Assembly: GCA_017882605.1 (NCBI GenBank)
Contig: JADGPE010000002.1
Span: forward strand, 9,381 to 73,380
DNA from: Thermoleophilia bacterium
GTDB lineage: Bacteria > Actinomycetota > Thermoleophilia > Gaiellales > Gaiellaceae
DNA length: 64,000 nucleotides
Reading direction: 5' to 3'
The notes beneath the pieces were generated by a model. The model had not been told where the DNA came from and did not search any database. It worked only from the letters and a program-made list of their open reading frames with translations. Shown here piece after piece: positions 1-64,000 of the stretch (within the stretch, counting starts at the first letter, position 1; every line of letters begins with the position of its first letter). The position numbers and the translations under genes were made by a program.

Positions 1-131
1 GAGGCGACCGCGATCGGCCACTGGGAGGCTGTCGCGCTGTAGACCGCGATCCCGGCAAACGCCACGGTGATCAGGCTGAAGAGGGCGGCCAGGGGCACGC
101 GGCGATGGTACTGCGGAGACCGCCGATACAA
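1..131 (-). CDS. hypothetical membrane-anchored protein, N-terminal fragment (continues past window start)
   Basis: Reverse frame opens at TTG 131..129 and reads LYRRSPQYHRRVPLAALFSLITVAFAGIAVYSATASQWPIAVA (basic N-region then hydrophobic helix); no clear SD; truncated by window edge. Confidence 0.3.
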   Translation of the reverse strand, partial: MYRRSPQYHRRVPLAALFSLITVAFAGIAVYSATASQWPIAVA

Positions 132-146
132 TCGGAACCGCAGCCC

Positions 147-219
147 AGGGGCGTGGCGCAATTGGTAGCGCACCGGTCTCCAAAACCGGGGGTTGCAGGT
201 TCGAGTCCTGTCGCCCCTG
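147..219 (+). tRNA. trpT: tRNA-Trp (anticodon CCA)
   Basis: AGGGGCG...CGCCCCT acceptor stem, D-arm GCGCAATTGGTAGCGC, anticodon loop CT-CCA-AA at 178-184, T-arm GGTTCGAGTCC; 73 nt, no encoded CCA tail. Confidence 0.93.
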
Positions 220-236
220 CTCTGCGTGTTCAGGCC

Positions 237-262
237 GAAACCCCGTGGCGATGCGGGGTTTC
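237..262 (+). terminator. hairpin downstream of tRNA-Trp
   Basis: GAAACCCCG (237-245) / loop TGGCGATG / CGGGGTTTC (254-262), 9-bp stem; weak T tail. Confidence 0.35.
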
Positions 263-408
263 GTGCTGACCGCCGTGATTCCAGAGCGAATCAGGGTCGG
301 TGCGGTAGCAGGGATTCGGCTTTCCCTCACCGGCGCTTAATACCGCCCGGTTCCCGCGCGAGTAGGCTGACGTTTCGCCACCATCGAGATCCGAATCGAG
401 GTGTTCGC

Positions 409-702
409 ATGGCTGTCACGGTCACCGACGCGACGGCGAGGAGCGGAAAGCGACGGGGGAACGAGGCACTGCTCGGCCACCGAGGCGAGGAAGGAAGCTC
501 GACCGCGTGGTCGGACGAGCGGGTCGCGTTCGCCTGCGAGTGCGACCGGAGCGGCTGTTCGGAAACGGTCTGGATGGTCGAGAGCCACTTCCGCCGGGTC
601 GCGCAGGCGGACGGCGTCACGCTCGTAGCGCTCGGTCACGCCGGGCCGGGCGATCACGTGATCGCCAGCACTGCCAACTACCTCCTCGTCAGCAGGGACT
701 GA
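409..702 (+). CDS. hypothetical small protein (97 aa, CxC...C motif)
   Basis: Internal ATG of ORF 193..702; high GC3 frame MAVTVTDATARSG...FACECDRSGCSETVWM...; no family recognised. Confidence 0.45.
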   Translation: MAVTVTDATARSGKRRGNEALLGHRGEEGSSTAWSDERVAFACECDRSGCSETVWMVESHFRRVAQADGVTLVALGHAGPGDHVIASTANYLLVSRD

Positions 703-719
703 GGCGCAAAGGACCGGCC

Positions 720-2240
720 TCAGGGGTTGGCGGAGGCCGTGGCCGCCGGCTGCTGCACGCCGAGCGGCAGCCGGAGCAAGAACGTCGAGCCCTTCCCGGG
801 CGCCGACTGAACGTCGAGCGTGCCTTCGTGGGAGGAGACGATGTCCCGGGCGACCGCGAGCCCGAGCCCGGTGCCGCCGACGGTCGCCGCGGCGTCGGCC
901 GCGCGGAAGAACTTCTCGAAGACGCGCTGACCGTCCTGCGGACTGATGCCGATGCCGTCGTCGGAAACGGAGACGACCGCGTCGCGCCCTTCCGAGCGCA
1001 CCGAGACCCTCACCTCCCCGTCCGGGGGCGAGTACTTGATCGCGTTCGAGAGCAGGTTGCCGACGACCTGCGAAAGCCGGTCGCGATCGCCGTCCACGAC
1101 CAGGGGCTCGCCAGGAAGGTCGAGCGCCAGGCGATGGCTCGCGGGCTCCAGGAAGAACAGCTGCGCCTGCTCGCGGACGAGCTCGGCGAGGTCGAACCGC
1201 GTTCGAACCAGCGTGAGGTCGCCGCCGGCCAGGAGCTGCACGTCCAGGAAATCACCGGCGAGCGACGCGAGGCGGCGGGCCTGCGTGTCGATGATCTCCA
1301 GATAGCGGCGTTGTTCGTCGGGCGGAAAATCGCGTTCGAGCAGCAGGGCCGTGAAGCCGAGCACAGCCGAAAGAGGCGTGCGCAGCTCGTGCGAGACCAT
1401 GCTGATCAGGTCGCGCTTGTGCCGCTCGCCTTCACGGAGCTGCTCGTTCTGGGCGATCAGCTGGTGCCGCCCAAGCTCGAGCGAGCCCGTCATCGAGTTG
1501 AAGGCCGTCACGAGCGCGCTGACCTCCGCCGTTCCCTCGGGTTCGAGGCGCACGGTGAGGTCCCCGCCTGCAACCTCGACCGCGGCTTCCGCGACCCGGC
1601 GCACTGGTCGCGCCACACCGCGTGCGACCCAGGCGCCGAACAACAGCACGAGCGCGGACGAGACGACGATCGCGCCGATGCCGACGCCGACCGCGACGTT
1701 CGCCACATCTCGCGCGTGTGCCGACGCGTTTCCGGCCCGCCGGTTCTCGGCCGCGAGCAGCTCGTCGAGGGTGCCGTTGATCTCGCCGATGCGGCGCTTC
1801 GCCTCACTGCCCGCCGCCTGTCCGGTCGCCGCCGCCCGTGAGAGCTGCGCGAGGAAGATCACATTGTCGGCGTAGTCGACCAGGTACCCCTGCAGCTCGT
1901 TCTCGACGCGCTGGGCCCGCACCCGCTGTGGCGGATCGTCCCGGACGAGATCGCGAAGGCGACCGACGTCGGCGGGCACGCGCGCTCGTGCGGTTTGAAA
2001 GATGACGACGAACCGAGGGTTTGCCGAAAGCACGTAGCCGCGCAACGCCGACTCGAGATCGGCCGAGAGCGTCCTCACGCGAAGTGTCGCGACGGTGACG
2101 TCCTTCGAGCGCGATTCCCGCGCCTCCGCGTTCCGGAGCGAAAGGATGGCGACGAGTGCGGCGACGAAGAGGATGCCGACGAGTGCTGCGATGCCGGCGG
2201 CGAGCAGCCCAACTCGCTGGACGAGCGACAGGCGCCTCAC
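720..2240 (-). CDS. sensor histidine kinase, CHASE3-HAMP-HisKA-HATPase
   Basis: N-terminal TM helix, CHASE3-like ESALRGYVLSANPRF, H-box SHELRTPLSAV, G-boxes DDGIGI / GGTGLGLAV; start set to GTG 2240 which overlaps upstream stop as GTGA. Confidence 0.85.
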   Translation of the reverse strand: MRRLSLVQRVGLLAAGIAALVGILFVAALVAILSLRNAEARESRSKDVTVATLRVRTLSADLESALRGYVLSANPRFVVIFQTARARVPADVGRLRDLVRDDPPQRVRAQRVENELQGYLVDYADNVIFLAQLSRAAATGQAAGSEAKRRIGEINGTLDELLAAENRRAGNASAHARDVANVAVGVGIGAIVVSSALVLLFGAWVARGVARPVRRVAEAAVEVAGGDLTVRLEPEGTAEVSALVTAFNSMTGSLELGRHQLIAQNEQLREGERHKRDLISMVSHELRTPLSAVLGFTALLLERDFPPDEQRRYLEIIDTQARRLASLAGDFLDVQLLAGGDLTLVRTRFDLAELVREQAQLFFLEPASHRLALDLPGEPLVVDGDRDRLSQVVGNLLSNAIKYSPPDGEVRVSVRSEGRDAVVSVSDDGIGISPQDGQRVFEKFFRAADAAATVGGTGLGLAVARDIVSSHEGTLDVQSAPGKGSTFLLRLPLGVQQPAATASANP

Positions 2241-2629
2241 CGGCCGCGCCCGACGAGCTCTTCGGCGATCGACAGCACATCCTCGACACGAAACGGCTTC
2301 GGCAGGAAGCTGTCCGCGCCGTTCTCCAGCGCGAGGGCGACGTCCTCCGGCGCCTGCCACGCCGAGACCACGACCACCCCGAGGTCCTGCAGGGCAGGAT
2401 CGGCTCTGATCTCGCGCAACACGTCGATCCCACCGAGCCCCGGCAGCATCACGTCGAGGAACACGAGGTCGGACGGCGACTCACGCAACTGGATGAGCGC
2501 CGTTTCCCCGTCCGAAGCCTCCTCGCACCGAAACGTGTCGCCGAGTGTCACGACGATCAGCTCCCGCAGCGGTGCCTCGTCGTCGACGACGAGCACACGC
2601 GGCCGATCGTCGACCAGCCCGCCCGTCAC
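2237..2629 (-). CDS. single-domain (receiver-only, CheY-like) response regulator
   Basis: VLVVDDE...DLVFLDVMLPGLGG...KPF receiver motifs, 130 aa, no output domain; GTGA overlaps at both ends. Confidence 0.85.
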   Translation of the reverse strand: MTGGLVDDRPRVLVVDDEAPLRELIVVTLGDTFRCEEASDGETALIQLRESPSDLVFLDVMLPGLGGIDVLREIRADPALQDLGVVVVSAWQAPEDVALALENGADSFLPKPFRVEDVLSIAEELVGRGR

Positions 2630-3090
2630 CCGACCAGCCGGAAGAGGAGCACCTCGTGCCGCGGGCGAAGGTGGGTTGCCGTGACCGTGAGGGTGCCGCG
2701 CGCATTGTCGTAGAGGCCGGTGCCGCCGACAACCGGAATCTCATAGAGGAGCCTCGACTGCAGCGCGCCGGCGGCGACGAGCGTTCCTTTCGGAAGCACG
2801 TAGGTCGCAACGCACGTCCGGTTTCGCGCGTCGACGAATGTGCAGGTGACCACTCCGCGACCGATGGGCTTGCGTGTGACGCGCGGGTTGTAGAGCCGCT
2901 CGGTGACCGTCTCGATGGTGCCCGCGTCGGCGCCGTTCGCCGGATGCGCCAGGCGATATGTCACTTGGACGTCGGTGATCCGGATCTGTGCGGGCCCCGT
3001 AGCTCCCTGCGCACCGAGTGTCAGGGCCAGCGCGACGCCCATGCCGGCGAGCGCTCCCAGCGCCACTCCTCGCCTCTTGGCTCGAATCAT
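2626..3090 (-). CDS. secreted protein with dirigent/allene-oxide-cyclase-like beta-barrel motif
   Basis: Signal peptide MIRAKRRGVALGALAGMGVALALTLGAQG; VVGGTGLYDNARGTLTV motif; SD GAAGGGGGG upstream of ATG 3090. Confidence 0.65.
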   Translation of the reverse strand: MIRAKRRGVALGALAGMGVALALTLGAQGATGPAQIRITDVQVTYRLAHPANGADAGTIETVTERLYNPRVTRKPIGRGVVTCTFVDARNRTCVATYVLPKGTLVAAGALQSRLLYEIPVVGGTGLYDNARGTLTVTATHLRPRHEVLLFRLVG

Positions 3091-3147
3091 GAATCCCCCC
3101 TTCTCGTCGCCGTGAACAGTTTCGCACAGGCGCCCGTCGGGCCGTGC

Positions 3148-4179
3148 TCAGCGGCCGGTGAGCAGCGCGACAGCAGCCCGCGCCGCCACGAGCTCCTCAC
3201 GGGCCCGGACGACGGAGACACGGACGACCGAGGACGGCGAGCTGAGGTCGGCATCCATCTCGCAGACCGCGTTGCGCGTCTCGTCCAGCTCGATCCCGAG
3301 GTAGCCGAGCCGCCGGCAAACGCGACTGCGCACGAGCGCGGATCCCTCGCCGATTCCTGCCGTGAAGACGAGCGCATCCAGACCGTGCGTCGCCGCGCTC
3401 ATCGCGCCGATCGCGGCGACCAGACGGTGCACGAACACGTCGAAGGCACGGATCGCGTCGTCCTCCCCGGCGACCACCCGCTCCTCGAGCACGCGCATGT
3501 CACCCGAGCCGCCGGCGAGCCCTTTCAGGCCGGCCTCATGGTTGAGAGCCAGGTCGAGCTCGTCGACGCCCAGCCCGTACTCGCGCATGACGTAGAGGAT
3601 CGAGCCCGGATCGATCGAGCCCGAGCGGGTCGCCATCGGAACGCCTTCGAGCGGACTGAACCCCATCGTCGTGTCGACCGAACGGCCGTCGAGCACCGCA
3701 GTCACCGAGCAGCCACCACCGAGGTGGCAGACGATGAGCCGCGAAACCGGCACCCGTTCGGCGGACCACTGCACGGAGAGGCCGTGGAAGCCGTAGCGGT
3801 GCACCCCCCACTCCTCGCGCCACTGCCGCGGCAGGCCGTACGTCGCAGCCGCGTCGGGGATCGTGGCGTGAAAGCCCGTGTCGAACACCGCGACGTGCGG
3901 GACGTCGGGCAGCACGCTCTCCGCGTCCTCGATCGCCCGCATCGCAGGGGCGGTGTGCAGCGGCGCGAGCGGCTCGACCCGGAAGATCGCCGCGCGCACC
4001 TCACCGTCGATCACCACCGGCCGGCGAAACCTCGGACCGCCGTGGACGACCCGGTGCGCAACGGCCTCGACGCGACCGACCGCCGCGGCGAGCGAGTCGA
4101 TCCGCTCGGCTGCTCCGTCCTCCCGGACGAGATGGAGCTTCATGCTCGTCGACCCGGCGTTGACGACGAGGACGTTCAG
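3148..4179 (-). CDS. ackA: acetate kinase (short form), probable CTG start
   Basis: [38 protein letters not shown] motifs; conserved N-terminal [12 protein letters not shown] lies upstream of the first ATG (4143), only in-frame start after stop 4182-4180 is CTG 4179. Confidence 0.8.
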
Positions 4180-6518
4180 TCAGGCCACGACCAGTCGCGC
4201 ACGTCCGGATGATCCTCGCCGTGCTCGCGCGTCCAGGCGCGCATCTGCAGGCGCTTGTCGACCATCTCCTGGCGGAGATGTGCGGCGCGCTCGGCGAGCC
4301 CCGGCACGCGGTCGATCACGTCGATCACGAGATGGAAGCGGTCGAGGTCGTTCAGCATCACCATGTCGAACGGTGTCGTCGTCGTTCCCTCCTCCTTGTA
4401 GCCGCGCACGTGGAGGTTGTCATGCGCCCGGCGCCGGTAGGTCAGGCGGTGGATGAGCCACGGGTACCCGTGGTAGGCGAACACGGCCGGAGTCGTCGGC
4501 GGGAAGAGCGCATCGAACTCATGGTCCGACAGACCGTGCGGATGCTCACTATCGGGCTGCAGGCGCATCAGATCGACGACATTGACGACGCGAACCTTCA
4601 ACGCGGGCAGGCGGTCACGCAGCAACGCTGCCGCGGCGACCACCTCGAGCGTCGGGGTGTCTCCCGCGCAGGCGAGGACGACGTCCGGCTCGCCGCCGTC
4701 GTCGTTCGATGCCCAGTCCCAGATCCCGATGCCGCGTGTGCAATGAACGATCGCCTCGTCCATCGGCAAGTAGTTCAACGCCGGCTGCTTGCCGGCGACG
4801 ATCACGTTCACGTAGTTGCGGCTCCGCAGACAGTGATCGGCAACGCTGAGGAGCGTGTTCGCATCCGGCGGGAGATAGACGCGGACGACCTCCGCCTTCT
4901 TGTTCACGACGTGATCGATGAAGCCCGGATCCTGGTGCGAGAAGCCGTTGTGGTCCTGCCGCCAGACGTGCGAGCTGAGCAGGTAGTTCAACGACGCGAT
5001 CGGCCTGCGCCAGGGGATCTCGCGGGTGACCTTCAACCATTTCGCGTGCTGGTTGAACATCGAGTCGACGATGTGAATGAACGCCTCGTAGCAATTGAAG
5101 ACGCCGTGCCTGCCCGTCAGCAGGTAGCCCTCGAGCCAGCCCTGGCACAAATGCTCGGACAGCACCTCGACGACGCGGCCCTCCGGCGCGAGGTGCTCGT
5201 CGGTCGGCAGGATCGCCGCCTCCCACTGCCGGTCGGTGACGGAGAGGATGTCGCCGAGCCGGTTCGACTCGGTCTCATCCGGGCCGAACACCCGGAAGCT
5301 GTCGGGGTTCGCGTCGACGACGCCCGCGAGAAAACGCCCGAGCACCCGCATCGCCTCGCTCGAGCCCGTCGCCGGACGGTCGACGTCGACCGCAAACCGA
5401 CGGAAGTCCGGAAGCTCGAGGTCGCGCAGCAGCAAACCGCCGTTCGCATGGGGATTGGCGCTCATGCGGCGCTCGCCGTCCGGCGCGAGGGCACGCAACT
5501 CGGGGACGAGCGCCCCCTGGTCGTCGAACAGCTCCTCGGGGCGGTAGCTGCGCAGCCACTCCTCGAGCTGGCGGCGATGTTCCTCGTTGTTGCGCGTGTC
5601 GGCGAGCGGCACCTGGTGTGAGCGCCACGTGTTCTCGACGGGCAGCCCGTCCACGATCGCCGGCCCGGTCCAGCCCTTCGGCGTGCGCAGGATGATCATC
5701 GGCCAGCGCGGCCGCTCGCGTGCCGTGCGCTTGAGCTCGGCGATCTCGTCGAGCGCGTCGTCGAGCGCGGCCGCGAGGTCGCGGTGCACCTGCTCGGGCT
5801 CGTCGCCGGAGACGATCAGCGGCCGATGGCCGTAGCCCTCGAACAGCGCGACGAGATCGGGCTCGGGGATCCGCGCGAGCACGGTCGGGTTCGCGATCTT
5901 GTAGCCGTTCAGGTGCAGAATCGGGAGCACAGCGCCGTCACGCTGCGGCTGCAGGAACTTGTTTGCGTGCCAGCTCGTCGCAAGCGGCCCCGTTTCGGCC
6001 TCGCCGTCGCCGACAACGCAGGTGACGAGCAAATCCGGATTGTCGAAGGCCGCCCCGTACGCATGGGCCAGCGAGTAGCCGAGCTCGCCACCCTCGTGGA
6101 TCGAGCCCGGCGTCTCCGGCGCAACATGGCTCGGGATCCCGCCCGGGAACGAGAACTGCCTGAAGAGGCGCCGCAGACCCTCCTCGTTCTCCTGGATGTG
6201 CGCATAGAACTCGCTGTAGGAGCCCTCGAGGTAGGCGTTCGCGACCATCCCCGGCCCGCCGTGGCCGGGACCGCAGACATAGATCGCGTTCAGGTCGCGG
6301 GCGCGGATCTGACGGTTCATGTGCGCGTAGACGAGGTTCAGGCCGGGTGTCGTGCCCCAATGGCCGAGCAACCGCGGCTTGACGTGCTCGGGCCGCAGCG
6401 GCTCGCGCAGCAGCGGGTTGTCGAGCAGGTAGATCTGCCCGACCGAGACGTAGTTCGCGGCACGCCAGTAGGCGTCGATCAACCGAAGCTCCTGCGGCTC
6501 GATCGGTGTCCGCGCCAT
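4176..6518 (-). CDS. xfp: xylulose-5-P/fructose-6-P phosphoketolase
   Basis: [52 protein letters not shown] phosphoketolase/TPP motifs; start moved to ATG 6518 (MARTPIEPQ), 780 aa. Confidence 0.92.
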
Positions 6519-6829
6519 GGCCGTCACTCTGCCAGTTCCCTGCAAGCCGTGGAGATCCGCAATTCCACGGATTCGCGGAGCCGCGGCGCCGCGCGACACT
6601 GGCAACGCACCCGAACAGGAGGCGCGCAACGGCCACGCGCGAGCAGTGGGCTCCGCTCCCCGACCTCGAGATCGTCGAACGGCGGTTGCGCCGCCTCTTC
6701 GAGGACGTTGGCGCCCCACCGTCGGTGACCCTGGCTGCCGATGTCCACGAGACCGGCATCGGCAAAGGTGCTGCGAAACCACGGAACGTGAAGATCCTCG
6801 AGAAGTGACCCCGGACACGCCCAAACCTT

Positions 6830-6863
6830 GCGCGGCCGCCGGATGACTCCGCGGCGGCCGCGC
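6830..6863 (+). other. 12-bp GC-only hairpin carrying two NotI-type GCGGCCGC cores
   Basis: GCGCGGCCGCCG (6830-6841) pairs with CGGCGGCCGCGC (6852-6863), 10-nt loop; sits 24 nt upstream of the DUF1918 ATG. Confidence 0.45.
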
Positions 6864-6886
6864 AGACAGTTCGAGAAAGGACGTTC

Positions 6887-7135
6887 ATGACAAAGGCGAC
6901 GACCCCAGCCCCAGCCGTCGGTGATCACGTCGAAATCGTCGGTCACAAGGTCGGCGAGGCCCCACGCAGCGGTGAGATCGTCGAGGTGCTCGGCCCAGCA
7001 CCGAACCAGCACTTCCGAGTCCGCTGGGAGGACAGCCACGTCTCGCTGCTCTACCCGGGCAGCGACGTGGAGATCGTTCATCAGCGTGCTTCGTCGACCG
7101 CCCGCAAGCCCCGCGGGACGGCTCACCCCGCCTGA
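6887..7135 (+). CDS. DUF1918-like small protein
   Basis: GDHVEIVGHKVGEAPRSGEIVEVLG...FRVRWEDSHVSLLYPGSD matches the DUF1918 pattern; SD GAAAGGA before ATG. Confidence 0.75.
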   Translation: MTKATTPAPAVGDHVEIVGHKVGEAPRSGEIVEVLGPAPNQHFRVRWEDSHVSLLYPGSDVEIVHQRASSTARKPRGTAHPA

Positions 7136-7142
7136 GCCCGGC

Positions 7143-7556
7143 TCACCCCGCCGAGTGCGCCCTGGCGTCGATTCGCTCGGCGAATTCGGCGCCGCCTTCG
7201 ATCGCCCGGCGCACTGGGCACGCCGCGGCCACGGCGTCGAGACGCGCGACTTGGGCCGGCGTCAGTTCGGCGCCGATGCTGATCTCGATCTCGAATCGCC
7301 TCGGCACGGACCGATGGTCGTAGTCGACGTCCACCGACACCTCCCCGAGCGCCCAGCCCTTCGTACGGGCATACATGACGAGCTGCGTCGAGATGCACGC
7401 AGCGAGCGCCGCCGGCAGCAGCTCGTGCGGTGAAGGACCGGCGTCCTCACCGCCGACGGTCTCGGGCTCGTCCGTCGTCAGGTGGTGACGTCCGTCGATC
7501 TCGACGTCCTGTCGCAGTGTCCCCGGGATCGCCCGGGCGGAAGCAGTGAGGTTCAT
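7143..7556 (-). CDS. OsmC/Ohr family peroxiredoxin-like protein
   Basis: GPSPHELLPAALAACIS...AAACPV two-Cys OsmC signature; start at ATG 7556 (MNLTASARAI). Confidence 0.85.
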   Translation of the reverse strand: MNLTASARAIPGTLRQDVEIDGRHHLTTDEPETVGGEDAGPSPHELLPAALAACISTQLVMYARTKGWALGEVSVDVDYDHRSVPRRFEIEISIGAELTPAQVARLDAVAAACPVRRAIEGGAEFAERIDARAHSAG

Positions 7557-7690
7557 ACCTGCACTGTGGCCCGAGCGGAGGGGCGGTGCCATCGGGGAGG
7601 CTGCCGAACGGGCTGCGGCAAACCCCGGCGCCGAGAACGACGAGGGAGCGCCCCCAGACGCTCCCCGGTCGTACCTGACAAGGCGGTTGA

Positions 7691-8050
7691 TCACATGGCG
7701 ATCGGTTTGCGGTGTTCCTGTTGAACGTGCTCAGTCGTCGCCACTGCCCAGAGAAGGACGAAGGCCAGAACGAGCAACGAGAGCGCCGTCAGCGAACCGG
7801 TCACGATGGCGAGCACCGCGAGCACGAGCGCGACCGTCCCGAGCCCGGCGAGCAGGCGCGTCAGAACACCGCTCGAGCGCGTGCCGAGAGAGCACGCTCC
7901 AATGCCGAGCAGCGTGACTGCTGCTGCCGCCCAACGGTGGCTGTCGCCGACGAGTGGCACGTTCCATCCTTGATGCGTTGCGAAGAACGTGAGCACCGCG
8001 AGCGCGGTCAGCGTCGTGGCGGCGACGTCCTTGGGTTTCAAAGCAATCAC
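7691..8050 (-). CDS. hypothetical 4-TM membrane protein
   Basis: GTG 8050 preceded by GGAGG; hydrophobic helices TLTALAVLTFF, AAAVTLLGIGA, GLGTVALVLAVLAIV, LSLLVLAFVLLWAV. Confidence 0.6.
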   Translation of the reverse strand: MIALKPKDVAATTLTALAVLTFFATHQGWNVPLVGDSHRWAAAAVTLLGIGACSLGTRSSGVLTRLLAGLGTVALVLAVLAIVTGSLTALSLLVLAFVLLWAVATTEHVQQEHRKPIAM

Positions 8051-8072
8051 TCTCGTACCTCCCTTCTGAAGG

Positions 8073-10658
8073 TCAGCCGCCGGCGGGCACGTATGCCGCT
8101 CCTGCGGCGAGAACCGCTTGCGCCGCCGCGAGCCGGGCGACCGGAACACGGAAGGGCGAGCAGGAGACGTAGTCGAGGCCGATGCTCTCGCAGAAGGCGA
8201 TCGACGCAGGGTCACCTCCGTGCTCGCCGCAGATCCCGATCTCGATCGACGGCCGTGTCGCCCGGCCGCGCTCGACCGCTGTGCGGACAAGCTCCCCGAC
8301 GCCCTCGACGTCGATCGTCTGGAACGGGTCTTGGGCCAGCAGCCCGTGCTGGAGGTAGAAGGTCAGGAAACGGCCCTGGGCGTCGTCGCGAGAGACGCCG
8401 AGCGTCGTCTGCGTGAGGTCGTTCGTCCCGAACGAGAAGAAGTCGGCATGGACGGCCAATTCGCCGGCACGCAGCGCCGCCCGGGGCAGCTCGATCATCG
8501 TGCCGACGCGGTACTCGAGACCGCCTTCCTCGGCAACGGTCCGAGCCGTCAACTCGACGAGCCATTCCAGCTCGGACGCGAATGCGACCAGCGGGTGCAT
8601 GATCTCGATGATCGGGAGGACTCCCATCCGCTGTTCGACAGCCTGCCCGGCGCGCACGATCGCCTTGATCTGCATCTCGTAGATCTCCGGCCGCTCGATC
8701 CCGAGGCGACAGCCGCGGGTGCCGAGCATCGGGTTTGCCTCGCGGAGGGACTCGATCCGCTCGCGAATGTGCAGGTCCTCGACCTCCGCGGGATCAGGAA
8801 GGAACTCGTGCAGCGGCGGGTCGAGCAGCCTGATCGTGACCGGCAATCCCGCCATGGCCTCGAAGATCCCTTCGAAGTCTGACTGCTGCATCGGCAGGAG
8901 CTGCTCCAGTGCCGCCGCGCGTTCCTCGACGGTCGACGCGAGGATCATCTCGCGAACGATCGGGAGGCGTTCCGCGGCCATGAACATGTGCTCGGTGCGG
9001 CAGAGGCCGATCCCCTCCGCCCCATGCTTGCGCGCACGCTCGGCGTCCAGAGGCGTGTCGGCGTTCGCGTAGACACGCAGACGCCGCACGTCGTCGGCCC
9101 AGTCGAGAATCGTCGCGAGGTTGGCGTCGGGCTCAGGCTCGACGAGCGGTGCAAGCCCGAGGATCACGCGACCGGTGGTGCCGTCGATCGTCAACGGATC
9201 GCCTTCGCGGATCGCCACGTCGCCGATCCGTGCGATGCGCTCGTCCAGATCGATGTCGAGCGCGGCACAGCCCGCGACGCACGGCTTGCCGAGCCCCCGG
9301 GCGACGACCGCTGCGTGCGAGGTCATCCCACCGCGTGCGGTCAGAATGCCCTGGGCCGGTAGGAGGCCGTGGATGTCGTCCGCCGTCGTCTCCGGCCGGA
9401 CGAGGATGATGTCCTCGCCGTCCGCGCTGCGAGCGGCGGCCGTGTTGGCGTCGAAGATCGCGAGCCCGCAGGCGGCTCCCGGCGACGCGCACAGGCCTGT
9501 GGCGACGACGACGAGCTCGGCACGGGGGTCGATGGTCGGGTGCAGGAGCTGTTCGAGCTGTGCGGGATCGATTCGCTGCACTGCCTCGTCGCGGCTCAAC
9601 AGGCCCTCCCCCGCCATGTCGACTGCGGTGCGAAGGGCGGCCGTCGCGGTCCGCTTGGCTCCGCGTGTCTGCAGGAGATAGAAGCGTCCGCTCTCAACGG
9701 TGAACTCGACATCCTGCATGTCGCGGTAGTGCCGTTCGAGCTCGGCAACCGCGGTCACGAGCTGCGCATGGGCCTCGGGCAACACGGCGCGCATCTCGGC
9801 GACGGGCAACGGCGTGCGGGTCCCGGCGACGATGTCCTCGCCCTGCGCCTCCGAGAGGAACTCGCCGTAAAGGCCGGGCTCTCCCGTCGCCGGATCGCGG
9901 CTGAAGCACACACCGGTGGCCGAGCGCGAGTCACGGTTCCCGAACACCATCTGCACGACGTTCGCAGCGGTGCCCGCGTCCTCGGAGATGCCCGCCGTCT
10001 TGCGATAGACCTGGGCGCGCGGGGCGTTCCAGGAGTCGAAGACCGCAGCGACGGCGGCGAAGAGCTGCTCTTTGGGGTCCTGCGGAAAATCGGTTCCGGT
10101 CGCATCCAGGTAGATGCCGCGGAAGGCGTCGACCAGCTCGTTGAGGTCGTCGTGAGTCGGTGTTTCGTTGTGATCACGCGCCTCGAAGGCTTCGAGCTCC
10201 TTGGCGAAGAGCGCCGAGTCGATGCCCGCGACGACCTCGCCGTACATCTGGATCAGGCGCCGATAGTCGTCGAGCAGGAAGTGCACCGCCTCGGGCTGTG
10301 CCTGCCTGATCACGGCGTCGCCCATGCCGAGGTTCAGGACGGTCTCCATCATCCCCGGCATCGAGACGGGCCCACCGGAGCGCACGGAGACGAGCAGCGG
10401 ATTCGCGGGATCGCCGAAGCGCTGGCCGGTGCGCTCTTCGAGCAGCGCGAGGTGCTGTTCGATCTCCTCGCGGAGATCGGCCGGCAACGGTCCATGGTCG
10501 GCGAGATAGTGGCGGCACGCTTCGGTCGTGATCGTGAACCCGGCCGGAACCGGCAGGTCGAGCGCCGTCATCTCGGCGAGGCCGAGGCCTTTGCCGCCGA
10601 GCACGTCGCGGCCTCCCTCGCAGTATTCGTCGAAGTCGTAGACCAGCTTGGCAGTCAT
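8073..10658 (-). CDS. ppdK: pyruvate, phosphate dikinase
   Basis: GGKGLGLAEM, phosphohistidine region GGMTSHAAVVARG, PEP-utilizer GLCRTEHMF, C-terminal CGEHGGDP; ATG 10658 with GGGAGG SD. Confidence 0.93.
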   Translation of the reverse strand: MTAKLVYDFDEYCEGGRDVLGGKGLGLAEMTALDLPVPAGFTITTEACRHYLADHGPLPADLREEIEQHLALLEERTGQRFGDPANPLLVSVRSGGPVSMPGMMETVLNLGMGDAVIRQAQPEAVHFLLDDYRRLIQMYGEVVAGIDSALFAKELEAFEARDHNETPTHDDLNELVDAFRGIYLDATGTDFPQDPKEQLFAAVAAVFDSWNAPRAQVYRKTAGISEDAGTAANVVQMVFGNRDSRSATGVCFSRDPATGEPGLYGEFLSEAQGEDIVAGTRTPLPVAEMRAVLPEAHAQLVTAVAELERHYRDMQDVEFTVESGRFYLLQTRGAKRTATAALRTAVDMAGEGLLSRDEAVQRIDPAQLEQLLHPTIDPRAELVVVATGLCASPGAACGLAIFDANTAAARSADGEDIILVRPETTADDIHGLLPAQGILTARGGMTSHAAVVARGLGKPCVAGCAALDIDLDERIARIGDVAIREGDPLTIDGTTGRVILGLAPLVEPEPDANLATILDWADDVRRLRVYANADTPLDAERARKHGAEGIGLCRTEHMFMAAERLPIVREMILASTVEERAAALEQLLPMQQSDFEGIFEAMAGLPVTIRLLDPPLHEFLPDPAEVEDLHIRERIESLREANPMLGTRGCRLGIERPEIYEMQIKAIVRAGQAVEQRMGVLPIIEIMHPLVAFASELEWLVELTARTVAEEGGLEYRVGTMIELPRAALRAGELAVHADFFSFGTNDLTQTTLGVSRDDAQGRFLTFYLQHGLLAQDPFQTIDVEGVGELVRTAVERGRATRPSIEIGICGEHGGDPASIAFCESIGLDYVSCSPFRVPVARLAAAQAVLAAGAAYVPAGG

Positions 10659-10793
10659 GCTGCGCACCTCCCGAGAAGGACGTCCCAGTCGGCCGCGGCG
10701 CGCGGGTTGGCCATCGGCTCGACGCTGACACTCATTACTTCGAGTCTTGGGTGGGCTCGGGGAAGCAGCATCGGCGCGATCCCGGATCGGGTC

Positions 10794-10807
10794 GCGGATT
10801 TTCCCGC
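10794..10807. promoter_or_regulatory. candidate operator, motif copy a (GCGGATTTTCCCGC)
   Basis: Imperfect palindrome 136 nt upstream of ppdK start; shares the 11-mer TTTTCCCGCAG with copy b. Confidence 0.4.
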
Positions 10808-10835
10808 AGGTCGCCCGTGGCCGCCCGGGCACGCC

Positions 10836-10861
10836 GAGGCGGCCGCCGGAGCGGCCGCCTC
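10836..10861 (-). terminator. hairpin just downstream of gap (terminator/attenuator or RNA-stability element)
   Basis: GAGGCGGCCGC / loop CGGA / GCGGCCGCCTC, perfect 11-bp stem; no U tract. Confidence 0.4.
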
Positions 10862-10876
10862 GTGGGAGTGGTCTCG

Positions 10877-11899
<1,023 letters not shown>

Positions 11900-11920
11900 T
11901 TTGCTTCTCCTTTTGAGCTT

Positions 11921-12373
11921 CTAGGTGAGTGCGGGTGCCGGCGCGGGCTCCGGCACGATGAGGAGCGGACGTGTCGCATCGCCGATCAAGGCCCGGGAGG
12001 TGCTGCCGAGCAGGAACCGCTTGATACCGGTCAGGTGACGAGATCCGACCACGATGAGGTCGACGTCGAGATCGTCCGCGACCGCGGAGATCTGCGTCGG
12101 CGGATAGCCCACCAGCAACTCCGTCTTGCTGGGCACGCCGAGTTTCTCGGCCTTGGCGCAGGCGGCGATCAACAGTTCGGTTTGCGCCCGCTCGGGCACG
12201 CGATCGGGCTTCCCCTCCCCGTGAACGAACTGCTCTCCGACGATCGAGACCACGTTCACGAACACGACCTCCGACGCTTCGTCGACGGCCAGCGCCAGAC
12301 CCTGTTCGACCGCTGCCTGAGACGCCGGGGTGTCGTCGATCGCGATCAGGATGCGTTTCAGCTTCCGTGTCAT
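11921..12373 (-). CDS. universal stress protein
   Basis: ILIAIDDTPAS...DLIVVGSRHLTGIKRFLLGSTS UspA motifs; ATG 12373 with AAAGGAGG SD. Confidence 0.85.
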   Translation of the reverse strand: MTRKLKRILIAIDDTPASQAAVEQGLALAVDEASEVVFVNVVSIVGEQFVHGEGKPDRVPERAQTELLIAACAKAEKLGVPSKTELLVGYPPTQISAVADDLDVDLIVVGSRHLTGIKRFLLGSTSRALIGDATRPLLIVPEPAPAPALT

Positions 12374-12425
12374 CGCTGCCTCCTTTGTCGCTTCCAGACT
12401 GCACCCGGCTCCCAGGCGGCGCACC

Positions 12426-12438
12426 GGGGTTTTCCCGC
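12426..12438. promoter_or_regulatory. candidate operator, motif copy b (GGGGTTTTCCCGC)
   Basis: In the 149-nt divergent USP/USP intergenic region, 53 nt and 85 nt from the two starts. Confidence 0.4.
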
Positions 12439-12522
12439 AGTTGCCTCGGGGCGTTCGCCGATTCCCTGGACACCGCCGACCGAACATGATCGAGTGAAGC
12501 TCCAGCGAAAAGGAGGCGTCTC

Positions 12523-12972
12523 ATGTACGAGATCGTGCTCTGGGCGACCGACGCATCACCTACTTCGGACGGCGCGCTCGTGGAGGCCCGGCGGCTTGTG
12601 CAGCCCGGCGGCCGCCTGATCGCATTTCACTGTGACGAACGATTCCTCGGCGGACGCTCGGGAGGGATGCCGGTTCTCGCCGACGAGACCGACCGCCGCG
12701 AAAAGCTGCTCGCACAGATCGAGCAGCTGAAGGCCGACGGCATCGACGCCGAACTGGTCGTCGAGACGACCCACGCCAACACCGCGGGGGAGATCGCCAA
12801 GGCGGCCGAGATCCATGGGGCAGACATCATCGTTTGCGGCACCCGTGGCTTCGGTGTCGTCGCAGGCGCCGTCGCCGGCAGTGTCGCGATGCGGCTGCCG
12901 CACCTGGCGGCCTGCCCGGTGATCGTCGTCTCGGAGCGGGCGGCGGAGCGCACCGCGCTCGGACGCCGGTAG
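12523..12972 (+). CDS. universal stress protein
   Basis: IVLWATDASPTS...DIIVCGTRGFGVVAGAVAGSVA; AAAGGAGG SD. Confidence 0.85.
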   Translation: MYEIVLWATDASPTSDGALVEARRLVQPGGRLIAFHCDERFLGGRSGGMPVLADETDRREKLLAQIEQLKADGIDAELVVETTHANTAGEIAKAAEIHGADIIVCGTRGFGVVAGAVAGSVAMRLPHLAACPVIVVSERAAERTALGRR

Positions 12973-12986
12973 CGAGCCCCGTCGCG

Positions 12987-13011
12987 GGCGCCGCGCGAGG
13001 ACCGCGGCGCC
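12987..13011 (+). terminator. hairpin after USP gene
   Basis: GGCGCCGCG / 7-nt loop / CGCGGCGCC, 9-bp stem. Confidence 0.35.
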
Positions 13012-13023
13012 TGACCTTCGTCC

Positions 13024-13737
13024 GTGACGGCGACAATCCACATCGAGCACCTGCACGTCGTGCGCGGCGGGCGGACCGTGATCGAGGATCTCTCCCTCGA
13101 CGTCTCACCCGGCCGTGTGACCGGCCTGCTCGGGCCGAGCGGCTGCGGCAAGTCGACCCTGATGCGCGCCATCGTCGGCGTCCAGGTGGTCGCCGCCGGC
13201 CGCGTCGAGGTCCTCGGCCGCGCGGCGGGCGAGCCGTCGCTGCGGCACGACGTCGGCTACCTGACGCAGTCGCCTTCCGTCTACACCGACCTGACGGTGA
13301 CCGAGAACCTGCAGTACTTCGCGGCCGTGACGGGAGCTCCGCCGGGCAGCGTGGACGAGGTGCTCGCCCAGGTCGCGCTCCAGGATGCCGCAGGGCAGGT
13401 CGTAGGCTCGCTCTCGGGAGGACAGCGCACACGCGCCTCGCTCGCGACGACGCTCGTCAATCGTCCCACTGTGCTGGTGCTCGACGAGCCCACGGTCGGG
13501 CTCGACCCGATCCTGCGCGCCGACCTGTGGCAGTCGTTCCACGAGCTCACCGACGCCGGAGCGACGCTGCTCGTCTCGAGCCATTCGATGGAAGAGGCGG
13601 CCGAGTGCGACGACCTCCTCCTGATGCGAGAGGGGGCGATCCTCAGCGCGACGACTCCTGACGAGCTGCGGGAGCGCACCGGAGAGCACGACCTCAGCCG
13701 CGCGTTCCTCGCCGTCGTTCGCGGGGCCGGCGCGTGA
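13024..13737 (+). CDS. ABC transporter ATP-binding protein
   Basis: Walker A GPSGCGKST, signature LSGGQRTR, Walker B VLVLDEP. Confidence 0.9.
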   Translation: MTATIHIEHLHVVRGGRTVIEDLSLDVSPGRVTGLLGPSGCGKSTLMRAIVGVQVVAAGRVEVLGRAAGEPSLRHDVGYLTQSPSVYTDLTVTENLQYFAAVTGAPPGSVDEVLAQVALQDAAGQVVGSLSGGQRTRASLATTLVNRPTVLVLDEPTVGLDPILRADLWQSFHELTDAGATLLVSSHSMEEAAECDDLLLMREGAILSATTPDELRERTGEHDLSRAFLAVVRGAGA

Positions 13738-14456
13738 CGGCCACCGCCCAGCGCGTGCTGCGGCAGATCCGGCGCGACCCGCGCACGATCGCGCTGCTGA
13801 TCGGCGTGCCCGTCGGGCTCCTGACGCTGCTGCGCTACGTGTTCGACTCGCAGGTCACGACCTTCGAGCACATCGGCGCGCCGATGTGCGGGCTCTTCCC
13901 GTTCACGCTGATGTTCCTGATCACGTCGATCGCGATGCTGCGGGAACGAACGTCCGGGACGCTCGAACGCCTGATGTCGCTTCCCATCTCGAAGGCCTCC
14001 CTGCTCGGCGGGTACGCGATTGCCTTCGGCGTCCTCGCTGCGGTCCAGGCGGCGATCGTCTGCACCGTCGGCTTCGCCTGGCTCGGCCTGAACGCCGCGC
14101 ACGGCGCGTGGCTCGTCGGTCTCCTCGCGGTCGGCAATGCGCTGCTCGGGATGGCGCTCGGCCTGTTCGCGAGCGCATTCGCGCGCACCGAGTTCCAGGC
14201 GGTGCAATTCATGCCCGCAATCGTCTTCCCGCAGCTGCTGCTCTGCGGCCTCTTCGTGCCCCGCAGCGCGATGGCCGGCCCGCTGCAGGTCGTCGCAGAC
14301 GCCTTCCCGCTGACCTACGCCTTCGATGCGCTCAGCCGGGCGACCCATCCGGGCCCGCTCGGCCGGACGTTTGCACTCGACGTCGTCGTCGTGATCGGCT
14401 CGACGCTTGCCGCCCTGGCGCTCGGCGCAGCCACACTGCGCCGCCGGACGCCGTAA
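13734..14456 (+). CDS. ABC-2 type transporter permease
   Basis: GTGA overlap with ATPase gene; six hydrophobic segments, ABC-2 style N-terminus RQIRRDPRTIALLI. Confidence 0.85.
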   Translation: MTATAQRVLRQIRRDPRTIALLIGVPVGLLTLLRYVFDSQVTTFEHIGAPMCGLFPFTLMFLITSIAMLRERTSGTLERLMSLPISKASLLGGYAIAFGVLAAVQAAIVCTVGFAWLGLNAAHGAWLVGLLAVGNALLGMALGLFASAFARTEFQAVQFMPAIVFPQLLLCGLFVPRSAMAGPLQVVADAFPLTYAFDALSRATHPGPLGRTFALDVVVVIGSTLAALALGAATLRRRTP

Positions 14457-14474
14457 GCGGCCGCAGGAACGCCT

Positions 14475-14486
14475 GGGGATTTCCCC
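14475..14486. promoter_or_regulatory. weaker motif copy d (GGGGATTTCCCC)
   Basis: Perfect 12-nt palindrome 37 nt upstream of candidate small ORF 14523. Confidence 0.25.
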
Positions 14487-14522
14487 GATGCGCAGCCGGC
14501 CGGCCGGCGCGAAGGTGAAGCC

Positions 14523-14669
14523 ATGAGTCCCGCCGTCAACTCACTCGGCATGGTCGTCGCGACGCTCCTGATGCTGCTGGCAGGCCTGTCGAAGAAGCGC
14601 CTCGAGTGGAAGCCACGCGACCGGACGAAACGGAGTCGCAAGCCGCCCAGCCCGCCCTTGGGTGCCTGA
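14523..14669 (+). CDS. candidate 48-aa single-TM peptide
   Basis: ATG preceded by GAAGGTGA; MSPAVNSLGMVVATLLMLLAGLSKKRLEWKPRDRTKRSRKPPSPPLGA; below ORF-track size cutoff. Confidence 0.3.
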   Translation: MSPAVNSLGMVVATLLMLLAGLSKKRLEWKPRDRTKRSRKPPSPPLGA

Positions 14670-14687
14670 TCGTCGCTCGACCGGGCG

Positions 14688-15593
14688 TCAGCCCTCCCAG
14701 TCGCCGGTGATCAGCGCGTAGAGCAGCGCCTGCTCGGTGGGCATCCGGTTCGCCGCCTGGCGCCAGACCACCGACTGCGGGCCGTCGATCACCTCGGCCT
14801 GAACCTCGCTGCCGCGGTGCGCAGGAAGGCAGTGCATGAAGCTCGCTCGCCGCGCGGCGAGCGACATCAGCTCCTCGGTCACCTGGTACGGCGCGAGCAC
14901 CCGTTCGCGCTCGGCTGCCTCGGACTCCTCCCCCATCGACGTCCAAACGTCGGTGTAGACGACGTCTGCACCGGCGACGGCGAGCCGCGGATCTCGCACG
15001 ACGGCCACGTCTCCACTCAGAGCCGGCTCGTAGCCTGCGGGCGTTGCGACCGTCAGCTCGAGACCGGTCAGGCCCGCGGCCTCGACCAGCGAGTTGACGA
15101 CGTTGTTCCCGTCGCCGACGAACGCCAACTTGATCCCGTCGAGGCTGCCGTACAGCTCACGGATCGTGAGCAGGTCGGCCAGCGCCTGGCAGGGGTGGTG
15201 CTCGTCGGTCAGCGCGTTGACGACCGGAATGGTCGCCGCCGCCGCGAGCTCTTCGACGGTCGAGTGCGCGAAAGTCCGCACGGTCACTGCAGCGGCGTAA
15301 CTCGACAGCGTGCGTGCCGTGTCGGCGATCGTCTCGCCGCGGCCGAGCTGCAGCTCGTCGGGGCGAATGACCTGGTCCTCCATCCCGAGGCGTGAGGCGG
15401 CCGTCGCGAACGAGATCCGCGTTCGCGTCGACGGCTTGTCGAACAGCGAGACGACGATGTCGCCCTCGAGCGCGTGCAACCAGCCGTAGGGGCGCTCCTT
15501 CATGCGCGCCGCGAGGTCGAGCACCTGCTCGAGCTCGCTCGCCCGAAGGTCGGCCAGCCGGAGCAGGTGCCGGGTGCGGGACCGTGTTGCCAT
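14688..15593 (-). CDS. argF: ornithine carbamoyltransferase
   Basis: STRTRISF, HPCQALADL, DVWTSMG, HCLPAHRGSEV; ATG 15593 preferred over GTG 15596 because of the spacing to the GGGAGGAG SD. Confidence 0.9.
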   Translation of the reverse strand: MATRSRTRHLLRLADLRASELEQVLDLAARMKERPYGWLHALEGDIVVSLFDKPSTRTRISFATAASRLGMEDQVIRPDELQLGRGETIADTARTLSSYAAAVTVRTFAHSTVEELAAAATIPVVNALTDEHHPCQALADLLTIRELYGSLDGIKLAFVGDGNNVVNSLVEAAGLTGLELTVATPAGYEPALSGDVAVVRDPRLAVAGADVVYTDVWTSMGEESEAAERERVLAPYQVTEELMSLAARRASFMHCLPAHRGSEVQAEVIDGPQSVVWRQAANRMPTEQALLYALITGDWEG

Positions 15594-15603
15594 CACTCCT
15601 CCC

Positions 15604-16938
15604 TCATGCCGTGGTCATCAGGTGCAGCGTGCCGAGAATTGGAGCGAGCACGTCCTCCAACGTCGGATGCCCGACCTCTTCGAGGTCGTAGGTGGCGTGC
15701 CTGATCGGGTGTCGCGACTCGATCAGCCTGCTCAGGTCGATCGGCGTCCCGGTGACGACCACATCGCAGTCGGTCGCGTTGATCGTCTCCTGCAGGTCGT
15801 GGAGCTGCTGACCCGAGTACCCCATCGCCGGCAGGACGTTGACCAGGTGCGGCCACCGCTCGAGCGTCTCCTTGATCGTCCCGACCGCGTACGGCCGGGG
15901 ATCCACCAGGGTGGCCGCGCCGGCGTTGCGGGCGGCGACCGTGCCCGCCCCGAACGCCATGCCTCCGTGCGTGAGCGTCGGCCCGTCGTCGACGACGAGC
16001 ACACGCTTGCCGAGGACGGCGTCGCCGGCCTCCAGGTGCACCGGTGACTTCGCATACACCACCCTCGCGGCTGGATTCACGCGCTCGACGTCGGCCACGA
16101 CGCGCAGGACATCTGCGGGCTCGGCCGTGTCGACCTTGTTGACGACGACGACGTCCGCCATCCGGAGATTGACCTCACCCGGGTGGTAGGTCAGCTCGTG
16201 GCCTGCCCGCAGGGGATCCACGATGACGATGTGCACGTCGGGTGTGTAGAACGGGAAGTCGTTGTTGCCGCCGTCCCAGATGATCACGTCGGCCTCCGCC
16301 TGCGCCTGCGCCAGGATCTCGGCGTAGTCGACTCCGGCGTACATGACCATTCCCAGCTCGACCGGCGCCTCGTATTCCTCGCGTTCCTCGAGCGTGGGGC
16401 TCGCGGCGTCGATGTCGGCCAGCGAGCCGAAGCGCTGCACCCGCATCGCCTCGAGGTCGCCGTACGGCATCGGGTGCCGCACGAGCGCGACCGACAGGCC
16501 GTGCGAGCGCAGGATGCGACCGACCGCGCGGGTCGTCTGGCTCTTACCGCAGCCGGTTCGGACCGCGGTGACGGCGATCACCGGCTTGACGCTGTTCAGC
16601 ATCGTCGAGCGGGGGCCGAGCAACGTGAAGTCGGCGCCTGCCGCAAGCGCGATCGACGCCTTGTGCATGACCACCTCGTGTGCGAGGTCGGAGTACGCGA
16701 GCACGACCTCGTCGACGTCCTCGCGCAGGATCAGGTCGGCGAGCTCGTCCTCCGGGACGATCGGAATGCCTCTTGGATACAAGGGGCCGGCCAGCGACGG
16801 CGGGTAGAGCCGGTCGTCGATCCCTGGAATCTGCGCCGCCGTGAAGGCGACGACGTGCTGGTCCGTGTCTTCGCGAAAGACCGTGTTGAAGTCGTGGAAG
16901 TCGCGCCCTCCGGCGCCCATGATCACGACGCGTCTCAT
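15604..16938 (-). CDS. COG2403-type predicted P-loop GTPase / cyclic 2,3-diphosphoglycerate synthetase-like protein
   Basis: N-terminus VVIMGAGGRDFHDFNTVFRED..VVAFTAAQIPGI, P-loop AVRTGCGKSQTT, RHPMPYGDL; family assignment from memory of this fold family, not searched. Confidence 0.75.
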   Translation of the reverse strand: MRRVVIMGAGGRDFHDFNTVFREDTDQHVVAFTAAQIPGIDDRLYPPSLAGPLYPRGIPIVPEDELADLILREDVDEVVLAYSDLAHEVVMHKASIALAAGADFTLLGPRSTMLNSVKPVIAVTAVRTGCGKSQTTRAVGRILRSHGLSVALVRHPMPYGDLEAMRVQRFGSLADIDAASPTLEEREEYEAPVELGMVMYAGVDYAEILAQAQAEADVIIWDGGNNDFPFYTPDVHIVIVDPLRAGHELTYHPGEVNLRMADVVVVNKVDTAEPADVLRVVADVERVNPAARVVYAKSPVHLEAGDAVLGKRVLVVDDGPTLTHGGMAFGAGTVAARNAGAATLVDPRPYAVGTIKETLERWPHLVNVLPAMGYSGQQLHDLQETINATDCDVVVTGTPIDLSRLIESRHPIRHATYDLEEVGHPTLEDVLAPILGTLHLMTTA

Positions 16939-16958
16939 GATTGCTCCTTTTCGCTGCG

Positions 16959-17345
16959 TCAGATGACGGCGGAGTCGGGCCTCACTCTCGAAGCCACAGG
17001 TGTGATCTCCAACGAGGTCGAGCCTGGTTGCTCGCTGCGAGGAGCACGAAGCACCACGATGCCGTCCGCGATTCGAACGGTGAGGTGGGTCGTGTCGGCT
17101 CCCTCGGGCAGGTGGAAGTCGCGACGGAACTCGGTCGGCCCGCGCTCGTCCTGCAGGTAGTGGTGATCGCCGGCATGCCCGAAGCGATGCCCGCTGACGC
17201 TCACCACGGGCCCCGACACGGACACGGCGAGCTCGTCCGGGCCGAACCCGGGAGCCTCGAGCTCGACCGTCACCGCTCTCTGCGTCAGATACACGTCCGC
17301 GCAGGGCAGACGCTGCGACGCGTGGCCGTTCGTCTCGATCGACAT
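16959..17345 (-). CDS. Hsp20/alpha-crystallin family small heat-shock protein
   Basis: ACD-like core VTVELEAPGFGPDELAVSV...FRRDFHLPEGADTTHLTVRIADGIVVLR; ATG 17345 with GAAGGAGG SD. Confidence 0.85.
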   Translation of the reverse strand: MSIETNGHASQRLPCADVYLTQRAVTVELEAPGFGPDELAVSVSGPVVSVSGHRFGHAGDHHYLQDERGPTEFRRDFHLPEGADTTHLTVRIADGIVVLRAPRSEQPGSTSLEITPVASRVRPDSAVI

Positions 17346-17454
17346 GGAACAGCCTCCTTCGAGTCTACGGCGCCATCGTCGGAGGACAGGTCGCACATCG
17401 CATCAGTGGCTTCGCTGACGAACCGTGCGGATCGCCGCTGATGCAGGCGATCGT

Positions 17455-17467
17455 GCGGGTTTCCCGC
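17455..17467. promoter_or_regulatory. candidate operator, motif copy c (GCGGGTTTCCCGC)
   Basis: GCGGG-N3-CCCGC inverted repeat in the 225-nt divergent region between hsp20 operon and membrane-protein gene. Confidence 0.4.
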
Positions 17468-17570
17468 ACTGGTGTTCCGCATGAGGCCGGATGGCGACGG
17501 GCGGCAGCCGCTTCACAGTGCCCGGAAAGGCCGGATGACCACCCCGGCCCAAGCGAAAAAGGAGTCAGAG

Positions 17571-18215
17571 ATGCGCAAGTACCTAGAGATCGGAGGCGTC
17601 GTTGCAACGGTCGTGCTGATCGTGTTCGGCGCCGTCGCCATCGCCCTCGGCGTCAACGGCCGGAGCACCGTTCGCGACAGCCTCAAGGCGGAACAGATCG
17701 TCGGTAGCCCCGACATGACGAAGGCCGGGATCGCGGCCGAGGCCAAGGCGGCCGGACTGCCTTCCTCGATCAAGCTCCCGACGGCGAACATCGCCGGCAA
17801 GGCGATCGTCACGGGCGCGCTCGCCCGCGACTTCGCCGAGTACATGAGGATCCACGCGCTCGAGGCGAGCGGTGGACTGACGTACTCGCAGATGCCGCGC
17901 TATGCATCCGCTGACGGGAAGGGCACCAACGACGCGAGCAAGGCCAGCAAGGGGGCAAACGGACAGCCGCTCGACAACGCCGCCCGCAACACATGGGTGA
18001 CCGAGACCGCGCTGTCGACCGCGCTCAACGCGAGCTTCCTCGCCGAGAACGTCGCGCTCTTCGGCATCGTCACCGGTGTCGCGTTCCTCCTCACCGGCAT
18101 CGGCTTCGGGATCCTGGTGCTCTTCGGATCGCTCCGCGGCCGTGAACCGGCGCTTGAACTCTTCGGCAAGCGCAAGCCGGAGGCAGCGGGAACGACGACC
18201 GCTCCCGTCGCGTAA
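17571..18215 (+). CDS. hypothetical bitopic membrane protein (TM at each end, ~150-aa external domain)
   Basis: ATG 17571 with AAAAAGGAG SD; MRKYLEIGGVVATVVLIVFGAVAIALG ... LFGIVTGVAFLLTGIGFGILVLF. Confidence 0.7.
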   Translation: MRKYLEIGGVVATVVLIVFGAVAIALGVNGRSTVRDSLKAEQIVGSPDMTKAGIAAEAKAAGLPSSIKLPTANIAGKAIVTGALARDFAEYMRIHALEASGGLTYSQMPRYASADGKGTNDASKASKGANGQPLDNAARNTWVTETALSTALNASFLAENVALFGIVTGVAFLLTGIGFGILVLFGSLRGREPALELFGKRKPEAAGTTTAPVA

Positions 18216-18233
18216 GACCTGCGCATCTCCGGA

Positions 18234-18266
18234 GGCGGGCCGTCTGCAGGCGGCCCGCCTTTGTAC
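18234..18266 (+). terminator. intrinsic terminator
   Basis: GGCGGGCCG / loop / CGGCCCGCC stem followed by TTTGTACTTT. Confidence 0.6.
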
Positions 18267-18285
18267 TTTCGATCAGGGAAGGCTG

Positions 18286-18333
18286 ATGAAAACGGCAAGC
18301 ACTGTTCTCGAACTGCTCGACACGGTCGCGTGA
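18286..18333 (+). CDS. candidate 15-codon upstream ORF (MKTASTVLELLDTVA)
   Basis: ATG 18286 preceded by AGGGAAGG; its TGA overlaps the next ATG as TGATG. Confidence 0.3.
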   Translation: MKTASTVLELLDTVA

Positions 18334-18650
18334 TGCTCGGTGTTCGCGACACCCGTCGCGTCGCGTGGCGGCGGCAGCACGCCCAGCGGCACTACGTCGG
18401 ATACGTGACCGTCAGCGAGGCGAACGTCCGGCTCACCGGCCGGGAGCAGGCGACGGGAATCGACGTCTCCCTTTCCATCCCCCACACCGCAATCCGCAGT
18501 GTCCGGGTCGGCACCAAGGAATCCGAGATGGTCGACGGCGAGTTGACGGTCGTGCTCGAGCTCCGCGACGAAGAGCCGATCTACGTCCGGCCGATCGGCA
18601 ACGGCCCCCTCGATCTCGACGGCTTCGCCCGGAAGTTCCACGCGCAGTAG
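18333..18650 (+). CDS. hypothetical protein (105 aa)
   Basis: ATG 18333 within ORF 18261..18650; no own SD, coupled to uORF; no family recognised. Confidence 0.5.
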   Translation: MLGVRDTRRVAWRRQHAQRHYVGYVTVSEANVRLTGREQATGIDVSLSIPHTAIRSVRVGTKESEMVDGELTVVLELRDEEPIYVRPIGNGPLDLDGFARKFHAQ

Positions 18651-19292
18651 CTACGCGGGCGGCTCGAGCTGTCCGTGCTCGATCGCGTAGCGAACGAGCT
18701 CGGCACGGGTCGAAAGCTGGAGCTTGCGCATGATGTGGGCCCGGTGGGTCTCTGCGGTCCGCACCGAGATGAAGAGCTGCTTGGCGATCTCCTGGTTCGT
18801 GTGACCGAGCGCCAGGAGCCGCAGCACCTCACGCTCGCGGTCCGAGAGCGGATCCGAAGCGGCAGCCTCCTGTGCGGCGGCGTCGGCGGCAACCATCCGA
18901 GCGCCGAGGGCAGGGTGCACGTAGCGGTGCCCGCCCGCGACCTCGCGGATCGCCGCCACCACCTCCGCGTCGGCCGCCTCCTTCAGGACATAACCGCTCG
19001 CACCCGCCGCGAACGCCTCGCGCACGTAGCTCGGGTCGTCCTGCATCGAGAGCATCAGCACCTTGGCATCGGGGGCTTCGTGCAGCAACTTGGGCAAGGC
19101 GTCGATCCCGCTCTCGTCCGGCATGACGACATCGAGGAGGACGACGTCCGGTTTGCCGGCGCGGACCTCGAAGATCGCGTCACGCGCGTTGCCCGCATCG
19201 CCGATCACCTTCATGTCCTTCTCGGCCTCGAGCAGGAGCTTGAGACCCGAGCGAACGACTGCATGGTCGTCGACCACCACGATCCGGATCAC
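18651..19292 (-). CDS. NarL/LuxR-family response regulator (DevR/DosR-like by partner)
   Basis: Receiver IVVVDDH...VVLLDVVMPDESG, LuxR HTH LSDREREVLRLLALGHTNQEIAKQLFISVRTAETH; GTGA overlap with kinase gene. Confidence 0.9.
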   Translation of the reverse strand: MIRIVVVDDHAVVRSGLKLLLEAEKDMKVIGDAGNARDAIFEVRAGKPDVVLLDVVMPDESGIDALPKLLHEAPDAKVLMLSMQDDPSYVREAFAAGASGYVLKEAADAEVVAAIREVAGGHRYVHPALGARMVAADAAAQEAAASDPLSDREREVLRLLALGHTNQEIAKQLFISVRTAETHRAHIMRKLQLSTRAELVRYAIEHGQLEPPA

Positions 19293-20914
19293 GAGAGCGG
19301 CACCTCTGCGACGAGGCTCGTGCCCGTTCCGCGGTTCGACTCGATCGTCAGCCGCCCGTCGAGCAGAGCGAGGCGCTCGCGCATGCCTTCGAGACCGATG
19401 CCGCCGCGGAGCTCGTCTTCGGCGTCGAACCCGTGGCCGTCGTCCTCGACGAGAGCGGTCACAGCCCCACCGCGCCGGACGAGCAGCACGCTGACGCGCC
19501 GCGCCCCGGCATGCTTGGCAATGTTCGTCAACGACTCCTGCACGATCCGGTACAGCGTCGTCTCCACCTCGGACGGCAAGCGTTCGTCGCCAAGCTGTGA
19601 CTCGAAATCCACTGTGATCCCGGTCGCGTCGACGAAGGTCTCGACGAGCCGCTCGAGGGCCGCCACGAGCCCGAAATCGTCGAGCGCCTTGGGCCGCAGC
19701 TCGACGGCCAGACGGCGCACGTCCTGCAGGGTGGCGACGACGAGCTCGCGCAGCTGCGCCAGGGCCGCCGGCTTGTCCTCGGCGCTCTCGAACGTCTTGA
19801 GCCCGAGCAGGACCGACGTGAGTGCCTGACCGGTCTCGTCGTGCAACTCGCGTGCGAGGCGGCGACGCTCGCCTTCTTGTCCTTCGATCACGCGCCGCAA
19901 CGAATTGCGCTGGACGCGGCGGGAAAGCTCGACTGCGACGGCGGCGCGCTGCGCGAAGTGCTCGGCCAGCCTGAGGTCGGCGCTCGTGAAGCGCGGATCC
20001 CGGCCCACGCGGTCGTGCGCGAAAGCGATGCCGATCGAGCCGTCACGCGTCAGCAGCGGGACGTAGAGGCCCGTGGTGGCACCGAAATGGCGGGCCACCT
20101 CCTGCTCGACCTCCGGGTCGTCGAGCACCGCGTCGACCCGCTCGCTGTGGCCGCGCGCCAGCACCGCGCCGGCCTTGGTCGCGTACGGGATCACGTCGTG
20201 CAGCAGCTCGTTCGGCTGTTCGGAGGCAATCGCCTCGATCCGCAGGCCGTCCGGCGTGGGCAGTGCAATCGCGACCACCCGAGCGTGGATCAACTCGCGC
20301 AGCCGTTCGACGACGAGCTGCAGGAGCCGGGGAAGCTCGAGCTCACCGGCCAGGGCGGCGCTGATCTCCTGCAGCGACTCGAGCTGCCGTGACCATGCTG
20401 TGGCCGACTCGTAGAGGCGCGCGTTCTCGATCGCGACGGCCGCCTGCAGGGAGAGGAGCGTGATCAGCTCCTCGTCCCCCTCGTCGAAGTCGACTCCACC
20501 GTCCTTCTCGGTCAGGTAGAGATTGCCGTAGGCGACCCCGCGCAGCATGATCGGCGTCCCCAGAAAGGATTTCATCCGCGGATGGCCGGGCGGGAAGCCC
20601 ACGGAGCGCGGGTCTTCGGCGAGATCGTGCAGACGCAGCGTGTGGGCGTCGGTGATCAGCGCGCCGAGGATGCCGCGGCCGTGCGGCAGTTCGCCGATGA
20701 CCGCCCGTGTCTCCTCGTCGACTCCGTGCGTGACGAAGCGCTCCAGGCTGGCGCCGGTCGGGTCGATGACCCCGAGCGCCACGTAGCGGGCGCCGGTGAC
20801 CAGCGCGGCCGCCTCGACAATGCGCTGCAGAACACCGTCGAGCGACAGCTCCGAGCTGATCGCGAGCCCGGTCTGCACAAGCGTGCGGAGCCGCGTCGAT
20901 TGCTCGATTTGCAC
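19289..20914 (-). CDS. tandem-GAF sensor histidine kinase, DevS/DosS/DosT-like
   Basis: GAF-A segment DPRSVGFPPGHPRMKSFLGTPIMLRGVAYGNLYLTEK resembles the DevS heme pocket; second GAF; HisKA_3 H-box ARELHDETGQ; HATPase DDGHGF...GIGLEGMRER. Confidence 0.9.
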   Translation of the reverse strand: MQIEQSTRLRTLVQTGLAISSELSLDGVLQRIVEAAALVTGARYVALGVIDPTGASLERFVTHGVDEETRAVIGELPHGRGILGALITDAHTLRLHDLAEDPRSVGFPPGHPRMKSFLGTPIMLRGVAYGNLYLTEKDGGVDFDEGDEELITLLSLQAAVAIENARLYESATAWSRQLESLQEISAALAGELELPRLLQLVVERLRELIHARVVAIALPTPDGLRIEAIASEQPNELLHDVIPYATKAGAVLARGHSERVDAVLDDPEVEQEVARHFGATTGLYVPLLTRDGSIGIAFAHDRVGRDPRFTSADLRLAEHFAQRAAVAVELSRRVQRNSLRRVIEGQEGERRRLARELHDETGQALTSVLLGLKTFESAEDKPAALAQLRELVVATLQDVRRLAVELRPKALDDFGLVAALERLVETFVDATGITVDFESQLGDERLPSEVETTLYRIVQESLTNIAKHAGARRVSVLLVRRGGAVTALVEDDGHGFDAEDELRGGIGLEGMRERLALLDGRLTIESNRGTGTSLVAEVPLS

Positions 20915-20933
20915 GAGCCCATCGTCGCAGAAG

Positions 20934-23603
20934 TCACCAGGTCTTCGGTGATGCGGCCGGCGCAGGCCGGCCGATCCGGACCCGCATGTCGACCGCGACG
21001 CAGCCGTCGGGGCCGGCCAGCACCGGGTTCAGGTCGAGCTCTGTCACCTCCGGCAGGTCGACCGCGAGCCGTGAGAGCCGGTGCAGGAGATTCGTCAGCG
21101 CAGGCCTGTCGGCGGCAGGAGCTCCCCGCCAGCCGTCGACGAGCTTTGCCGCCTTGCCGGTGCCGAGGAGCTCGGACGCGTCCACGTCGGTCAGCGGTGC
21201 GAGGGCGAAGTTGGCGGAGCCGATCAGCTCGGCGAGCACGCCACCCGGGCCGAACGCAACGAGCGGGCCGAACACGGGGTCCTGGACGATCCCGGCGAGC
21301 AGCTCGGCGCCCTCGGTGAGGAACTGCTGGACGATCACCGGCCCGCCCATGCGGGCGGCGGCTTCGCGCACCTCGTCGGCCGTGCGGAGGTCGAGGGCGA
21401 CGCCACCGGATTCGGTCTTGTGGGCCCCGGCCGCGGCCGTCTTGACCACTGCGGGCAGCCCGAGCCTCTCGGCGGCCGCGGCCGCCTCGTCCGCTGTCGC
21501 CGCGCGGCGTTCTCCGACGAGCGGGATCCCGTATGCCTCGAGCAACGCGTGGGCGTCGTCGGCGTCGAGCCAGCCCTCCCCGGCGGCGTCGATAATCGCG
21601 CGCGCTCGCGCGAAGTCAACGTCGACGTCTGGCGTCGTGCCCGCAGGCCGCCTGAGCCACGCTGCACGCTGCGCGGCGAGCCCGAGCGCGTGCGCCGCGG
21701 ACTCGGGGTACTCGAAGCCACCGTGCGTCGAGCCGTCGGCGCTCATCACAACCGAGAGCAGGGGCTTGTCGGACTCCTCGGCGCAGCGCGCGAGGAGATC
21801 CTGGACGGTGCGCGGATCCTCCACCACGGGAGGCACGAAGAGGGCGATCAGCGCATCGACGTTCGGGTCGGCGAGGATCGGGCCGATCGCGCGCTCGTAC
21901 GTCGCCGCATTGGCGGAGCCGAGCAGGTCGATCGGATTCGCAAGGCTCGCTTCCTTCGGCACGCCTTCGGCGAGAACGGCGCGTGTCTCGGGCGTCAGCT
22001 CGGGCAGGACGAGACCGTGGGCCTCGCACGCATCGGCGCACAGAATGCCGAGCCCACCTGCGTTCGTCAGCACGGCGACGCGATCTCCTGCGGTCGCCGG
22101 CAGCGAGGTGAGGAGGACGGCCGTGTCGAGGAGCTCCTGCAACGTCGTGGCGCGCAGAACTCCCGCTTCGCGGAAGAGCGCGTCGATGACAACGTCGGAG
22201 CCGGCGAGGGCCGCGGTATGTGACGCGGCCGCGCGCGCGCCGGCCTTGCTCGTGCCGCTGCGCATCGCGAGGATCGGCTTCGAGCGGGCGACGCGCCCCG
22301 CGACGCGCGCAAACTTGCGTGGGTTCCCGAACGACTCGAGGTACAGCAGGACGACATCGGTCTCCGGGTCGTCCTCCCAGTACTCGAGCAGGTCGTTGGA
22401 AGAGACGTCGGCCTTGTTGCCGATCGAGACGAACGCCGAGAGGCCGAGACCGCGCGCATCTGCCTGCTCGAGCAAGGCAAGCCCGAGCGCTCCGCTCTGG
22501 GACGAGAACGCCGTCCGCCCGGACGGGAAAGCGCTCCGGGCGAAGGTCGCATTCAGGCGGCACGCAGCCGACGCGACGCCGAGGCAGTTCGGCCCGATCA
22601 GACGTGCGCCGTAGCTACGGACGAGCGCGAGCAGCTGTGTCTGGCGCTCGAGGCCCTCGGAACCGGTTTCGGCGAAGCCTGCCGAGATGACGCAGATCGC
22701 GCGAACCCCGGCGCGGAGCGCCGACTGGGTCGCATCGAGCACCTGTTCGCCCGGGACGCAGACGACGGCGAGATCGACGGAGGCAGGAATGTCCTCGATC
22801 GAGCGGTAGCCCGGCACACCGCCGACCGGCGCGCCCTTCTGGTTGACCGGATACGCAGCGCCGGCGAAGTCGCCGGCGATCACGTTGCGGAAGAGCTCGC
22901 CGCCGATCGTGCCACGCCGCGCCGAGGCGCCGATCACGGCGACCGACGCCGGCTTGAAGAACAACTCGAGCGAGGCCGCGACCGCAGAGTGGTCGCGCTG
23001 CGCGATCCGGTCGAGCACCTCGGCGGAGCTCGTGAGCGCGAACTCGACCTCGACGACGCCGCCGACGTAACGGCGGCGAACCTCGAAGCCCGTGTCCCCG
23101 AAGACACGGAGCATCGCCGCGTTCTCGGGCAGAACCTGTGCGACGAACCGGTCGATGCCGGCGGCACGCGCGTGCGCGGAGAGCCGCTCGAGGAGGCGGC
23201 TCGCGATCCCACGGCGCTGAAATTCGTCAGCGACGACGAACGCGACCTCGGCGCGGGACGGATCCCGGAGTCGAACCCACGTCCCGAGCCCGATCACGCG
23301 CACGGCACCGTTTTCGTCGATCAGTTCACCGATCAGCGACAGGCTCTCGTCGCCGTCGCTCCGGAGAAACGACGAGATCAGGTGTGAGTCGACCCTGACG
23401 GCCCCCTGGAACCGCAGATAGCGGCTCTCGGGTGAAAGACGCTCGAAGAACTCGAGCAGTTCTGATTCGTCGGTGGCGGTGGTCGGCCGCAGGCCGAGCG
23501 TCGAACCGTCCCGCAGGACGACGTCTTCCCGGTCCCCGATCGCAACCACGCCGCCAATGTTGCCTGACCGATCGGTGCGGCCATCCGCCGCGGGCCGTGC
23601 CAA
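20934..23603 (-). CDS. GNAT acetyltransferase fused to ADP-forming acyl-CoA synthetase-like domains (actinobacterial Pat-type architecture)
   Basis: N-terminal GNAT (FQRRGIASRLL), CoA-binding VAVIGAS..., AASHTAALAGSD segment, C-terminal ATP-grasp VVKTAAAGAHKTESGGV; start uncertain (TTG 23603 or GTG 23549). Confidence 0.88.
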   Translation of the reverse strand: MARPAADGRTDRSGNIGGVVAIGDREDVVLRDGSTLGLRPTTATDESELLEFFERLSPESRYLRFQGAVRVDSHLISSFLRSDGDESLSLIGELIDENGAVRVIGLGTWVRLRDPSRAEVAFVVADEFQRRGIASRLLERLSAHARAAGIDRFVAQVLPENAAMLRVFGDTGFEVRRRYVGGVVEVEFALTSSAEVLDRIAQRDHSAVAASLELFFKPASVAVIGASARRGTIGGELFRNVIAGDFAGAAYPVNQKGAPVGGVPGYRSIEDIPASVDLAVVCVPGEQVLDATQSALRAGVRAICVISAGFAETGSEGLERQTQLLALVRSYGARLIGPNCLGVASAACRLNATFARSAFPSGRTAFSSQSGALGLALLEQADARGLGLSAFVSIGNKADVSSNDLLEYWEDDPETDVVLLYLESFGNPRKFARVAGRVARSKPILAMRSGTSKAGARAAASHTAALAGSDVVIDALFREAGVLRATTLQELLDTAVLLTSLPATAGDRVAVLTNAGGLGILCADACEAHGLVLPELTPETRAVLAEGVPKEASLANPIDLLGSANAATYERAIGPILADPNVDALIALFVPPVVEDPRTVQDLLARCAEESDKPLLSVVMSADGSTHGGFEYPESAAHALGLAAQRAAWLRRPAGTTPDVDVDFARARAIIDAAGEGWLDADDAHALLEAYGIPLVGERRAATADEAAAAAERLGLPAVVKTAAAGAHKTESGGVALDLRTADEVREAAARMGGPVIVQQFLTEGAELLAGIVQDPVFGPLVAFGPGGVLAELIGSANFALAPLTDVDASELLGTGKAAKLVDGWRGAPAADRPALTNLLHRLSRLAVDLPEVTELDLNPVLAGPDGCVAVDMRVRIGRPAPAASPKTW

Positions 23604-23702
23604 TGGTGCGGAGAACTACGTATCTGCCCACGGCCTCCGCCCCGATTCAGCCCCCCTACGACGGCGGCACGATCAAGGTGTCGAACGAAGAGGAGGCCCA
23701 CG

Positions 23703-24188
23703 ATGAAGTCGATCGTTCTCGCTACCGACGGCTCGCCTTCGGCTGCCGAGGCAACGGTGCGCGCGGTCGAGCTCGCAGGCGCGCTCGATGCGACACTCAT
23801 CGCAGTGGCGGTGGAGCACGTCACCGTCCCCGCGTACGGCTACTACGGCTATGCCGACGTCGTCACGGAGCTCGCCAAGATGGAGCACGAGCACGTGGAC
23901 GAAGCGCTTGCGCGCGCGAAGGCCGTCGCGACCGAGGCCGGAGTTCCCTGCGAGGTCGTGCACGCCACCGGCTCGATCTCCGAAGAGATCTGCAATGTCG
24001 CGGCGTCCCACCACACGCGCCTGATCGTCATCGGCGCGCACGGTTGGGGTCCGGTTCGGAGGTTGCTGCACGGCAGCGTGTCGAGTGCAGTCCTCCATGA
24101 TGCGCCCTGCCCGGTGCTCGTCGTGCGCGCCGACCAGGCCACAGCCCAGACAACCGCCACCGCACAGGTTGAGAAGGCCCGTCAATGA
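23703..24188 (+). CDS. universal stress protein
   Basis: IVLATDGSPSA...LIVIGAHGWGPVRRLLHGSVS; GAGGAGG SD. Confidence 0.88.
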   Translation: MKSIVLATDGSPSAAEATVRAVELAGALDATLIAVAVEHVTVPAYGYYGYADVVTELAKMEHEHVDEALARAKAVATEAGVPCEVVHATGSISEEICNVAASHHTRLIVIGAHGWGPVRRLLHGSVSSAVLHDAPCPVLVVRADQATAQTTATAQVEKARQ

Positions 24189-24697
24189 CCCGCACACTCG
24201 TCGCCTACGGCAGCAAGCACGGCTCGACGAACGAGGTCGCGACCGCGGTCGCCGCGAGCCTCCGCGCCGCCGGGCATGACATCGATCTTCTCTCCGCGGA
24301 AGCTGCAGCCGTGGCCGGCCCGGCCGGCTACGAGTGCGCCGTGATCGGCGGCTCGCTCTACATGGGCCGCTGGCACGCGGACGTATGCAGGCTCGTCCGC
24401 CGGCACCACGATGCGCTCGCTCGAATGCCGCTCGCGGTCTTCGCGCTCGGCCCTCGCACGCTCGAGGCGGAGGACGTCGCGGACTCGCGGAAGCAGCTCG
24501 ACAGCGTGCTGAAGCGCCTGAAGATCGAGCCGCAACTCGTCACGATCTTCGGCGGCGCCGTCGACCCGGCCAAGTTCCATTTCCCGCTCAGCCGTATGCC
24601 GCACAGCGACGTTCGCGACTGGCAGGCAATCGACGCCTGGAGCGCCGAAGTCGGTGCAATGATCTCCGAGCGCACGACGAAGCTGATCCAGGTCTAG
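24185..24697 (+). CDS. flavodoxin-like protein (HemG/Flavodoxin_5 type)
   Basis: LVAYGSKHGSTNEVA FMN-loop style N-terminus; ATGA overlap with USP gene. Confidence 0.75.
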   Translation: MTRTLVAYGSKHGSTNEVATAVAASLRAAGHDIDLLSAEAAAVAGPAGYECAVIGGSLYMGRWHADVCRLVRRHHDALARMPLAVFALGPRTLEAEDVADSRKQLDSVLKRLKIEPQLVTIFGGAVDPAKFHFPLSRMPHSDVRDWQAIDAWSAEVGAMISERTTKLIQV

Positions 24698-25566
24698 GGC
24701 TCGGCCACGGCGTCGGGCCCCCGGCCCGTTGCGAGCACACAACCCACGAGCACGAGGGCGAACCCGATCACCATGCCCGCGGAGATGTGCTCGCCGAGCA
24801 CCGCGACACCGAGCACGGCGGCGACCGCCGGGTTCACGTAGGTGATCACGGTCGCCCGAACCGGGCCGACTTCCGCGATCAGCGCGAAGAAGACCAGGAA
24901 GGCGAGCGCGGTACAGACGACGGCCAGGCCGACGACGGATTCGAGGACGTGCGCCGAAGGCGTCGCAGCCGGCCAGTGCGTCACGGCGAACGGCGCGTAC
25001 GCGAGCGCAGAGATCGCGAGCGACGCAGCGACGACTCCGAGCGCCGGGACGTCGCCGAGGCTGCGCGAGAAGATGATCGGCCCGACCGCATAGCCGACGG
25101 CGACGAAAGCCACCTCGACGAGCGCGAGCGCATTCACCTGGCCGACGTCGAGACCGACGATCGCGGCGACACCGGCGATGCCGATCAGCAGCCCGAGCCA
25201 GCTACGCCCACCGAGGCGCTCACGCTCGCCGGTCAGCGTCACGACGAGCGCCCCGACGAGCGGGACCGCCGCGATCAAGAGGCCGGTGAGCGAGCTCGTG
25301 AGCTTCGTCTCGGCGCGTGCCAGGAGCACCCAGGGGATGGCGACCTCAACGGCGGTGTAGGCGAGGAGCGGCGCCCAGCGACGGAGCAGCGGCCTCAGAT
25401 CGCCGCGGTAGGCGGCCACCGGGGTGAGCAGGAGCGCGCCGATCGCGGTGCGGCCGAAGACGAGGGTGACCGGCGCCAGCTCGCGCACGGCGACGCGGAT
25501 CATCAGGTACGGAACGCCCCAGATCACGCACATCGCTGCAAAGAGCAGCGCCCCGCGCCGGTTCAT
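24694..25566 (-). CDS. EamA/DMT family transporter
   Basis: 10 hydrophobic segments, two-repeat EamA pattern, WGVPYLMIRVAV; ATGA overlap with VKOR stop. Confidence 0.85.
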   Translation of the reverse strand: MNRRGALLFAAMCVIWGVPYLMIRVAVRELAPVTLVFGRTAIGALLLTPVAAYRGDLRPLLRRWAPLLAYTAVEVAIPWVLLARAETKLTSSLTGLLIAAVPLVGALVVTLTGERERLGGRSWLGLLIGIAGVAAIVGLDVGQVNALALVEVAFVAVGYAVGPIIFSRSLGDVPALGVVAASLAISALAYAPFAVTHWPAATPSAHVLESVVGLAVVCTALAFLVFFALIAEVGPVRATVITYVNPAVAAVLGVAVLGEHISAGMVIGFALVLVGCVLATGRGPDAVAEP

Positions 25567-25970
25567 TCAGCAGGCGGGGGCTCGGTCAGCATCCGCGCGA
25601 CACAGAGCACTGCAACGGCGGCGATCACAACATCGTTCCCGAGGCACCACTGGCACAGCGCCCCGATCGGGCCGAGTTGCGCCCAGAGCAGGTAGCCGCT
25701 GAACGCAACGCCGACGAACGCCAGCAGGACCCCGGTGAACGCCGCAGCCGTCCCACGCACGACCGTCGTCCCGATCAGCGCCGCGTAGGCGATCAGACCG
25801 AGCACGGCGACCGGGACGCCGGAGAGCTCCGCGTACTTCGATTTCTGCACGGTCTCACAACCGCTGTTCACGCAGATCGGGGCCGTGTGGGCGTAGTGGA
25901 CATAGGTCAGGTACGCGGCAATCCCGCCGCCGACGGCGGAAGTTGCGGCGATCGTGGCCCGCAGCCTCAC
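25563..25970 (-). CDS. vitamin K epoxide reductase (VKOR) family protein
   Basis: Loop cysteines PICVNSGCETV and redox CQWC in TM helix; start GTG 25970 forms GTGA with DsbA stop. Confidence 0.8.
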   Translation of the reverse strand: MRLRATIAATSAVGGGIAAYLTYVHYAHTAPICVNSGCETVQKSKYAELSGVPVAVLGLIAYAALIGTTVVRGTAAAFTGVLLAFVGVAFSGYLLWAQLGPIGALCQWCLGNDVVIAAVAVLCVARMLTEPPPAE

Positions 25971-26680
25971 TTCAGCAGGGGGTCGAGCGCGGCCTCGAAG
26001 GATGCCGGATCCAAGGCCGAGAGCTGCAACTGCGTCGGAACCGCGGGCGGCTTCTGGACGATGAAGGTGGGCGTGCCGCGGACGGCGTAGGTGGTCGCCG
26101 CTTGCCGCGCGTCGTTCCACATCGCGGTGACGGGCGCCGTCAGGAAGGCGGCCGAGATCGCATTGACGTTGGCGCCTGCTGCCTTCGCAGAGCCGGCGAT
26201 CACTGCGTCGTTGATCCAGCCGCTGTTCTCAACTCCCTGCCGGGCGTACAACTGGTCGACCATCTGCCACAGCTTGTTCTGCAGCCCGGCCGCATAAGCG
26301 GCACGCAGGCCGTATTCGGAGTTCGCGCCGATGATGTTGATTCCGCGCCAGACCAGCTTGATCCGGCCGGTCCTGACGTAGTCCCTGACGACCGTCGGCA
26401 GCGTCCCGACGTTCCAGTCCCTGCAGTAGGGGCACTGCGGGTCTTCGAAGACCTGAACCGTCACCGGAGCCGTCGCGCGGCCGAGCGTGAGGCCCTTTTG
26501 CGGGATTCCCTTCAGCGAGGCAGGCCCTGTCGCCGCGGTCGTCGTGGTGGCTGCGCTCGACGTCGTGCCGGACGACCCGCCCCCGGTCCCGATCAGGATC
26601 AGGACGACCGCAACTGCGATCGCCCCGAGTGCCGCCGCACCGAGCAGGTAGAGACGAGAGCGGTTCACGAGAACCAGCAT
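25967..26680 (-). CDS. DsbA-family thiol:disulfide oxidoreductase, membrane-anchored
   Basis: TM anchor LYLLGAAALGAIAVAVVLIL, Thr/Ser-rich linker, active site CPYC; start ATG 26680. Confidence 0.85.
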   Translation of the reverse strand: MLVLVNRSRLYLLGAAALGAIAVAVVLILIGTGGGSSGTTSSAATTTTAATGPASLKGIPQKGLTLGRATAPVTVQVFEDPQCPYCRDWNVGTLPTVVRDYVRTGRIKLVWRGINIIGANSEYGLRAAYAAGLQNKLWQMVDQLYARQGVENSGWINDAVIAGSAKAAGANVNAISAAFLTAPVTAMWNDARQAATTYAVRGTPTFIVQKPPAVPTQLQLSALDPASFEAALDPLLK

Positions 26681-26746
26681 GCACGAATCACGCGGTCCGC
26701 GGCTCGGTGAAAACCCACAGAAGGACCGGGCGGTTAGGCTCCACCT

Positions 26747-28306
26747 GTGGCGCTGCTCACGAGCCGGGTCGAGCACACGGACGATTTCGCCCGTCGGCGG
26801 TCCCGGCTGGAGGCCCTCGTGGAGGAACTGCGGGTGCGAGCCGCTCAGGTGTCGGCCGGTGGCGGCGACCGGGCCGTCGAGCGCCACCACGCACGCGGCA
26901 AGCTGCTCGCGCGCGAGCGGATCGACCGGCTCCTCGACCCTGGTACGGCGTTCCTGGAACTGAACGCGCTCGCCGCGTGGGAGGTCTACGGCGGGCAGGC
27001 GCCGAGCGCCGGGATCGTGACCGGCATCGGCGTGATCGAGGGCCGTCAGTGCGTGATCGTCGCGAACGACGCGACCGTGAAAGGGGGCTCGTACTTCCCG
27101 CTCACCGTGAAGAAGCACCTACGGGCGCAGGAGGTCGCGGAGGAGAACCACCTGCCGTGCCTCTATCTCGTCGACTCGGGCGGCGCCTTCCTGCCGCTCC
27201 AGGCCGAGGTGTTCCCGGACCGCGAGCACTTCGGCCGCATCTTCTTCAACCAGGCGCGCATGTCGGCGAAGGGGATCCCACAGATCGCAGTCGTGATGGG
27301 CTCGTGCACGGCCGGCGGCGCGTACGTGCCGGCGATGAGCGACGAGACGGTGATCGTCCGCGGGACGGGGACGATCTTCATCGGCGGCCCGCCACTCGTG
27401 AAGGCTGCGACCGGCCAGGACGTGACCGCCGAGGAGCTCGGCGGCGCCGACGTGCACGCGCGGCAGTCGGGAGTCGCCGATCACTACGCATCGAGCGACG
27501 AGCATGCGCTCGCGATCGCGCGACGAATCGTCGCGAACGTGCACGCCCGGAAGCCGGAGCTGCCGTGGACACGGACGGCGCCGGAGCCGCCCGCGGTCGA
27601 TCCCTCCGACCTCTACGGCCTGATCCCCGACGACCACCGCACGCAGATGGATGCACGCGAGGTGATCGCGCGGATCGTCGACGGCAGCCGTTTCGACGAG
27701 TTCAAGACGCTGTACGGAGAAACGCTCGTCTGCGGCTGGGCGCGCATCGAGGGCTATCCGGTCGGGATCCTCGCATCGAACGGAGTGTTGTTCGCAGAGA
27801 GCGCGCAGAAAGGCGCGCACTTCGTCGAGCTGGCCTGCAAGCGTCGCGTGCCACTCATCTTCCTGCAGAACATCACCGGGTTCATGGTCGGCAAGGAGTA
27901 CGAGGCCGGCGGAATTGCGCGTGACGGGGCGAAGCTCGTGATGGCCGTCGCGTGCGCCGACGTGCCGAAGTTCACGGTCGTCACGGGCGGTTCGTTCGGC
28001 GCCGGCAATTACGGGATGTGCGGGCGTGCCTACTCCCCGCGCCAACTGTGGATGTGGCCGAACGCGCGCATCTCTGTGATGGGCGGCGACCAGGCCGCGA
28101 CTGTGCTGACGATGGTCGGCGACGCCGACGCCGACGAGATCCGCGCCAAGTACGAGCTCGAGGGGAATCCCTACTACTCGACGGCACGCCTCTGGGACGA
28201 CGGGATCATCGATCCCCTCGACACTCGCCGCGTGCTCGCACTCGGCATCTCCGCCGCGTTGAACGCGCCGATTCCGGAGACGACGTTCGGCGTCTTCCGC
28301 ATGTGA
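26747..28306 (+). CDS. methylcrotonyl-CoA carboxylase beta (carboxyltransferase) subunit
   Basis: [31 protein letters not shown]...[19 protein letters not shown] closely follows the MCC-beta pattern. Confidence 0.88.
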
Positions 28307-28332
28307 TCGAGGCCCGGCGTTAGGGTTCGGCG

Positions 28333-28689
28333 ATGGGCTACTCAATGCTGAAGATCGACGAGGTCGAGGGTGCCGGTCCCGGCGGCGCCGCGAAGTTCCT
28401 GCGCCGCGAGCTCGGCGTGCAGGCGTTCGGGGTGAACTGGTTCGAGCTCGCACCGAACATGGAAGGGGTCGAGCACGACGAGGTGGGCACGGGCCAGGAA
28501 GAGGTGAACGTGATCGTCCGCGGCAGCGGCGTCTACCGGATCGACGGTGAGGAGGTCCCGTTCGCAGCGCCGATGATCTTCCGCTTCGACCCGGAGACGA
28601 CCCGGCAGCCGGTCGCCGGGCCGGATGGTTTCGCCATGGTCGCGATCGGAGCGTGCCGCGGCAGCTATGAGGCACACGGGCCGTTCTAG
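28333..28689 (+). CDS. cupin domain protein
   Basis: Small beta-barrel pattern GVEHDEVGTGQEEVNVIVRGSG... Confidence 0.7.
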   Translation: MGYSMLKIDEVEGAGPGGAAKFLRRELGVQAFGVNWFELAPNMEGVEHDEVGTGQEEVNVIVRGSGVYRIDGEEVPFAAPMIFRFDPETTRQPVAGPDGFAMVAIGACRGSYEAHGPF

Positions 28690-28766
28690 TCCGGTTCGTT
28701 CTCTGGAACCTCGCGGACTCGCTGACGAACATCGGCGAGCTGCGGCGCTATCTCCAGGACGAGGCG

Positions 28767-29003
28767 GTGGACGCGTTCGAGCACGTTCCGGGGCTGCTCT
28801 TCAAGGCGTGGTTCTCGGACGAGGTGACCGAGCGCTGGGGCACGATCTATGTCTTCGAGTCGCGTGAGGCTTCCGAACAAGAGCTGCCGTCGCGGGCGCG
28901 CGCTCTGATCGGCAAGGAGCCCGACATCGTCGAGAGCTTCGACCTCGAGGCGTCAGTCTCCGTCGCAGCGGAGCTCGCGCGGCTCGGGCTCGCCTTCGAA
29001 TGA
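28767..29003 (+). CDS. dimeric alpha/beta-barrel (ABM/YdhR-like) protein; true start probably upstream
   Basis: GLLFKAWFSDE...WGTIYVFESREAS pattern; the expected first strand VRFVLWNL is encoded in-frame upstream (from 28689) without canonical start. Confidence 0.5.
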   Translation: MDAFEHVPGLLFKAWFSDEVTERWGTIYVFESREASEQELPSRARALIGKEPDIVESFDLEASVSVAAELARLGLAFE

Positions 29004-29773
29004 GCGCACTTCGCGTCGAGCGGGACGGTGCATTGCTCCGCATCGCGATGGCGAGGCCGGAGCGGCGAAACGCGTTCGACGCCTCCCTGATCGAGGAGCT
29101 GGGCAGCGCATTCGGCGAGGTCGGCGACGTCCGCGCAGTGCTGCTCACGGGCGACGGACCGTCGTTCTCGGCCGGCGCGGACGTCGAGTGGATGCGCTCG
29201 TCGGTCGACCTGAGCCATGACGACAACGTCGCCGACGCGCTGCGCCTCCGCGCCATGCTGGACGCCGTCGACGGCTGTCCGGCGCCTGTCGTAGCACGCG
29301 TGCAAGGGCATGCCCTGGGGGGTGGCTGCGGCCTGGTTGCCTGTTGCGACATCGTCGTCGCCGAGCCCGGCGCTCAGTTCGCTTTCAGCGAGGTCAAGCT
29401 CGGGATCGTGCCGGCGGTGATCTCGCCGTTCGCGCTCGCGAAGATCGGCCCGAGCGCGGCCCGGCGCTACTTCGTCACCGGCGAGCGCTTCTCGGCCGAC
29501 GTCGCGCTGCGCATCCGGCTCGTGCACGAGATCGCCGAGGACGCGGAGGACGCTGTCGAACGCGTGCTCGGCGAGTTGCTCTCGGCAGGCCCCGAAGCGG
29601 CACGCGCGGCGAAGCTGATCGCCCGCGCCCCACTCTCGGCGGAGCAGACGGCGGAGCGGATCGCCGTGCACCGAACGAGCGCCGAGGGCCAGGAGGGCCT
29701 ACGGGCGTTCCTCGAGAAGCGCCCGGCGCGGCACCCCGACGGCTCCACGTGGGGCGTCTTCCCGCCGGACTGA
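29000..29773 (+). CDS. enoyl-CoA hydratase (methylglutaconyl-CoA hydratase-like)
   Basis: Crotonase motifs RRNAF, LTGDGPSFSAGADV, GHALGGG; ATGA overlap upstream. Confidence 0.88.
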   Translation: MSALRVERDGALLRIAMARPERRNAFDASLIEELGSAFGEVGDVRAVLLTGDGPSFSAGADVEWMRSSVDLSHDDNVADALRLRAMLDAVDGCPAPVVARVQGHALGGGCGLVACCDIVVAEPGAQFAFSEVKLGIVPAVISPFALAKIGPSAARRYFVTGERFSADVALRIRLVHEIAEDAEDAVERVLGELLSAGPEAARAAKLIARAPLSAEQTAERIAVHRTSAEGQEGLRAFLEKRPARHPDGSTWGVFPPD

Positions 29774-29778
29774 GCTCG

Positions 29779-29808
29779 CCGGGGTCGAACGGCGGGGTCA
29801 GACCCCGG
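29779..29808. terminator. bidirectional hairpin between convergent genes
   Basis: CCGGGGTC (29779-29786) pairs with GACCCCGG (29801-29808); nested CGGGGTC-A-GACCCCG. Confidence 0.4.
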
Positions 29809-29824
29809 ACACGGCTGTTCGAGC

Positions 29825-31354
29825 CTAGGAGCCGGTCGTGTGCGCGCGGACTGCAACCGGCCGCGTCACCGCGGATGCATACGCCGAGCCGCCGAGCACC
29901 TGGACGCGATAGCTGCCGGGCCGCAGCGTGCCGTTGAAGACCCCCTGCGAGCTCGCGACGGCACGCCAGCGACGGCGGGTCAGCCGCTGCACCTGCAAGG
30001 GCAGCCGCGGCGAGACGACCGCGTGCAGGCTCTGGCCGCGAGTGCTCACCGACACGCGCGGGGCGACCTGCAGCGGCACCGTGTCGCCGGCGACGCCGTT
30101 GTAGGCGAGCCGCAGCTCCGTGGAGCGCAGCGCTGGGAGGGAGACGGCGAACCGCCCGGAGGGCGCCGGGCGAATGCGGCGCACCGTCTGCCAGCCCCGG
30201 TCGGTCAGCTCCTGGAGCCGTGCGCGGCCGAGACCGCGAACCCAGCCGCGCACGCGCACGCGATCGCCGTAGACGAGGCCGGCTGACACGTCGTCGAGCG
30301 TCAGCGCCTGAATCTCGAAGTCGGTCGACCCGAGCTTGAACTTCGTCCGGATCACCCCGCCCGGGATCTGCGTCCAGCCGTGAGATGTGAGCGCGCGCAC
30401 GGCCTGTGCACGACCGGACGGGTTGCGCACCACGCGCAGGTCGCGCACGCCGTCGAGACGAAGCACCGTCGCGATCCGCTCCGGTGTCAGCACGGTCGTC
30501 GGCCAGATGTGGTGGGGCGAGATGTAGTCGTACGGATCGGCGACCGACACGAGGTAGGGCACCTGCTGCATGCGCGGCCAGGCGTCGTGAACCGACGACG
30601 TCTTGCCGCCCGACGTCGAGAAGTAGTAGGCCGGGATGATCTGGTCGCCCCACACGAGCACCTGGGCGGCGGTCGCCCCGACCGCCAGGTTCGTCTCCGT
30701 CCGCTCGGCCCGGATCCCGCCGTACATCTGCGACCGGTCGTCCGGGAACAGGTCGAAGTCCTTGCCCGGCTTCAGCATCGCGAGCGTGTAGGAGCGCGCG
30801 GCCACCGCCTGCGCCTCGTAGGTCTGCGCGTGCCAGGCGACAGGCACCTCCCACGGCACGACCCCCCGGAGGTAGCGGTCGAGCGGGAGCACGTTGACGG
30901 CCATCAGCCCGCCCGGCTTCGCCTTGACGACGACCGCGCCACGGTAGCCCGCGCCGCCGACCCGCAACGGCTGCGCGCCCGGCTCGAACCGCAAAGGAAA
31001 TGCGAGCCGCTCGAAACGACGCCGCACCGTGAGCGTCCCCGTCGGCACGTGCACCTTGTGGCCGCGCGCATCGACGACGAGGAACGGTGATGCGGATCCG
31101 ACTCGCAGCTTGGACTGGTTCTCTCGCAGCAGGATGCGCACGGTGCGAGGACCGGCGAGTCCTATGTGCGTGTGCGGGTAGTAGTGCGCGAGGATCTGCC
31201 GGTAGTCGAAACCGTGGCGCGCGTAGCCCTCGGCGCCCCATTGGCTCATTCCGACTCCGTGACCCCACCCTCGACCGTCGAGGAGGAACACCGTCCCGGC
31301 GCGCGCGAGCCCTGGAAACGCGAGGGCGGCAAGTAGCACGACACAAACCCGCAT
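29825..31354 (-). CDS. SpoIID/LytB domain protein (secreted)
   Basis: Signal peptide MRVCVVLLAALAFPGLARA; GRGWGHGVGMSQWGAEGYA and FSTSGGKT SpoIID motifs. Confidence 0.85.
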   Translation of the reverse strand: MRVCVVLLAALAFPGLARAGTVFLLDGRGWGHGVGMSQWGAEGYARHGFDYRQILAHYYPHTHIGLAGPRTVRILLRENQSKLRVGSASPFLVVDARGHKVHVPTGTLTVRRRFERLAFPLRFEPGAQPLRVGGAGYRGAVVVKAKPGGLMAVNVLPLDRYLRGVVPWEVPVAWHAQTYEAQAVAARSYTLAMLKPGKDFDLFPDDRSQMYGGIRAERTETNLAVGATAAQVLVWGDQIIPAYYFSTSGGKTSSVHDAWPRMQQVPYLVSVADPYDYISPHHIWPTTVLTPERIATVLRLDGVRDLRVVRNPSGRAQAVRALTSHGWTQIPGGVIRTKFKLGSTDFEIQALTLDDVSAGLVYGDRVRVRGWVRGLGRARLQELTDRGWQTVRRIRPAPSGRFAVSLPALRSTELRLAYNGVAGDTVPLQVAPRVSVSTRGQSLHAVVSPRLPLQVQRLTRRRWRAVASSQGVFNGTLRPGSYRVQVLGGSAYASAVTRPVAVRAHTTGS

Positions 31355-31376
31355 TGCGGATCGGCAGAGTAGCGGC

Positions 31377-32510
31377 GTGCGCAAGCTCCTGCTCCTGACG
31401 AGCGCGATCGTCTTCTTCGACACGCTCTTCTTCGCGGCGCTCACACCGCTGCTCCCGCACTACTCCGAGAGCTTGGGGCTCGGCAAGACCGGAGCCGGCG
31501 TCCTCGCGGCCGCGTATCCGGCCGGCGCGTTCCTCGGGGCGCTTCCGAGCGGCGTCGTGGCGGCACGCGCGGGCGTGAAACGGACGGTGCTCGTCGGCCT
31601 GACCGCCGTGGCCTTCTGCACCGTGCTCTTCGGGATCGCGAGCGAGCCCTGGCAGCTCGACGTGGCGCGTCTCCTCCAGGGAGTGGCGAGCGCCTTCTCC
31701 TGGACCGGGGCACTCGCGTGGCTCGTCGCGGCTTCCCCGGCCGGCCGGCGCGGCAGCCTGATCGGCACGGCGTTCGCAGCGGCGGTCGGCGGTGCACTCT
31801 TCGGTCCCGTGCTCGGCGGTGTCGCCTCGGTCGCCGGCACCGGCTGGACCTTCGGCGCTGTGGGCGTCGCTTCTCTGGGCCTCGTCGCCTGGGCCGCGAC
31901 GACTCCCTCCGCGCGTCCCGACGCGCCCCAGTCGTTGCGGATGCTCGGCCGAGCGTTCACGGAGCCCCGCATTCTCGGAGCGTTCTGGTTCGTCCTCCTC
32001 CCCGCGCTGCTCTTCGGCACCGTCTCGGTGCTCGCTCCGCTGCGTCTGGCGGCACTCGGATTCGGGTCGGTCGCAATCGGCGCCGCCTTCCTCGTCACCG
32101 GCGTGTTCGAGGTGGTGAACAACATCGTCGTCGGGAGGCTGTCCGACCGGCGCGGCCCGCTGTACCCGATCCGCATCGGGCTCGCCACCTCGATCGCCGT
32201 CGCGGCGATCTATCCCTGGCCGGACGAAGCATACGCGCTCACAGCGGTGATCGTCTGCGGCGGCCTCGCGTTCGGGACGTTCTTCACACCGGGGATGACG
32301 CTCCTCACCAACCTGGCGGAACGGCGAGGGCTCGACCACGGCTACACGTTCGCGCTCGTCAATCTCGCGTGGGCCCCCGGGCAGACGCTCGGCGCAGCGG
32401 GCGGTGGCGCACTCGCCCATGCAACCCGCGACGCGGTCCCCTACCTCGCTCTTTCCGCCGTCTGCGCACTGACTCTCACCGTGCTCTGGCGCGTGAGGAT
32501 GGACGGCTAG
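31377..32510 (+). CDS. MFS transporter
   Basis: 12 hydrophobic segments, GRLSDRRG loop motif. Confidence 0.85.
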   Translation: MRKLLLLTSAIVFFDTLFFAALTPLLPHYSESLGLGKTGAGVLAAAYPAGAFLGALPSGVVAARAGVKRTVLVGLTAVAFCTVLFGIASEPWQLDVARLLQGVASAFSWTGALAWLVAASPAGRRGSLIGTAFAAAVGGALFGPVLGGVASVAGTGWTFGAVGVASLGLVAWAATTPSARPDAPQSLRMLGRAFTEPRILGAFWFVLLPALLFGTVSVLAPLRLAALGFGSVAIGAAFLVTGVFEVVNNIVVGRLSDRRGPLYPIRIGLATSIAVAAIYPWPDEAYALTAVIVCGGLAFGTFFTPGMTLLTNLAERRGLDHGYTFALVNLAWAPGQTLGAAGGGALAHATRDAVPYLALSAVCALTLTVLWRVRMDG

Positions 32511-32520
32511 TGTCCGGCAC

Positions 32521-34116
32521 GTGCAGAAGGTGCTGGTCGCAAACCGCGGCGAGATCGCGCTGCGGGTCTTCCGCGCGGCACGAGCGCTCGGCCTCGGCGC
32601 CGCGGCAGTCGTCGCACGCGACGACACCGGCTCGCTCCACGCACGCTCTGCCGACGATGTCGTCGAGATCGCGTCCTATCTCGACCCGGAAGAGCACATT
32701 CGCGCCGCGAAGGAGACGGGCGCGGACGCGATTCATCCGGGGTACGGCTTCCTCGCCGAGAACGGCAACTTCGCCGAGGCCGTCGAGGCGGCCGGGCTGA
32801 CGTGGATCGGGCCGCCGCCGGGAGCGCTCCGCAGCGGCGGCGACAAGCTCGCCGCCAAGCAGATCGCGGTGGACGCAGGCGTTCCGACGATCCCGGAGGC
32901 AAGCGAGCCGCCGCTGATCGTCAAAGCGGCGGCCGGCGGGGGCGGCCGCGGGATGCGCGTCGTCCGCGTGGGCGGTCAACTCGACGACGCGATTGCCGCG
33001 GCGCGCCGCGAGGCGCAGTCGGCGTTCGGCGACGACCGCATCTACCTCGAGCGCTACCTCGAACGGCCGCGCCACATCGAGATCCAGCTGCTCGCCGACA
33101 CGCACGGCACGGTGCTCGCACTGGGCGAGCGGGACTGCTCGGTGCAACGCCGGCACCAGAAGGTCCTCGAAGAAACGCCGTCACCGGCGCTCGATCCCGC
33201 GTTGCGGGCACTGATGAGCGATGCCGCCGTCCGCTTCGCGCGGGCGATCGGATACGTCGGTGCGGGAACTGCCGAGTTCGTGCTCGAAGGACGCGAGTTC
33301 TTCTTCCTCGAGCTGAACGGACGGATCCAGGTGGAGCACCCCGTCACCGAGGCGGTGACCGGGATCGACCTCGTGCAGTGGCAGCTGCGGATCGCCCGCG
33401 GCGAACGTCTGGACTTCCGGCCCGAGCCGCGTGGAGCCGCGGTCGAAGTCCGGCTCTATGCCGAGGACCCGCGGACGTTCCTGCCCCAGGCGGGCCGGAT
33501 CGAGGTGTTGCGCCTTCCCACGTCGATCCGAGTCGACACAGGCGTCGCCGAAGGCGACGAGATCGGCACGGGCTACGACCCGATGATTGCGAAGCTGATC
33601 GCGAGCGGCGCGACCCGCGAGGAGGCGCTCGACCGGCTCGCAGCGGCGCTCGCTGAGACGGAGGTAATCGGCGTCACGACCAACCTGCCCTTTCTGCGCT
33701 GGCTCGTCGCGCATCCGACACTGCGGGCCGGCGAGGCGACAACGGCATTCCTCGTCGAGCACCCGCCGCTCTCCGCGCCGCCGGCCGAAGCGCTCGACCA
33801 CGTCTGGCACAGCTCCTTCCGCCTCAATCTCCCGGTCCCGGTGCCGCAGCCGCCGCCCGACGTGGACGCCGCGGCGCACCTGCACGGGCCTGCGGAGGAG
33901 TCGAGCAGGATCGTCGCTCCCATGCCCGGCACCGTGATCAAGGTGAACGTCCAGGCGGGCTCGGTCGTGAACGCGCGCGATCCACTCGTCGTGCTCGAGG
34001 CGATGAAGATGGAGACGCCGCTCGTTTCCCCCTACGACGCGACGGTGCGCGCCGTCCACGTGCAGGAAGGTGATCGAGTCGCCGGCAACGCGCTCTTGGT
34101 CGAGCTCGACGACTAG
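32521..34116 (+). CDS. biotin carboxylase + BCCP subunit (MCC/acyl-CoA carboxylase alpha), compact 531 aa
   Basis: VLVANRGEIA, ATP-grasp GGGGRGMRVV, EHPVTE, biotinylation EAMKME. Confidence 0.9.
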   Translation: MQKVLVANRGEIALRVFRAARALGLGAAAVVARDDTGSLHARSADDVVEIASYLDPEEHIRAAKETGADAIHPGYGFLAENGNFAEAVEAAGLTWIGPPPGALRSGGDKLAAKQIAVDAGVPTIPEASEPPLIVKAAAGGGGRGMRVVRVGGQLDDAIAAARREAQSAFGDDRIYLERYLERPRHIEIQLLADTHGTVLALGERDCSVQRRHQKVLEETPSPALDPALRALMSDAAVRFARAIGYVGAGTAEFVLEGREFFFLELNGRIQVEHPVTEAVTGIDLVQWQLRIARGERLDFRPEPRGAAVEVRLYAEDPRTFLPQAGRIEVLRLPTSIRVDTGVAEGDEIGTGYDPMIAKLIASGATREEALDRLAAALAETEVIGVTTNLPFLRWLVAHPTLRAGEATTAFLVEHPPLSAPPAEALDHVWHSSFRLNLPVPVPQPPPDVDAAAHLHGPAEESSRIVAPMPGTVIKVNVQAGSVVNARDPLVVLEAMKMETPLVSPYDATVRAVHVQEGDRVAGNALLVELDD

Positions 34117-34127
34117 GGCGAAGGCTC

Positions 34128-34430
34128 CTAGAAGATCTTCTGGAGCTTCATGGCTGCGCCCATGTCGCCCTTGATCTTCAGCTTGCCGGTCATGTACGCC
34201 GTCGTGGGGTTCTGCTCGCCGCTGACGATCTTCTCGAACGTCTCGGCAGAGGTCTCGATCGTCGCGTCCGCGGTGCCCTCGCCCTCGCTGACGGCGATTG
34301 CCCCGTCGGCCACGTTGACGAGCCACTTGCCTTCCCCTTCGATGTCGAACAGGTACGAGTTCGTCATCCCGGCGAGCTTCGACGCGTCCGCGCGCGACTC
34401 GAGAGTGTCGAAGAAATCCTTGGTTGCCAC
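34128..34430 (-). CDS. SCP2 sterol-carrier-like domain protein
   Basis: YMTGKLKIKGDMGAAMKL SCP2 C-terminal motif; GTG 34430 with GAAGGAG upstream. Confidence 0.8.
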   Translation of the reverse strand: MATKDFFDTLESRADASKLAGMTNSYLFDIEGEGKWLVNVADGAIAVSEGEGTADATIETSAETFEKIVSGEQNPTTAYMTGKLKIKGDMGAAMKLQKIF

Positions 34431-34452
34431 GGCTTGATCCGCTCCTTCGGTC

Positions 34453-34470
34453 GTTGACTCGGCGGTCAAC
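34453..34470. promoter_or_regulatory. palindrome GTTGAC-N6-GTCAAC
   Basis: Perfect 6-bp arms 23 nt upstream of the SCP2 start. Confidence 0.3.
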
Positions 34471-34486
34471 CTACCGGAGCGGATGC

Positions 34487-34699
34487 CTACGCTGCGCCGG
34501 GCTGCGGTAGGTGGCGCTCGATCAGCAGATGCGAGAGGCGGCTCTGCGCCGCGGCGAGCCGGCGGCGGTTCTCCTCGAGCTCCGCCCGCCCGGCAGCGAA
34601 CGCCCGAAGCTCCTGCCGCTCGGAGACGATTCGGCCGATCTCCTCGGTCAGCGTCTCCACGGTATGCCGTACTGCCCTTGTGTCGCGCGCCGCATGCAT
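34487..34699 (-). CDS. candidate 70-aa coiled-coil protein
   Basis: ATG 34699 with GGAGA 5 nt upstream; MHAARDTRAVRHTVETLTEEIGRIVSERQELRAFAAGRAELEENRRRLAAAQSRL...; high GC3. Confidence 0.4.
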   Translation of the reverse strand: MHAARDTRAVRHTVETLTEEIGRIVSERQELRAFAAGRAELEENRRRLAAAQSRLSHLLIERHLPQPGAA

Positions 34700-34824
34700 G
34701 TTGTCTCCAGAGTAATCGGCAAGATTGCTCGATTCCGTCATGCCACGGAAGGGGGTTTCGACACATCGCCCCCGCCTCCTCGGTACCATCGCCCCCCGAT
34801 GCGTGCCGAGCTGAGGGCGCCGGC

Positions 34825-35958
34825 GTGAACTTCGACGTCGAGCGCGAACACAAGTTGGTACGCGACACGGTTCGCCAGTTCGCACTCGAGCGGGTCGCGC
34901 CGGTCGCAGAGGAGCTCGACCGCGAGAAGCGGTTCCCGTACGAGCTCGTTGCCGACATGGCGGAGCTCGGACTGATGGGCATGACGATCCCGGAGGAGTA
35001 CGGTGGCGGCGGCACCGACACGCTGTCGTACGCGATCGCAATCGAGGAGCTGACGCGAATCGACTCGTCGGTTGCGATCACCGTAGCGGCGCACCACTCG
35101 CTGGGAACGTTGCCGATCTACTACTTCGGGAACGAGGAGCAGAAGCGGCAGTGGCTGCCGGATCTGGCGTCGGGCAGAGCGCTGGCCGCGTTCGGCCTCA
35201 CCGAGGCCAACGCGGGCTCCGACGCCGGCGCGACGCGGACGACCGCGCAGCTCGAGAGCGGCGAATGGGTCGTCGACGGCTCGAAGATGTTCATCACCAA
35301 CGCGGGCACCGACATCACCGCCTGCGTCACGATCACGGCGGTCACCGGCGAGGGCGAGATCTCGAACATCATCGTTCCGAACGGCACTGCCGGTTACACC
35401 ATTTCCGAACCGATGCAAAAGCTCGGGTGGCGCGCCTCCGACACGCGCGAGCTGTCGTTCCAGGGCGCCCGTGTTTCCGAGGAGAACCTGCTCGGGCCGC
35501 GAGGCGAGGGCTTCCGCCAGTTCATGCAGATCCTCGACGGCGGACGGATCTCGGTCGCCGCGATGGGCGTCGGCCTCGCGCAGGGCTGTTACGACCTCGC
35601 GCACAGCTATGCGCTGGAGCGCGAGCAGTTCGGCCGGCCGATCGCCAAGTTCCAGTCGGTGCAGACGATGCTCGTCGACATGGCGACCGAGATCGAGGCC
35701 GCGCGCGATCTCGTGTGGAAGGCCGCCTGGGAAAAGGACCAGGGCCGCGACTTCGCGAAGACCGCAGCGATGGCCAAGCTCTTCTCGGGTGAGCTCTCAC
35801 ATCGTGCGGCGAACTGGGCGCTGCAGATCCACGGCGGCTACGGCTTCATGGACGAGTACGCGATCTCGCGCCTCTACCGCGACCAGAAGATCCTCGAGAT
35901 CGGGGAGGGGACGAATGAGGTGCAAAGGATGGTCATCGCCAAGCACCTTGGTCTGTAG
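34825..35958 (+). CDS. acyl-CoA dehydrogenase (isovaleryl-CoA dehydrogenase-like by context)
   Basis: ACAD motifs LTEANAGSDA, KMFITNA, YRDQKILEIGEGTNEVQR; start GTG 34825. Confidence 0.9.
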   Translation: MNFDVEREHKLVRDTVRQFALERVAPVAEELDREKRFPYELVADMAELGLMGMTIPEEYGGGGTDTLSYAIAIEELTRIDSSVAITVAAHHSLGTLPIYYFGNEEQKRQWLPDLASGRALAAFGLTEANAGSDAGATRTTAQLESGEWVVDGSKMFITNAGTDITACVTITAVTGEGEISNIIVPNGTAGYTISEPMQKLGWRASDTRELSFQGARVSEENLLGPRGEGFRQFMQILDGGRISVAAMGVGLAQGCYDLAHSYALEREQFGRPIAKFQSVQTMLVDMATEIEAARDLVWKAAWEKDQGRDFAKTAAMAKLFSGELSHRAANWALQIHGGYGFMDEYAISRLYRDQKILEIGEGTNEVQRMVIAKHLGL

Positions 35959-36469
35959 CGCCGCCGCGGCGCTCGTCTTCGCCGCGCCGGCCGGCGCCCA
36001 TCTCTCGGTCAACCCGGACACAGTCCGTACCGGAGCGCTCGTCGACCTCGTCTTCTCGGTCCCGAACGCCGCCGACCCGACCGGGATCGACCACGTCACG
36101 ATCAGCGCCCCGCCCGGCTTCGTGCTCGACGACGGCGAGGCGGTCGCGGGCTGGACGCAGTCGCGCGCGGGCCAGACACTCACCTGGAAGGCCGGCAACA
36201 TTCCGCCGCGCCAGTACACGCGCTTTGGAATCCGCGGCACGGCGCCGCCGGCGGCGGGCACCGTGCTGTTCAACGTGCTCGTCGGTGACCGGACCGGGAG
36301 GTCGATCACCTACCGGGTCGGCCTCGACGTGGTCGCGCACGCCCCGCGCGACGACGGGGCGCGATCCCTCGGGAAGGCGGCGCTCGCGGTCGCCGTGGTC
36401 GGCGCCGGGCTTGCACTGGCCGCGTTGTTCGTCGCGCTGTACGTCTGGCTGCGGCCGCCGCCACCGTGA
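35912..36469 (+). CDS. YcnI/DUF1775-like copper-binding protein, C-terminally anchored
   Basis: Signal peptide ending AGA|HLSVNP (N-terminal His after cleavage), VPNAADP, GWTQ; C-terminal TM; ATG 35912 overlaps upstream gene by 47 nt. Confidence 0.7.
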   Translation, partial: RMRCKGWSSPSTLVCSAAAALVFAAPAGAHLSVNPDTVRTGALVDLVFSVPNAADPTGIDHVTISAPPGFVLDDGEAVAGWTQSRAGQTLTWKAGNIPPRQYTRFGIRGTAPPAAGTVLFNVLVGDRTGRSITYRVGLDVVAHAPRDDGARSLGKAALAVAVVGAGLALAALFVALYVWLRPPPP

Positions 36470-36485
36470 GTTAACCTCGGGAGCC

Positions 36486-37799
36486 GTGCTGCTCTTTCAG
36501 CAGTTCGTGGACGACGACCTCGGGTGCGCCTCGTATCTCGTCGGCGACCCCGGCACGGGAGCTGCCGTCGTCGTCGATCCCGCCTTCCGGATCGAGCAAT
36601 ATGTCGAAGCGGCCGGCGCAGCCGGCGTGCGGATCGAGCGGGTGCTCGAAACGCATACCCACGCCGACCACCTGTCGGGCCACGGTCGCCTCGCGCTCGA
36701 GCACGGCGTGCCGGTGGCGATCCACCCGATCGCCGAGCCCGACTACGCGTTCGAGCCACTCAGGGACGACCAGATATTGGAGGTCGGCGCGGTGCGGATC
36801 CGTGTGCTGCACACCCCGGGCCATCGTCCCGAGCATTGCGCGTACGTCGTCGACGACCGGATCGCACTCACGGGCGACTCCCTCTTCGTCGGGGACGCGG
36901 CGCGACCGGATCTCGCGGTCGCTGCGCGCGAGGGCGCGGAGGATCTCTTCCACTCGCTGGCGAAGCTGAGCGCGCTCGGCGACGGAGTTGAGGTGTATCC
37001 GGGCCATGTCGCAGGCTCGCTCTGCGGCGGCAACATGAGCAGCGAGCGCTCGTCGACGATGGCGCACGAGCGTGAATCGAACAGCGCGCTCGCCTTCCGC
37101 GACGTACAGGAGTTCGTGCTCGTCTCCGCTTCCGTCTCGACTCCCCGGCCGCCGACCACTGCGCTCGTCGTCTCCCTCAACCGCGGCCCCTGGGTCGGGC
37201 GCCCGGATGATCCGGCGGAGCTCGCACAGCCCGGCGAGGCGACCGTGCTCGACGTTCGCCCGTTCGCCGACCACACCGCCGGGCACGTGACGGGCGCGAT
37301 CAGCGTCCCGGTCACCGGGTCGTCATTCGGGACGAAGGCGGGATTCGTGCTGATCGCGGACGAGCCGGTCGTCCTGCACGCTCGCTCGCGCGAGGAGGCG
37401 CTCGAGGCCGCGTGGCGGCTTTGGGCGATCGGCAAGCTCGAGCTGGCCGGATACGTGCTCTCACCGCACGCGACCGAGACCCTCGCGACGGTCGACGTTC
37501 CCGAGCTGAAACGCCTGCTCGAGACCGCCGACGTGCAGCTGGTTGACGTGCGCGAGACGACCGAGCGCGACGACGGCTACATCGCCGGCTCGCGCAACAT
37601 CCCGTACCGCCTCATCCGCAAGCTGGGCTGTGGGGCGCTCGAGCGCTCGAAACCGGTCGTCACGGTGTGCGAGAGCGGCCCGCGGGCGGCGATCGCGGCC
37701 TCGCTGCTGCAACGGGAGGGCTTCGACGTGCGGGCCGTCGCCGTCGGCGGCATCGCGGACTTCACCGACACCGTGTCGTTCCGCCGCTGCGGCCGCTGA
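36486..37799 (+). CDS. MBL-fold hydrolase fused to two rhodanese domains (persulfide dioxygenase-sulfurtransferase type)
   Basis: HTHADHLSG metal motif; rhodanese active loop CESGPR near C-terminus. Confidence 0.85.
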   Translation: MLLFQQFVDDDLGCASYLVGDPGTGAAVVVDPAFRIEQYVEAAGAAGVRIERVLETHTHADHLSGHGRLALEHGVPVAIHPIAEPDYAFEPLRDDQILEVGAVRIRVLHTPGHRPEHCAYVVDDRIALTGDSLFVGDAARPDLAVAAREGAEDLFHSLAKLSALGDGVEVYPGHVAGSLCGGNMSSERSSTMAHERESNSALAFRDVQEFVLVSASVSTPRPPTTALVVSLNRGPWVGRPDDPAELAQPGEATVLDVRPFADHTAGHVTGAISVPVTGSSFGTKAGFVLIADEPVVLHARSREEALEAAWRLWAIGKLELAGYVLSPHATETLATVDVPELKRLLETADVQLVDVRETTERDDGYIAGSRNIPYRLIRKLGCGALERSKPVVTVCESGPRAAIAASLLQREGFDVRAVAVGGIADFTDTVSFRRCGR

Positions 37800-37801
37800 T
37801 C

Positions 37802-38566
37802 ATGGCCGGCTCCATGTTCACGGGGCCTGAGGCATATGACCGCTTCATGGGGCGCTACTCGGTTCCGCTCGCCCCGGAGCTGGCCGACTTCGCAGGTGTG
37901 GCAGCGGGGCAGCGCGTGCTGGACGTCGGCTGTGGCCCGGGCGCGCTGACGGCCGAGCTCGTCGACCGCCTCGGAGCGGCTGCAGTCTCCGCCGTCGATC
38001 CGTCGGAGCCGTTCGTGGCAGCAGCGCGGAGCCGCCTCCCCGGCGCGGATGTCCGCCTGGGGGCGGCGGAACAGCTGCCGTTCGCGGACGGCGAGTTCGA
38101 CGCTGCGCTGGCGCAGCTCGCCGTGCACTTCATGGCGGATCCGCTAGTCGGACTCACCGAGCTGGCACGGGTGACGCGCAGCGGGGGCGTGGTCGCAGCC
38201 TGTGTCTGGGATCACGCGCACGGCGGCGGTCCTCTGGCCGCCTTCTGGGAAGCAGCCCGCGAGCTCGATCCCGGCGTCGAGGACGAATCGCAGCTCGCCG
38301 GCACCCGGCAGGGCCACCTCGCCGAGCTCTTCGAGGCGGCGGGGCTGCAGGACGTCGAGGAGAGCACGCTCACGGTTCACGTCGCGCATCCGAGCTTCGA
38401 CGAGTGGTGGGAGCCGTTCACCCTCGGCGTCGGCCCGGCGGGGTCGTATCTCTCGTCACTCCCGGCGCAGCAGAGCGGGCGACTGCGCGAGCGTTGCGCC
38501 GGGATGTTTCCTGCGGGTGAGGTTCACATCAGCGCCCGGGCGTGGGCGGCGCGGGGCCTGAGCTAG
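37802..38566 (+). CDS. class I SAM-dependent methyltransferase
   Basis: VLDVGCGPGALT motif I; FDAALAQLAVHFM. Confidence 0.85.
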   Translation: MAGSMFTGPEAYDRFMGRYSVPLAPELADFAGVAAGQRVLDVGCGPGALTAELVDRLGAAAVSAVDPSEPFVAAARSRLPGADVRLGAAEQLPFADGEFDAALAQLAVHFMADPLVGLTELARVTRSGGVVAACVWDHAHGGGPLAAFWEAARELDPGVEDESQLAGTRQGHLAELFEAAGLQDVEESTLTVHVAHPSFDEWWEPFTLGVGPAGSYLSSLPAQQSGRLRERCAGMFPAGEVHISARAWAARGLS

Positions 38567-39759
38567 AAGACGTCGAGAGTCGGGAACGCCGTCGCGGCGG
38601 TGAGGCAGTCGTACAGGTAGACCGCCGTGCCGAGATCGCCCGTCCAGAGCGTGTAGCGGCCGCAGCCGTGCTCGGCTCTCGACCGCTCGAGCTGCTCGAT
38701 GGAGTGCATGGCGAATCGGCGCGCGCGTTCGAGCCAGAGCTCGTCGCCGGTGCGTTCGAACAACTTCAGGAACGCGTAGCCGTTCCCGGCGGTTCCATGG
38801 CAGAGGTTGGCGCCCTTCGCGAGCGGTCCTGCCTGCCACGTCAGCTCGCCACCGGCCAGCAGCAGCTCGCTCAGCTGCTCGTCGCCCGGAGCGAGTGACG
38901 CGAGCGAGGCGACGATCCCGGGCGCGCCGTGGCACCACTGGGTTCGAATCGGCTGCGGCTTGCCCGAACGACTCCTGTCGGGGCTCGGGGGCCACTGGCA
39001 GAGGCCGTCGGCGCGCTGGGCATACCTGGCCGCCGTCGCAATCGCACGCCGGTCGAGCTCCGCGCGGCGGGGGCCGTCGAGCCCGTCACCCTGGGCGAGC
39101 GCGACGATGTTGCCGGCGAAGCCGTGTGCCGGCCCGAGATAGCGCACGGTGCCCCCGTAGAGGTCCTGCACCCAGAGATCGTCGTGCCACTCCGCCCAGA
39201 GGACCTCCGCCGAGTCGCGCCACGCCTCGTGCCAGTGCGCCGCCCCTGTTCGCTCGTGCAGCACCCGAGCGGCGATCATCGTTCCCGGCGAGCCCCACAT
39301 CAGCTCCAGGCTCGGATTTGCGACGTTCGCCCGCACGGCCCCGAGCAGCCGCTCCTCCTGCCAGGCGGCGGGCGCGAGCGTGTGCGCGACCAGCAGGATC
39401 CCGGCTTCCCCCATCAGGAGCGACGGGACGGGCCCGCCCACCTCGTCCTCGAAGTCCGGTCGAGCTGCATAGCGCTCGACCAGCCCCACGGCGACCGGAG
39501 CCCAGTCACGCCGAAGCTCGGCGGCACCGGCGCGCCCGAGCCGGTCGAGCGCCCAGATCACGCCCGAGGCGCCCAGGTAGAGCGATGCCACCTGCGGCAG
39601 CGGCCCACCCTCCTCGTCGAGCGGATGCGCCGGCCACAACGAGCCGTCGTCGAACGCGCCTTCCGCATCGGCGACGACCGCCGCGATCGCCGCACGCGCA
39701 CGCCGGTCGTCCCAGGGACGTTCGGTGATCGGCTCGTGGCTGGGGGGATCGAACAACAC
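38563..39759 (-). CDS. LanC-like (lanthionine synthetase C family) protein
   Basis: WCHGAPGIV and LCHGTAGNGYAF zinc-ligand motifs, repeated GxxG helical-toroid pattern. Confidence 0.8.
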   Translation of the reverse strand: MLFDPPSHEPITERPWDDRRARAAIAAVVADAEGAFDDGSLWPAHPLDEEGGPLPQVASLYLGASGVIWALDRLGRAGAAELRRDWAPVAVGLVERYAARPDFEDEVGGPVPSLLMGEAGILLVAHTLAPAAWQEERLLGAVRANVANPSLELMWGSPGTMIAARVLHERTGAAHWHEAWRDSAEVLWAEWHDDLWVQDLYGGTVRYLGPAHGFAGNIVALAQGDGLDGPRRAELDRRAIATAARYAQRADGLCQWPPSPDRSRSGKPQPIRTQWCHGAPGIVASLASLAPGDEQLSELLLAGGELTWQAGPLAKGANLCHGTAGNGYAFLKLFERTGDELWLERARRFAMHSIEQLERSRAEHGCGRYTLWTGDLGTAVYLYDCLTAATAFPTLDVF

Positions 39760-39780
39760 GGTGTGCTCGTCCCGCCCGGG

Positions 39781-40980
39781 CTACCTGAGACGCTCGAACT
39801 CGTAACCGGCGGCGGCGAGAGCGCTGCAGAGCTCGACGCAGTGCTGCTCGTCGCGCGTGACGAGCGTCAGCTCGACGCCGGTTCGAACGAGACCGATCCC
39901 CATCCCCTCGCGGCGGTGGTTGATCTCGACGATGTTGCCACGCCGGTCTGCGACGAGTTGCAACAGCTTCAAGAGCTCGCCCGGGTGATCCGGGACGCTC
40001 GTACGCAGGACGAGATACCGCCCGGCGCGCGCGAGGCCGTGCCGAACGACCGACATGAGCAGCGTCGCGTCGATGTTGCCGCCGGAGAGGAGCGCGCATA
40101 CACCGCCGGCCCCGCCCGCCTTGCCACCGAGCAGCGCCGCGACGGAGGCGGCGCCCGCGCCCTCGACGACGAGCTTGGAGCGCTCGAGCAAGAGCGTGAT
40201 CGCCTCGGCGATCTCCTCGTCGTCGACATGAACGACCTCGTCGAGCAGTTGGTCGAGAATCGACATCGTCAGCTCTCCCGGGTGCTTGACGGCGATGCCG
40301 TCGGCGATCGTCCCCTGCCCGTGCTTGCCCGCCTGCACTCCGACGAGCCGGACTCCGGGCCTGAGCGCGCGTAGCGCGATCGCGATCCCCGCCGCGAGCC
40401 CGCCGCCGCCGATCGGGAGGAGGAACGTCTCCGCGTCCGGCAGCTGCTCCGCGAGCTCGAGGCCGAGCGTGCCCTGGCCGGCGATCACGGCTTCGTCCTC
40501 GAATGCGTGCACGAAGGTCGCACCGGACGCCTCTGCACGTGCCATCGCCTCGGCGAGGGCGTCGTCGAAGGTCTCCCCGGCGAGCACGGTCTCGGCGCCG
40601 TAGTTGCGCGTCGCGTCGACCTTCGCCATCGGTGCGTCCTGCGGCATGAAGACGGTGGCGCGAATCCCGAGCTCGCGCGCCGCCCACGCAACCGCCTGGC
40701 CGTGGTTCCCCGCGCTTGCAGCGATCACGCCTGCGGCCCGCTCATCGCTGGCGAGGCCCGTCAGCTTGTTGACGGCACCGCGAATCTTGAAGGAGCCTGT
40801 TCGCTGCAGGTTCTCGGCCTTCAGCCAGACTCGGCGGCCGGCGCGCCGCGACAGCGTCTCGGATCCGTAGACCGGCGTGACGCGCGCGTGCCCGGCGACG
40901 CGCTCGCGCGCCGCTTCGAGCTCAGGGAGTGTCGGAGCCGTCTGCGTCGCCAACGTGGAACACCTTCTGGAGGATTTCAC
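39781..40980 (-). CDS. ilvA: threonine ammonia-lyase (short, single regulatory domain)
   Basis: PLP lysine motif GSFKIRGA, GGGGLAAG loop; start uncertain (GTG 40980 or TTG 40953). Confidence 0.88.
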   Translation of the reverse strand: MKSSRRCSTLATQTAPTLPELEAARERVAGHARVTPVYGSETLSRRAGRRVWLKAENLQRTGSFKIRGAVNKLTGLASDERAAGVIAASAGNHGQAVAWAARELGIRATVFMPQDAPMAKVDATRNYGAETVLAGETFDDALAEAMARAEASGATFVHAFEDEAVIAGQGTLGLELAEQLPDAETFLLPIGGGGLAAGIAIALRALRPGVRLVGVQAGKHGQGTIADGIAVKHPGELTMSILDQLLDEVVHVDDEEIAEAITLLLERSKLVVEGAGAASVAALLGGKAGGAGGVCALLSGGNIDATLLMSVVRHGLARAGRYLVLRTSVPDHPGELLKLLQLVADRRGNIVEINHRREGMGIGLVRTGVELTLVTRDEQHCVELCSALAAAGYEFERLR

Positions 40981-41914
40981 GAACCGCAGTCAGCGGGTCG
41001 AGGCGACGCGCCTGCACCTCGTCCAGCAGGCGCTGCAGCTCCGCATCACCCTGCACCGCTCGCTCGATGTGACGGCGTGCGCGGCTGGACGCGACCTGGA
41101 AGACCTCGGAGGCGAGATTGCGGCGGCGGCGCGCGTCGAGCTCACCGTCGGCCTCCAGCCACGCGCGGTGCTCCTTGATCTTCTCCCACAGGGTCTCGAC
41201 GCCTTCGCCGCGCATCGCCTCCGTGAGCACGATCGGCGGGCGCCAGCCCTCGTGTGGGCCGAGGGCGAGCACCTGCCGGACCTCGTTCAGCATCGTCTCC
41301 GCCATCGGGTGATCCAGCTTGTTGATCGCGATCACGTCGGGGATCTCCATGATCCCGGCTTTCAGCGCCTGGATCGAGTCACCCGAGCCGGGCATCAGCG
41401 CCAGCACGACGGTGTCGGCGATCGAGAGCACGCCGACCTCGCTCTGGCCGGTGCCGACGGTCTCGAGGAAGACGACGTCCTTGCCGGCGGCGTCGAGCAC
41501 GAGCAGCGTCTGCAGGGTCGTCTCGGCGAGCCCGCCCAGATGCCCTCGGGTTCCCATCGAGCGAATGAACACCTCCGGGTCGAGGAAATGGTCGGTGAGC
41601 CGGATCCGGTCGCCGAGCAGCGCTCCCTGGGTGAACGGGCTCGACGGGTCGACCGAGATGACACCGACGGTCTGCTCCTCGGCGCGCACGAGGCGAATCA
41701 ACTGGGACACGAGGGTCGACTTGCCGACGCCGGGCGGCCCGGTCAGGCCGACGGCGAACGCGTGGCCGGTCTTCGGATACACGTCGCTGACCACCTCGTA
41801 GGCAAGTGGGTCGCCGTTCTCCACGAGCGTGATCGCGCGCGCGAGCGCACGGCGGTCGCCCGCCAGGATGGCTTCGACGAGACGCTTCCGCGTCCAGTTG
41901 CGCCGCTCGCTCAC
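40922..41914 (-). CDS. meaB: MeaB/ArgK-type G-protein metallochaperone
   Basis: ALARAITLVEN, P-loop GPPGVGKST, VGTGQSE, NKLD. Confidence 0.88.
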   Translation of the reverse strand: MSERRNWTRKRLVEAILAGDRRALARAITLVENGDPLAYEVVSDVYPKTGHAFAVGLTGPPGVGKSTLVSQLIRLVRAEEQTVGVISVDPSSPFTQGALLGDRIRLTDHFLDPEVFIRSMGTRGHLGGLAETTLQTLLVLDAAGKDVVFLETVGTGQSEVGVLSIADTVVLALMPGSGDSIQALKAGIMEIPDVIAINKLDHPMAETMLNEVRQVLALGPHEGWRPPIVLTEAMRGEGVETLWEKIKEHRAWLEADGELDARRRRNLASEVFQVASSRARRHIERAVQGDAELQRLLDEVQARRLDPLTAVREILQKVFHVGDADGSDTP

Positions 41915-41923
41915 GCCCTGATG

Positions 41924-43135
41924 CTACGCAGCCAGCTCGCGGGCGACCGCCGACCGCGGTCTCACGCGTCGCGCGAGCACGTACGCGGTGAGACCGCCGC
42001 TCGCCGTGAGCACACCGGCGACCCCGTAGGACCAGCGTGCCCCGGCGGCGGTCGTCAACGCGCCGGCGGCGAGCATGGCAAGCCCGAGCAACGCATTGTG
42101 GGCGCTGATGATCAAGGTGAACGTCCGGCCGCGCAACCGGTCGACGGTGTGCTGCTGGACGATCAGCACTGTCAGCGGGAAGGTGACGCCGTTGCCGAAC
42201 CCGGACAGCGTCATCGCGAGCGCCGCGACCCACACGTTGGGCGCCAACGCGGCACCGGTGGTCCCGGCCGCCCACGGGACGAAACCCAGTGGATAGACAC
42301 GCAGGGGCCGACGGCGGCCGACGATGGCTCCGGTCAGGAGACTCCCGATCACGAGCCCGACGCCGCTGGCGGTCCACAACAGGCCGTAACCAAAGGCGCC
42401 CGAGCCGAGCGAGCGCTTCGCGAGTGCGATCTCGGAGACGTTGACGAGGCCGGAGGCGAGCATCGTCAGCCCGAAGGCGGCGAGCACGATCACGAGCGCG
42501 CGAGACTGCCTGAACGTGTCGAATCCGTCCCGGAGATCGTGCAGGCGGCCGCGCGTGATGCCCTGCTCGCTCTGGAGGAACCGGGCGGGTATGCGAATGA
42601 GCAGCAGAGCCGAGAGCAGGAACGTGGCCGCGTTGATCCAGTAGACGACGGCCGGGCTCGACCAGCCGGCGATTGCGCCGCCGAGAATCGGGCCGACAGC
42701 GGTCGCCAGCCAGTCGGTCGCCTGGAGCAGCGACGTGGCGCCCGCGAGATCGGCCTCCGGGACCAGATTCGGGACGCCGGCCAGCACCGCCGGCCGGAAG
42801 AACGAGTTGGCGGTCCCTGCGACACCCGCGAGCACGATGATCGCGAGCGGGGTGCCGACGAACGGCAAGGTGCAGAACACGGCGAGACGCACGATGTCTG
42901 CCGAGACGATCAGCCGCTTGCGTGAGAGCAGGTCGACCAGCGGGCCTGCAACGAGCCCGACGATCACCGACGGCACGAAGGTGACGATGAAGAGAGCCGC
43001 CACCCACCACGTCGAGCCTGTGCGGTCGAAGATGTCGAGGGTGAGGGCGATCGTGGCCATCCACGTCCCGACGCCGGAACCGAGCGTGGCGAAGAAGAGC
43101 AGCCGGAAGTTGTCGTAGCGGAGCGCCGGCATTCG
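41924..43135 (-). CDS. MFS transporter
   Basis: Start ATG 43135 (MPALRYDNFRLLFF); 12 hydrophobic segments. Confidence 0.85.
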   Translation of the reverse strand, partial: RMPALRYDNFRLLFFATLGSGVGTWMATIALTLDIFDRTGSTWWVAALFIVTFVPSVIVGLVAGPLVDLLSRKRLIVSADIVRLAVFCTLPFVGTPLAIIVLAGVAGTANSFFRPAVLAGVPNLVPEADLAGATSLLQATDWLATAVGPILGGAIAGWSSPAVVYWINAATFLLSALLLIRIPARFLQSEQGITRGRLHDLRDGFDTFRQSRALVIVLAAFGLTMLASGLVNVSEIALAKRSLGSGAFGYGLLWTASGVGLVIGSLLTGAIVGRRRPLRVYPLGFVPWAAGTTGAALAPNVWVAALAMTLSGFGNGVTFPLTVLIVQQHTVDRLRGRTFTLIISAHNALLGLAMLAAGALTTAAGARWSYGVAGVLTASGGLTAYVLARRVRPRSAVARELAA

Positions 43136-43158
43136 CCGACTAAGCGAGAACCGTCCGC

Positions 43159-44280
43159 TCACGCGTGCGCGAGCGCCCGTCCGAGCGCCGCCGCGAACAG
43201 GTCGAGCTCGTCGGGTGTGCCGACCGAGATGCGAATCGCAGTCGGCGACCCGAAGCCCACCAGCGGCCGCACGATGATCCCTTCGTGCAGCAACCGGTCG
43301 AAGAGCCCGCCGGCGTCGACGCCCGTGTCGACGTAGAGGAAGTTGCCGACGGACGGGACGGGCTCGAGCCCGTGCTCGACGAGCAGTGCGTGGAGGCGCA
43401 CGAGCCCGTCCGCATTGACCGTCCGGCGACGGGCGATCTCGGCGCCGTCGTCGATGCTCGCGATCGCTGCAGCCTGGGCCGAGGTCGTCACGTCGAACGG
43501 GCGCCGCACTTTCGCCATCGCCGCACACACCGAGCGTGGGGCGACCGCGTAGCCGACACGCAGTCCCGCCAGCCCGTAGATCTTCGAGAAGGTCCGCAGG
43601 ATCGCGACGTGACGGCCCGTCTTCAGATAGCGCTCGACGGCGTCGGGGTAGTCGGGCCGGTCGATGTACTCGAAGTACGCCTGGTCGACGACGGTGAGCA
43701 CGTGGCCGGGAACGCGCTCGAAGTACGCGTCGAGCTCGTCGACGGTGTTCATCGTCCCGGTCGGGTTGTTGGGCAGGCAGATGTAGACGAGCTTCGTGCG
43801 CTCGTCAACCGCATCCAGCAGCGCGCCCAGGTCGTAGCGATGCTCGGCGAGCGGGACGAGCACCGGCTCGGCACCCTGCTTGCGGGCGTAGATCACATAG
43901 CTCGGGAACGACGGCCAGCCGCAGACGACGCGGTCTCCGGGATCGAGGATCGCCTGGCTGATCATGTCGATGCAACCGTCCGCCCCGGCGCCCACGCTGA
44001 TCTCGTCGAACGCCATGCCGTGCCGGCCGGCGAGCGCCTCGTGCAGCCGGTAGATGCCGCCGTCCGGATACCGGTTGAGGTCTCGCGCAGTGCGGTCGAG
44101 CGCTTCGAGCGCAGCCGGGAACGGGCCGAACGGGCCTTCGTTCGAAGCGAGCTTGATCACGCGCGCGAGCCCAAGCTCACGCTGCACGTCCTCGACGGGC
44201 TTGCCCGGCTGGTAGGGCGTCAGCGCATTGACGCTGGGCCGAAAGAAGGCGTCGCCGAAATCCTCGAATCCGCTCGTCAC
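43159..44280 (-). CDS. hisC: histidinol-phosphate aminotransferase family protein
   Basis: YQPGKP, KLASNEGP, PNNPTG, TFSKIYGLAGLRVGY (PLP lysine). Confidence 0.88.
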   Translation of the reverse strand: MTSGFEDFGDAFFRPSVNALTPYQPGKPVEDVQRELGLARVIKLASNEGPFGPFPAALEALDRTARDLNRYPDGGIYRLHEALAGRHGMAFDEISVGAGADGCIDMISQAILDPGDRVVCGWPSFPSYVIYARKQGAEPVLVPLAEHRYDLGALLDAVDERTKLVYICLPNNPTGTMNTVDELDAYFERVPGHVLTVVDQAYFEYIDRPDYPDAVERYLKTGRHVAILRTFSKIYGLAGLRVGYAVAPRSVCAAMAKVRRPFDVTTSAQAAAIASIDDGAEIARRRTVNADGLVRLHALLVEHGLEPVPSVGNFLYVDTGVDAGGLFDRLLHEGIIVRPLVGFGSPTAIRISVGTPDELDLFAAALGRALAHA

Positions 44281-44307
44281 GGCGGGACCCTACCCCGGGC
44301 TACGCTC

Positions 44308-44652
44308 GTGTGGGTGGACGACGGTTTCCAGGCGGTGATCGAGGCGGCGCTGGACTCGCTCCCCGTCGAGCTGCGAGCGCGGATCTCGAACCTCGAGCTC
44401 GTGGTCGAGGACGAACCGCCGCCGGGGCAACGCCTGCTCGGGCTCTACCAGGGCATCCCGCTGCCGCGCCGGGGCCACAACTACAGCGCAGCGCTTCCCG
44501 ACAAGATCACGATCTACCGCGGCCCGCTCGAGCGCGCATACGGTCACGACCCGCCGTTGCTGGACGAGCAGATCCGGCGGGTCGTGCTGCACGAGGTCGC
44601 CCACCATTTCGGGATCAGCGACCAACGGCTGATCGAGATCGACCGCTACTGA
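44308..44652 (+). CDS. zincin-like metallopeptidase family protein (DUF1025 type)
   Basis: HEVAHHFG zinc motif near C-terminus, ITIYRGPL; GTG 44308. Confidence 0.75.
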   Translation: MWVDDGFQAVIEAALDSLPVELRARISNLELVVEDEPPPGQRLLGLYQGIPLPRRGHNYSAALPDKITIYRGPLERAYGHDPPLLDEQIRRVVLHEVAHHFGISDQRLIEIDRY

Positions 44653-44657
44653 CGGCG

Positions 44658-44978
44658 TCACGCCTTGTTGATGCGAACGGCGGTGCCGTACGCGCAGATC
44701 TCCGTCCACGTGTCGCCCATCTCCGACGTGTCGAAGCGCATCGCGACGATCGCGTTCGCACCCTTCGCCTCGGCCTCCTCGGTCATCCGCGCGATCACGT
44801 CGTTGCGGCTGTCAACGAGAGCTTTCGTCATTCCCTTCAGCTCACCGCCCATGATCGACTTCAAGCCGGCGCCGAGCTGCGAGAAGGCGTTCCGCGAGCG
44901 GACCGTGAGGCCGAACACCTCGCCGTAGACGTCCTTGATCTCGTAGCCCGGAATGTCGTTCGTGGTCGTGATCAGCAT
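44658..44978 (-). CDS. YbjQ/UPF0145 family protein
   Basis: TTNDIPGYEI...GANAIVAMRFD pattern; ATG 44978. Confidence 0.85.
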   Translation of the reverse strand: MLITTTNDIPGYEIKDVYGEVFGLTVRSRNAFSQLGAGLKSIMGGELKGMTKALVDSRNDVIARMTEEAEAKGANAIVAMRFDTSEMGDTWTEICAYGTAVRINKA

Positions 44979-45063
44979 GGTCGAGCACCTCCGAATGGCC
45001 GGGGACAGGTAGCCGTCGCACCATCCCACACGCGACGACCCGAGATATGCCTAGGCTGCAGTT

Positions 45064-45690
45064 GTGTCGGAGCTCGGTCTCTTCCCGCTGCCGATCGTGC
45101 TCGTTCCAACCGAGCGGATCCCGTTGCACATCTTCGAACCGCGGTACCGGGAGCTGATCGACGAGTGCGTTGCAAACGACTCCGAGTTCGGGCTCGCCCT
45201 CTCCACCGGCGACGGTGCGGTTCACGAGATCGGGACTCGCGCGCGTGTGGCCGACGTGCTCGAGGTGCTCGAGGACGGCCGCTTGAACGTGATCGTCGCC
45301 GGCGGCGACCGATTTCGCCTACTCGACCTCACGAAGGGACGCGCATTCACGACCGGAATCGTCGAGCCAGTCGGAGATGACGACGATCCGGCCGACGTGG
45401 TCGACCTCGAGCGCGCGCTCGAGGTGTTCGGCGAGTTGGCGGCACTTGCGGAGAGCGATGTCGACGTCCCAGATCCGAAGTCATCGACCTTCGACTGGGA
45501 GCTTGCGGCCCGCGTCGACTTCGACGTCGACCAGAAGCAGGAGCTCCTCGCGATGACCTCGCCGCGGCGACGGATGGCGCGGCTGGTCGAAGTGCTCGAA
45601 ACGTCGCTCGAGGCTCTGCGCGCCGAGCAGCTCCTGCGCGAGCGCGCCGGCCGTAACGGCAAGGTCACGCCCATCGACCCCGAGCCCTGA
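45064..45690 (+). CDS. Lon N-terminal (substrate-binding) domain protein
   Basis: LFPLPIVLVPTERIPLHIFEPRYRELI. Confidence 0.8.
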   Translation: MSELGLFPLPIVLVPTERIPLHIFEPRYRELIDECVANDSEFGLALSTGDGAVHEIGTRARVADVLEVLEDGRLNVIVAGGDRFRLLDLTKGRAFTTGIVEPVGDDDDPADVVDLERALEVFGELAALAESDVDVPDPKSSTFDWELAARVDFDVDQKQELLAMTSPRRRMARLVEVLETSLEALRAEQLLRERAGRNGKVTPIDPEP

Positions 45691-45700
45691 GCGTGGTTCG

Positions 45701-47266
45701 CTACGTCCCGGTCACGATCCCGGCGCCGCCTCGCCGGGCGTCGCCGGCGGCGGCCAGCGCACCGTCCCGCACCTCGACCGCGTTCGTGCCGCCGAAGAAG
45801 AGATTCCGCCTGCGCCAGCGCACGACCTCGTAGCCGAACGACTCCAGACGGTCGAGCACGGCCGGGTCGAAACCCCCCTCGCAGTGCAGGTGCGGCTCGT
45901 CGACGTGCACGCGCGGCCGATCGATCGCGGCCGCGACGTCGAGCCCGTGAGCGACGACGTTCGCGATCACCTGCATGATCGCGCCCCGCAGGCGCACCGA
46001 GCCGGCGCTGCCGACCACGAGGCGCGGTCCGTCGGGCCCGACCACCACGGTCGGCGCCATCATGCTCGTCAGCCGCCGCCCGGGCGCGGCCGGGCCGCCG
46101 GCCACGAGGTCGTACTCGCCGAGCATGTTGTTCAGGTGGATGCCGGTGCCGGAGACGATCACGCCCGACCCGGAGCCGGTCGACGAGGAGAGCGACGCCG
46201 CTGTGCCGTCTGCGTCGACGACCGACACGTGTGTCGTTCCTGCGGGCGCCGGCTCGGTGACCCCCGGCGCGCCCGCTTCCATCCGCGCCAGGCCGCGGGC
46301 GATCCCCGCGGGCGACAGCAGCCGCCGCCCGAGCCCGCCCCGGTGCAGGCCGCTCGTGAATCCCTCCTCCCGGACCCTCGTCTGTTCGCGCATCACCTCG
46401 GCGAGCGACGCGATCGACTCGGCGCTGCCGGCCGCGCCGTGTCCCGTGTGCTCAAGCAGCCCAAGTCCGTAGCCGATGAGGATCCCGCCCGAGGACGGCG
46501 GCGGGTTCGAGATCACCTCGTGACCGAGATAGCCGACGCGCACCGGCCGGCGCCAGGCGACGCGGTAGCCGGCGAGGTCCGCCTCGCTGATCGCGCCGCC
46601 GCCTTCGCTCACCGTCTGCACGATCGCGCGAGCGAGCTCACCGCGGTACAACGCTGCGGCTCCCTCCGCAGCGATCTGCTCGAATGTGCCGGCGAGATCG
46701 GGGAGATGCAGCGTGTCCCCGGGCGCGAGCCGCGACCCGTCCGGGCGGCTGTACACCCGCCGGCCCTCGGCGGTGTGACGCAGGATCAGGTCGAGGATCG
46801 CGTGCAGGTGCGCTTGGGCGCGGGAGACCTCCACCCCGGCCCGGGCGAGCTCGATCGCAGGCTCGAGCAGGATCTGCCACGGCAGGCGGCCGTACGAGCG
46901 GTGGACAGCCTCGAGCCCCGCTCCCGCTCCGGGCACGGCACAGGATGCCTCGCCGATCCGGAAGACCTGGGTGGTCCCGCTGTCACCACCGAACGCGACG
47001 TCGATCGCATGCATCTCCGCCTCGGTAGGCACAGCGCGGCCGATCCCCGGGGTCGAGACGAAGAAGTCCGCCACCCGGGCAGGGCGCCCGTCCGAGGGCA
47101 CGATCAGCGCGAAGCCTCCCGCGCCGGGACCGGTCAGTGGGCTCTCCGCCACCCAGGCGGCGAAGGCAGCCGCAACACAGGCGTCGACAGCGTTTCCGCC
47201 CTCCTCGAGCACCCGTGCGCCGGCGGCGGCGGTCAGCGGATGGCCTGCCGCGATCGCACCCCTCAT
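45701..47266 (-). CDS. ggt: gamma-glutamyltransferase
   Basis: GGNAVDA, autoprocessing/nucleophile GTTHVSVVD, GSGGS-like loops; ATG 47266. Confidence 0.9.
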   Translation of the reverse strand: MRGAIAAGHPLTAAAGARVLEEGGNAVDACVAAAFAAWVAESPLTGPGAGGFALIVPSDGRPARVADFFVSTPGIGRAVPTEAEMHAIDVAFGGDSGTTQVFRIGEASCAVPGAGAGLEAVHRSYGRLPWQILLEPAIELARAGVEVSRAQAHLHAILDLILRHTAEGRRVYSRPDGSRLAPGDTLHLPDLAGTFEQIAAEGAAALYRGELARAIVQTVSEGGGAISEADLAGYRVAWRRPVRVGYLGHEVISNPPPSSGGILIGYGLGLLEHTGHGAAGSAESIASLAEVMREQTRVREEGFTSGLHRGGLGRRLLSPAGIARGLARMEAGAPGVTEPAPAGTTHVSVVDADGTAASLSSSTGSGSGVIVSGTGIHLNNMLGEYDLVAGGPAAPGRRLTSMMAPTVVVGPDGPRLVVGSAGSVRLRGAIMQVIANVVAHGLDVAAAIDRPRVHVDEPHLHCEGGFDPAVLDRLESFGYEVVRWRRRNLFFGGTNAVEVRDGALAAAGDARRGGAGIVTGT

Positions 47267-47355
47267 GGATGTCCCCCTACGGCCGATGAAGAGAGCGTGG
47301 GACACATCCCTAGCCGAATCTTCACCCTTTCCCTACTAACTCGACGCGATGCTTC

Positions 47356-48384
47356 GTGGTCCACACAGCGAAGGCCCATCTCATGATCATCTCCCGTAGA
47401 AAGCTTCTCGTCTCCGCGACTGCGCTCGCCCTGCTCTTGGGCATCGCCTCGTCGCCGCAACTGCTGGGCGCGCACGTGGCCTCGGCGTTCGAGTCGCTGC
47501 GCGGCGCCGAGCAGCACTGGCTCCTCGTCGCGGTGGTCGGATTCGTAGCTTCCTTCGCCTGCACCGTGGGCGCGTGGCGCGCCGCGCTCAATGCCGCCGG
47601 CGGCCGCATCTGCCCCAGGCGGGCGGCCGCGAGCCTCGGCGTCGGGGCGATGGTCAACTCGTTCGCGCCGGCCAAGCTCGGTGACGCCGTGAAGGTTGCG
47701 CTCTTCTCGAAGGGGATCGACGCACCGGGCCGCATCTGGACCGCCGGCGGGGTCTACGCCGCGCTGGCGGCGGCGCGCTCGCTGATGCTCGCCGCACTGC
47801 TCGTTGTCGCATCGGTGACCGGGGCGATGCCGCTGTGGCCGGTGTTCGTGCTGTGCGGTCTCGTCGCTGCGCTCGCCGTGGCCGCCGCGCTCTCGGGCCG
47901 GCTGCGCCGCCACCCCCGGATCGCACAGGTGCTCTCCGGCCTCGTCGCGCTCGAGCGCTCGCCCCGCGCCCTGGTCACCGTGCTGGGCTGGACGGCGGCG
48001 ATGGTGCTCGCGCGCCTCGGAGCGACGATGGCAGTTGCCGCAGCGCTCGACATCCCGCATCCGGTGCTCGCTGCCCTGCTGATCCTGCCCGCGCTCGACG
48101 TCGCCTCCGCCTTCCCGATCACACCGGGCTCGATCGGCATCGGAAGCGGCGCAGTCGCTGTCGCACTCGCGAGCCGCGGCATCGGCATGAACGACGCGCT
48201 CGGCGTCGGGTTTGCGATCCAGGCGGTCGAGACGCTCGTCAGCGTCAGCGCCGGCGCACTCGGCGTCCTCTACCTCGCGGGCTCGCGTTCCGCCGTCCGC
48301 CGCTGGACGTTGCGGGTCGCGACGGTCGGCGGGTCGGTCGCGCTCGCAGCCGCGCTCGGCCTGCTCGTGTTCAACGTCTTCTGA
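47356..48384 (+). CDS. lysylphosphatidylglycerol-synthase-TM-region (UPF0104) family membrane protein
   Basis: Multi-pass membrane protein, PAKLGDAVK motif; start 47356 or ATG 47383. Confidence 0.7.
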   Translation: MVHTAKAHLMIISRRKLLVSATALALLLGIASSPQLLGAHVASAFESLRGAEQHWLLVAVVGFVASFACTVGAWRAALNAAGGRICPRRAAASLGVGAMVNSFAPAKLGDAVKVALFSKGIDAPGRIWTAGGVYAALAAARSLMLAALLVVASVTGAMPLWPVFVLCGLVAALAVAAALSGRLRRHPRIAQVLSGLVALERSPRALVTVLGWTAAMVLARLGATMAVAAALDIPHPVLAALLILPALDVASAFPITPGSIGIGSGAVAVALASRGIGMNDALGVGFAIQAVETLVSVSAGALGVLYLAGSRSAVRRWTLRVATVGGSVALAAALGLLVFNVF

Positions 48385-48392
48385 GACGGGAG

Positions 48393-49694
48393 TTACGACT
48401 CGCGCAGGAACGACGGCGGCTCGAGCACTTCTCCGAAGCCCGCCGACGCTGCGGTCACGAACGTCCCGCGCTTCGACGACGAGCGGCCGCCGATCCCCGT
48501 CGCCACGACCGTGATCCACATCTGTCCCTCGAGCCGGTCGTCGATCGTCGCGCCGAAGATGATGTTCGTGTCGTCCGTGGCCGCCTCTCGCACGGCCTCG
48601 GCGGCTTCATTGACCTCGTAGAGGGTCAGGTCGTCTCCACCTGCGATCGAGAGCAAGATGCCCCGCGCGCCGGTGATCTCCGTCTCGATCAACGGGCTGC
48701 GCAACGCACGCTCCGCGGCTTCCTTCGCGCGGTTTTCACCGGTTGCGTATCCGATCCCCATCAGCGCCGAGCCGGAGTCCGCCATGATCGTGCGCACGTC
48801 GGCAAAGTCGAGGTTGATCAGGCCCGGGTTGGTGATCAGGTCGCAGATGCCCTGGACGCCGTGCCGGAGCACGTCGTCGGCGATCCGGAAGGCGTCGAGC
48901 ATCGAAGTCGACTTGTCGAGCACCTCGAGCAAGCGATCATTCGGGACGACGATCAGCGTATCGCAGGCCTCGCGCAGCGCCTGCAGCCCGTCTTCGGCCT
49001 GCTTCTTGCGGCGCGATCCTTCGAATTTGAACGGCAGCGTCACGATGCCGACGGTCAGCGCACCGAGCTCGCGCGAGATCCGCGCGACGACGGGTGCGGC
49101 CCCTGACCCCGTGCCGCCACCCTCGCCGGCTGTGACGAACACCATGTCCGAGCCGCGCAGCGAGCGTTTGATCGCGTCGTAGCCGTCCTCCGCGGAGCGG
49201 CGGCCGATCTCCGGGTCGGCCCCCGAGCCGAGCCCCTCGGTGATCTCGCTGCCGATGTGGATCTTCGTCGAGGCATCGCTCATCTGCAGCTGCTGGATGT
49301 CGGTGTTGACCGCTATGAAGTCGACCTGGTTGATCCCGGCGTCGATCATCCGGTCGACCGCGTTCAGCCCGGCGCCGCCAACGCCGACGACGCGGATGAC
49401 GGCGAGGTACGACGCACTGTCGCGCGCGCGCTCGAGGCGCGCAGGCTGTTCGGGAAGCGGGTCGAGCCAGCGCGCCAACGGGCGCTCTGCGCCGGCAGGC
49501 TCGGCGTCGAGCTCGGGAGCGGAGGGAACCGCCCGGATCGGCGTCGGCTCGGGAGGAGCCGGGTCGTGCGCGACGGGCGCGGGAGTGACCGGCGGCTCCG
49601 TCGGAAGCTGCTGTTGTTCTCTGTGCTCGTCCTTCGACCTCCGCTGCGCTGCTTCCGTGGCCCGGAAGAGCTCGGCGAGCGGGCCTTCACGCAT
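48393..49694 (-). CDS. ftsZ: cell division protein FtsZ with apparent N-terminal extension
   Basis: VGVGGAGLNAV, GGGTGSGAAPVVA tubulin signature, NLDFADV T7 loop, C-terminal LEPPSFLR peptide; ATG 49694 overlaps parA stop by 8 nt; alternative TTG 49478. Confidence 0.9.
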   Translation of the reverse strand: MREGPLAELFRATEAAQRRSKDEHREQQQLPTEPPVTPAPVAHDPAPPEPTPIRAVPSAPELDAEPAGAERPLARWLDPLPEQPARLERARDSASYLAVIRVVGVGGAGLNAVDRMIDAGINQVDFIAVNTDIQQLQMSDASTKIHIGSEITEGLGSGADPEIGRRSAEDGYDAIKRSLRGSDMVFVTAGEGGGTGSGAAPVVARISRELGALTVGIVTLPFKFEGSRRKKQAEDGLQALREACDTLIVVPNDRLLEVLDKSTSMLDAFRIADDVLRHGVQGICDLITNPGLINLDFADVRTIMADSGSALMGIGYATGENRAKEAAERALRSPLIETEITGARGILLSIAGGDDLTLYEVNEAAEAVREAATDDTNIIFGATIDDRLEGQMWITVVATGIGGRSSSKRGTFVTAASAGFGEVLEPPSFLRES

Positions 49695-50532
49695 GCTGGC
49701 GCGATTTCTTGCCACTGAGCACCTCCTTTGCAAGGTCACGGTACATCTGCGCGGCATCTCCGGACGGTTCGTAGGCGAGGATGGATGCTCCCTTGACGGG
49801 CGCCTCTGCGAAGCGCACGGTCTTCCGAATGCGTGTGTTGTAGACGAGGTCGCCGAAGCTCTCGCGCAGAATCTCGTCGGCCTCGCGCGAGTGCGTCACT
49901 CGCTTGTCGTACATCGTCGGGACGATCCCGATGATCTCGACCTTCGGGTTGAGATTCTCGCGCACCATCGCGAGCGTGTTCTCGAGCTGCACGAGGCCGC
50001 GCAGTGAGAGGTACTCGGTCTGCACCGGGACGAGGACGCCGGTGGCCGCGACGAACGCGTTGATCGTGAGCAGCCCGAGCGAGGGCGGAGTGTCGATCAT
50101 GATGAAGTCGTAGTCGTCCCTGATCGGCGCAAGCGCCTTTTCGAGCGCGCGTTCGCGGCCGATCTGGCTCGAGAGCGCCATGTCCGCGCCGGCGAGGTCG
50201 ATCGACGAGACGGCGATGTCCACCTCGACGGTCTGGATCACCTCGGTGATCGGCAGGCGGTGGACCAGCACGTCGAACATCGAGGTCTCGATCGTGTCGG
50301 GATTCAGCCCCTGCGACATCGTCAGGTTCCCCTGCGGGTCGAGGTCGATCAGCAGCACTTTGTACCCCTGCTCGGCGAACGCGACGCCGAGGTTCAAAGT
50401 CGTGGTCGTCTTGGCAACGCCGCCCTTCTGGTTGGCGAGCGCGATCACCTGCGTCTCGCCAGGCAAAGGCACGCTCGCAAGGCGAACGTTGGGACGCGGA
50501 AGGAGGCGCGCGAGACCCATGTGAAGCGCCAT
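49687..50532 (-). CDS. ParA/Soj-family ATPase (no parB seen)
   Basis: Deviant Walker A NQKGGVAKTTT, LLIDLDPQGN; start ATG 50532 or 50520. Confidence 0.88.
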   Translation of the reverse strand: MALHMGLARLLPRPNVRLASVPLPGETQVIALANQKGGVAKTTTTLNLGVAFAEQGYKVLLIDLDPQGNLTMSQGLNPDTIETSMFDVLVHRLPITEVIQTVEVDIAVSSIDLAGADMALSSQIGRERALEKALAPIRDDYDFIMIDTPPSLGLLTINAFVAATGVLVPVQTEYLSLRGLVQLENTLAMVRENLNPKVEIIGIVPTMYDKRVTHSREADEILRESFGDLVYNTRIRKTVRFAEAPVKGASILAYEPSGDAAQMYRDLAKEVLSGKKSRQHA

Positions 50533-50543
50533 TTCGGGTTGGC

Positions 50544-50753
50544 TCAGCTCATTCCTTCCGCCTCCTTGCGAAGTTTCGCCGCCGCGGCCCGCGCCCGTGC
50601 GTCGCCCTCGGCCCTCGCCCACGCCTCGGCCTCGGGCACGAGCGCTCGCAGCTCGCCCAGCAGCTCGCGCGTGAGCCCGCCCGCTCGGAGCGTCTCGATT
50701 CGCTCCAGTCGAGCGAGCACACCTGCCGTCACACCGCCTTGCTCATCCACCAT
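50544..50753 (-). CDS. hypothetical small helical protein (69 aa)
   Basis: ORF-track ORF, ATG start, high GC3, ends 12 nt before parA start; no family recognised. Confidence 0.45.
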   Translation of the reverse strand: MVDEQGGVTAGVLARLERIETLRAGGLTRELLGELRALVPEAEAWARAEGDARARAAAAKLRKEAEGMS

Positions 50754-50820
50754 CCGACCGTAGCCGGACGGATGTGACGTGTCTGTGCCGTCTCCGTGAA
50801 AAGAGCGCGCCGGCGCGGTG

Positions 50821-52035
50821 CTAGGCGACGCGGAGCATGGACGCCGGGCGCGGGCGCATCCCGAGCAGGGTGTCGTCCAGTGCGAGCACGAGGTCGCCTC
50901 GGTTCCCGTGCAGGAGCGTCTCGACGAGCGTCCGGCGCACGGCGTCGCGCGCGTCGCGGCCGAGCGGCTCGGCGCGGAGGGTGTCGAGCAGCTCGCTGCG
51001 CTCTCGCCCCTTCTCGGTCAGGAGGACTGCGGCGCGCATCGTGGCGGCCCAGGGCCCACCGTCGCCGCCCAGCAGGCAGACGAGGCCCTCGCGGATCTGG
51101 GCGGATCGGAACGGCTCCTCCGAAAAGAGGGAGAGCTCCCAGCGGTCGAGCGCCTCGCCAAGCTCACGGTCGGTATCGGCGAGTGTCAACTGTGCGCGCA
51201 GGTCGGCGGCCAACCGAGCCCGTACCTTGTCGAGGCGCGTCGCGTCACCGCGCGGCTGCGTGGCGGCAATCGGCAGCAGCGGCGAGATGCGCAACGGGCG
51301 AAAATCGAGCCGCTCGAAGACGACGGGGCCGGCCGCGACCGCGCCTGCGGTCGCGAGGCGCAGGGCGGTGATCGCGTCGGCGAGCTCGGCCGCCGCGTCC
51401 GGCGGCTCCGACTCGTGTGGTTCGAGCTCGCGCCTCAACTCCAGCAGGAGCAGCCGGTCGACGTCGCGTCCGAACTCCGGCGGCAGCAGTCCCTGTGCTT
51501 CGGGCCAGAGGTGCGAGATCTCGCCCGTGACGACCTGGCGAAGCGTGATCCCGCCGCCGAGGTCGGCGTCGTTCCCGGCAGAGAGCCCGACCACCGGGGC
51601 GAGTGCGACATACGTGCGCGCGCTACCGAACAGGGTGCGCTCGAGGTCGGCGTAGGCCGCGTCGAAGGCGTCGTCGTGCCAGTCGAAGCCGCCGCTGCGC
51701 TCGGCGGTCCACGTCAGCATCGGGATGAGGATCGACCGGAAGAGCGCCTCGTCGCCGGTGTCCCCGATGCCGGAATGCGCGCGCGCGAAGATCGCCGCGG
51801 CGGGCTCGCGTTTCAAGTCGTCGATGGCGTTGCGCGCGTCGGGGAGCCGGCGCAACGTCGGCGCCTGCTCCTCGACGAAGCCGCGCACGAGGGGGCGGTA
51901 CTCGTAGAGCGACGGCCCGTCGCGTGTCGCGTGCTCTTCGAACGCAAACGGCACCTGGGCGCCGCGCTCGGCCGCGAACGCGGCGAGACAGAACGCGCGC
52001 AGGGACTCGTAGAGGTGCGGGGCGCGGAGCGACAC
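50821..52035 (-). CDS. hypothetical protein (404 aa), no recognised domain
   Basis: Very high GC3 and balanced acidic composition over whole frame; GTG 52035 is 9 nt after nei stop. Confidence 0.7.
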   Translation of the reverse strand: MSLRAPHLYESLRAFCLAAFAAERGAQVPFAFEEHATRDGPSLYEYRPLVRGFVEEQAPTLRRLPDARNAIDDLKREPAAAIFARAHSGIGDTGDEALFRSILIPMLTWTAERSGGFDWHDDAFDAAYADLERTLFGSARTYVALAPVVGLSAGNDADLGGGITLRQVVTGEISHLWPEAQGLLPPEFGRDVDRLLLLELRRELEPHESEPPDAAAELADAITALRLATAGAVAAGPVVFERLDFRPLRISPLLPIAATQPRGDATRLDKVRARLAADLRAQLTLADTDRELGEALDRWELSLFSEEPFRSAQIREGLVCLLGGDGGPWAATMRAAVLLTEKGRERSELLDTLRAEPLGRDARDAVRRTLVETLLHGNRGDLVLALDDTLLGMRPRPASMLRVA

Positions 52036-52044
52036 GTGGTGGAG

Positions 52045-52803
52045 TTACACGCGCGGCGGGTCGTCTCCTGCCTGGCAGCCGGGACACCAGTAGGTCATTC
52101 GGTTGTCGTCGCCCTGCCCCCACGAGCGAATGCGGGCGCCGCAGCGCGGGCAGGGACGGCCGGCGCGGCGATAGACCCGATGGCCGACGCGGCGTGCGTC
52201 GTCGACCGACGCGCGCATGAGCTCGGCTGCGGACTCGAGCGCCCGGCGACGATCCCCGTCGGACACGTCGCGGAGGCGGCGCCAGGGCGAGAGCTGCACC
52301 CCCCACAGTGCCTCCGCGAGCCACATGTTCCCGATCCCGGCGACGACCGACTGGTCGAGCAGCGTCTCGCCGAACCAACGCGTCTCGTCCGCCCTGCGCA
52401 TCCGTTCGAGCATCGTGTCGAAACGTGGCGGCCGTTCGAGGATGTCCGGGCCGAGCCGGGCGATCGACCGCGTGTGCAGTTCGAGCACCGGGCCGTTCCA
52501 GAGCACACCTTCGGCCCGCTCGCCACGCAGGACGAGCCACGGCGTCCCGGCTCGGGGGCCACCGAGCGGCGTGACGGTCCAGCGGCCCGACAGACGCAGG
52601 TGGGAGCGCAACACAATTCCGCCTTCGAACCGGAAGAGCAGATTCTTGCCGAGCGCCTCGACCGACTCGAGCACCCGGCCGTCGATCCGCTCCGCGATCC
52701 GCTCAGCACGCGCCCGGGGGTGCGGCGCGTCGACCGAAAGCCGCTGGCCGACCAGCGCCTGGAGGCGTCGAGCGGCACGATGGATCGTGTCCCCCTCGGG
52801 CAC
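52045..52803 (-). CDS. nei: Fpg/Nei family DNA glycosylase (endonuclease VIII-like)
   Basis: fMet-PEGDT N-terminus (catalytic Pro2) fixes start at GTG 52803; H2TH GIGNMWLAEALW; zinc finger CPRC...CPGC. Confidence 0.88.
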   Translation of the reverse strand: MPEGDTIHRAARRLQALVGQRLSVDAPHPRARAERIAERIDGRVLESVEALGKNLLFRFEGGIVLRSHLRLSGRWTVTPLGGPRAGTPWLVLRGERAEGVLWNGPVLELHTRSIARLGPDILERPPRFDTMLERMRRADETRWFGETLLDQSVVAGIGNMWLAEALWGVQLSPWRRLRDVSDGDRRRALESAAELMRASVDDARRVGHRVYRRAGRPCPRCGARIRSWGQGDDNRMTYWCPGCQAGDDPPRV

Positions 52804-52838
52804 GGCCGCCACCGTAACGGCCGTGGCAGAGTGCCGGC

Positions 52839-53303
52839 ATGAACCGCACGCGCTCGATCGCCGCCGGAGCCGCGGCAGCCCTCGTCTGGGGCGCCGCGGA
52901 ACGAATCGACCGCAAGGTGTTCGCGAACGACTACACGGACGTCGCGCTGCTCGGCAAGCTCGTGACGCGCTCCCGCGCCTGGCCGGTAGCCGGCTGCGTG
53001 CTCCACGCGGCGAACGGCGCCGTTTTCGGCCTGGCTTTCGACGTCGCGCGTCGCCGCACGTCCATCCCACCGCGGCGGCTGGCGCTCGGGCTCGCCCTCG
53101 GCGAGCACCTCGTGCTCTTCCCACTCGGCGCGCTGGTCGACCGCTATCACCCGGCGCGCGGCGAACCGGGAGTGGAGCGTGTGTTCGGCGGCCGTGCGTT
53201 CGCGCAGGCGACGGTCCGGCACGCTCTCTTCGGCGTCGTGCTCGGCCGGCTGGCCGCGTCGCGAGCGGGATCGTCACGAGTTCATCGCCCAGGCCGCCGG
53301 TGA
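52839..53303 (+). CDS. hypothetical membrane protein
   Basis: ATG start, high GC3, hydrophobic segments; no family recognised. Confidence 0.55.
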   Translation: MNRTRSIAAGAAAALVWGAAERIDRKVFANDYTDVALLGKLVTRSRAWPVAGCVLHAANGAVFGLAFDVARRRTSIPPRRLALGLALGEHLVLFPLGALVDRYHPARGEPGVERVFGGRAFAQATVRHALFGVVLGRLAASRAGSSRVHRPGRR

Positions 53304-53380
53304 CGCGGAGCGTCTCAACCTCTGGCGGAACCGAGTTCCACCGCACACAGGTGCGCCCTGCAGCGGAGATCGCCGCGGCG

Positions 53381-56300
53381 CTATGCCCGTAAGACGGCGC
53401 GGCGCGGCCCCGCGAGGAACCCTGCATCGACGAGCAGCTGCATTGCCTCCGTGTCGACGACCGGCTCGCCGTCGAACCGCTCGACCGCGAGCCGCTTGAG
53501 GCCGCCCGCCCGCACGTGCGCGACGAGCGCAGCAAGCGCCGGGCGCAACCACGCGTCTTCCGGATCGCGCAACGGCACGAGCGAGCGGCCGCCGCGCTCG
53601 ACGTACAGCACCGGCTCGCCGCCGAGTGACACGAGATAGGCGCCCGCGACACGCGCAGCGCGCGCACCCGCCCGACGGGGCCACGGCAGCGCTGCTCCGT
53701 ACGGCTGGGCCGGATCGGCGGCGGCGAGGACGAGCGCGGCGCCGTCTTCGTCTCGATCGCGCAGCTCCCGCAGGCGCTCGACGGCGCCGCCGAGTGCGAA
53801 CTGCGCGCCGCCCAGCCCTTCGACGAAATACCCGCGCCGGCACAGGCCGAGCGTCTCGAGCGCCCGCAATTCGCCGTACACGGCGCCGTAGCCGCCCGGG
53901 ATCCCTTCCGCACGGACACCGTCGCGCGTGACGATTCCCTGCCGCTCGAGCAGCAGCTCGGCGAGCGCGCGGCGGTCCGGCGCGCCCGTGAAGAGACGCT
54001 CCGTGCGCGACCATCGACCGGCGGTCGCCGTCGGCCCCTGCACACGACGTCGCGAGAAGCGCCGCGGGCGCCGCTCGGGTTTCGGTGTGCCGAAGCGGCG
54101 TGCGGCGCGCAACGGCGTCCACGCGTCGTTCGTCACCTCGCCGGCCCAGACGAGGTCCCAGAGCGCAGGCAATGCCACGGCGTCCTCGAGCTCCGTCTCG
54201 ACGAGCAGCTCGTCCCAGAAGAGCGCGCTCTGCAGCGCGTCGCGGATCCTGTCGTGCTCCGCCCCTTCGGGTCTCGGAGCTCCGGGAACCTGGCCGAGCG
54301 CCGACGCGTCCTCGCGGAAGTACAGCGAGACGCGGTCCTGCCCCGCCCCGATCCACACGACCTCGCCGCTCGCGGTGAGCGCATCCAGGTGCTCGGGCCG
54401 GTAGGCGGGCACACGGCGCGGCAGGACCTCCGTCTCCCAGAGTGCGACCGGCAGCGGCAACGCCTGGAGCGGCACAAGCGCTTCACGTAGCGACGCTCGG
54501 CGATCGACACCGTGCCACGACGGCAGGAACCGCGCGAGCGCCTCCTGATCGACCGCCTCGACCTCGCGCCGCAGCGCCGCCAGCGAGGCGCGGCGCAGCC
54601 GCCGCAACACGTCGGGATCACACCACTCACGCTCGGTCCCACCCGGGCGCAACTCACCACGAACGAGTTGCTCGGCGCGCTCGAGCTCGATCAGCACGTT
54701 TGCGACGTCTCGACCGAAGCGCTCGTTCGCCTGACCGGTGGTGAACGGCCCGCGGCCCTTGGCATACCGGAGCACGAGCTGGCGCAGCGACTCCGGCCCG
54801 CCCTCCAGAAACACGTCCGGCAAGCCCGACGGCGACATGACGCCGAGTGCGTCGCGGTAGCGCCCGGCGTCCTCGACGGCGATCAGCCGCTCTTCGCCTG
54901 CGATGCGAACGACGAGCGCGCGCCGCTCCTCGACGAGCGGAGTTGCGAGCGCAGGATCGTATTCACCAGGACGCAGGTCGCCGCGCAGCCGCAGCTTGTC
55001 GTGGAGCTGGTCGGGCGTCTTCGCCTCGCCTTGCAGCTGGCGCTCCACCTCCTCGACCGCGTCGGCGTCGAGCAGGTCGCGCAGCTCCTCCTGGCCGAGC
55101 AGCTCCCGGAGCAGGTCGCGGTCGAGCGAGAGCGCCTGCGCCCGCCGTTCAGCCGGAGGTGTGTCGTCCTCGTACATGTAGGTCGCGATGTAGTCGAAGA
55201 GCAGCGATGCGGAGTAGGGCGAGGCGCTCTGCGTCTCGATCTCGACGAGATCCAGGTCGTGCGTCTTCAGCCCCTGCAGCAGCGTGCGCAGCGCGGGCAG
55301 GTCAAACACGTCCTGCAGGCACTCGCGGTAGGTCTCGAGGATCACCGGGAAGCTGCCGTACTTCCGCGCCACCTGGAGGAGCGATTGCGCCTTCAGGCGT
55401 TGCTGCCAAAGCGGTGTGCGCTCACCCGGGCGCCGGCGCGGGATCAGGAGGGAGCGGCCTGCATTCTCGCGGAAGCGCGCGCCGAAGAGCGCGGTGTCCC
55501 CGACCTCGGCGACGACGAGATCCTCGACCTCGCCGGGGTCGATCATCAGGTCCTCGGTCGGCGGCGGCACATCCGACTCGGGGAAGTGCAGCGCGATGCC
55601 GTCGTCCGACCAGATCGACTGGGCTTCGATGCCGTGCGCCTCGCGCAGCCGGGCCGCGATCGCCATCGCCCACGGCGCATGGACGCGCCCGCCGAACGGC
55701 GAGAGGATGCAGACCCGCCAATCGCCGATCTCGTCTCTGAAGCGCTCGACCACGATCGTCCGGTCGGAGGGAACCGCCCCGGTCGCGCGTTCCTGTTCGC
55801 GCAGGAACGTGAGCAGGTTGTTCGCGGCGCGCTCGTCGAGATGGAACTCACCGCGCAACCGCTCGGTCGCCTTTCGCTCCGAGAGCGCCGACAGCTCTCG
55901 TGACGCCGCTCCGATCTTCTGGCCGAGCTCGTACGGACGCCCGACGCCTTCTCCCTTCCAGAACGGCACGGCGCCGGGCAAGCCCGGCGCGGGCGACACG
56001 AGCACGCGGTCGCGCGTGATCTCCTCGATCCGCCAGGTCGAGGCACCGAGCAGGAAGGTCTGCCCGGCCCGCGCCTCGTAGACCATCTCCTCGTCGAGCT
56101 CGCCGACGCGCCCGCCGCCGTCGGCGAGAAACACACCGAAGAGGCCGCGGTCGGGGATCGTGCCCGCGTTCGTGACGGCAAGCCGTCGCGCGCCGTCGCG
56201 CGCACGGATCATGCCGCCGGTGCGATCCCACACGATGCGCGGCCGCAACTCCGCAAACTCGTCCGACGGATAGCGGCCGGCGAGCATGTCGAGCACATTC

Positions 56301-57655
56301 TCGAGCTGGGCGCGGCTCAGGTCCTTGAACGGGTAGGCCGCCATGACGAGCCGATGCAGGTCGTCGACGGAGATTTCCGAGTCCGCGGCAATCGCCACGA
56401 CCTGTTGTGCGAGGACGTCGAGCGGGTTGCGCGGGATCCGCGTCTCCTCGATCTCGCCCTCACGCATCGCGCGCGCAACGACGGCGGACTCGAGCAGGTC
56501 GGCGCGAAACTTCGGGAAGATCCGCCCCTTGGATGTCGCACCCAGCTCGTGGCCCGCGCGCCCGATCCGTTGCAGGCCGCGTGCGACCGACTTCGGCGAC
56601 TCGACCTGGATCACGAGATCGACGGCGCCCATGTCGATGCCGAGCTCGAGACTCGACGTTGCAACCAGGCACGGGATCCGCCCCGCTTTCAGGTCTTCCT
56701 CGACGATCGTGCGCTGCTCGCGGGCGAGCGACCCGTGGTGCGCGCGGGCGATCTCCTTCTCCGCGAGCTCGTTCAGCCGCAGCGCGAGCCGCTCGGCCAG
56801 CCGGCGGTTGTTGACGAAGACGATCGTCGACCGGTGCTCTTCGACGAGCCGGAGGATCTCGGGGTAGATCGACGGCCAGATCGACTGCGAACCACGCTCG
56901 GTACCGCTGTCCATCTCCTGGCCGTCGGCCGGCACCGGCTGCGACAGGGAGGCCGTCGAACCGAGCTCGCGCATGTCCTCCACGGGAACGACCACCTCCA
57001 GGTCGAGCTCCTTGCGCGTGCCCGCATCGACCAGCGTGATCGGCCGGTTGCCGGAGACAAAACGGCCGATCTCCTCGAGCGGCCGCTGCGTGGCCGACAG
57101 GCCGATCCGCTGGATCGGCCCATCGGCGAGCGCTTGCAGGCGCTCGACGGAGATCGCGAGATGAGCGCCGCGCTTCGAGCCTGCAATCGCGTGCACCTCG
57201 TCGAGGATCAGCGTCTCGACGCCGCGCAGCGACTCCCGCGCCTGGGAGGTGAGCATCAGGTAGAGCGACTCGGGGGTCGTGATCAGGATGTCCGGCGGCT
57301 CCTTCTGCAGCTCGCGGCGTTCCTTCTGCGGGGTGTCGCCGGTGCGCACACCAACCCTCAACTTCGACTCGAGGCCTGCGAGTGGGCCGCGGAGGTTCCG
57401 CTCGATGTCGTAGTTCAGCGCCTTGAGCGGCGAGACGTAGAGAAGCCGCAGGCCCCGGCCCGGCGTGTCGTTCAGGCGGTCGATCGCGGAGAGGAACGCG
57501 GTCAGCGTCTTGCCCGAACCGGTCGGTGCCTGGATCAGGACGTGCTCGCCGCTCGCGATCGCCGGCCAGCCCTGCGTCTGCGCGGGCGTCGGCGCGTCGA
57601 AGGCCTGCTCGAACCAGGCCCGCGTCGCAGGCGAGAAGACGCTCAGCGGGTCCAT
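53381..57655 (-). CDS. lhr: ATP-dependent helicase Lhr (full length with C-terminal domain)
   Basis: APTGSGKT, DEVH, SSLELGID, QRIGRAGH helicase motifs; 1424 aa; start ATG 57655 (MDPLSVFSPATRAWF). Confidence 0.93.
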   Translation of the reverse strand: MDPLSVFSPATRAWFEQAFDAPTPAQTQGWPAIASGEHVLIQAPTGSGKTLTAFLSAIDRLNDTPGRGLRLLYVSPLKALNYDIERNLRGPLAGLESKLRVGVRTGDTPQKERRELQKEPPDILITTPESLYLMLTSQARESLRGVETLILDEVHAIAGSKRGAHLAISVERLQALADGPIQRIGLSATQRPLEEIGRFVSGNRPITLVDAGTRKELDLEVVVPVEDMRELGSTASLSQPVPADGQEMDSGTERGSQSIWPSIYPEILRLVEEHRSTIVFVNNRRLAERLALRLNELAEKEIARAHHGSLAREQRTIVEEDLKAGRIPCLVATSSLELGIDMGAVDLVIQVESPKSVARGLQRIGRAGHELGATSKGRIFPKFRADLLESAVVARAMREGEIEETRIPRNPLDVLAQQVVAIAADSEISVDDLHRLVMAAYPFKDLSRAQLENVLDMLAGRYPSDEFAELRPRIVWDRTGGMIRARDGARRLAVTNAGTIPDRGLFGVFLADGGGRVGELDEEMVYEARAGQTFLLGASTWRIEEITRDRVLVSPAPGLPGAVPFWKGEGVGRPYELGQKIGAASRELSALSERKATERLRGEFHLDERAANNLLTFLREQERATGAVPSDRTIVVERFRDEIGDWRVCILSPFGGRVHAPWAMAIAARLREAHGIEAQSIWSDDGIALHFPESDVPPPTEDLMIDPGEVEDLVVAEVGDTALFGARFRENAGRSLLIPRRRPGERTPLWQQRLKAQSLLQVARKYGSFPVILETYRECLQDVFDLPALRTLLQGLKTHDLDLVEIETQSASPYSASLLFDYIATYMYEDDTPPAERRAQALSLDRDLLRELLGQEELRDLLDADAVEEVERQLQGEAKTPDQLHDKLRLRGDLRPGEYDPALATPLVEERRALVVRIAGEERLIAVEDAGRYRDALGVMSPSGLPDVFLEGGPESLRQLVLRYAKGRGPFTTGQANERFGRDVANVLIELERAEQLVRGELRPGGTEREWCDPDVLRRLRRASLAALRREVEAVDQEALARFLPSWHGVDRRASLREALVPLQALPLPVALWETEVLPRRVPAYRPEHLDALTASGEVVWIGAGQDRVSLYFREDASALGQVPGAPRPEGAEHDRIRDALQSALFWDELLVETELEDAVALPALWDLVWAGEVTNDAWTPLRAARRFGTPKPERRPRRFSRRRVQGPTATAGRWSRTERLFTGAPDRRALAELLLERQGIVTRDGVRAEGIPGGYGAVYGELRALETLGLCRRGYFVEGLGGAQFALGGAVERLRELRDRDEDGAALVLAAADPAQPYGAALPWPRRAGARAARVAGAYLVSLGGEPVLYVERGGRSLVPLRDPEDAWLRPALAALVAHVRAGGLKRLAVERFDGEPVVDTEAMQLLVDAGFLAGPRRAVLRA

Positions 57656-57863
57656 CCGCCAAGCGTACTCGCGCCGCCCCAGCTCAGGTGGTACGCCAGA
57701 AAGGCGAGGACGCGGATGACGCCGGCGACCGCCAGGACGACTTACGAAGCGGTCACTCGCCGCTGCTCGCCAGACACGATCCTTGGCGTGGTCTTGGCCA
57801 TCGGCTAGCTCGCGTTTGTCCTGCCGCTGGGGGGACGAGGCGTAGAACGGAAGCGCATCGAAG

Positions 57864-57883
57864 ATCTCGACCAATCTCGACCA
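57864..57883 (+). repeat. tandem direct repeat ATCTCGACCA x2
   Basis: Two exact adjacent 10-mers immediately upstream of the AAAGGAG SD of the 57895 gene. Confidence 0.6.
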
Positions 57884-57894
57884 AAGGAGCAGAA

Positions 57895-58134
57895 ATGATG
57901 CGCAAGTTCACAGCCTCGGTTCTCGCAACGGCAGTGCTCGCCGGCGGCGCCCTCAGCGGCGCTGCGCTCGCGGCGGCCCCGTCGCCGTCTCACCCGTCGG
58001 CTGACCATGCTGCGTCGGTCGACCGGACATCCGCCAAGCAGCGCGAGAGCATGAAGGATCGGTCCCGACACGAGTCTGCAAGCCGCGATCGCACGTCGCA
58101 TGAGCGTCAGCTCGACACGGCGCGCGACCACTAG
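57895..58134 (+). CDS. small secreted, highly charged protein (79 aa)
   Basis: AAAGGAG SD; signal peptide MMRKFTASVLATAVLAGGALSGAALAAA; charged tail with DRTS repeats. Confidence 0.6.
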   Translation: MMRKFTASVLATAVLAGGALSGAALAAAPSPSHPSADHAASVDRTSAKQRESMKDRSRHESASRDRTSHERQLDTARDH

Positions 58135-58145
58135 GTCATCCGTCC

Positions 58146-58173
58146 GGCGCCGGCGGCCTTTGCCGCCGGCGCC
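58146..58173 (+). terminator. GC hairpin after small secreted-protein gene
   Basis: GGCGCCGGCGGC / loop CTTT / GCCGCCGGCGCC, perfect 12-bp stem; no T tract. Confidence 0.5.
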
Positions 58174-58210
58174 CAACGCCGGGGAAAGGCCCTCCGACTA
58201 GGATCGGGGG

Positions 58211-58750
58211 ATGGCCGCTGCGCTCTGGTTCACCGACGACCCCGAGGCGTGCAAGCTCCTTGCGACCGATCCGTTCGCGTTGCTCGTGGGCTTCGCGATC
58301 GACCAGCAGGTGACCGTGCAGAAGGCGTTCGCCGGCCCCTACGTGCTGAAGCAGCGGGCCGGCACGCTCGAGCCGAAGCAACTCGCAGCGATCGACCTCG
58401 GGCCTTTGTTCGCCGAGAAGCCGGCGATCCACCGCTTTCCCGGCGCGATGGCCGGCCGCGTGCGCGAGCTGGCCGCGGTGGTGACCGAGGAGTACGGCGG
58501 CGACGCTTCGCGCATCTGGTCGGAGGCAACTGACAGCGCGGATCTGAGGAAGCGAATCGGTGCGCTCCCGGGATTCGGCGAGATGAAGATCAAGTCGCTC
58601 GGAGCGGTGCTTGCGAAGCAGTTCGGCGTCAAGGCCGCCCAGGCGATCGCGCCGGACCACCCCACCCTCGGCGATGTCACCTCACCCGAGGAGCTGCAGC
58701 GCTACCAGGAGTGGAAGCGCGCGTACAAGAAGGCGTCGAAAGGTTCCTGA
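58211..58750 (+). CDS. HhH-GPD family base-excision-repair-like protein
   Basis: LVGFAIDQQVTVQKAF and LPGFGEMKIKSL helix-hairpin-helix pattern. Confidence 0.75.
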   Translation: MAAALWFTDDPEACKLLATDPFALLVGFAIDQQVTVQKAFAGPYVLKQRAGTLEPKQLAAIDLGPLFAEKPAIHRFPGAMAGRVRELAAVVTEEYGGDASRIWSEATDSADLRKRIGALPGFGEMKIKSLGAVLAKQFGVKAAQAIAPDHPTLGDVTSPEELQRYQEWKRAYKKASKGS

Positions 58751-58777
58751 GACGCCCGAGCAGTTCTGAGAGCGCGA

Positions 58778-59674
58778 TCACCGCAAGGCCTTCAACGCCG
58801 GCCCGAGCGCCTGTTTCCCGTGCAGGACCGGCTCGAACAGGTCGCCGTGCTTCGCCAGCCGCTCGAGCGCGACCTGCATCGAGAAGTCGCGCGGCCGGAT
58901 GTCCTCGACCAACTCGTCCCAGTGCAGCGGCGTCGAGACCGGCGCGCCCGGCTTCGGCCGCACCGAGTACACCGATGCGATTGTCTTGCCCCACCCGTTC
59001 TGGCGGTGGTCGACCAGCACCCCGGCGCGCTTGCGCTTCAACCACTCGGTTGTCACCTCGCCGGGGTGTTGCTCCTCGAGCTTGCGCGAGAGAAGCTCCG
59101 CGAATTCGTAGGTGTCCTCGAAGGTCGAGCGGCGCACGATCGGGACGAGGATGTGAATCCCGTCCGCACCACTCGTCTTGACGAACGACTCGAGCTCGAG
59201 CGCCTCGAGCGCGGCGCGGACGTAGTGCGCCACGTGCACGCAAAGTTGGAACGCATCGGTCTGTTCCGGAGGATCGAGATCGAACAGCACCCAGTCCGGC
59301 CGGTCTGGCTTGTCGACGCGCGAGTACCACGCGTTCATGTCGATGCAATGCATCTGCACCATCCACAGCAGCGCATCGCGCGAGTCGACGAGCGGGAAGT
59401 CGACGAGCCGCGACTCACCCTTCCCGCCGCGCGGCCAGGTGCGGAACTCGCGGGTCGGGATCCAGTCCGGCATGCCCTTCGGTGCCTGCTTCTGGAAGAA
59501 CGCCTCGCCTTCGAGCCCTTCACGCCACCGCTTCATCGTGAACGGCCGGTCGCGCAGGTGCGGCACGATCGCGTCGGCGACCTTGTCGTAGTACTCGAAC
59601 AGGTCGCCTTTGGTGATCCCCTCGCCGGGGAAGAGCACACGGTCGGCCGAGCTGAGCTTCACCTCGTGACTCAC
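58778..59674 (-). CDS. LigD-type polymerase/primase domain protein (stand-alone PolDom)
   Basis: LSSADRVLFP, DLFEYY, FFQK, LVDFPL, VLFDLDP AEP-primase motifs; GTG 59674 forms GTGA with upstream stop. Confidence 0.88.
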   Translation of the reverse strand: MSHEVKLSSADRVLFPGEGITKGDLFEYYDKVADAIVPHLRDRPFTMKRWREGLEGEAFFQKQAPKGMPDWIPTREFRTWPRGGKGESRLVDFPLVDSRDALLWMVQMHCIDMNAWYSRVDKPDRPDWVLFDLDPPEQTDAFQLCVHVAHYVRAALEALELESFVKTSGADGIHILVPIVRRSTFEDTYEFAELLSRKLEEQHPGEVTTEWLKRKRAGVLVDHRQNGWGKTIASVYSVRPKPGAPVSTPLHWDELVEDIRPRDFSMQVALERLAKHGDLFEPVLHGKQALGPALKALR

Positions 59675-60388
59675 CCCCGAACCGTCCACATGACGTTCGC
59701 ACGGTTTGGAATCGCGTACGTTCCTTCCGGAAGTAGCGCAGCGAGACGCACAAGGGCCGCTTCGCGCTCTTCGTCCGGACGGCTCGCGATCCAACTGACC
59801 GTTCGCGCGTTGTCGAGCAGGCCTGCCCGATCGAGGACGTGGTCGTGCGGCACAGCCGTCTGTTGCACGTCGCCGAACGGCCCGCGGGCGAGCACGTCCT
59901 GCCACGGCGGCGCGTCGTGGAAGGCAGTCACGGAGCGGAGTTCGTCCAGATATGCGATGTACGCCTCCGGGAGCGGGGAACGGCGGTCCTCATCCGGTCC
60001 GTTCCAAACGAGCGCCAGGACTCCGCCGCGCCTCAGTACCCGTGCGATCTCCGCGACCGCTTCGTCGTTCGCAAACCAGTGGAATGCTTGGCCCGCGAAG
60101 ATCCCGTCAACGGACGCAGCCGCCAATGGGATGGCCTCCGCGCTGCCCGCCATGCTCTCGGCGGCAGGCACCACGCGCTCGAGGATCGCACGCATCTTGT
60201 CGAGCGGCTCGACAGCGATCACGCGGCGGTAACGCTCCGCGAGCACGCGCGTCAGCTTTCCCGTGCCTGCTCCGAGATCGAGGACCTCGGCATCGGCTGC
60301 CAGGGGCAAGTCGTCAAGCAGCCGAGGCGGATAGTCCGGGCGAGTGCGCTCGTACTCCTCCGCGGCGCCGTCGAAACTGCGGGACGGC

Positions 60389-60396
<8 letters not shown>
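59671..60396 (-). CDS. class I SAM-dependent methyltransferase
   Basis: VLDLGAGTGKLT motif I, FAGQAFHWF; start TTG 60396 (8-nt overlap) or 60438. Confidence 0.8.
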
Positions 60397-61573
<1,177 letters not shown>

Positions 61574-61615
61574 TCGGTAGTGAAGTGTAGTGCCACTGCT
61601 GCCGATACCTGGGGC

Positions 61616-61711
61616 ATGGTCATCCCCGTTCGCATCCTGACGCTCGTCCTCGCCGCCTTCTGCCTCGGCTCGGCCGCAATGACGCTCGTGCTCGTCGCCG
61701 CACGCGGCTAG
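61616..61711 (+). CDS. candidate 31-aa hydrophobic peptide
   Basis: MVIPVRILTLVLAAFCLGSAAMTLVLVAARG, high GC3; stop shares CTAG with convergent VOC gene; weak SD. Confidence 0.25.
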   Translation: MVIPVRILTLVLAAFCLGSAAMTLVLVAARG

Positions 61712-62448
61712 ACAGCCCGGTCGTGGAAGACGGCTTCGACGTTGTTGGAGTCGGGGTCGAGCAGATAGGCGGCGTAGTACCCGGCGTGGTACTCCGGGCG
61801 TTCGTCCGGCGCACCGTTGTCGCGACCGCCTGAATGGAGGCCGAAGGCATGGAAGTCGCGAACGCGTTCGCGGTCCTCGACGCCGATCGCGAGATGCAAG
61901 TTCTCCGTGGGCGAGCCGGCAATGAGCGAAAAGGTGCCGCTGGTGCTGATCACGTGGAGTCTCTCCCCAAGGTCCCGGGCTCGCACGCCTACGGCCGGCG
62001 CGATCCCGGTGTAGAACCGCTTTGAGGCGGCGAGTTCGGCGACGCGGATCCACAGGTGGTCGATCACGCCCGTGGTGGGAGTTGCTGTGCGGTGGTGAAC
62101 GGCCTCGATGCTGTTTCGATCGTGATCGAGGACGAACGCGCCGTAGTAGTCCGGGCCGTACTCGCACCGGAGGCCCGGTGCGCCGTCGCTTTCGTAGCCC
62201 GCCGCGGTGAGGGCACGCCACCAGTCGTCGACCTGCGCCCGCGAGGCCGCCGCGAAGCCGATGTGGACGCCGTGCGTCGGCGGATGCTCGTCGTCGGCCT
62301 GCGCGATCGAGAAGTCGTTCCACTCGTGGAACGCGTCTCCGTCGAAGCGCTCGCCGTCGAACGACAACAGATCGAAAACTCTAGAGTAGAGCTCGAGGCT
62401 CCTTTCGAGGTCGCTCGTACGAAGCGTCACATGGTCGATCGTCGCCAC
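61708..62448 (-). CDS. two-domain VOC (glyoxalase/bleomycin-resistance/dioxygenase) family protein
   Basis: IDHVTLRTSDLERS and IDHLWIRVAELAAS repeat modules. Confidence 0.85.
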   Translation of the reverse strand: MATIDHVTLRTSDLERSLELYSRVFDLLSFDGERFDGDAFHEWNDFSIAQADDEHPPTHGVHIGFAAASRAQVDDWWRALTAAGYESDGAPGLRCEYGPDYYGAFVLDHDRNSIEAVHHRTATPTTGVIDHLWIRVAELAASKRFYTGIAPAVGVRARDLGERLHVISTSGTFSLIAGSPTENLHLAIGVEDRERVRDFHAFGLHSGGRDNGAPDERPEYHAGYYAAYLLDPDSNNVEAVFHDRAV

Positions 62449-62474
62449 CGGGCGGGACTGTACCCCGGTGTAGC

Positions 62475-63416
62475 TCAGGCGGCTGCGAGCGGCACGTGCG
62501 CCTCGACGCGATCGCGACCACGCCGCTTGGCCCGATACAGAGCGTGGTCAGCCGCTTCGAGCAGATCCGTACGGTCAAAGAGCGCGGGCATCACATGCGC
62601 AACGCCGGCGCTTGCCGTCAGTCTGACCCGACGGCCGGCGACACACACATCGAGGCCGCGAACCGCGGCGAGGAGTTGAGCGGCAAGGACTTCGGGAGTG
62701 CTGGTCCTCGCGAGCACGGCGAACTCGTCGCCGCCGAGCCTCACAGCGAGGTCTCGCTCCCGCGTGCGGCGGCGGAGCATCTTCGCGACTGCCACCAGCA
62801 CCTCGTCACCGGCGAGGTGACCATAGGTGTCGTTGACCTGTTTGAACCGGTCGATGTCGATTGAGATCAGCGAGACCGGCTCACCACCGCGCCCGGCCTC
62901 GACGAGCGCGACCTCGAGCAGGTCTTCGAACGCGCGCCGGTTCGGCAATCCGGTTAGCGGGTCGGTCTGCGCTTGAGCACGGAGCTCGGTCTCTGCTCGA
63001 CGGTGAGAGCTCACGTCCAGACATGCGCCGACCCAGCCGACGAGCTTGCCCTGCACGTCATGGAATGCAGATGCGTAGCCGTCGATCCACACGATGGTTC
63101 CGTCAGGCTGACGAAAGCGATAGGAGATGACCGAATCGCGGGCCTCGGCGGCCGCCTCGGCCCACTCGAGCCCTACGCGTTCGCTGTCATCTGGGTGGAT
63201 CGCTCGCGCCCAGCCATCGCCGAGCGCCTCGTCGACGGTCAATCCCGTCAGCTCGCACCAGCGCCGGTTCACGAATCGACAGGCGCCACGTGTGTCGGAG
63301 AGAAAGACGCCAACCGGTGTGTGCTCTGTGAGCGCTCGGAGCAGATCGTCGGCGGCGCCCCCGTGGGACAGGGATCCAGCAAGTGCGGGGAGCGCGCGTG
63401 AGAGGGAGGTCGCCAT
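62475..63416 (-). CDS. PAS-GGDEF diguanylate cyclase
   Basis: PAS core FVNRRWCELTG, DPLTGLPNRR, I-site RERD five residues before GGDEF; ATG 63416. Confidence 0.88.
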   Translation of the reverse strand: MATSLSRALPALAGSLSHGGAADDLLRALTEHTPVGVFLSDTRGACRFVNRRWCELTGLTVDEALGDGWARAIHPDDSERVGLEWAEAAAEARDSVISYRFRQPDGTIVWIDGYASAFHDVQGKLVGWVGACLDVSSHRRAETELRAQAQTDPLTGLPNRRAFEDLLEVALVEAGRGGEPVSLISIDIDRFKQVNDTYGHLAGDEVLVAVAKMLRRRTRERDLAVRLGGDEFAVLARTSTPEVLAAQLLAAVRGLDVCVAGRRVRLTASAGVAHVMPALFDRTDLLEAADHALYRAKRRGRDRVEAHVPLAAA

Positions 63417-63704
63417 GACCTCAGGTATCGGCCCGCATCGACCAAAGCGCGAGAGGCAACTACGGCCCGCCCCATCGGACCGCCGCGAGCCGGCCCGGAA
63501 CACGCTCCGATTCGAGGCAGGGTTGCACGCCTGCTGAGGGTGGTGCCGGCCTGCCTTAGTGCCAGCCCTGGGCGTACTCCATCCCGAGCAGCTTCGCCTG
63601 GCGTGCACCGGCGGCGGACTCGATCCCCCGTGAACGACCCCTCGGAGGGCTTCGGAGAAGAGCAGCGCGATCGAATTGCTCGAACACGCGTAGATTGGCG
63701 ACCG

Positions 63705-64000
63705 GTGATCCTCGCGAACGGCCTCATTCGCACGCTCGACCCACAGGTGCGAACGCAGCGCGCGCTCGCGATCGCCGGTGAGCTCGTCGCGGGCGGGGTC
63801 GGCGTGCACGAGACGGCCCTCGCCTCACCCGAGGTGACCGACCTTCAGGGGCTCGTCGTCGTGCCCGGCTTCACCGATTCGCACGTGCACTTCCCGACGT
63901 GGGCCCTCGCGCAGAACGAGGTCGCTCTGGACGGATGCGCGAACCTCGACGAGGCCCTGCAGCGGCTTCGCGAGGTCGAGGTTCCGCCGGGTCGCTGGCT
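63705..64000 (+). CDS. amidohydrolase family protein, N-terminal fragment (runs off window end)
   Basis: GTG 63705; VILANGLIRTLDP...VVVPGFTDSHVHFP metal-binding HxH motif. Confidence 0.75.
   Translation, partial: MILANGLIRTLDPQVRTQRALAIAGELVAGGVGVHETALASPEVTDLQGLVVVPGFTDSHVHFPTWALAQNEVALDGCANLDEALQRLREVEVPPGRW

Follow-up and report, generated by a model that had tools for sequence, protein, structure and literature searches.

The locus described here, from a soil actinobacterium of the family Gaiellaceae, represents a class-wide module of Thermoleophilia, which comprises hyp404, in part of the loci sm69, parA, and a gene for a specialized FtsZ. The ParA-FtsZ pair looks like an undescribed way to steer cell division; a second FtsZ of this kind in Actinomycetota is not reported in the searchable literature. 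In each of the 31 related parA-ftsZ loci that were examined, the two genes overlap; these loci originate from metagenome contigs and from MAGs labelled Gaiellales, Solirubrobacterales, or Thermoleophilaceae. The pair is translationally coupled and syntenic across the whole class, and is no local accident. An earlier note on this DNA had proposed a dedicated ParA-FtsZ module, to be judged by its synteny in relatives. The proposal holds with respect to coupling and class-wide synteny, and an FtsZ-specific N-terminal peptide adds substance to it; the suggested involvement of nei was not upheld, and sm69 proved to be confined to Gaiellales-type loci (see below).

ORF analysis of the window (the complete 64-kb stretch of DNA that was analyzed) confirms that nei, hyp404, sm69, parA, and ftsZ are five consecutive genes on the minus strand (Table 1). 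They form a bounded same-strand block because a divergent 154-aa plus-strand ORF, followed by lhr, is located on the 5′ side of nei, and a convergent LPG_synthase_TM gene on the 3′ side of ftsZ. Previously given gaps of 9 nt (nei–hyp404) and 67 nt (hyp404–sm69) are correct, while the gap between sm69 and parA was recomputed to be 11 nt rather than 12 nt. As claimed before, ftsQ, ftsA, mur genes, and parB are missing from the window: no further mur or fts genes were found by tblastn with 14 dcw proteins as queries, and no ParB (ParBc) domain was detected among about 60 window ORFs scanned against Pfam.

Table 1. Coordinates of the parA-ftsZ module, its subfeatures, and neighboring genes in the window.
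Feature	Position	Strand	Remarks
gamma-glutamyltranspeptidase gene	45701..47305	-	downstream neighbor of parA-ftsZ, conserved across the class; context only
ftsZ, parA-linked type	48393..49715	-	from GTG 49715; 48393–49694 with the ATG (49694) of the earlier note
FtsZ C-terminal peptide VLEPPSFLRES	48396..48428	-	canonical FtsZ tail, read from the sequence; tails of relatives also listed
N-terminal linker	49410..49655	-	approximately residues 21–102; P/A/E/R-rich, hypervariable in sequence and length
conserved N-terminal peptide MARNRASMREGPLAELFRAT	49656..49715	-	ftsZ codons 1–20; proposed ParA-interaction motif; specific to parA-linked FtsZ
ftsZ Shine-Dalgarno AAGGAGG	49722..49728	-	inside the ParA codons for ..AKEVL..; ends 6 nt before GTG 49715
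parA	49687..50532	-	orphan Soj/ParA-type deviant Walker-A ATPase, 281 aa; NQKGGVAKTT; 3′ end overlaps ftsZ
sm69	50544..50753	-	small helical protein (69 aa); after hyp404, in Gaiellales-type loci only
hyp404	50821..52035	-	404 aa; lineage-restricted; conserved upstream neighbor of parA-ftsZ
nei	52045..52803	-	Fpg/Nei-family DNA glycosylase; GTG start, MPEGD N-terminus; Fapy_DNA_glyco, H2TH, and zinc finger (Pfam, NCBIfam)
lhr	53381..57874	-	large helicase-related protein; Pfam DEAD, WH_Lhr, DEAD_assoc; context only

The start codon of ftsZ is most likely GTG 49715, which results in a protein of 440 aa and an overlap with parA of 29 nt. The 8-nt overlap (ATGCGTGA) reported earlier applies only if ATG 49694 is the start. 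We consider the longer overlap most likely because GTG 49715 is preceded by AAGGAGG, because relatives have an ATG at the equivalent position, and because public gene callers selected the equivalent start in 104 of 120 close homologs. A Shine-Dalgarno sequence 6–8 nt before the upstream start has kept its position in nearly all related loci.

The protein belongs to the FtsZ family (TIGR00065, 423 bits vs. a cutoff of 295; domains Tubulin and FtsZ_C) and its GTPase core lies between an N-terminal peptide on a disordered linker and a C-terminal peptide on a short linker. The tubulin signature (GGGTGSG), the T7 loop (NLDFAD), and the canonical C-terminus (LEPPSFLRES) attributed to it by the earlier note are all present. 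In actinobacteria, the canonical FtsZ tail binds membrane anchors such as SepF. Because it is catalytically complete and has kept this anchor-binding peptide, the parA-linked FtsZ should be able to polymerize and to join the Z ring. We consider it very improbable that it is instead a paralog which, together with ParA, positions or segregates a different cargo, either DNA or some protein complex, outside of the division ring. TubZ and FtsZm are FtsZ/tubulin paralogs that elsewhere took on roles in DNA segregation or organelle positioning, and a conserved partner of unknown function, hyp404, exists; however, paralogs with divergent function usually lose the anchor-binding C-terminal peptide, which is kept here, and the protein is 58–64% identical to bona fide FtsZs, with a score well above the ftsZ equivalog cutoff.

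Every parA-linked FtsZ has an N-terminus of the type M-x(1-5)-[KN]RASMREGPLAxLFRxT, after which comes a linker that is hypervariable and about 15–150 aa long. The peptide is present in 27 of 27 aligned parA-linked FtsZs (the window and 26 loci; alignment A3 of 19), and is absent from 120 dcw-type FtsZs and from 37 more. Among 25 diverse sequences, mean identity reaches 82% in the N-terminal 20 aa compared with 69% in the GTPase core, while the linker has 20% identity and 24% gaps across relatives; in the window, the linker consists of 21% Pro, 17% Ala, 12% Glu, and 11% Arg. In related loci, third codon positions of the peptide vary with the residues unchanged and, because these changes are synonymous, selection on the peptide acts at the protein level. 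The ParA partners ParB, PomX, McdB, and ParG each have a short, basic peptide at the N-terminus, flexibly tethered, that binds ParA and stimulates its ATPase.

ParA itself was assigned to its family by Pfam (AAA_31/CbiA, 197 bits). The best matches among solved structures are 4PFS (203 bits), the chromosomal-type ParA 8RAY (181), Thermus Soj 1WCV (174), and Helicobacter Soj (154), as opposed to 53 bits or less for MinD structures and 31 bits for MipZ structures, the latter from a 43-residue P-loop match only. Judged by sequence, ParA is thus Soj/ParA-like rather than MipZ- or MinD-like, a kinship that the earlier note had left open. Its alignment with the Soj and ParA structures is full-length and includes the arginine of ..tvRfaeap.., a conserved residue which Soj uses for ATP-dependent non-specific DNA binding.

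ParA is an orphan, as had been stated: a ParB domain is absent from the 64-kb window, and no ParB was seen among the annotated flanking genes of the related loci L010, L016, and L081. Despite its full-length similarity to Soj and to chromosomal-type ParA, and despite the retained DNA-binding arginine, it is improbable that this is the ordinary chromosome-segregation Soj, acting as the main ParA of the cell with a ParB encoded elsewhere, in which case adjacency to ftsZ would only ensure that segregation and division genes are expressed in concert. Chromosomal parA and parB are normally adjacent, which is at odds with the missing parB. In addition, the KGGVAKTT variant and the best match to 4PFS, from Mycobacterium smegmatis, point to the orphan actinobacterial ParA group, and in the basal locus L010, the parA-ftsZ pair directly precedes scpA-scpB, which we take to be the position of the orphan ParA Rv1708/PldP.

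We are inclined, by a modest margin of confidence, toward a mechanism in which ParA, Soj-like and probably bound to the nucleoid, acts on the parA-linked FtsZ directly through the N-terminal peptide of the latter, with a housekeeping dcw FtsZ encoded elsewhere. Both proteins are translated from one mRNA, in which the parA 3′ end contains the ribosome-binding site and start codon of ftsZ, and the long disordered linker would present the invariant basic peptide (KRASMREGPLAxLFRxT). ATP-bound ParA dimers on the nucleoid may bind this peptide, similar to the binding of the N-terminal peptides of ParB or PomX by ParA-family ATPases. Regulation would presumably run from ParA to FtsZ: nucleoid-bound ParA would place or license the assembly of the parA-linked FtsZ, which is probably a positioning or nucleating subunit and would co-assemble with the dcw-encoded FtsZ.

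It is rather unlikely that the peptide is not a handle for ParA but binds some other divisome or regulatory protein, such as hyp404 or SepF, or is a phosphorylation site (KRAS context) or degradation signal, with ParA and FtsZ being co-expressed without contact through the peptide. Its profile matched no ParB N-terminus among the solved structures, and any "ParB-like" resemblance is weak. Other roles have been described for N-terminal FtsZ extensions in cyanobacteria and actinomycetes (10.1101/2025.09.29.679267), and the mycobacterial orphan ParA ParP (Rv3213c) is a proteasome substrate with unknown function (10.1101/249060). The co-occurrence of hyp404 with the pair is nearly as strict as that of parA, but the gene is often several kb away and is missing upstream in L010, L013, and L029. 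In contrast, neither the peptide nor the parA overlap is ever present without the other (aligned parA-linked FtsZs; 120 + 37 dcw-type FtsZs), and ParA partners typically have this architecture, with a short basic peptide at the N-terminus and a long tether behind it.

The earlier note had described ftsZ as being outside a dcw context. This is true for the locus, but the gene is probably a second ftsZ and not the sole one: a dcw-embedded ftsZ, which the note had named as a contrary finding, exists at the lineage level. Canonical murC-murB-ftsQ-ftsZ loci occur in MAGs labelled Gaiellales, Solirubrobacteraceae, Conexibacter, and Thermoleophilaceae (the latter being L035). NCBI labels of dcw-type FtsZs include Gaiellales, Solirubrobacteraceae, and Conexibacter, with none specifically "Gaiellaceae" seen among them. 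In NJ analysis, all 200 bootstrap replicates (100%) recover the parA-linked FtsZs as a single clade, and these never group with dcw-type FtsZs from the same order. They are 58–64% identical to all other FtsZs, whereas the dcw-type FtsZs are 68–77% identical to those of Rubrobacter and Bacilli. In a random sample of Thermoleophilia-like dcw clusters, 43 of 45 end in ftsQ-ftsZ. The commonest dcw FtsZs in this sample have the N-terminus of D3, a dcw-type subgroup labelled Gaiellales, and a C-terminus (..LEVPSFLRD) near that of the parA-linked FtsZ.

Because 43 of 45 dcw clusters keep ftsZ, the parA-linked gene is most likely a second, specialized paralog, and this genome would have a dcw ftsZ elsewhere. 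We see only a limited chance that this lineage has a single ftsZ, which moved out of the dcw cluster and under the influence of a ParA, the dcw FtsZs of related MAGs then belonging to other lineages that never had, or lost, the parA-linked copy. The parA-linked FtsZ has every feature that a primary FtsZ needs, and none of the contigs and assemblies compared, megabase contigs included, showed both types together. The near-complete parA-type chromosomes L008, L016, and L042 (records of 2.7–3.6 Mb) have one FtsZ locus each among the matches listed, in a scan keyed on one 8-mer that is missing from most Gaiellales-like dcw FtsZs. Two of the 45 clusters stop at murB without ftsZ, but have 63% G+C vs. 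69% here, and the others keep ftsZ although parA-ftsZ lineages dominate the known Thermoleophilia (among the matches listed). Moreover, the same orders and families contain both FtsZ lineages, each roughly tracking the Gaiellales/Solirubrobacterales split, and therefore both coexisted in common ancestors.

Long-term evolutionary retention of a second FtsZ lineage alongside the housekeeping one is known from two-FtsZ systems (10.1101/2025.09.29.679267), namely plastid/cyanobacterial-derived FtsZ1/FtsZ2, haloarchaeal FtsZ1/FtsZ2, and truncated paralogs in Hyphomicrobiales. In Thermoleophilia, however, both FtsZs are full length with C-terminal peptides, and the extra one is defined by its ParA partner gene and N-terminal peptide.

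Among ParA-type systems, PomXYZ from Myxococcus xanthus also combines an orphan ParA-family ATPase, nucleoid-bound PomZ, which marks the site of FtsZ assembly, with a partner, PomX, whose short basic N-terminal peptide stimulates the ATPase. Here, the candidate peptide is on FtsZ itself, the ATPase is Soj-like, parA overlaps ftsZ, and PomX/PomY-like coiled-coil genes are absent nearby. MipZ from Caulobacter crescentus, likewise of the ParA/MinD superfamily, interacts directly with FtsZ and determines the division site in the absence of Min, but it depends on ParB and inhibits FtsZ, its gene is not fused to ftsZ expression, Caulobacter FtsZ lacks such a peptide, and the similarity to ParA is restricted to the P-loop. 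With Soj-Spo0J (ParA-ParB), where the N-terminal Arg/Lys peptide of the partner activates the ATPase from a flexible tether, ParA shares the ATPase subfamily and the DNA-binding arginine; here, parB/parS are absent and a tubulin-family GTPase is proposed as the partner. The KGGVAKTT variant is shared with the best structure match (4PFS/5IHP), which points to the actinobacterial orphan ParAs, PldP (C. glutamicum)/Rv1708/MSMEG_3743 and ParP (Rv3213c/MSMEG_1927), whose genes are not next to ftsZ and whose FtsZs lack the peptide. We take 4PFS to be MSMEG_1927, the M. smegmatis counterpart of ParP; the 4PFS/5IHP protein is annotated as "cobyrinic acid a,c-diamide synthase". PldP and Rv1708 affect septum placement (PMC10482377).

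Of the two small-to-medium proteins that the earlier note had suggested as partners, hyp404 is indeed linked to the pair, being encoded in 22 of 30 parA-ftsZ loci vs. 0 of 12 dcw loci (hmmsearch). Its homologs amount to 534 representatives among 1.84 billion proteins, and its predicted structure (AF2 pLDDT 88) matched no fold in PDB and BFVD. Copies of sm69 are 50–84% identical in L081, L002, L004, and L005, and no family was assigned to it by Pfam and NCBIfam. The coupling to DNA-damage sensing through nei is not sustained: nei is missing in L004, L007, L097, and every Solirubrobacterales-type locus, while it adjoins lhr in the window as well as in L001, L002, L003, and L005. It belongs with lhr, outside the conserved parA-ftsZ module. 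This lhr-nei pair, unrelated to the module, is a known pairing in actinobacteria and resembles the Lhr helicase/Nei2 glycosylase pair of mycobacteria, except that in the window, the 154-aa opposite-strand ORF separates the two genes.

The earlier note had described nei, hyp404 (encoding a 404-aa protein), sm69 (encoding a 69-aa protein), parA, and ftsZ as a string of five genes on one strand, and all five ORFs were indeed found on the minus strand (see the table). The junctions of 9 nt and 67 nt were borne out, while the gap between sm69 and parA is 11 nt and not 12 nt. Upstream, the block is bordered by a divergent 154-aa ORF, followed by lhr. Downstream, the neighbour is an LPG_synthase_TM gene in convergent orientation, and a gamma-glutamyltranspeptidase gene comes next. 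A consensus scan for promoters and terminators of the block and a search for Rfam RNAs yielded nothing informative; the sole RNA-family match in the window is a tRNA-Trp gene.

Coordinates of features in the window and in related loci (L numbers: loci from other genomes or metagenome contigs)
Feature	Sequence	Position	Strand	Description
nei	window	52045-52803	-	Fapy_DNA_glyco, H2TH, and zinc-finger domains
hyp404	window	50821-52035	-	404-aa ORF, matches no family
sm69	window	50544-50753	-	69-aa ORF, matches no family
parA	window	49687-50532	-	deviant Walker-A ATPase, AAA_31 197 bits
ftsZ (ATG start)	window	48393-49694	-	TIGR00065 423 bits, cutoff 295.2
lhr	window	53381-57874	-	
LigD-domain gene	window	58778-59905	-	LigD primase-polymerase domain
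tRNA-Trp	window	147-220	+	anticodon label CCA
phosphoketolase and acetate kinase genes	window	3148-6824	-	adjoining; phosphoketolase XFP
universal-stress-protein genes	window	11921-12972, 23703-24188		
Hsp20 gene	window	16959-17396		
SpoIID-domain gene	window	29825-31444	-	539 aa, cell-wall lytic transglycosylase family
yajC, parA, ftsZ, scpA, scpB	L010	9166-12566		basal parA-ftsZ locus
bicupin-like gene	L002	8173-9156		~325 aa, internally duplicated
bicupin-like gene	L004	7971-8942		~325 aa, internally duplicated
bicupin-like gene	L005	7989-8963		~325 aa, internally duplicated
ArsA/Get3-like ATPase genes	L016	7056-9229	-	two genes
remote hyp404 homolog context	L082	9174-11272		with AlkA-like gene

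The ftsZ product matches the FtsZ equivalog TIGR00065 above its curated cutoff and carries the domains PF00091 (164 bits) and PF12327 (FtsZ_C, 115 bits). The GGGTGSG signature, the T7 synergy loop (NLDFADV), and the C-terminal LEPPSFLRES are all present. To its closest FtsZ and hyp404 relatives, the window shows 78-100% protein identity, and the named ones originate from "Gaiellaceae bacterium" MAGs. The window stems from an uncultured Gaiellaceae bacterium of soil (class Thermoleophilia).

An in-frame GTG at 49715 is located 6 nt beyond AAGGAGG, a Shine-Dalgarno sequence made of ParA codons (..AKEVL..). Almost all relatives have an ATG at this position, preceded by the same AAGGAGG, and public gene callers chose the upstream start in 104 of 120 close homologs. 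For these reasons, the window FtsZ is most likely a protein of 440 aa which starts at this GTG and has the N-terminus MARNRASMREGPL. The 8-nt overlap between parA and ftsZ (ATGCGTGA) reported in the earlier note is correct if ATG 49694 is the start; with the GTG, the overlap increases to 29 nt. In Solirubrobacterales-type loci, it amounts to ~14-17 nt. By its arrangement, this conserved overlap is a classic case of putative translational coupling. A frameshift, probably a long-read error, interrupts ftsZ in one related locus (L007).

The pair of overlapping genes proved to be widespread. FtsZ loci were scanned in one genome per species, keyed on the 8-mer INLDFADV only. This gave at least 80 loci, among which at least 26 have a ParA gene directly upstream which overlaps ftsZ. 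These 26 loci are labelled Thermoleophilia, Gaiellaceae, Gaiellales, Solirubrobacterales, Solirubrobacteraceae, or Thermoleophilaceae, so that the synteny of the pair is conserved across Thermoleophilia-labelled loci. Downstream of the pair, genes for a gamma-glutamyltranspeptidase and for a Lon-substrate-binding-domain protein are usually found. Relatives of FtsZ and hyp404 revealed the same pair on five more contigs. One typical Solirubrobacterales-type locus of this kind (L013, CAMCUD010000008.1) is labelled as a "Bifidobacterium breve" MAG and is probably mislabelled or misbinned.

Other members of the string are less constant. Only Gaiellales-type loci have sm69 after hyp404, and only these have both nei and lhr near the block, with nei missing in L004, L007, and L097. 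We thus assign nei to lhr, a pairing known from mycobacteria, and not to ftsZ, and a coupling of the module to DNA-damage sensing through nei, which the earlier note had considered possible, is not supported. The nei product begins with MPEGD (with the Pro-Glu dyad), has PF01149, PF06831, and PF06827 as well as a CPRC...CPGC zinc finger, and does not reach the equivalog cutoffs of Nei or Nei2. Several non-Gaiellaceae Gaiellales loci carry a bicupin-like gene between sm69 and parA. In Solirubrobacterales-type loci (L016, L008, L012), two ArsA/Get3-like ATPase genes are located directly upstream of parA on the opposite strand. Further upstream, the hyp404 homolog is preceded by the gene for an HxlR-type regulator, which itself comes after genes for a principal sigma factor and a PilT-like ATPase.

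The window ftsZ is not at the distal end of a mur/fts (dcw) cluster after ftsQ/ftsA, the place of a housekeeping ftsZ. No dcw genes had been seen in the window, and tblastn with 14 dcw proteins against the 64 kb gave no matches. A Pfam scan of ~60 window ORFs detected no mur/fts domains, the ORFs representing ordinary metabolism, stress, and repair genes. That ftsZ lies outside a dcw context is thus correct for the copy in the window. Judged at the lineage level, this copy is probably not the sole ftsZ, because dcw-linked ftsZ genes occur in the same families. At least 10 other Thermoleophilia-like loci from the INLDFADV scan are devoid of ParA. In most of them, ftsZ ends the run murE-murF-mraY-murD-ftsW-murG-murC-murB-ftsQ-ftsZ or a shorter murC-murB-ftsQ-ftsZ run. 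The dcw-type proteins are labelled "Solirubrobacteraceae bacterium" (five proteins), "Conexibacter sp.", "Solirubrobacterales bacterium", and "Gaiellales bacterium" at NCBI, and a locus labelled "Thermoleophilaceae" (L035) is murC-murB-ftsQ-ftsZ. The parA-type loci bear the same family labels.

The two types of FtsZ form separate clades, of which the parA type is never dcw-linked. The parA-type FtsZs were monophyletic in 100% of 200 NJ bootstrap replicates and never joined the dcw type of the same order. The dcw-type proteins (~360 aa) evolve slowly, with 68-77% identity to the FtsZs of Rubrobacter and Bacillus. The parA-type proteins are 58-64% identical to all others, including their own order-level groups to each other. 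Since each lineage roughly tracks the split between Gaiellales and Solirubrobacterales, both must, judging from these trees, have been present in common ancestors.

For an independent sample, a MurB profile was run against metagenome contigs, which retrieved 80 Thermoleophilia-like dcw loci. At least 1.8 kb past murB is available in 45 of them; ftsQ-ftsZ is found in 43 of these 45, usually with gcvT-gcvH next. The commonest FtsZ group (20 of 37) starts with MRDQxGNYLA like the Gaiellales-labelled type and ends with ..LEVPSFLRD, which is close to LEPPSFLRES in the window. It has xVNLDFADV in place of INLDFADV. The first scan was keyed on INLDFADV, which most Gaiellales dcw FtsZs lack, and this explains why it returned almost none of them. 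One dcw-type FtsZ of 368 aa recurs with 100% identity on at least 23 contigs, which come from different samples (L084-L093 set). It is always encoded in murC-murB-(64 aa)-ftsQ-ftsZ-(58 aa)-gcvT-gcvH-gcvP, where the two small ORFs are conserved and belong to no known family. Two dcw clusters with 63% G+C (L125 and L129) end at murB; ftsQ and ftsZ are absent within 2.6-6 kb, and unrelated genes follow.

Almost all of the sampled Thermoleophilia have the parA-ftsZ pair, and an ftsZ is retained in nearly all dcw clusters, so that two FtsZs per genome are the most economical explanation. We consider it likely that this applies to the genome of the window. A parA-type and a dcw-type FtsZ were not found together on one contig or assembly when contig records and NCBI accession proximity were compared, the ERZ "samples" with dcw-type proteins being whole-metagenome assemblies and not MAGs. 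This would also fit a parA-linked ftsZ which is the sole, relocated copy, a possibility which we consider unlikely given the presence of both types in the same families.

The parA-linked FtsZs differ from the dcw type at their N-terminus. All 27 aligned sequences open with M-x(1-5)-[KN]RASMREGPLAxLFRxT, followed by a Pro/Ala/Glu-rich linker of ~15-150 aa and then by the GTPase core. When 25 diverse parA-linked FtsZs were compared with the window sequence, identity was 82% for the peptide and 69% for the GTPase core. It was 20% (with 24% gaps) for the N-terminal linker and 16% for the C-terminal linker. Among relatives, third positions of the peptide codons differ and the residues stay constant, which shows that it is the protein that is under selection. 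Neither 120 dcw-type FtsZs nor 37 further metagenome dcw FtsZs have the motif. Solirubrobacterales-type linkers carry a second motif, P(S/T)PxERL(R/K)xxFSxxIPEN(V/I/M)(M/L), ~40-60 residues before the core (seen in L008, L009, L011, L014, L016, L017, L027, L029, and L042). Gaiellales-type linkers have a weaker ..ARxxxPxPExPARLxR.. stretch in its place.

The partner peptide of ParB/Spo0J, with the motif ..GLGRGLxALL.., also sits at the N-terminus. This motif is not found in the FtsZ peptide, and when all chains of the PDB were searched with a profile of 19 FtsZ peptides, there were only chance matches to rubrerythrin (E ~0.3) and none to ParB. Judged from these comparisons, the peptide appears ParB-like in architecture only (a basic peptide on a tether) and not in sequence.

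The window ParA reaches no NCBIfam equivalog cutoff. Its highest structure match (203 bits) is 4PFS/5IHP, an M. smegmatis protein annotated as "cobyrinic acid a,c-diamide synthase" which shares KGGVAKTT. Next are the chromosomal-type ParA 8RAY (181 bits), Thermus Soj 1WCV (174 bits, residues 27-274), and Helicobacter Soj (154 bits). McdA and MinD structures reach ~53 bits or less, and MipZ 2XJ4 reaches 31 bits, restricted to the P-loop region. In this comparison of bit scores, affiliation with the Soj/ParA type was retained among the candidates of the earlier note, and affiliation with MinD or MipZ was not. A MinD is rejected based on the low score (at most 53 bits), the polar C-terminus ..KEVLSGKKSRQHA, and the lack of minC and minE in the window. 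A MipZ is rejected based on the 31 bits to 2XJ4, a Pfam MipZ score (43 bits) far below that for AAA_31 (197 bits), and the lack of ParB.

Like chromosomal ParA/Soj proteins (type Ib), the protein has the Walker-A sequence NQKGGVAKTT and shows full-length similarity to Soj. The arginine in ..tvRfaeap.. aligns with that in ..nvRlaeap.. of Thermus Soj. In Soj, this arginine of ..VRxAEAP.. (R189 in B. subtilis Soj) is responsible for ATP-dependent non-specific DNA binding, which would make the window ParA a candidate DNA-binding protein. Such features would be expected of an ordinary Soj, which we nevertheless regard as a quite improbable identity. As the earlier note had stated, the window has no parB (Pfam detected no ParB domain in ~60 ORFs), and the annotated genes that flank parA in L081, L016, and L010 include none with a ParBc domain, which upholds its view of an orphan ParA. 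By membership, the protein is best classified as a Soj/ParA-type ATPase without ParB, and its neighbour as a true FtsZ encoded outside dcw.

We take 4PFS to be the orphan ParA MSMEG_1927/Rv3213c ("ParP"). Rv3213c, which has no known function, is a substrate of the PafE-proteasome (10.1101/249060). The other mycobacterial orphan ParA, Rv1708/MSMEG_3743, affects septum placement (PMC10482377). In L010, the most basal of the parA-ftsZ loci, the gene order is yajC, parA, ftsZ, scpA, scpB, and the FtsZ has a short linker and the peptide variant SMKDGLSELFRRT. The slot before scpA-scpB is presumably that of Rv1708/PldP. The order in L010 suggests that ftsZ was inserted beside an orphan parA which preceded scpAB.

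A profile search for hyp404 homologs covered 30 parA-ftsZ loci, several with only a short upstream stretch, and 12 dcw loci. A homolog lies upstream in the orientation of parA in 22 of the former and in none of the latter. Synteny with parA-ftsZ, which the earlier note had considered for this gene, is thus confirmed. The homolog directly adjoins parA in L094 and is 1-8 kb away in other loci. No match was found in Pfam, NCBIfam, or PDB sequences. AlphaFold gave a pLDDT of 46 with a shallow alignment and of 88 (pTM 0.70) with a deeper one, where it predicts a confident three-part alpha/beta structure. Foldseek against PDB and BFVD returned nothing below E 0.1 (best E 0.17-0.2, TM ~0.1). With 534 representatives among 1.84 billion proteins, hyp404 is a lineage-restricted protein whose neighbourhood is the only clue to its function. 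The only context without parA-ftsZ is that of a remote homolog (35% identity; L082/L083), which overlaps by 4 nt a 276-aa AlkA-like gene (resembling 2YG8, E = 1e-4). This neighbour, together with nei before hyp404, hints at an association with DNA glycosylases. A role in DNA repair was judged secondary, as parA-ftsZ is by far the more constant neighbour.

The parA-linked FtsZ is thus complete, has an anchor-binding tail, and bears at its N-terminus a unique and invariant peptide, which is held by a disordered tether. It is obligatorily co-translated with an orphan Soj-like ParA, and hyp404 is the conserved third gene. ParA-family ATPases bind basic N-terminal peptides of ParB, PomX, McdB, and ParG. 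By analogy, ParA-ATP dimers located on the nucleoid would bind the FtsZ peptide. ParA would then position or license this FtsZ, by recruitment or exclusion, and the latter may seed or tune a ring built with the housekeeping FtsZ. We tentatively propose that Thermoleophilia may have two full-length FtsZs, one of which would be the positioning client of a nucleoid-bound orphan ParA, docked by a ParA-activating peptide at the end of its disordered tether. In such a system, ParA would have FtsZ as its direct cargo, and hyp404 would be a third component. The peptide may instead serve a different partner or be a signal for modification or degradation, which we deem rather improbable next to an overlapping parA. 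That the system, with its complete FtsZ, functions outside of division seems very improbable.

The proposal belongs to a known kind, ParA-family spatial control of FtsZ. PomXYZ, MipZ, and the corynebacterial/mycobacterial orphan ParAs are functionally closest. The present case differs from these in that ParA is coupled to the ftsZ gene itself, whose product carries a clade-defining N-terminal peptide, and in that a second full-length FtsZ probably coexists. In the searchable literature, we found no description of a ParA-coupled, peptide-bearing FtsZ and no informative link of Thermoleophilia, Solirubrobacter, Conexibacter, or Gaiella with FtsZ. To our knowledge, actinobacteria have neither Min nor nucleoid-occlusion systems, and the placement of their Z-ring is an open question. 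Thermoleophilia, which are abundant soil actinobacteria, show a class-wide hard-wiring of a ParA ATPase to an FtsZ, marked by a peptide more conserved than its own GTPase core. Should the peptide be the handle for ParA, this would be the most direct ParA-to-FtsZ coupling known, without a ParB, PomXY, or MinC adaptor. If the proposal is true, Actinomycetota would become one of the few lineages with two complete FtsZs. The proposal would then also provide a functional lead for mycobacterial orphan ParAs and hint at what ParP and PldP/Rv1708 evolved from or act on.

A few other genes of the window are mentioned here. Upstream of the parA-ftsZ module, the LigD-domain gene, lhr, and nei are grouped within at most 8 kb as a small neighbourhood of DNA-repair genes. 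More distant are the adjoining phosphoketolase and acetate kinase genes, as well as genes for universal stress proteins and Hsp20. The SpoIID-domain protein is encoded ~17 kb from ftsZ.
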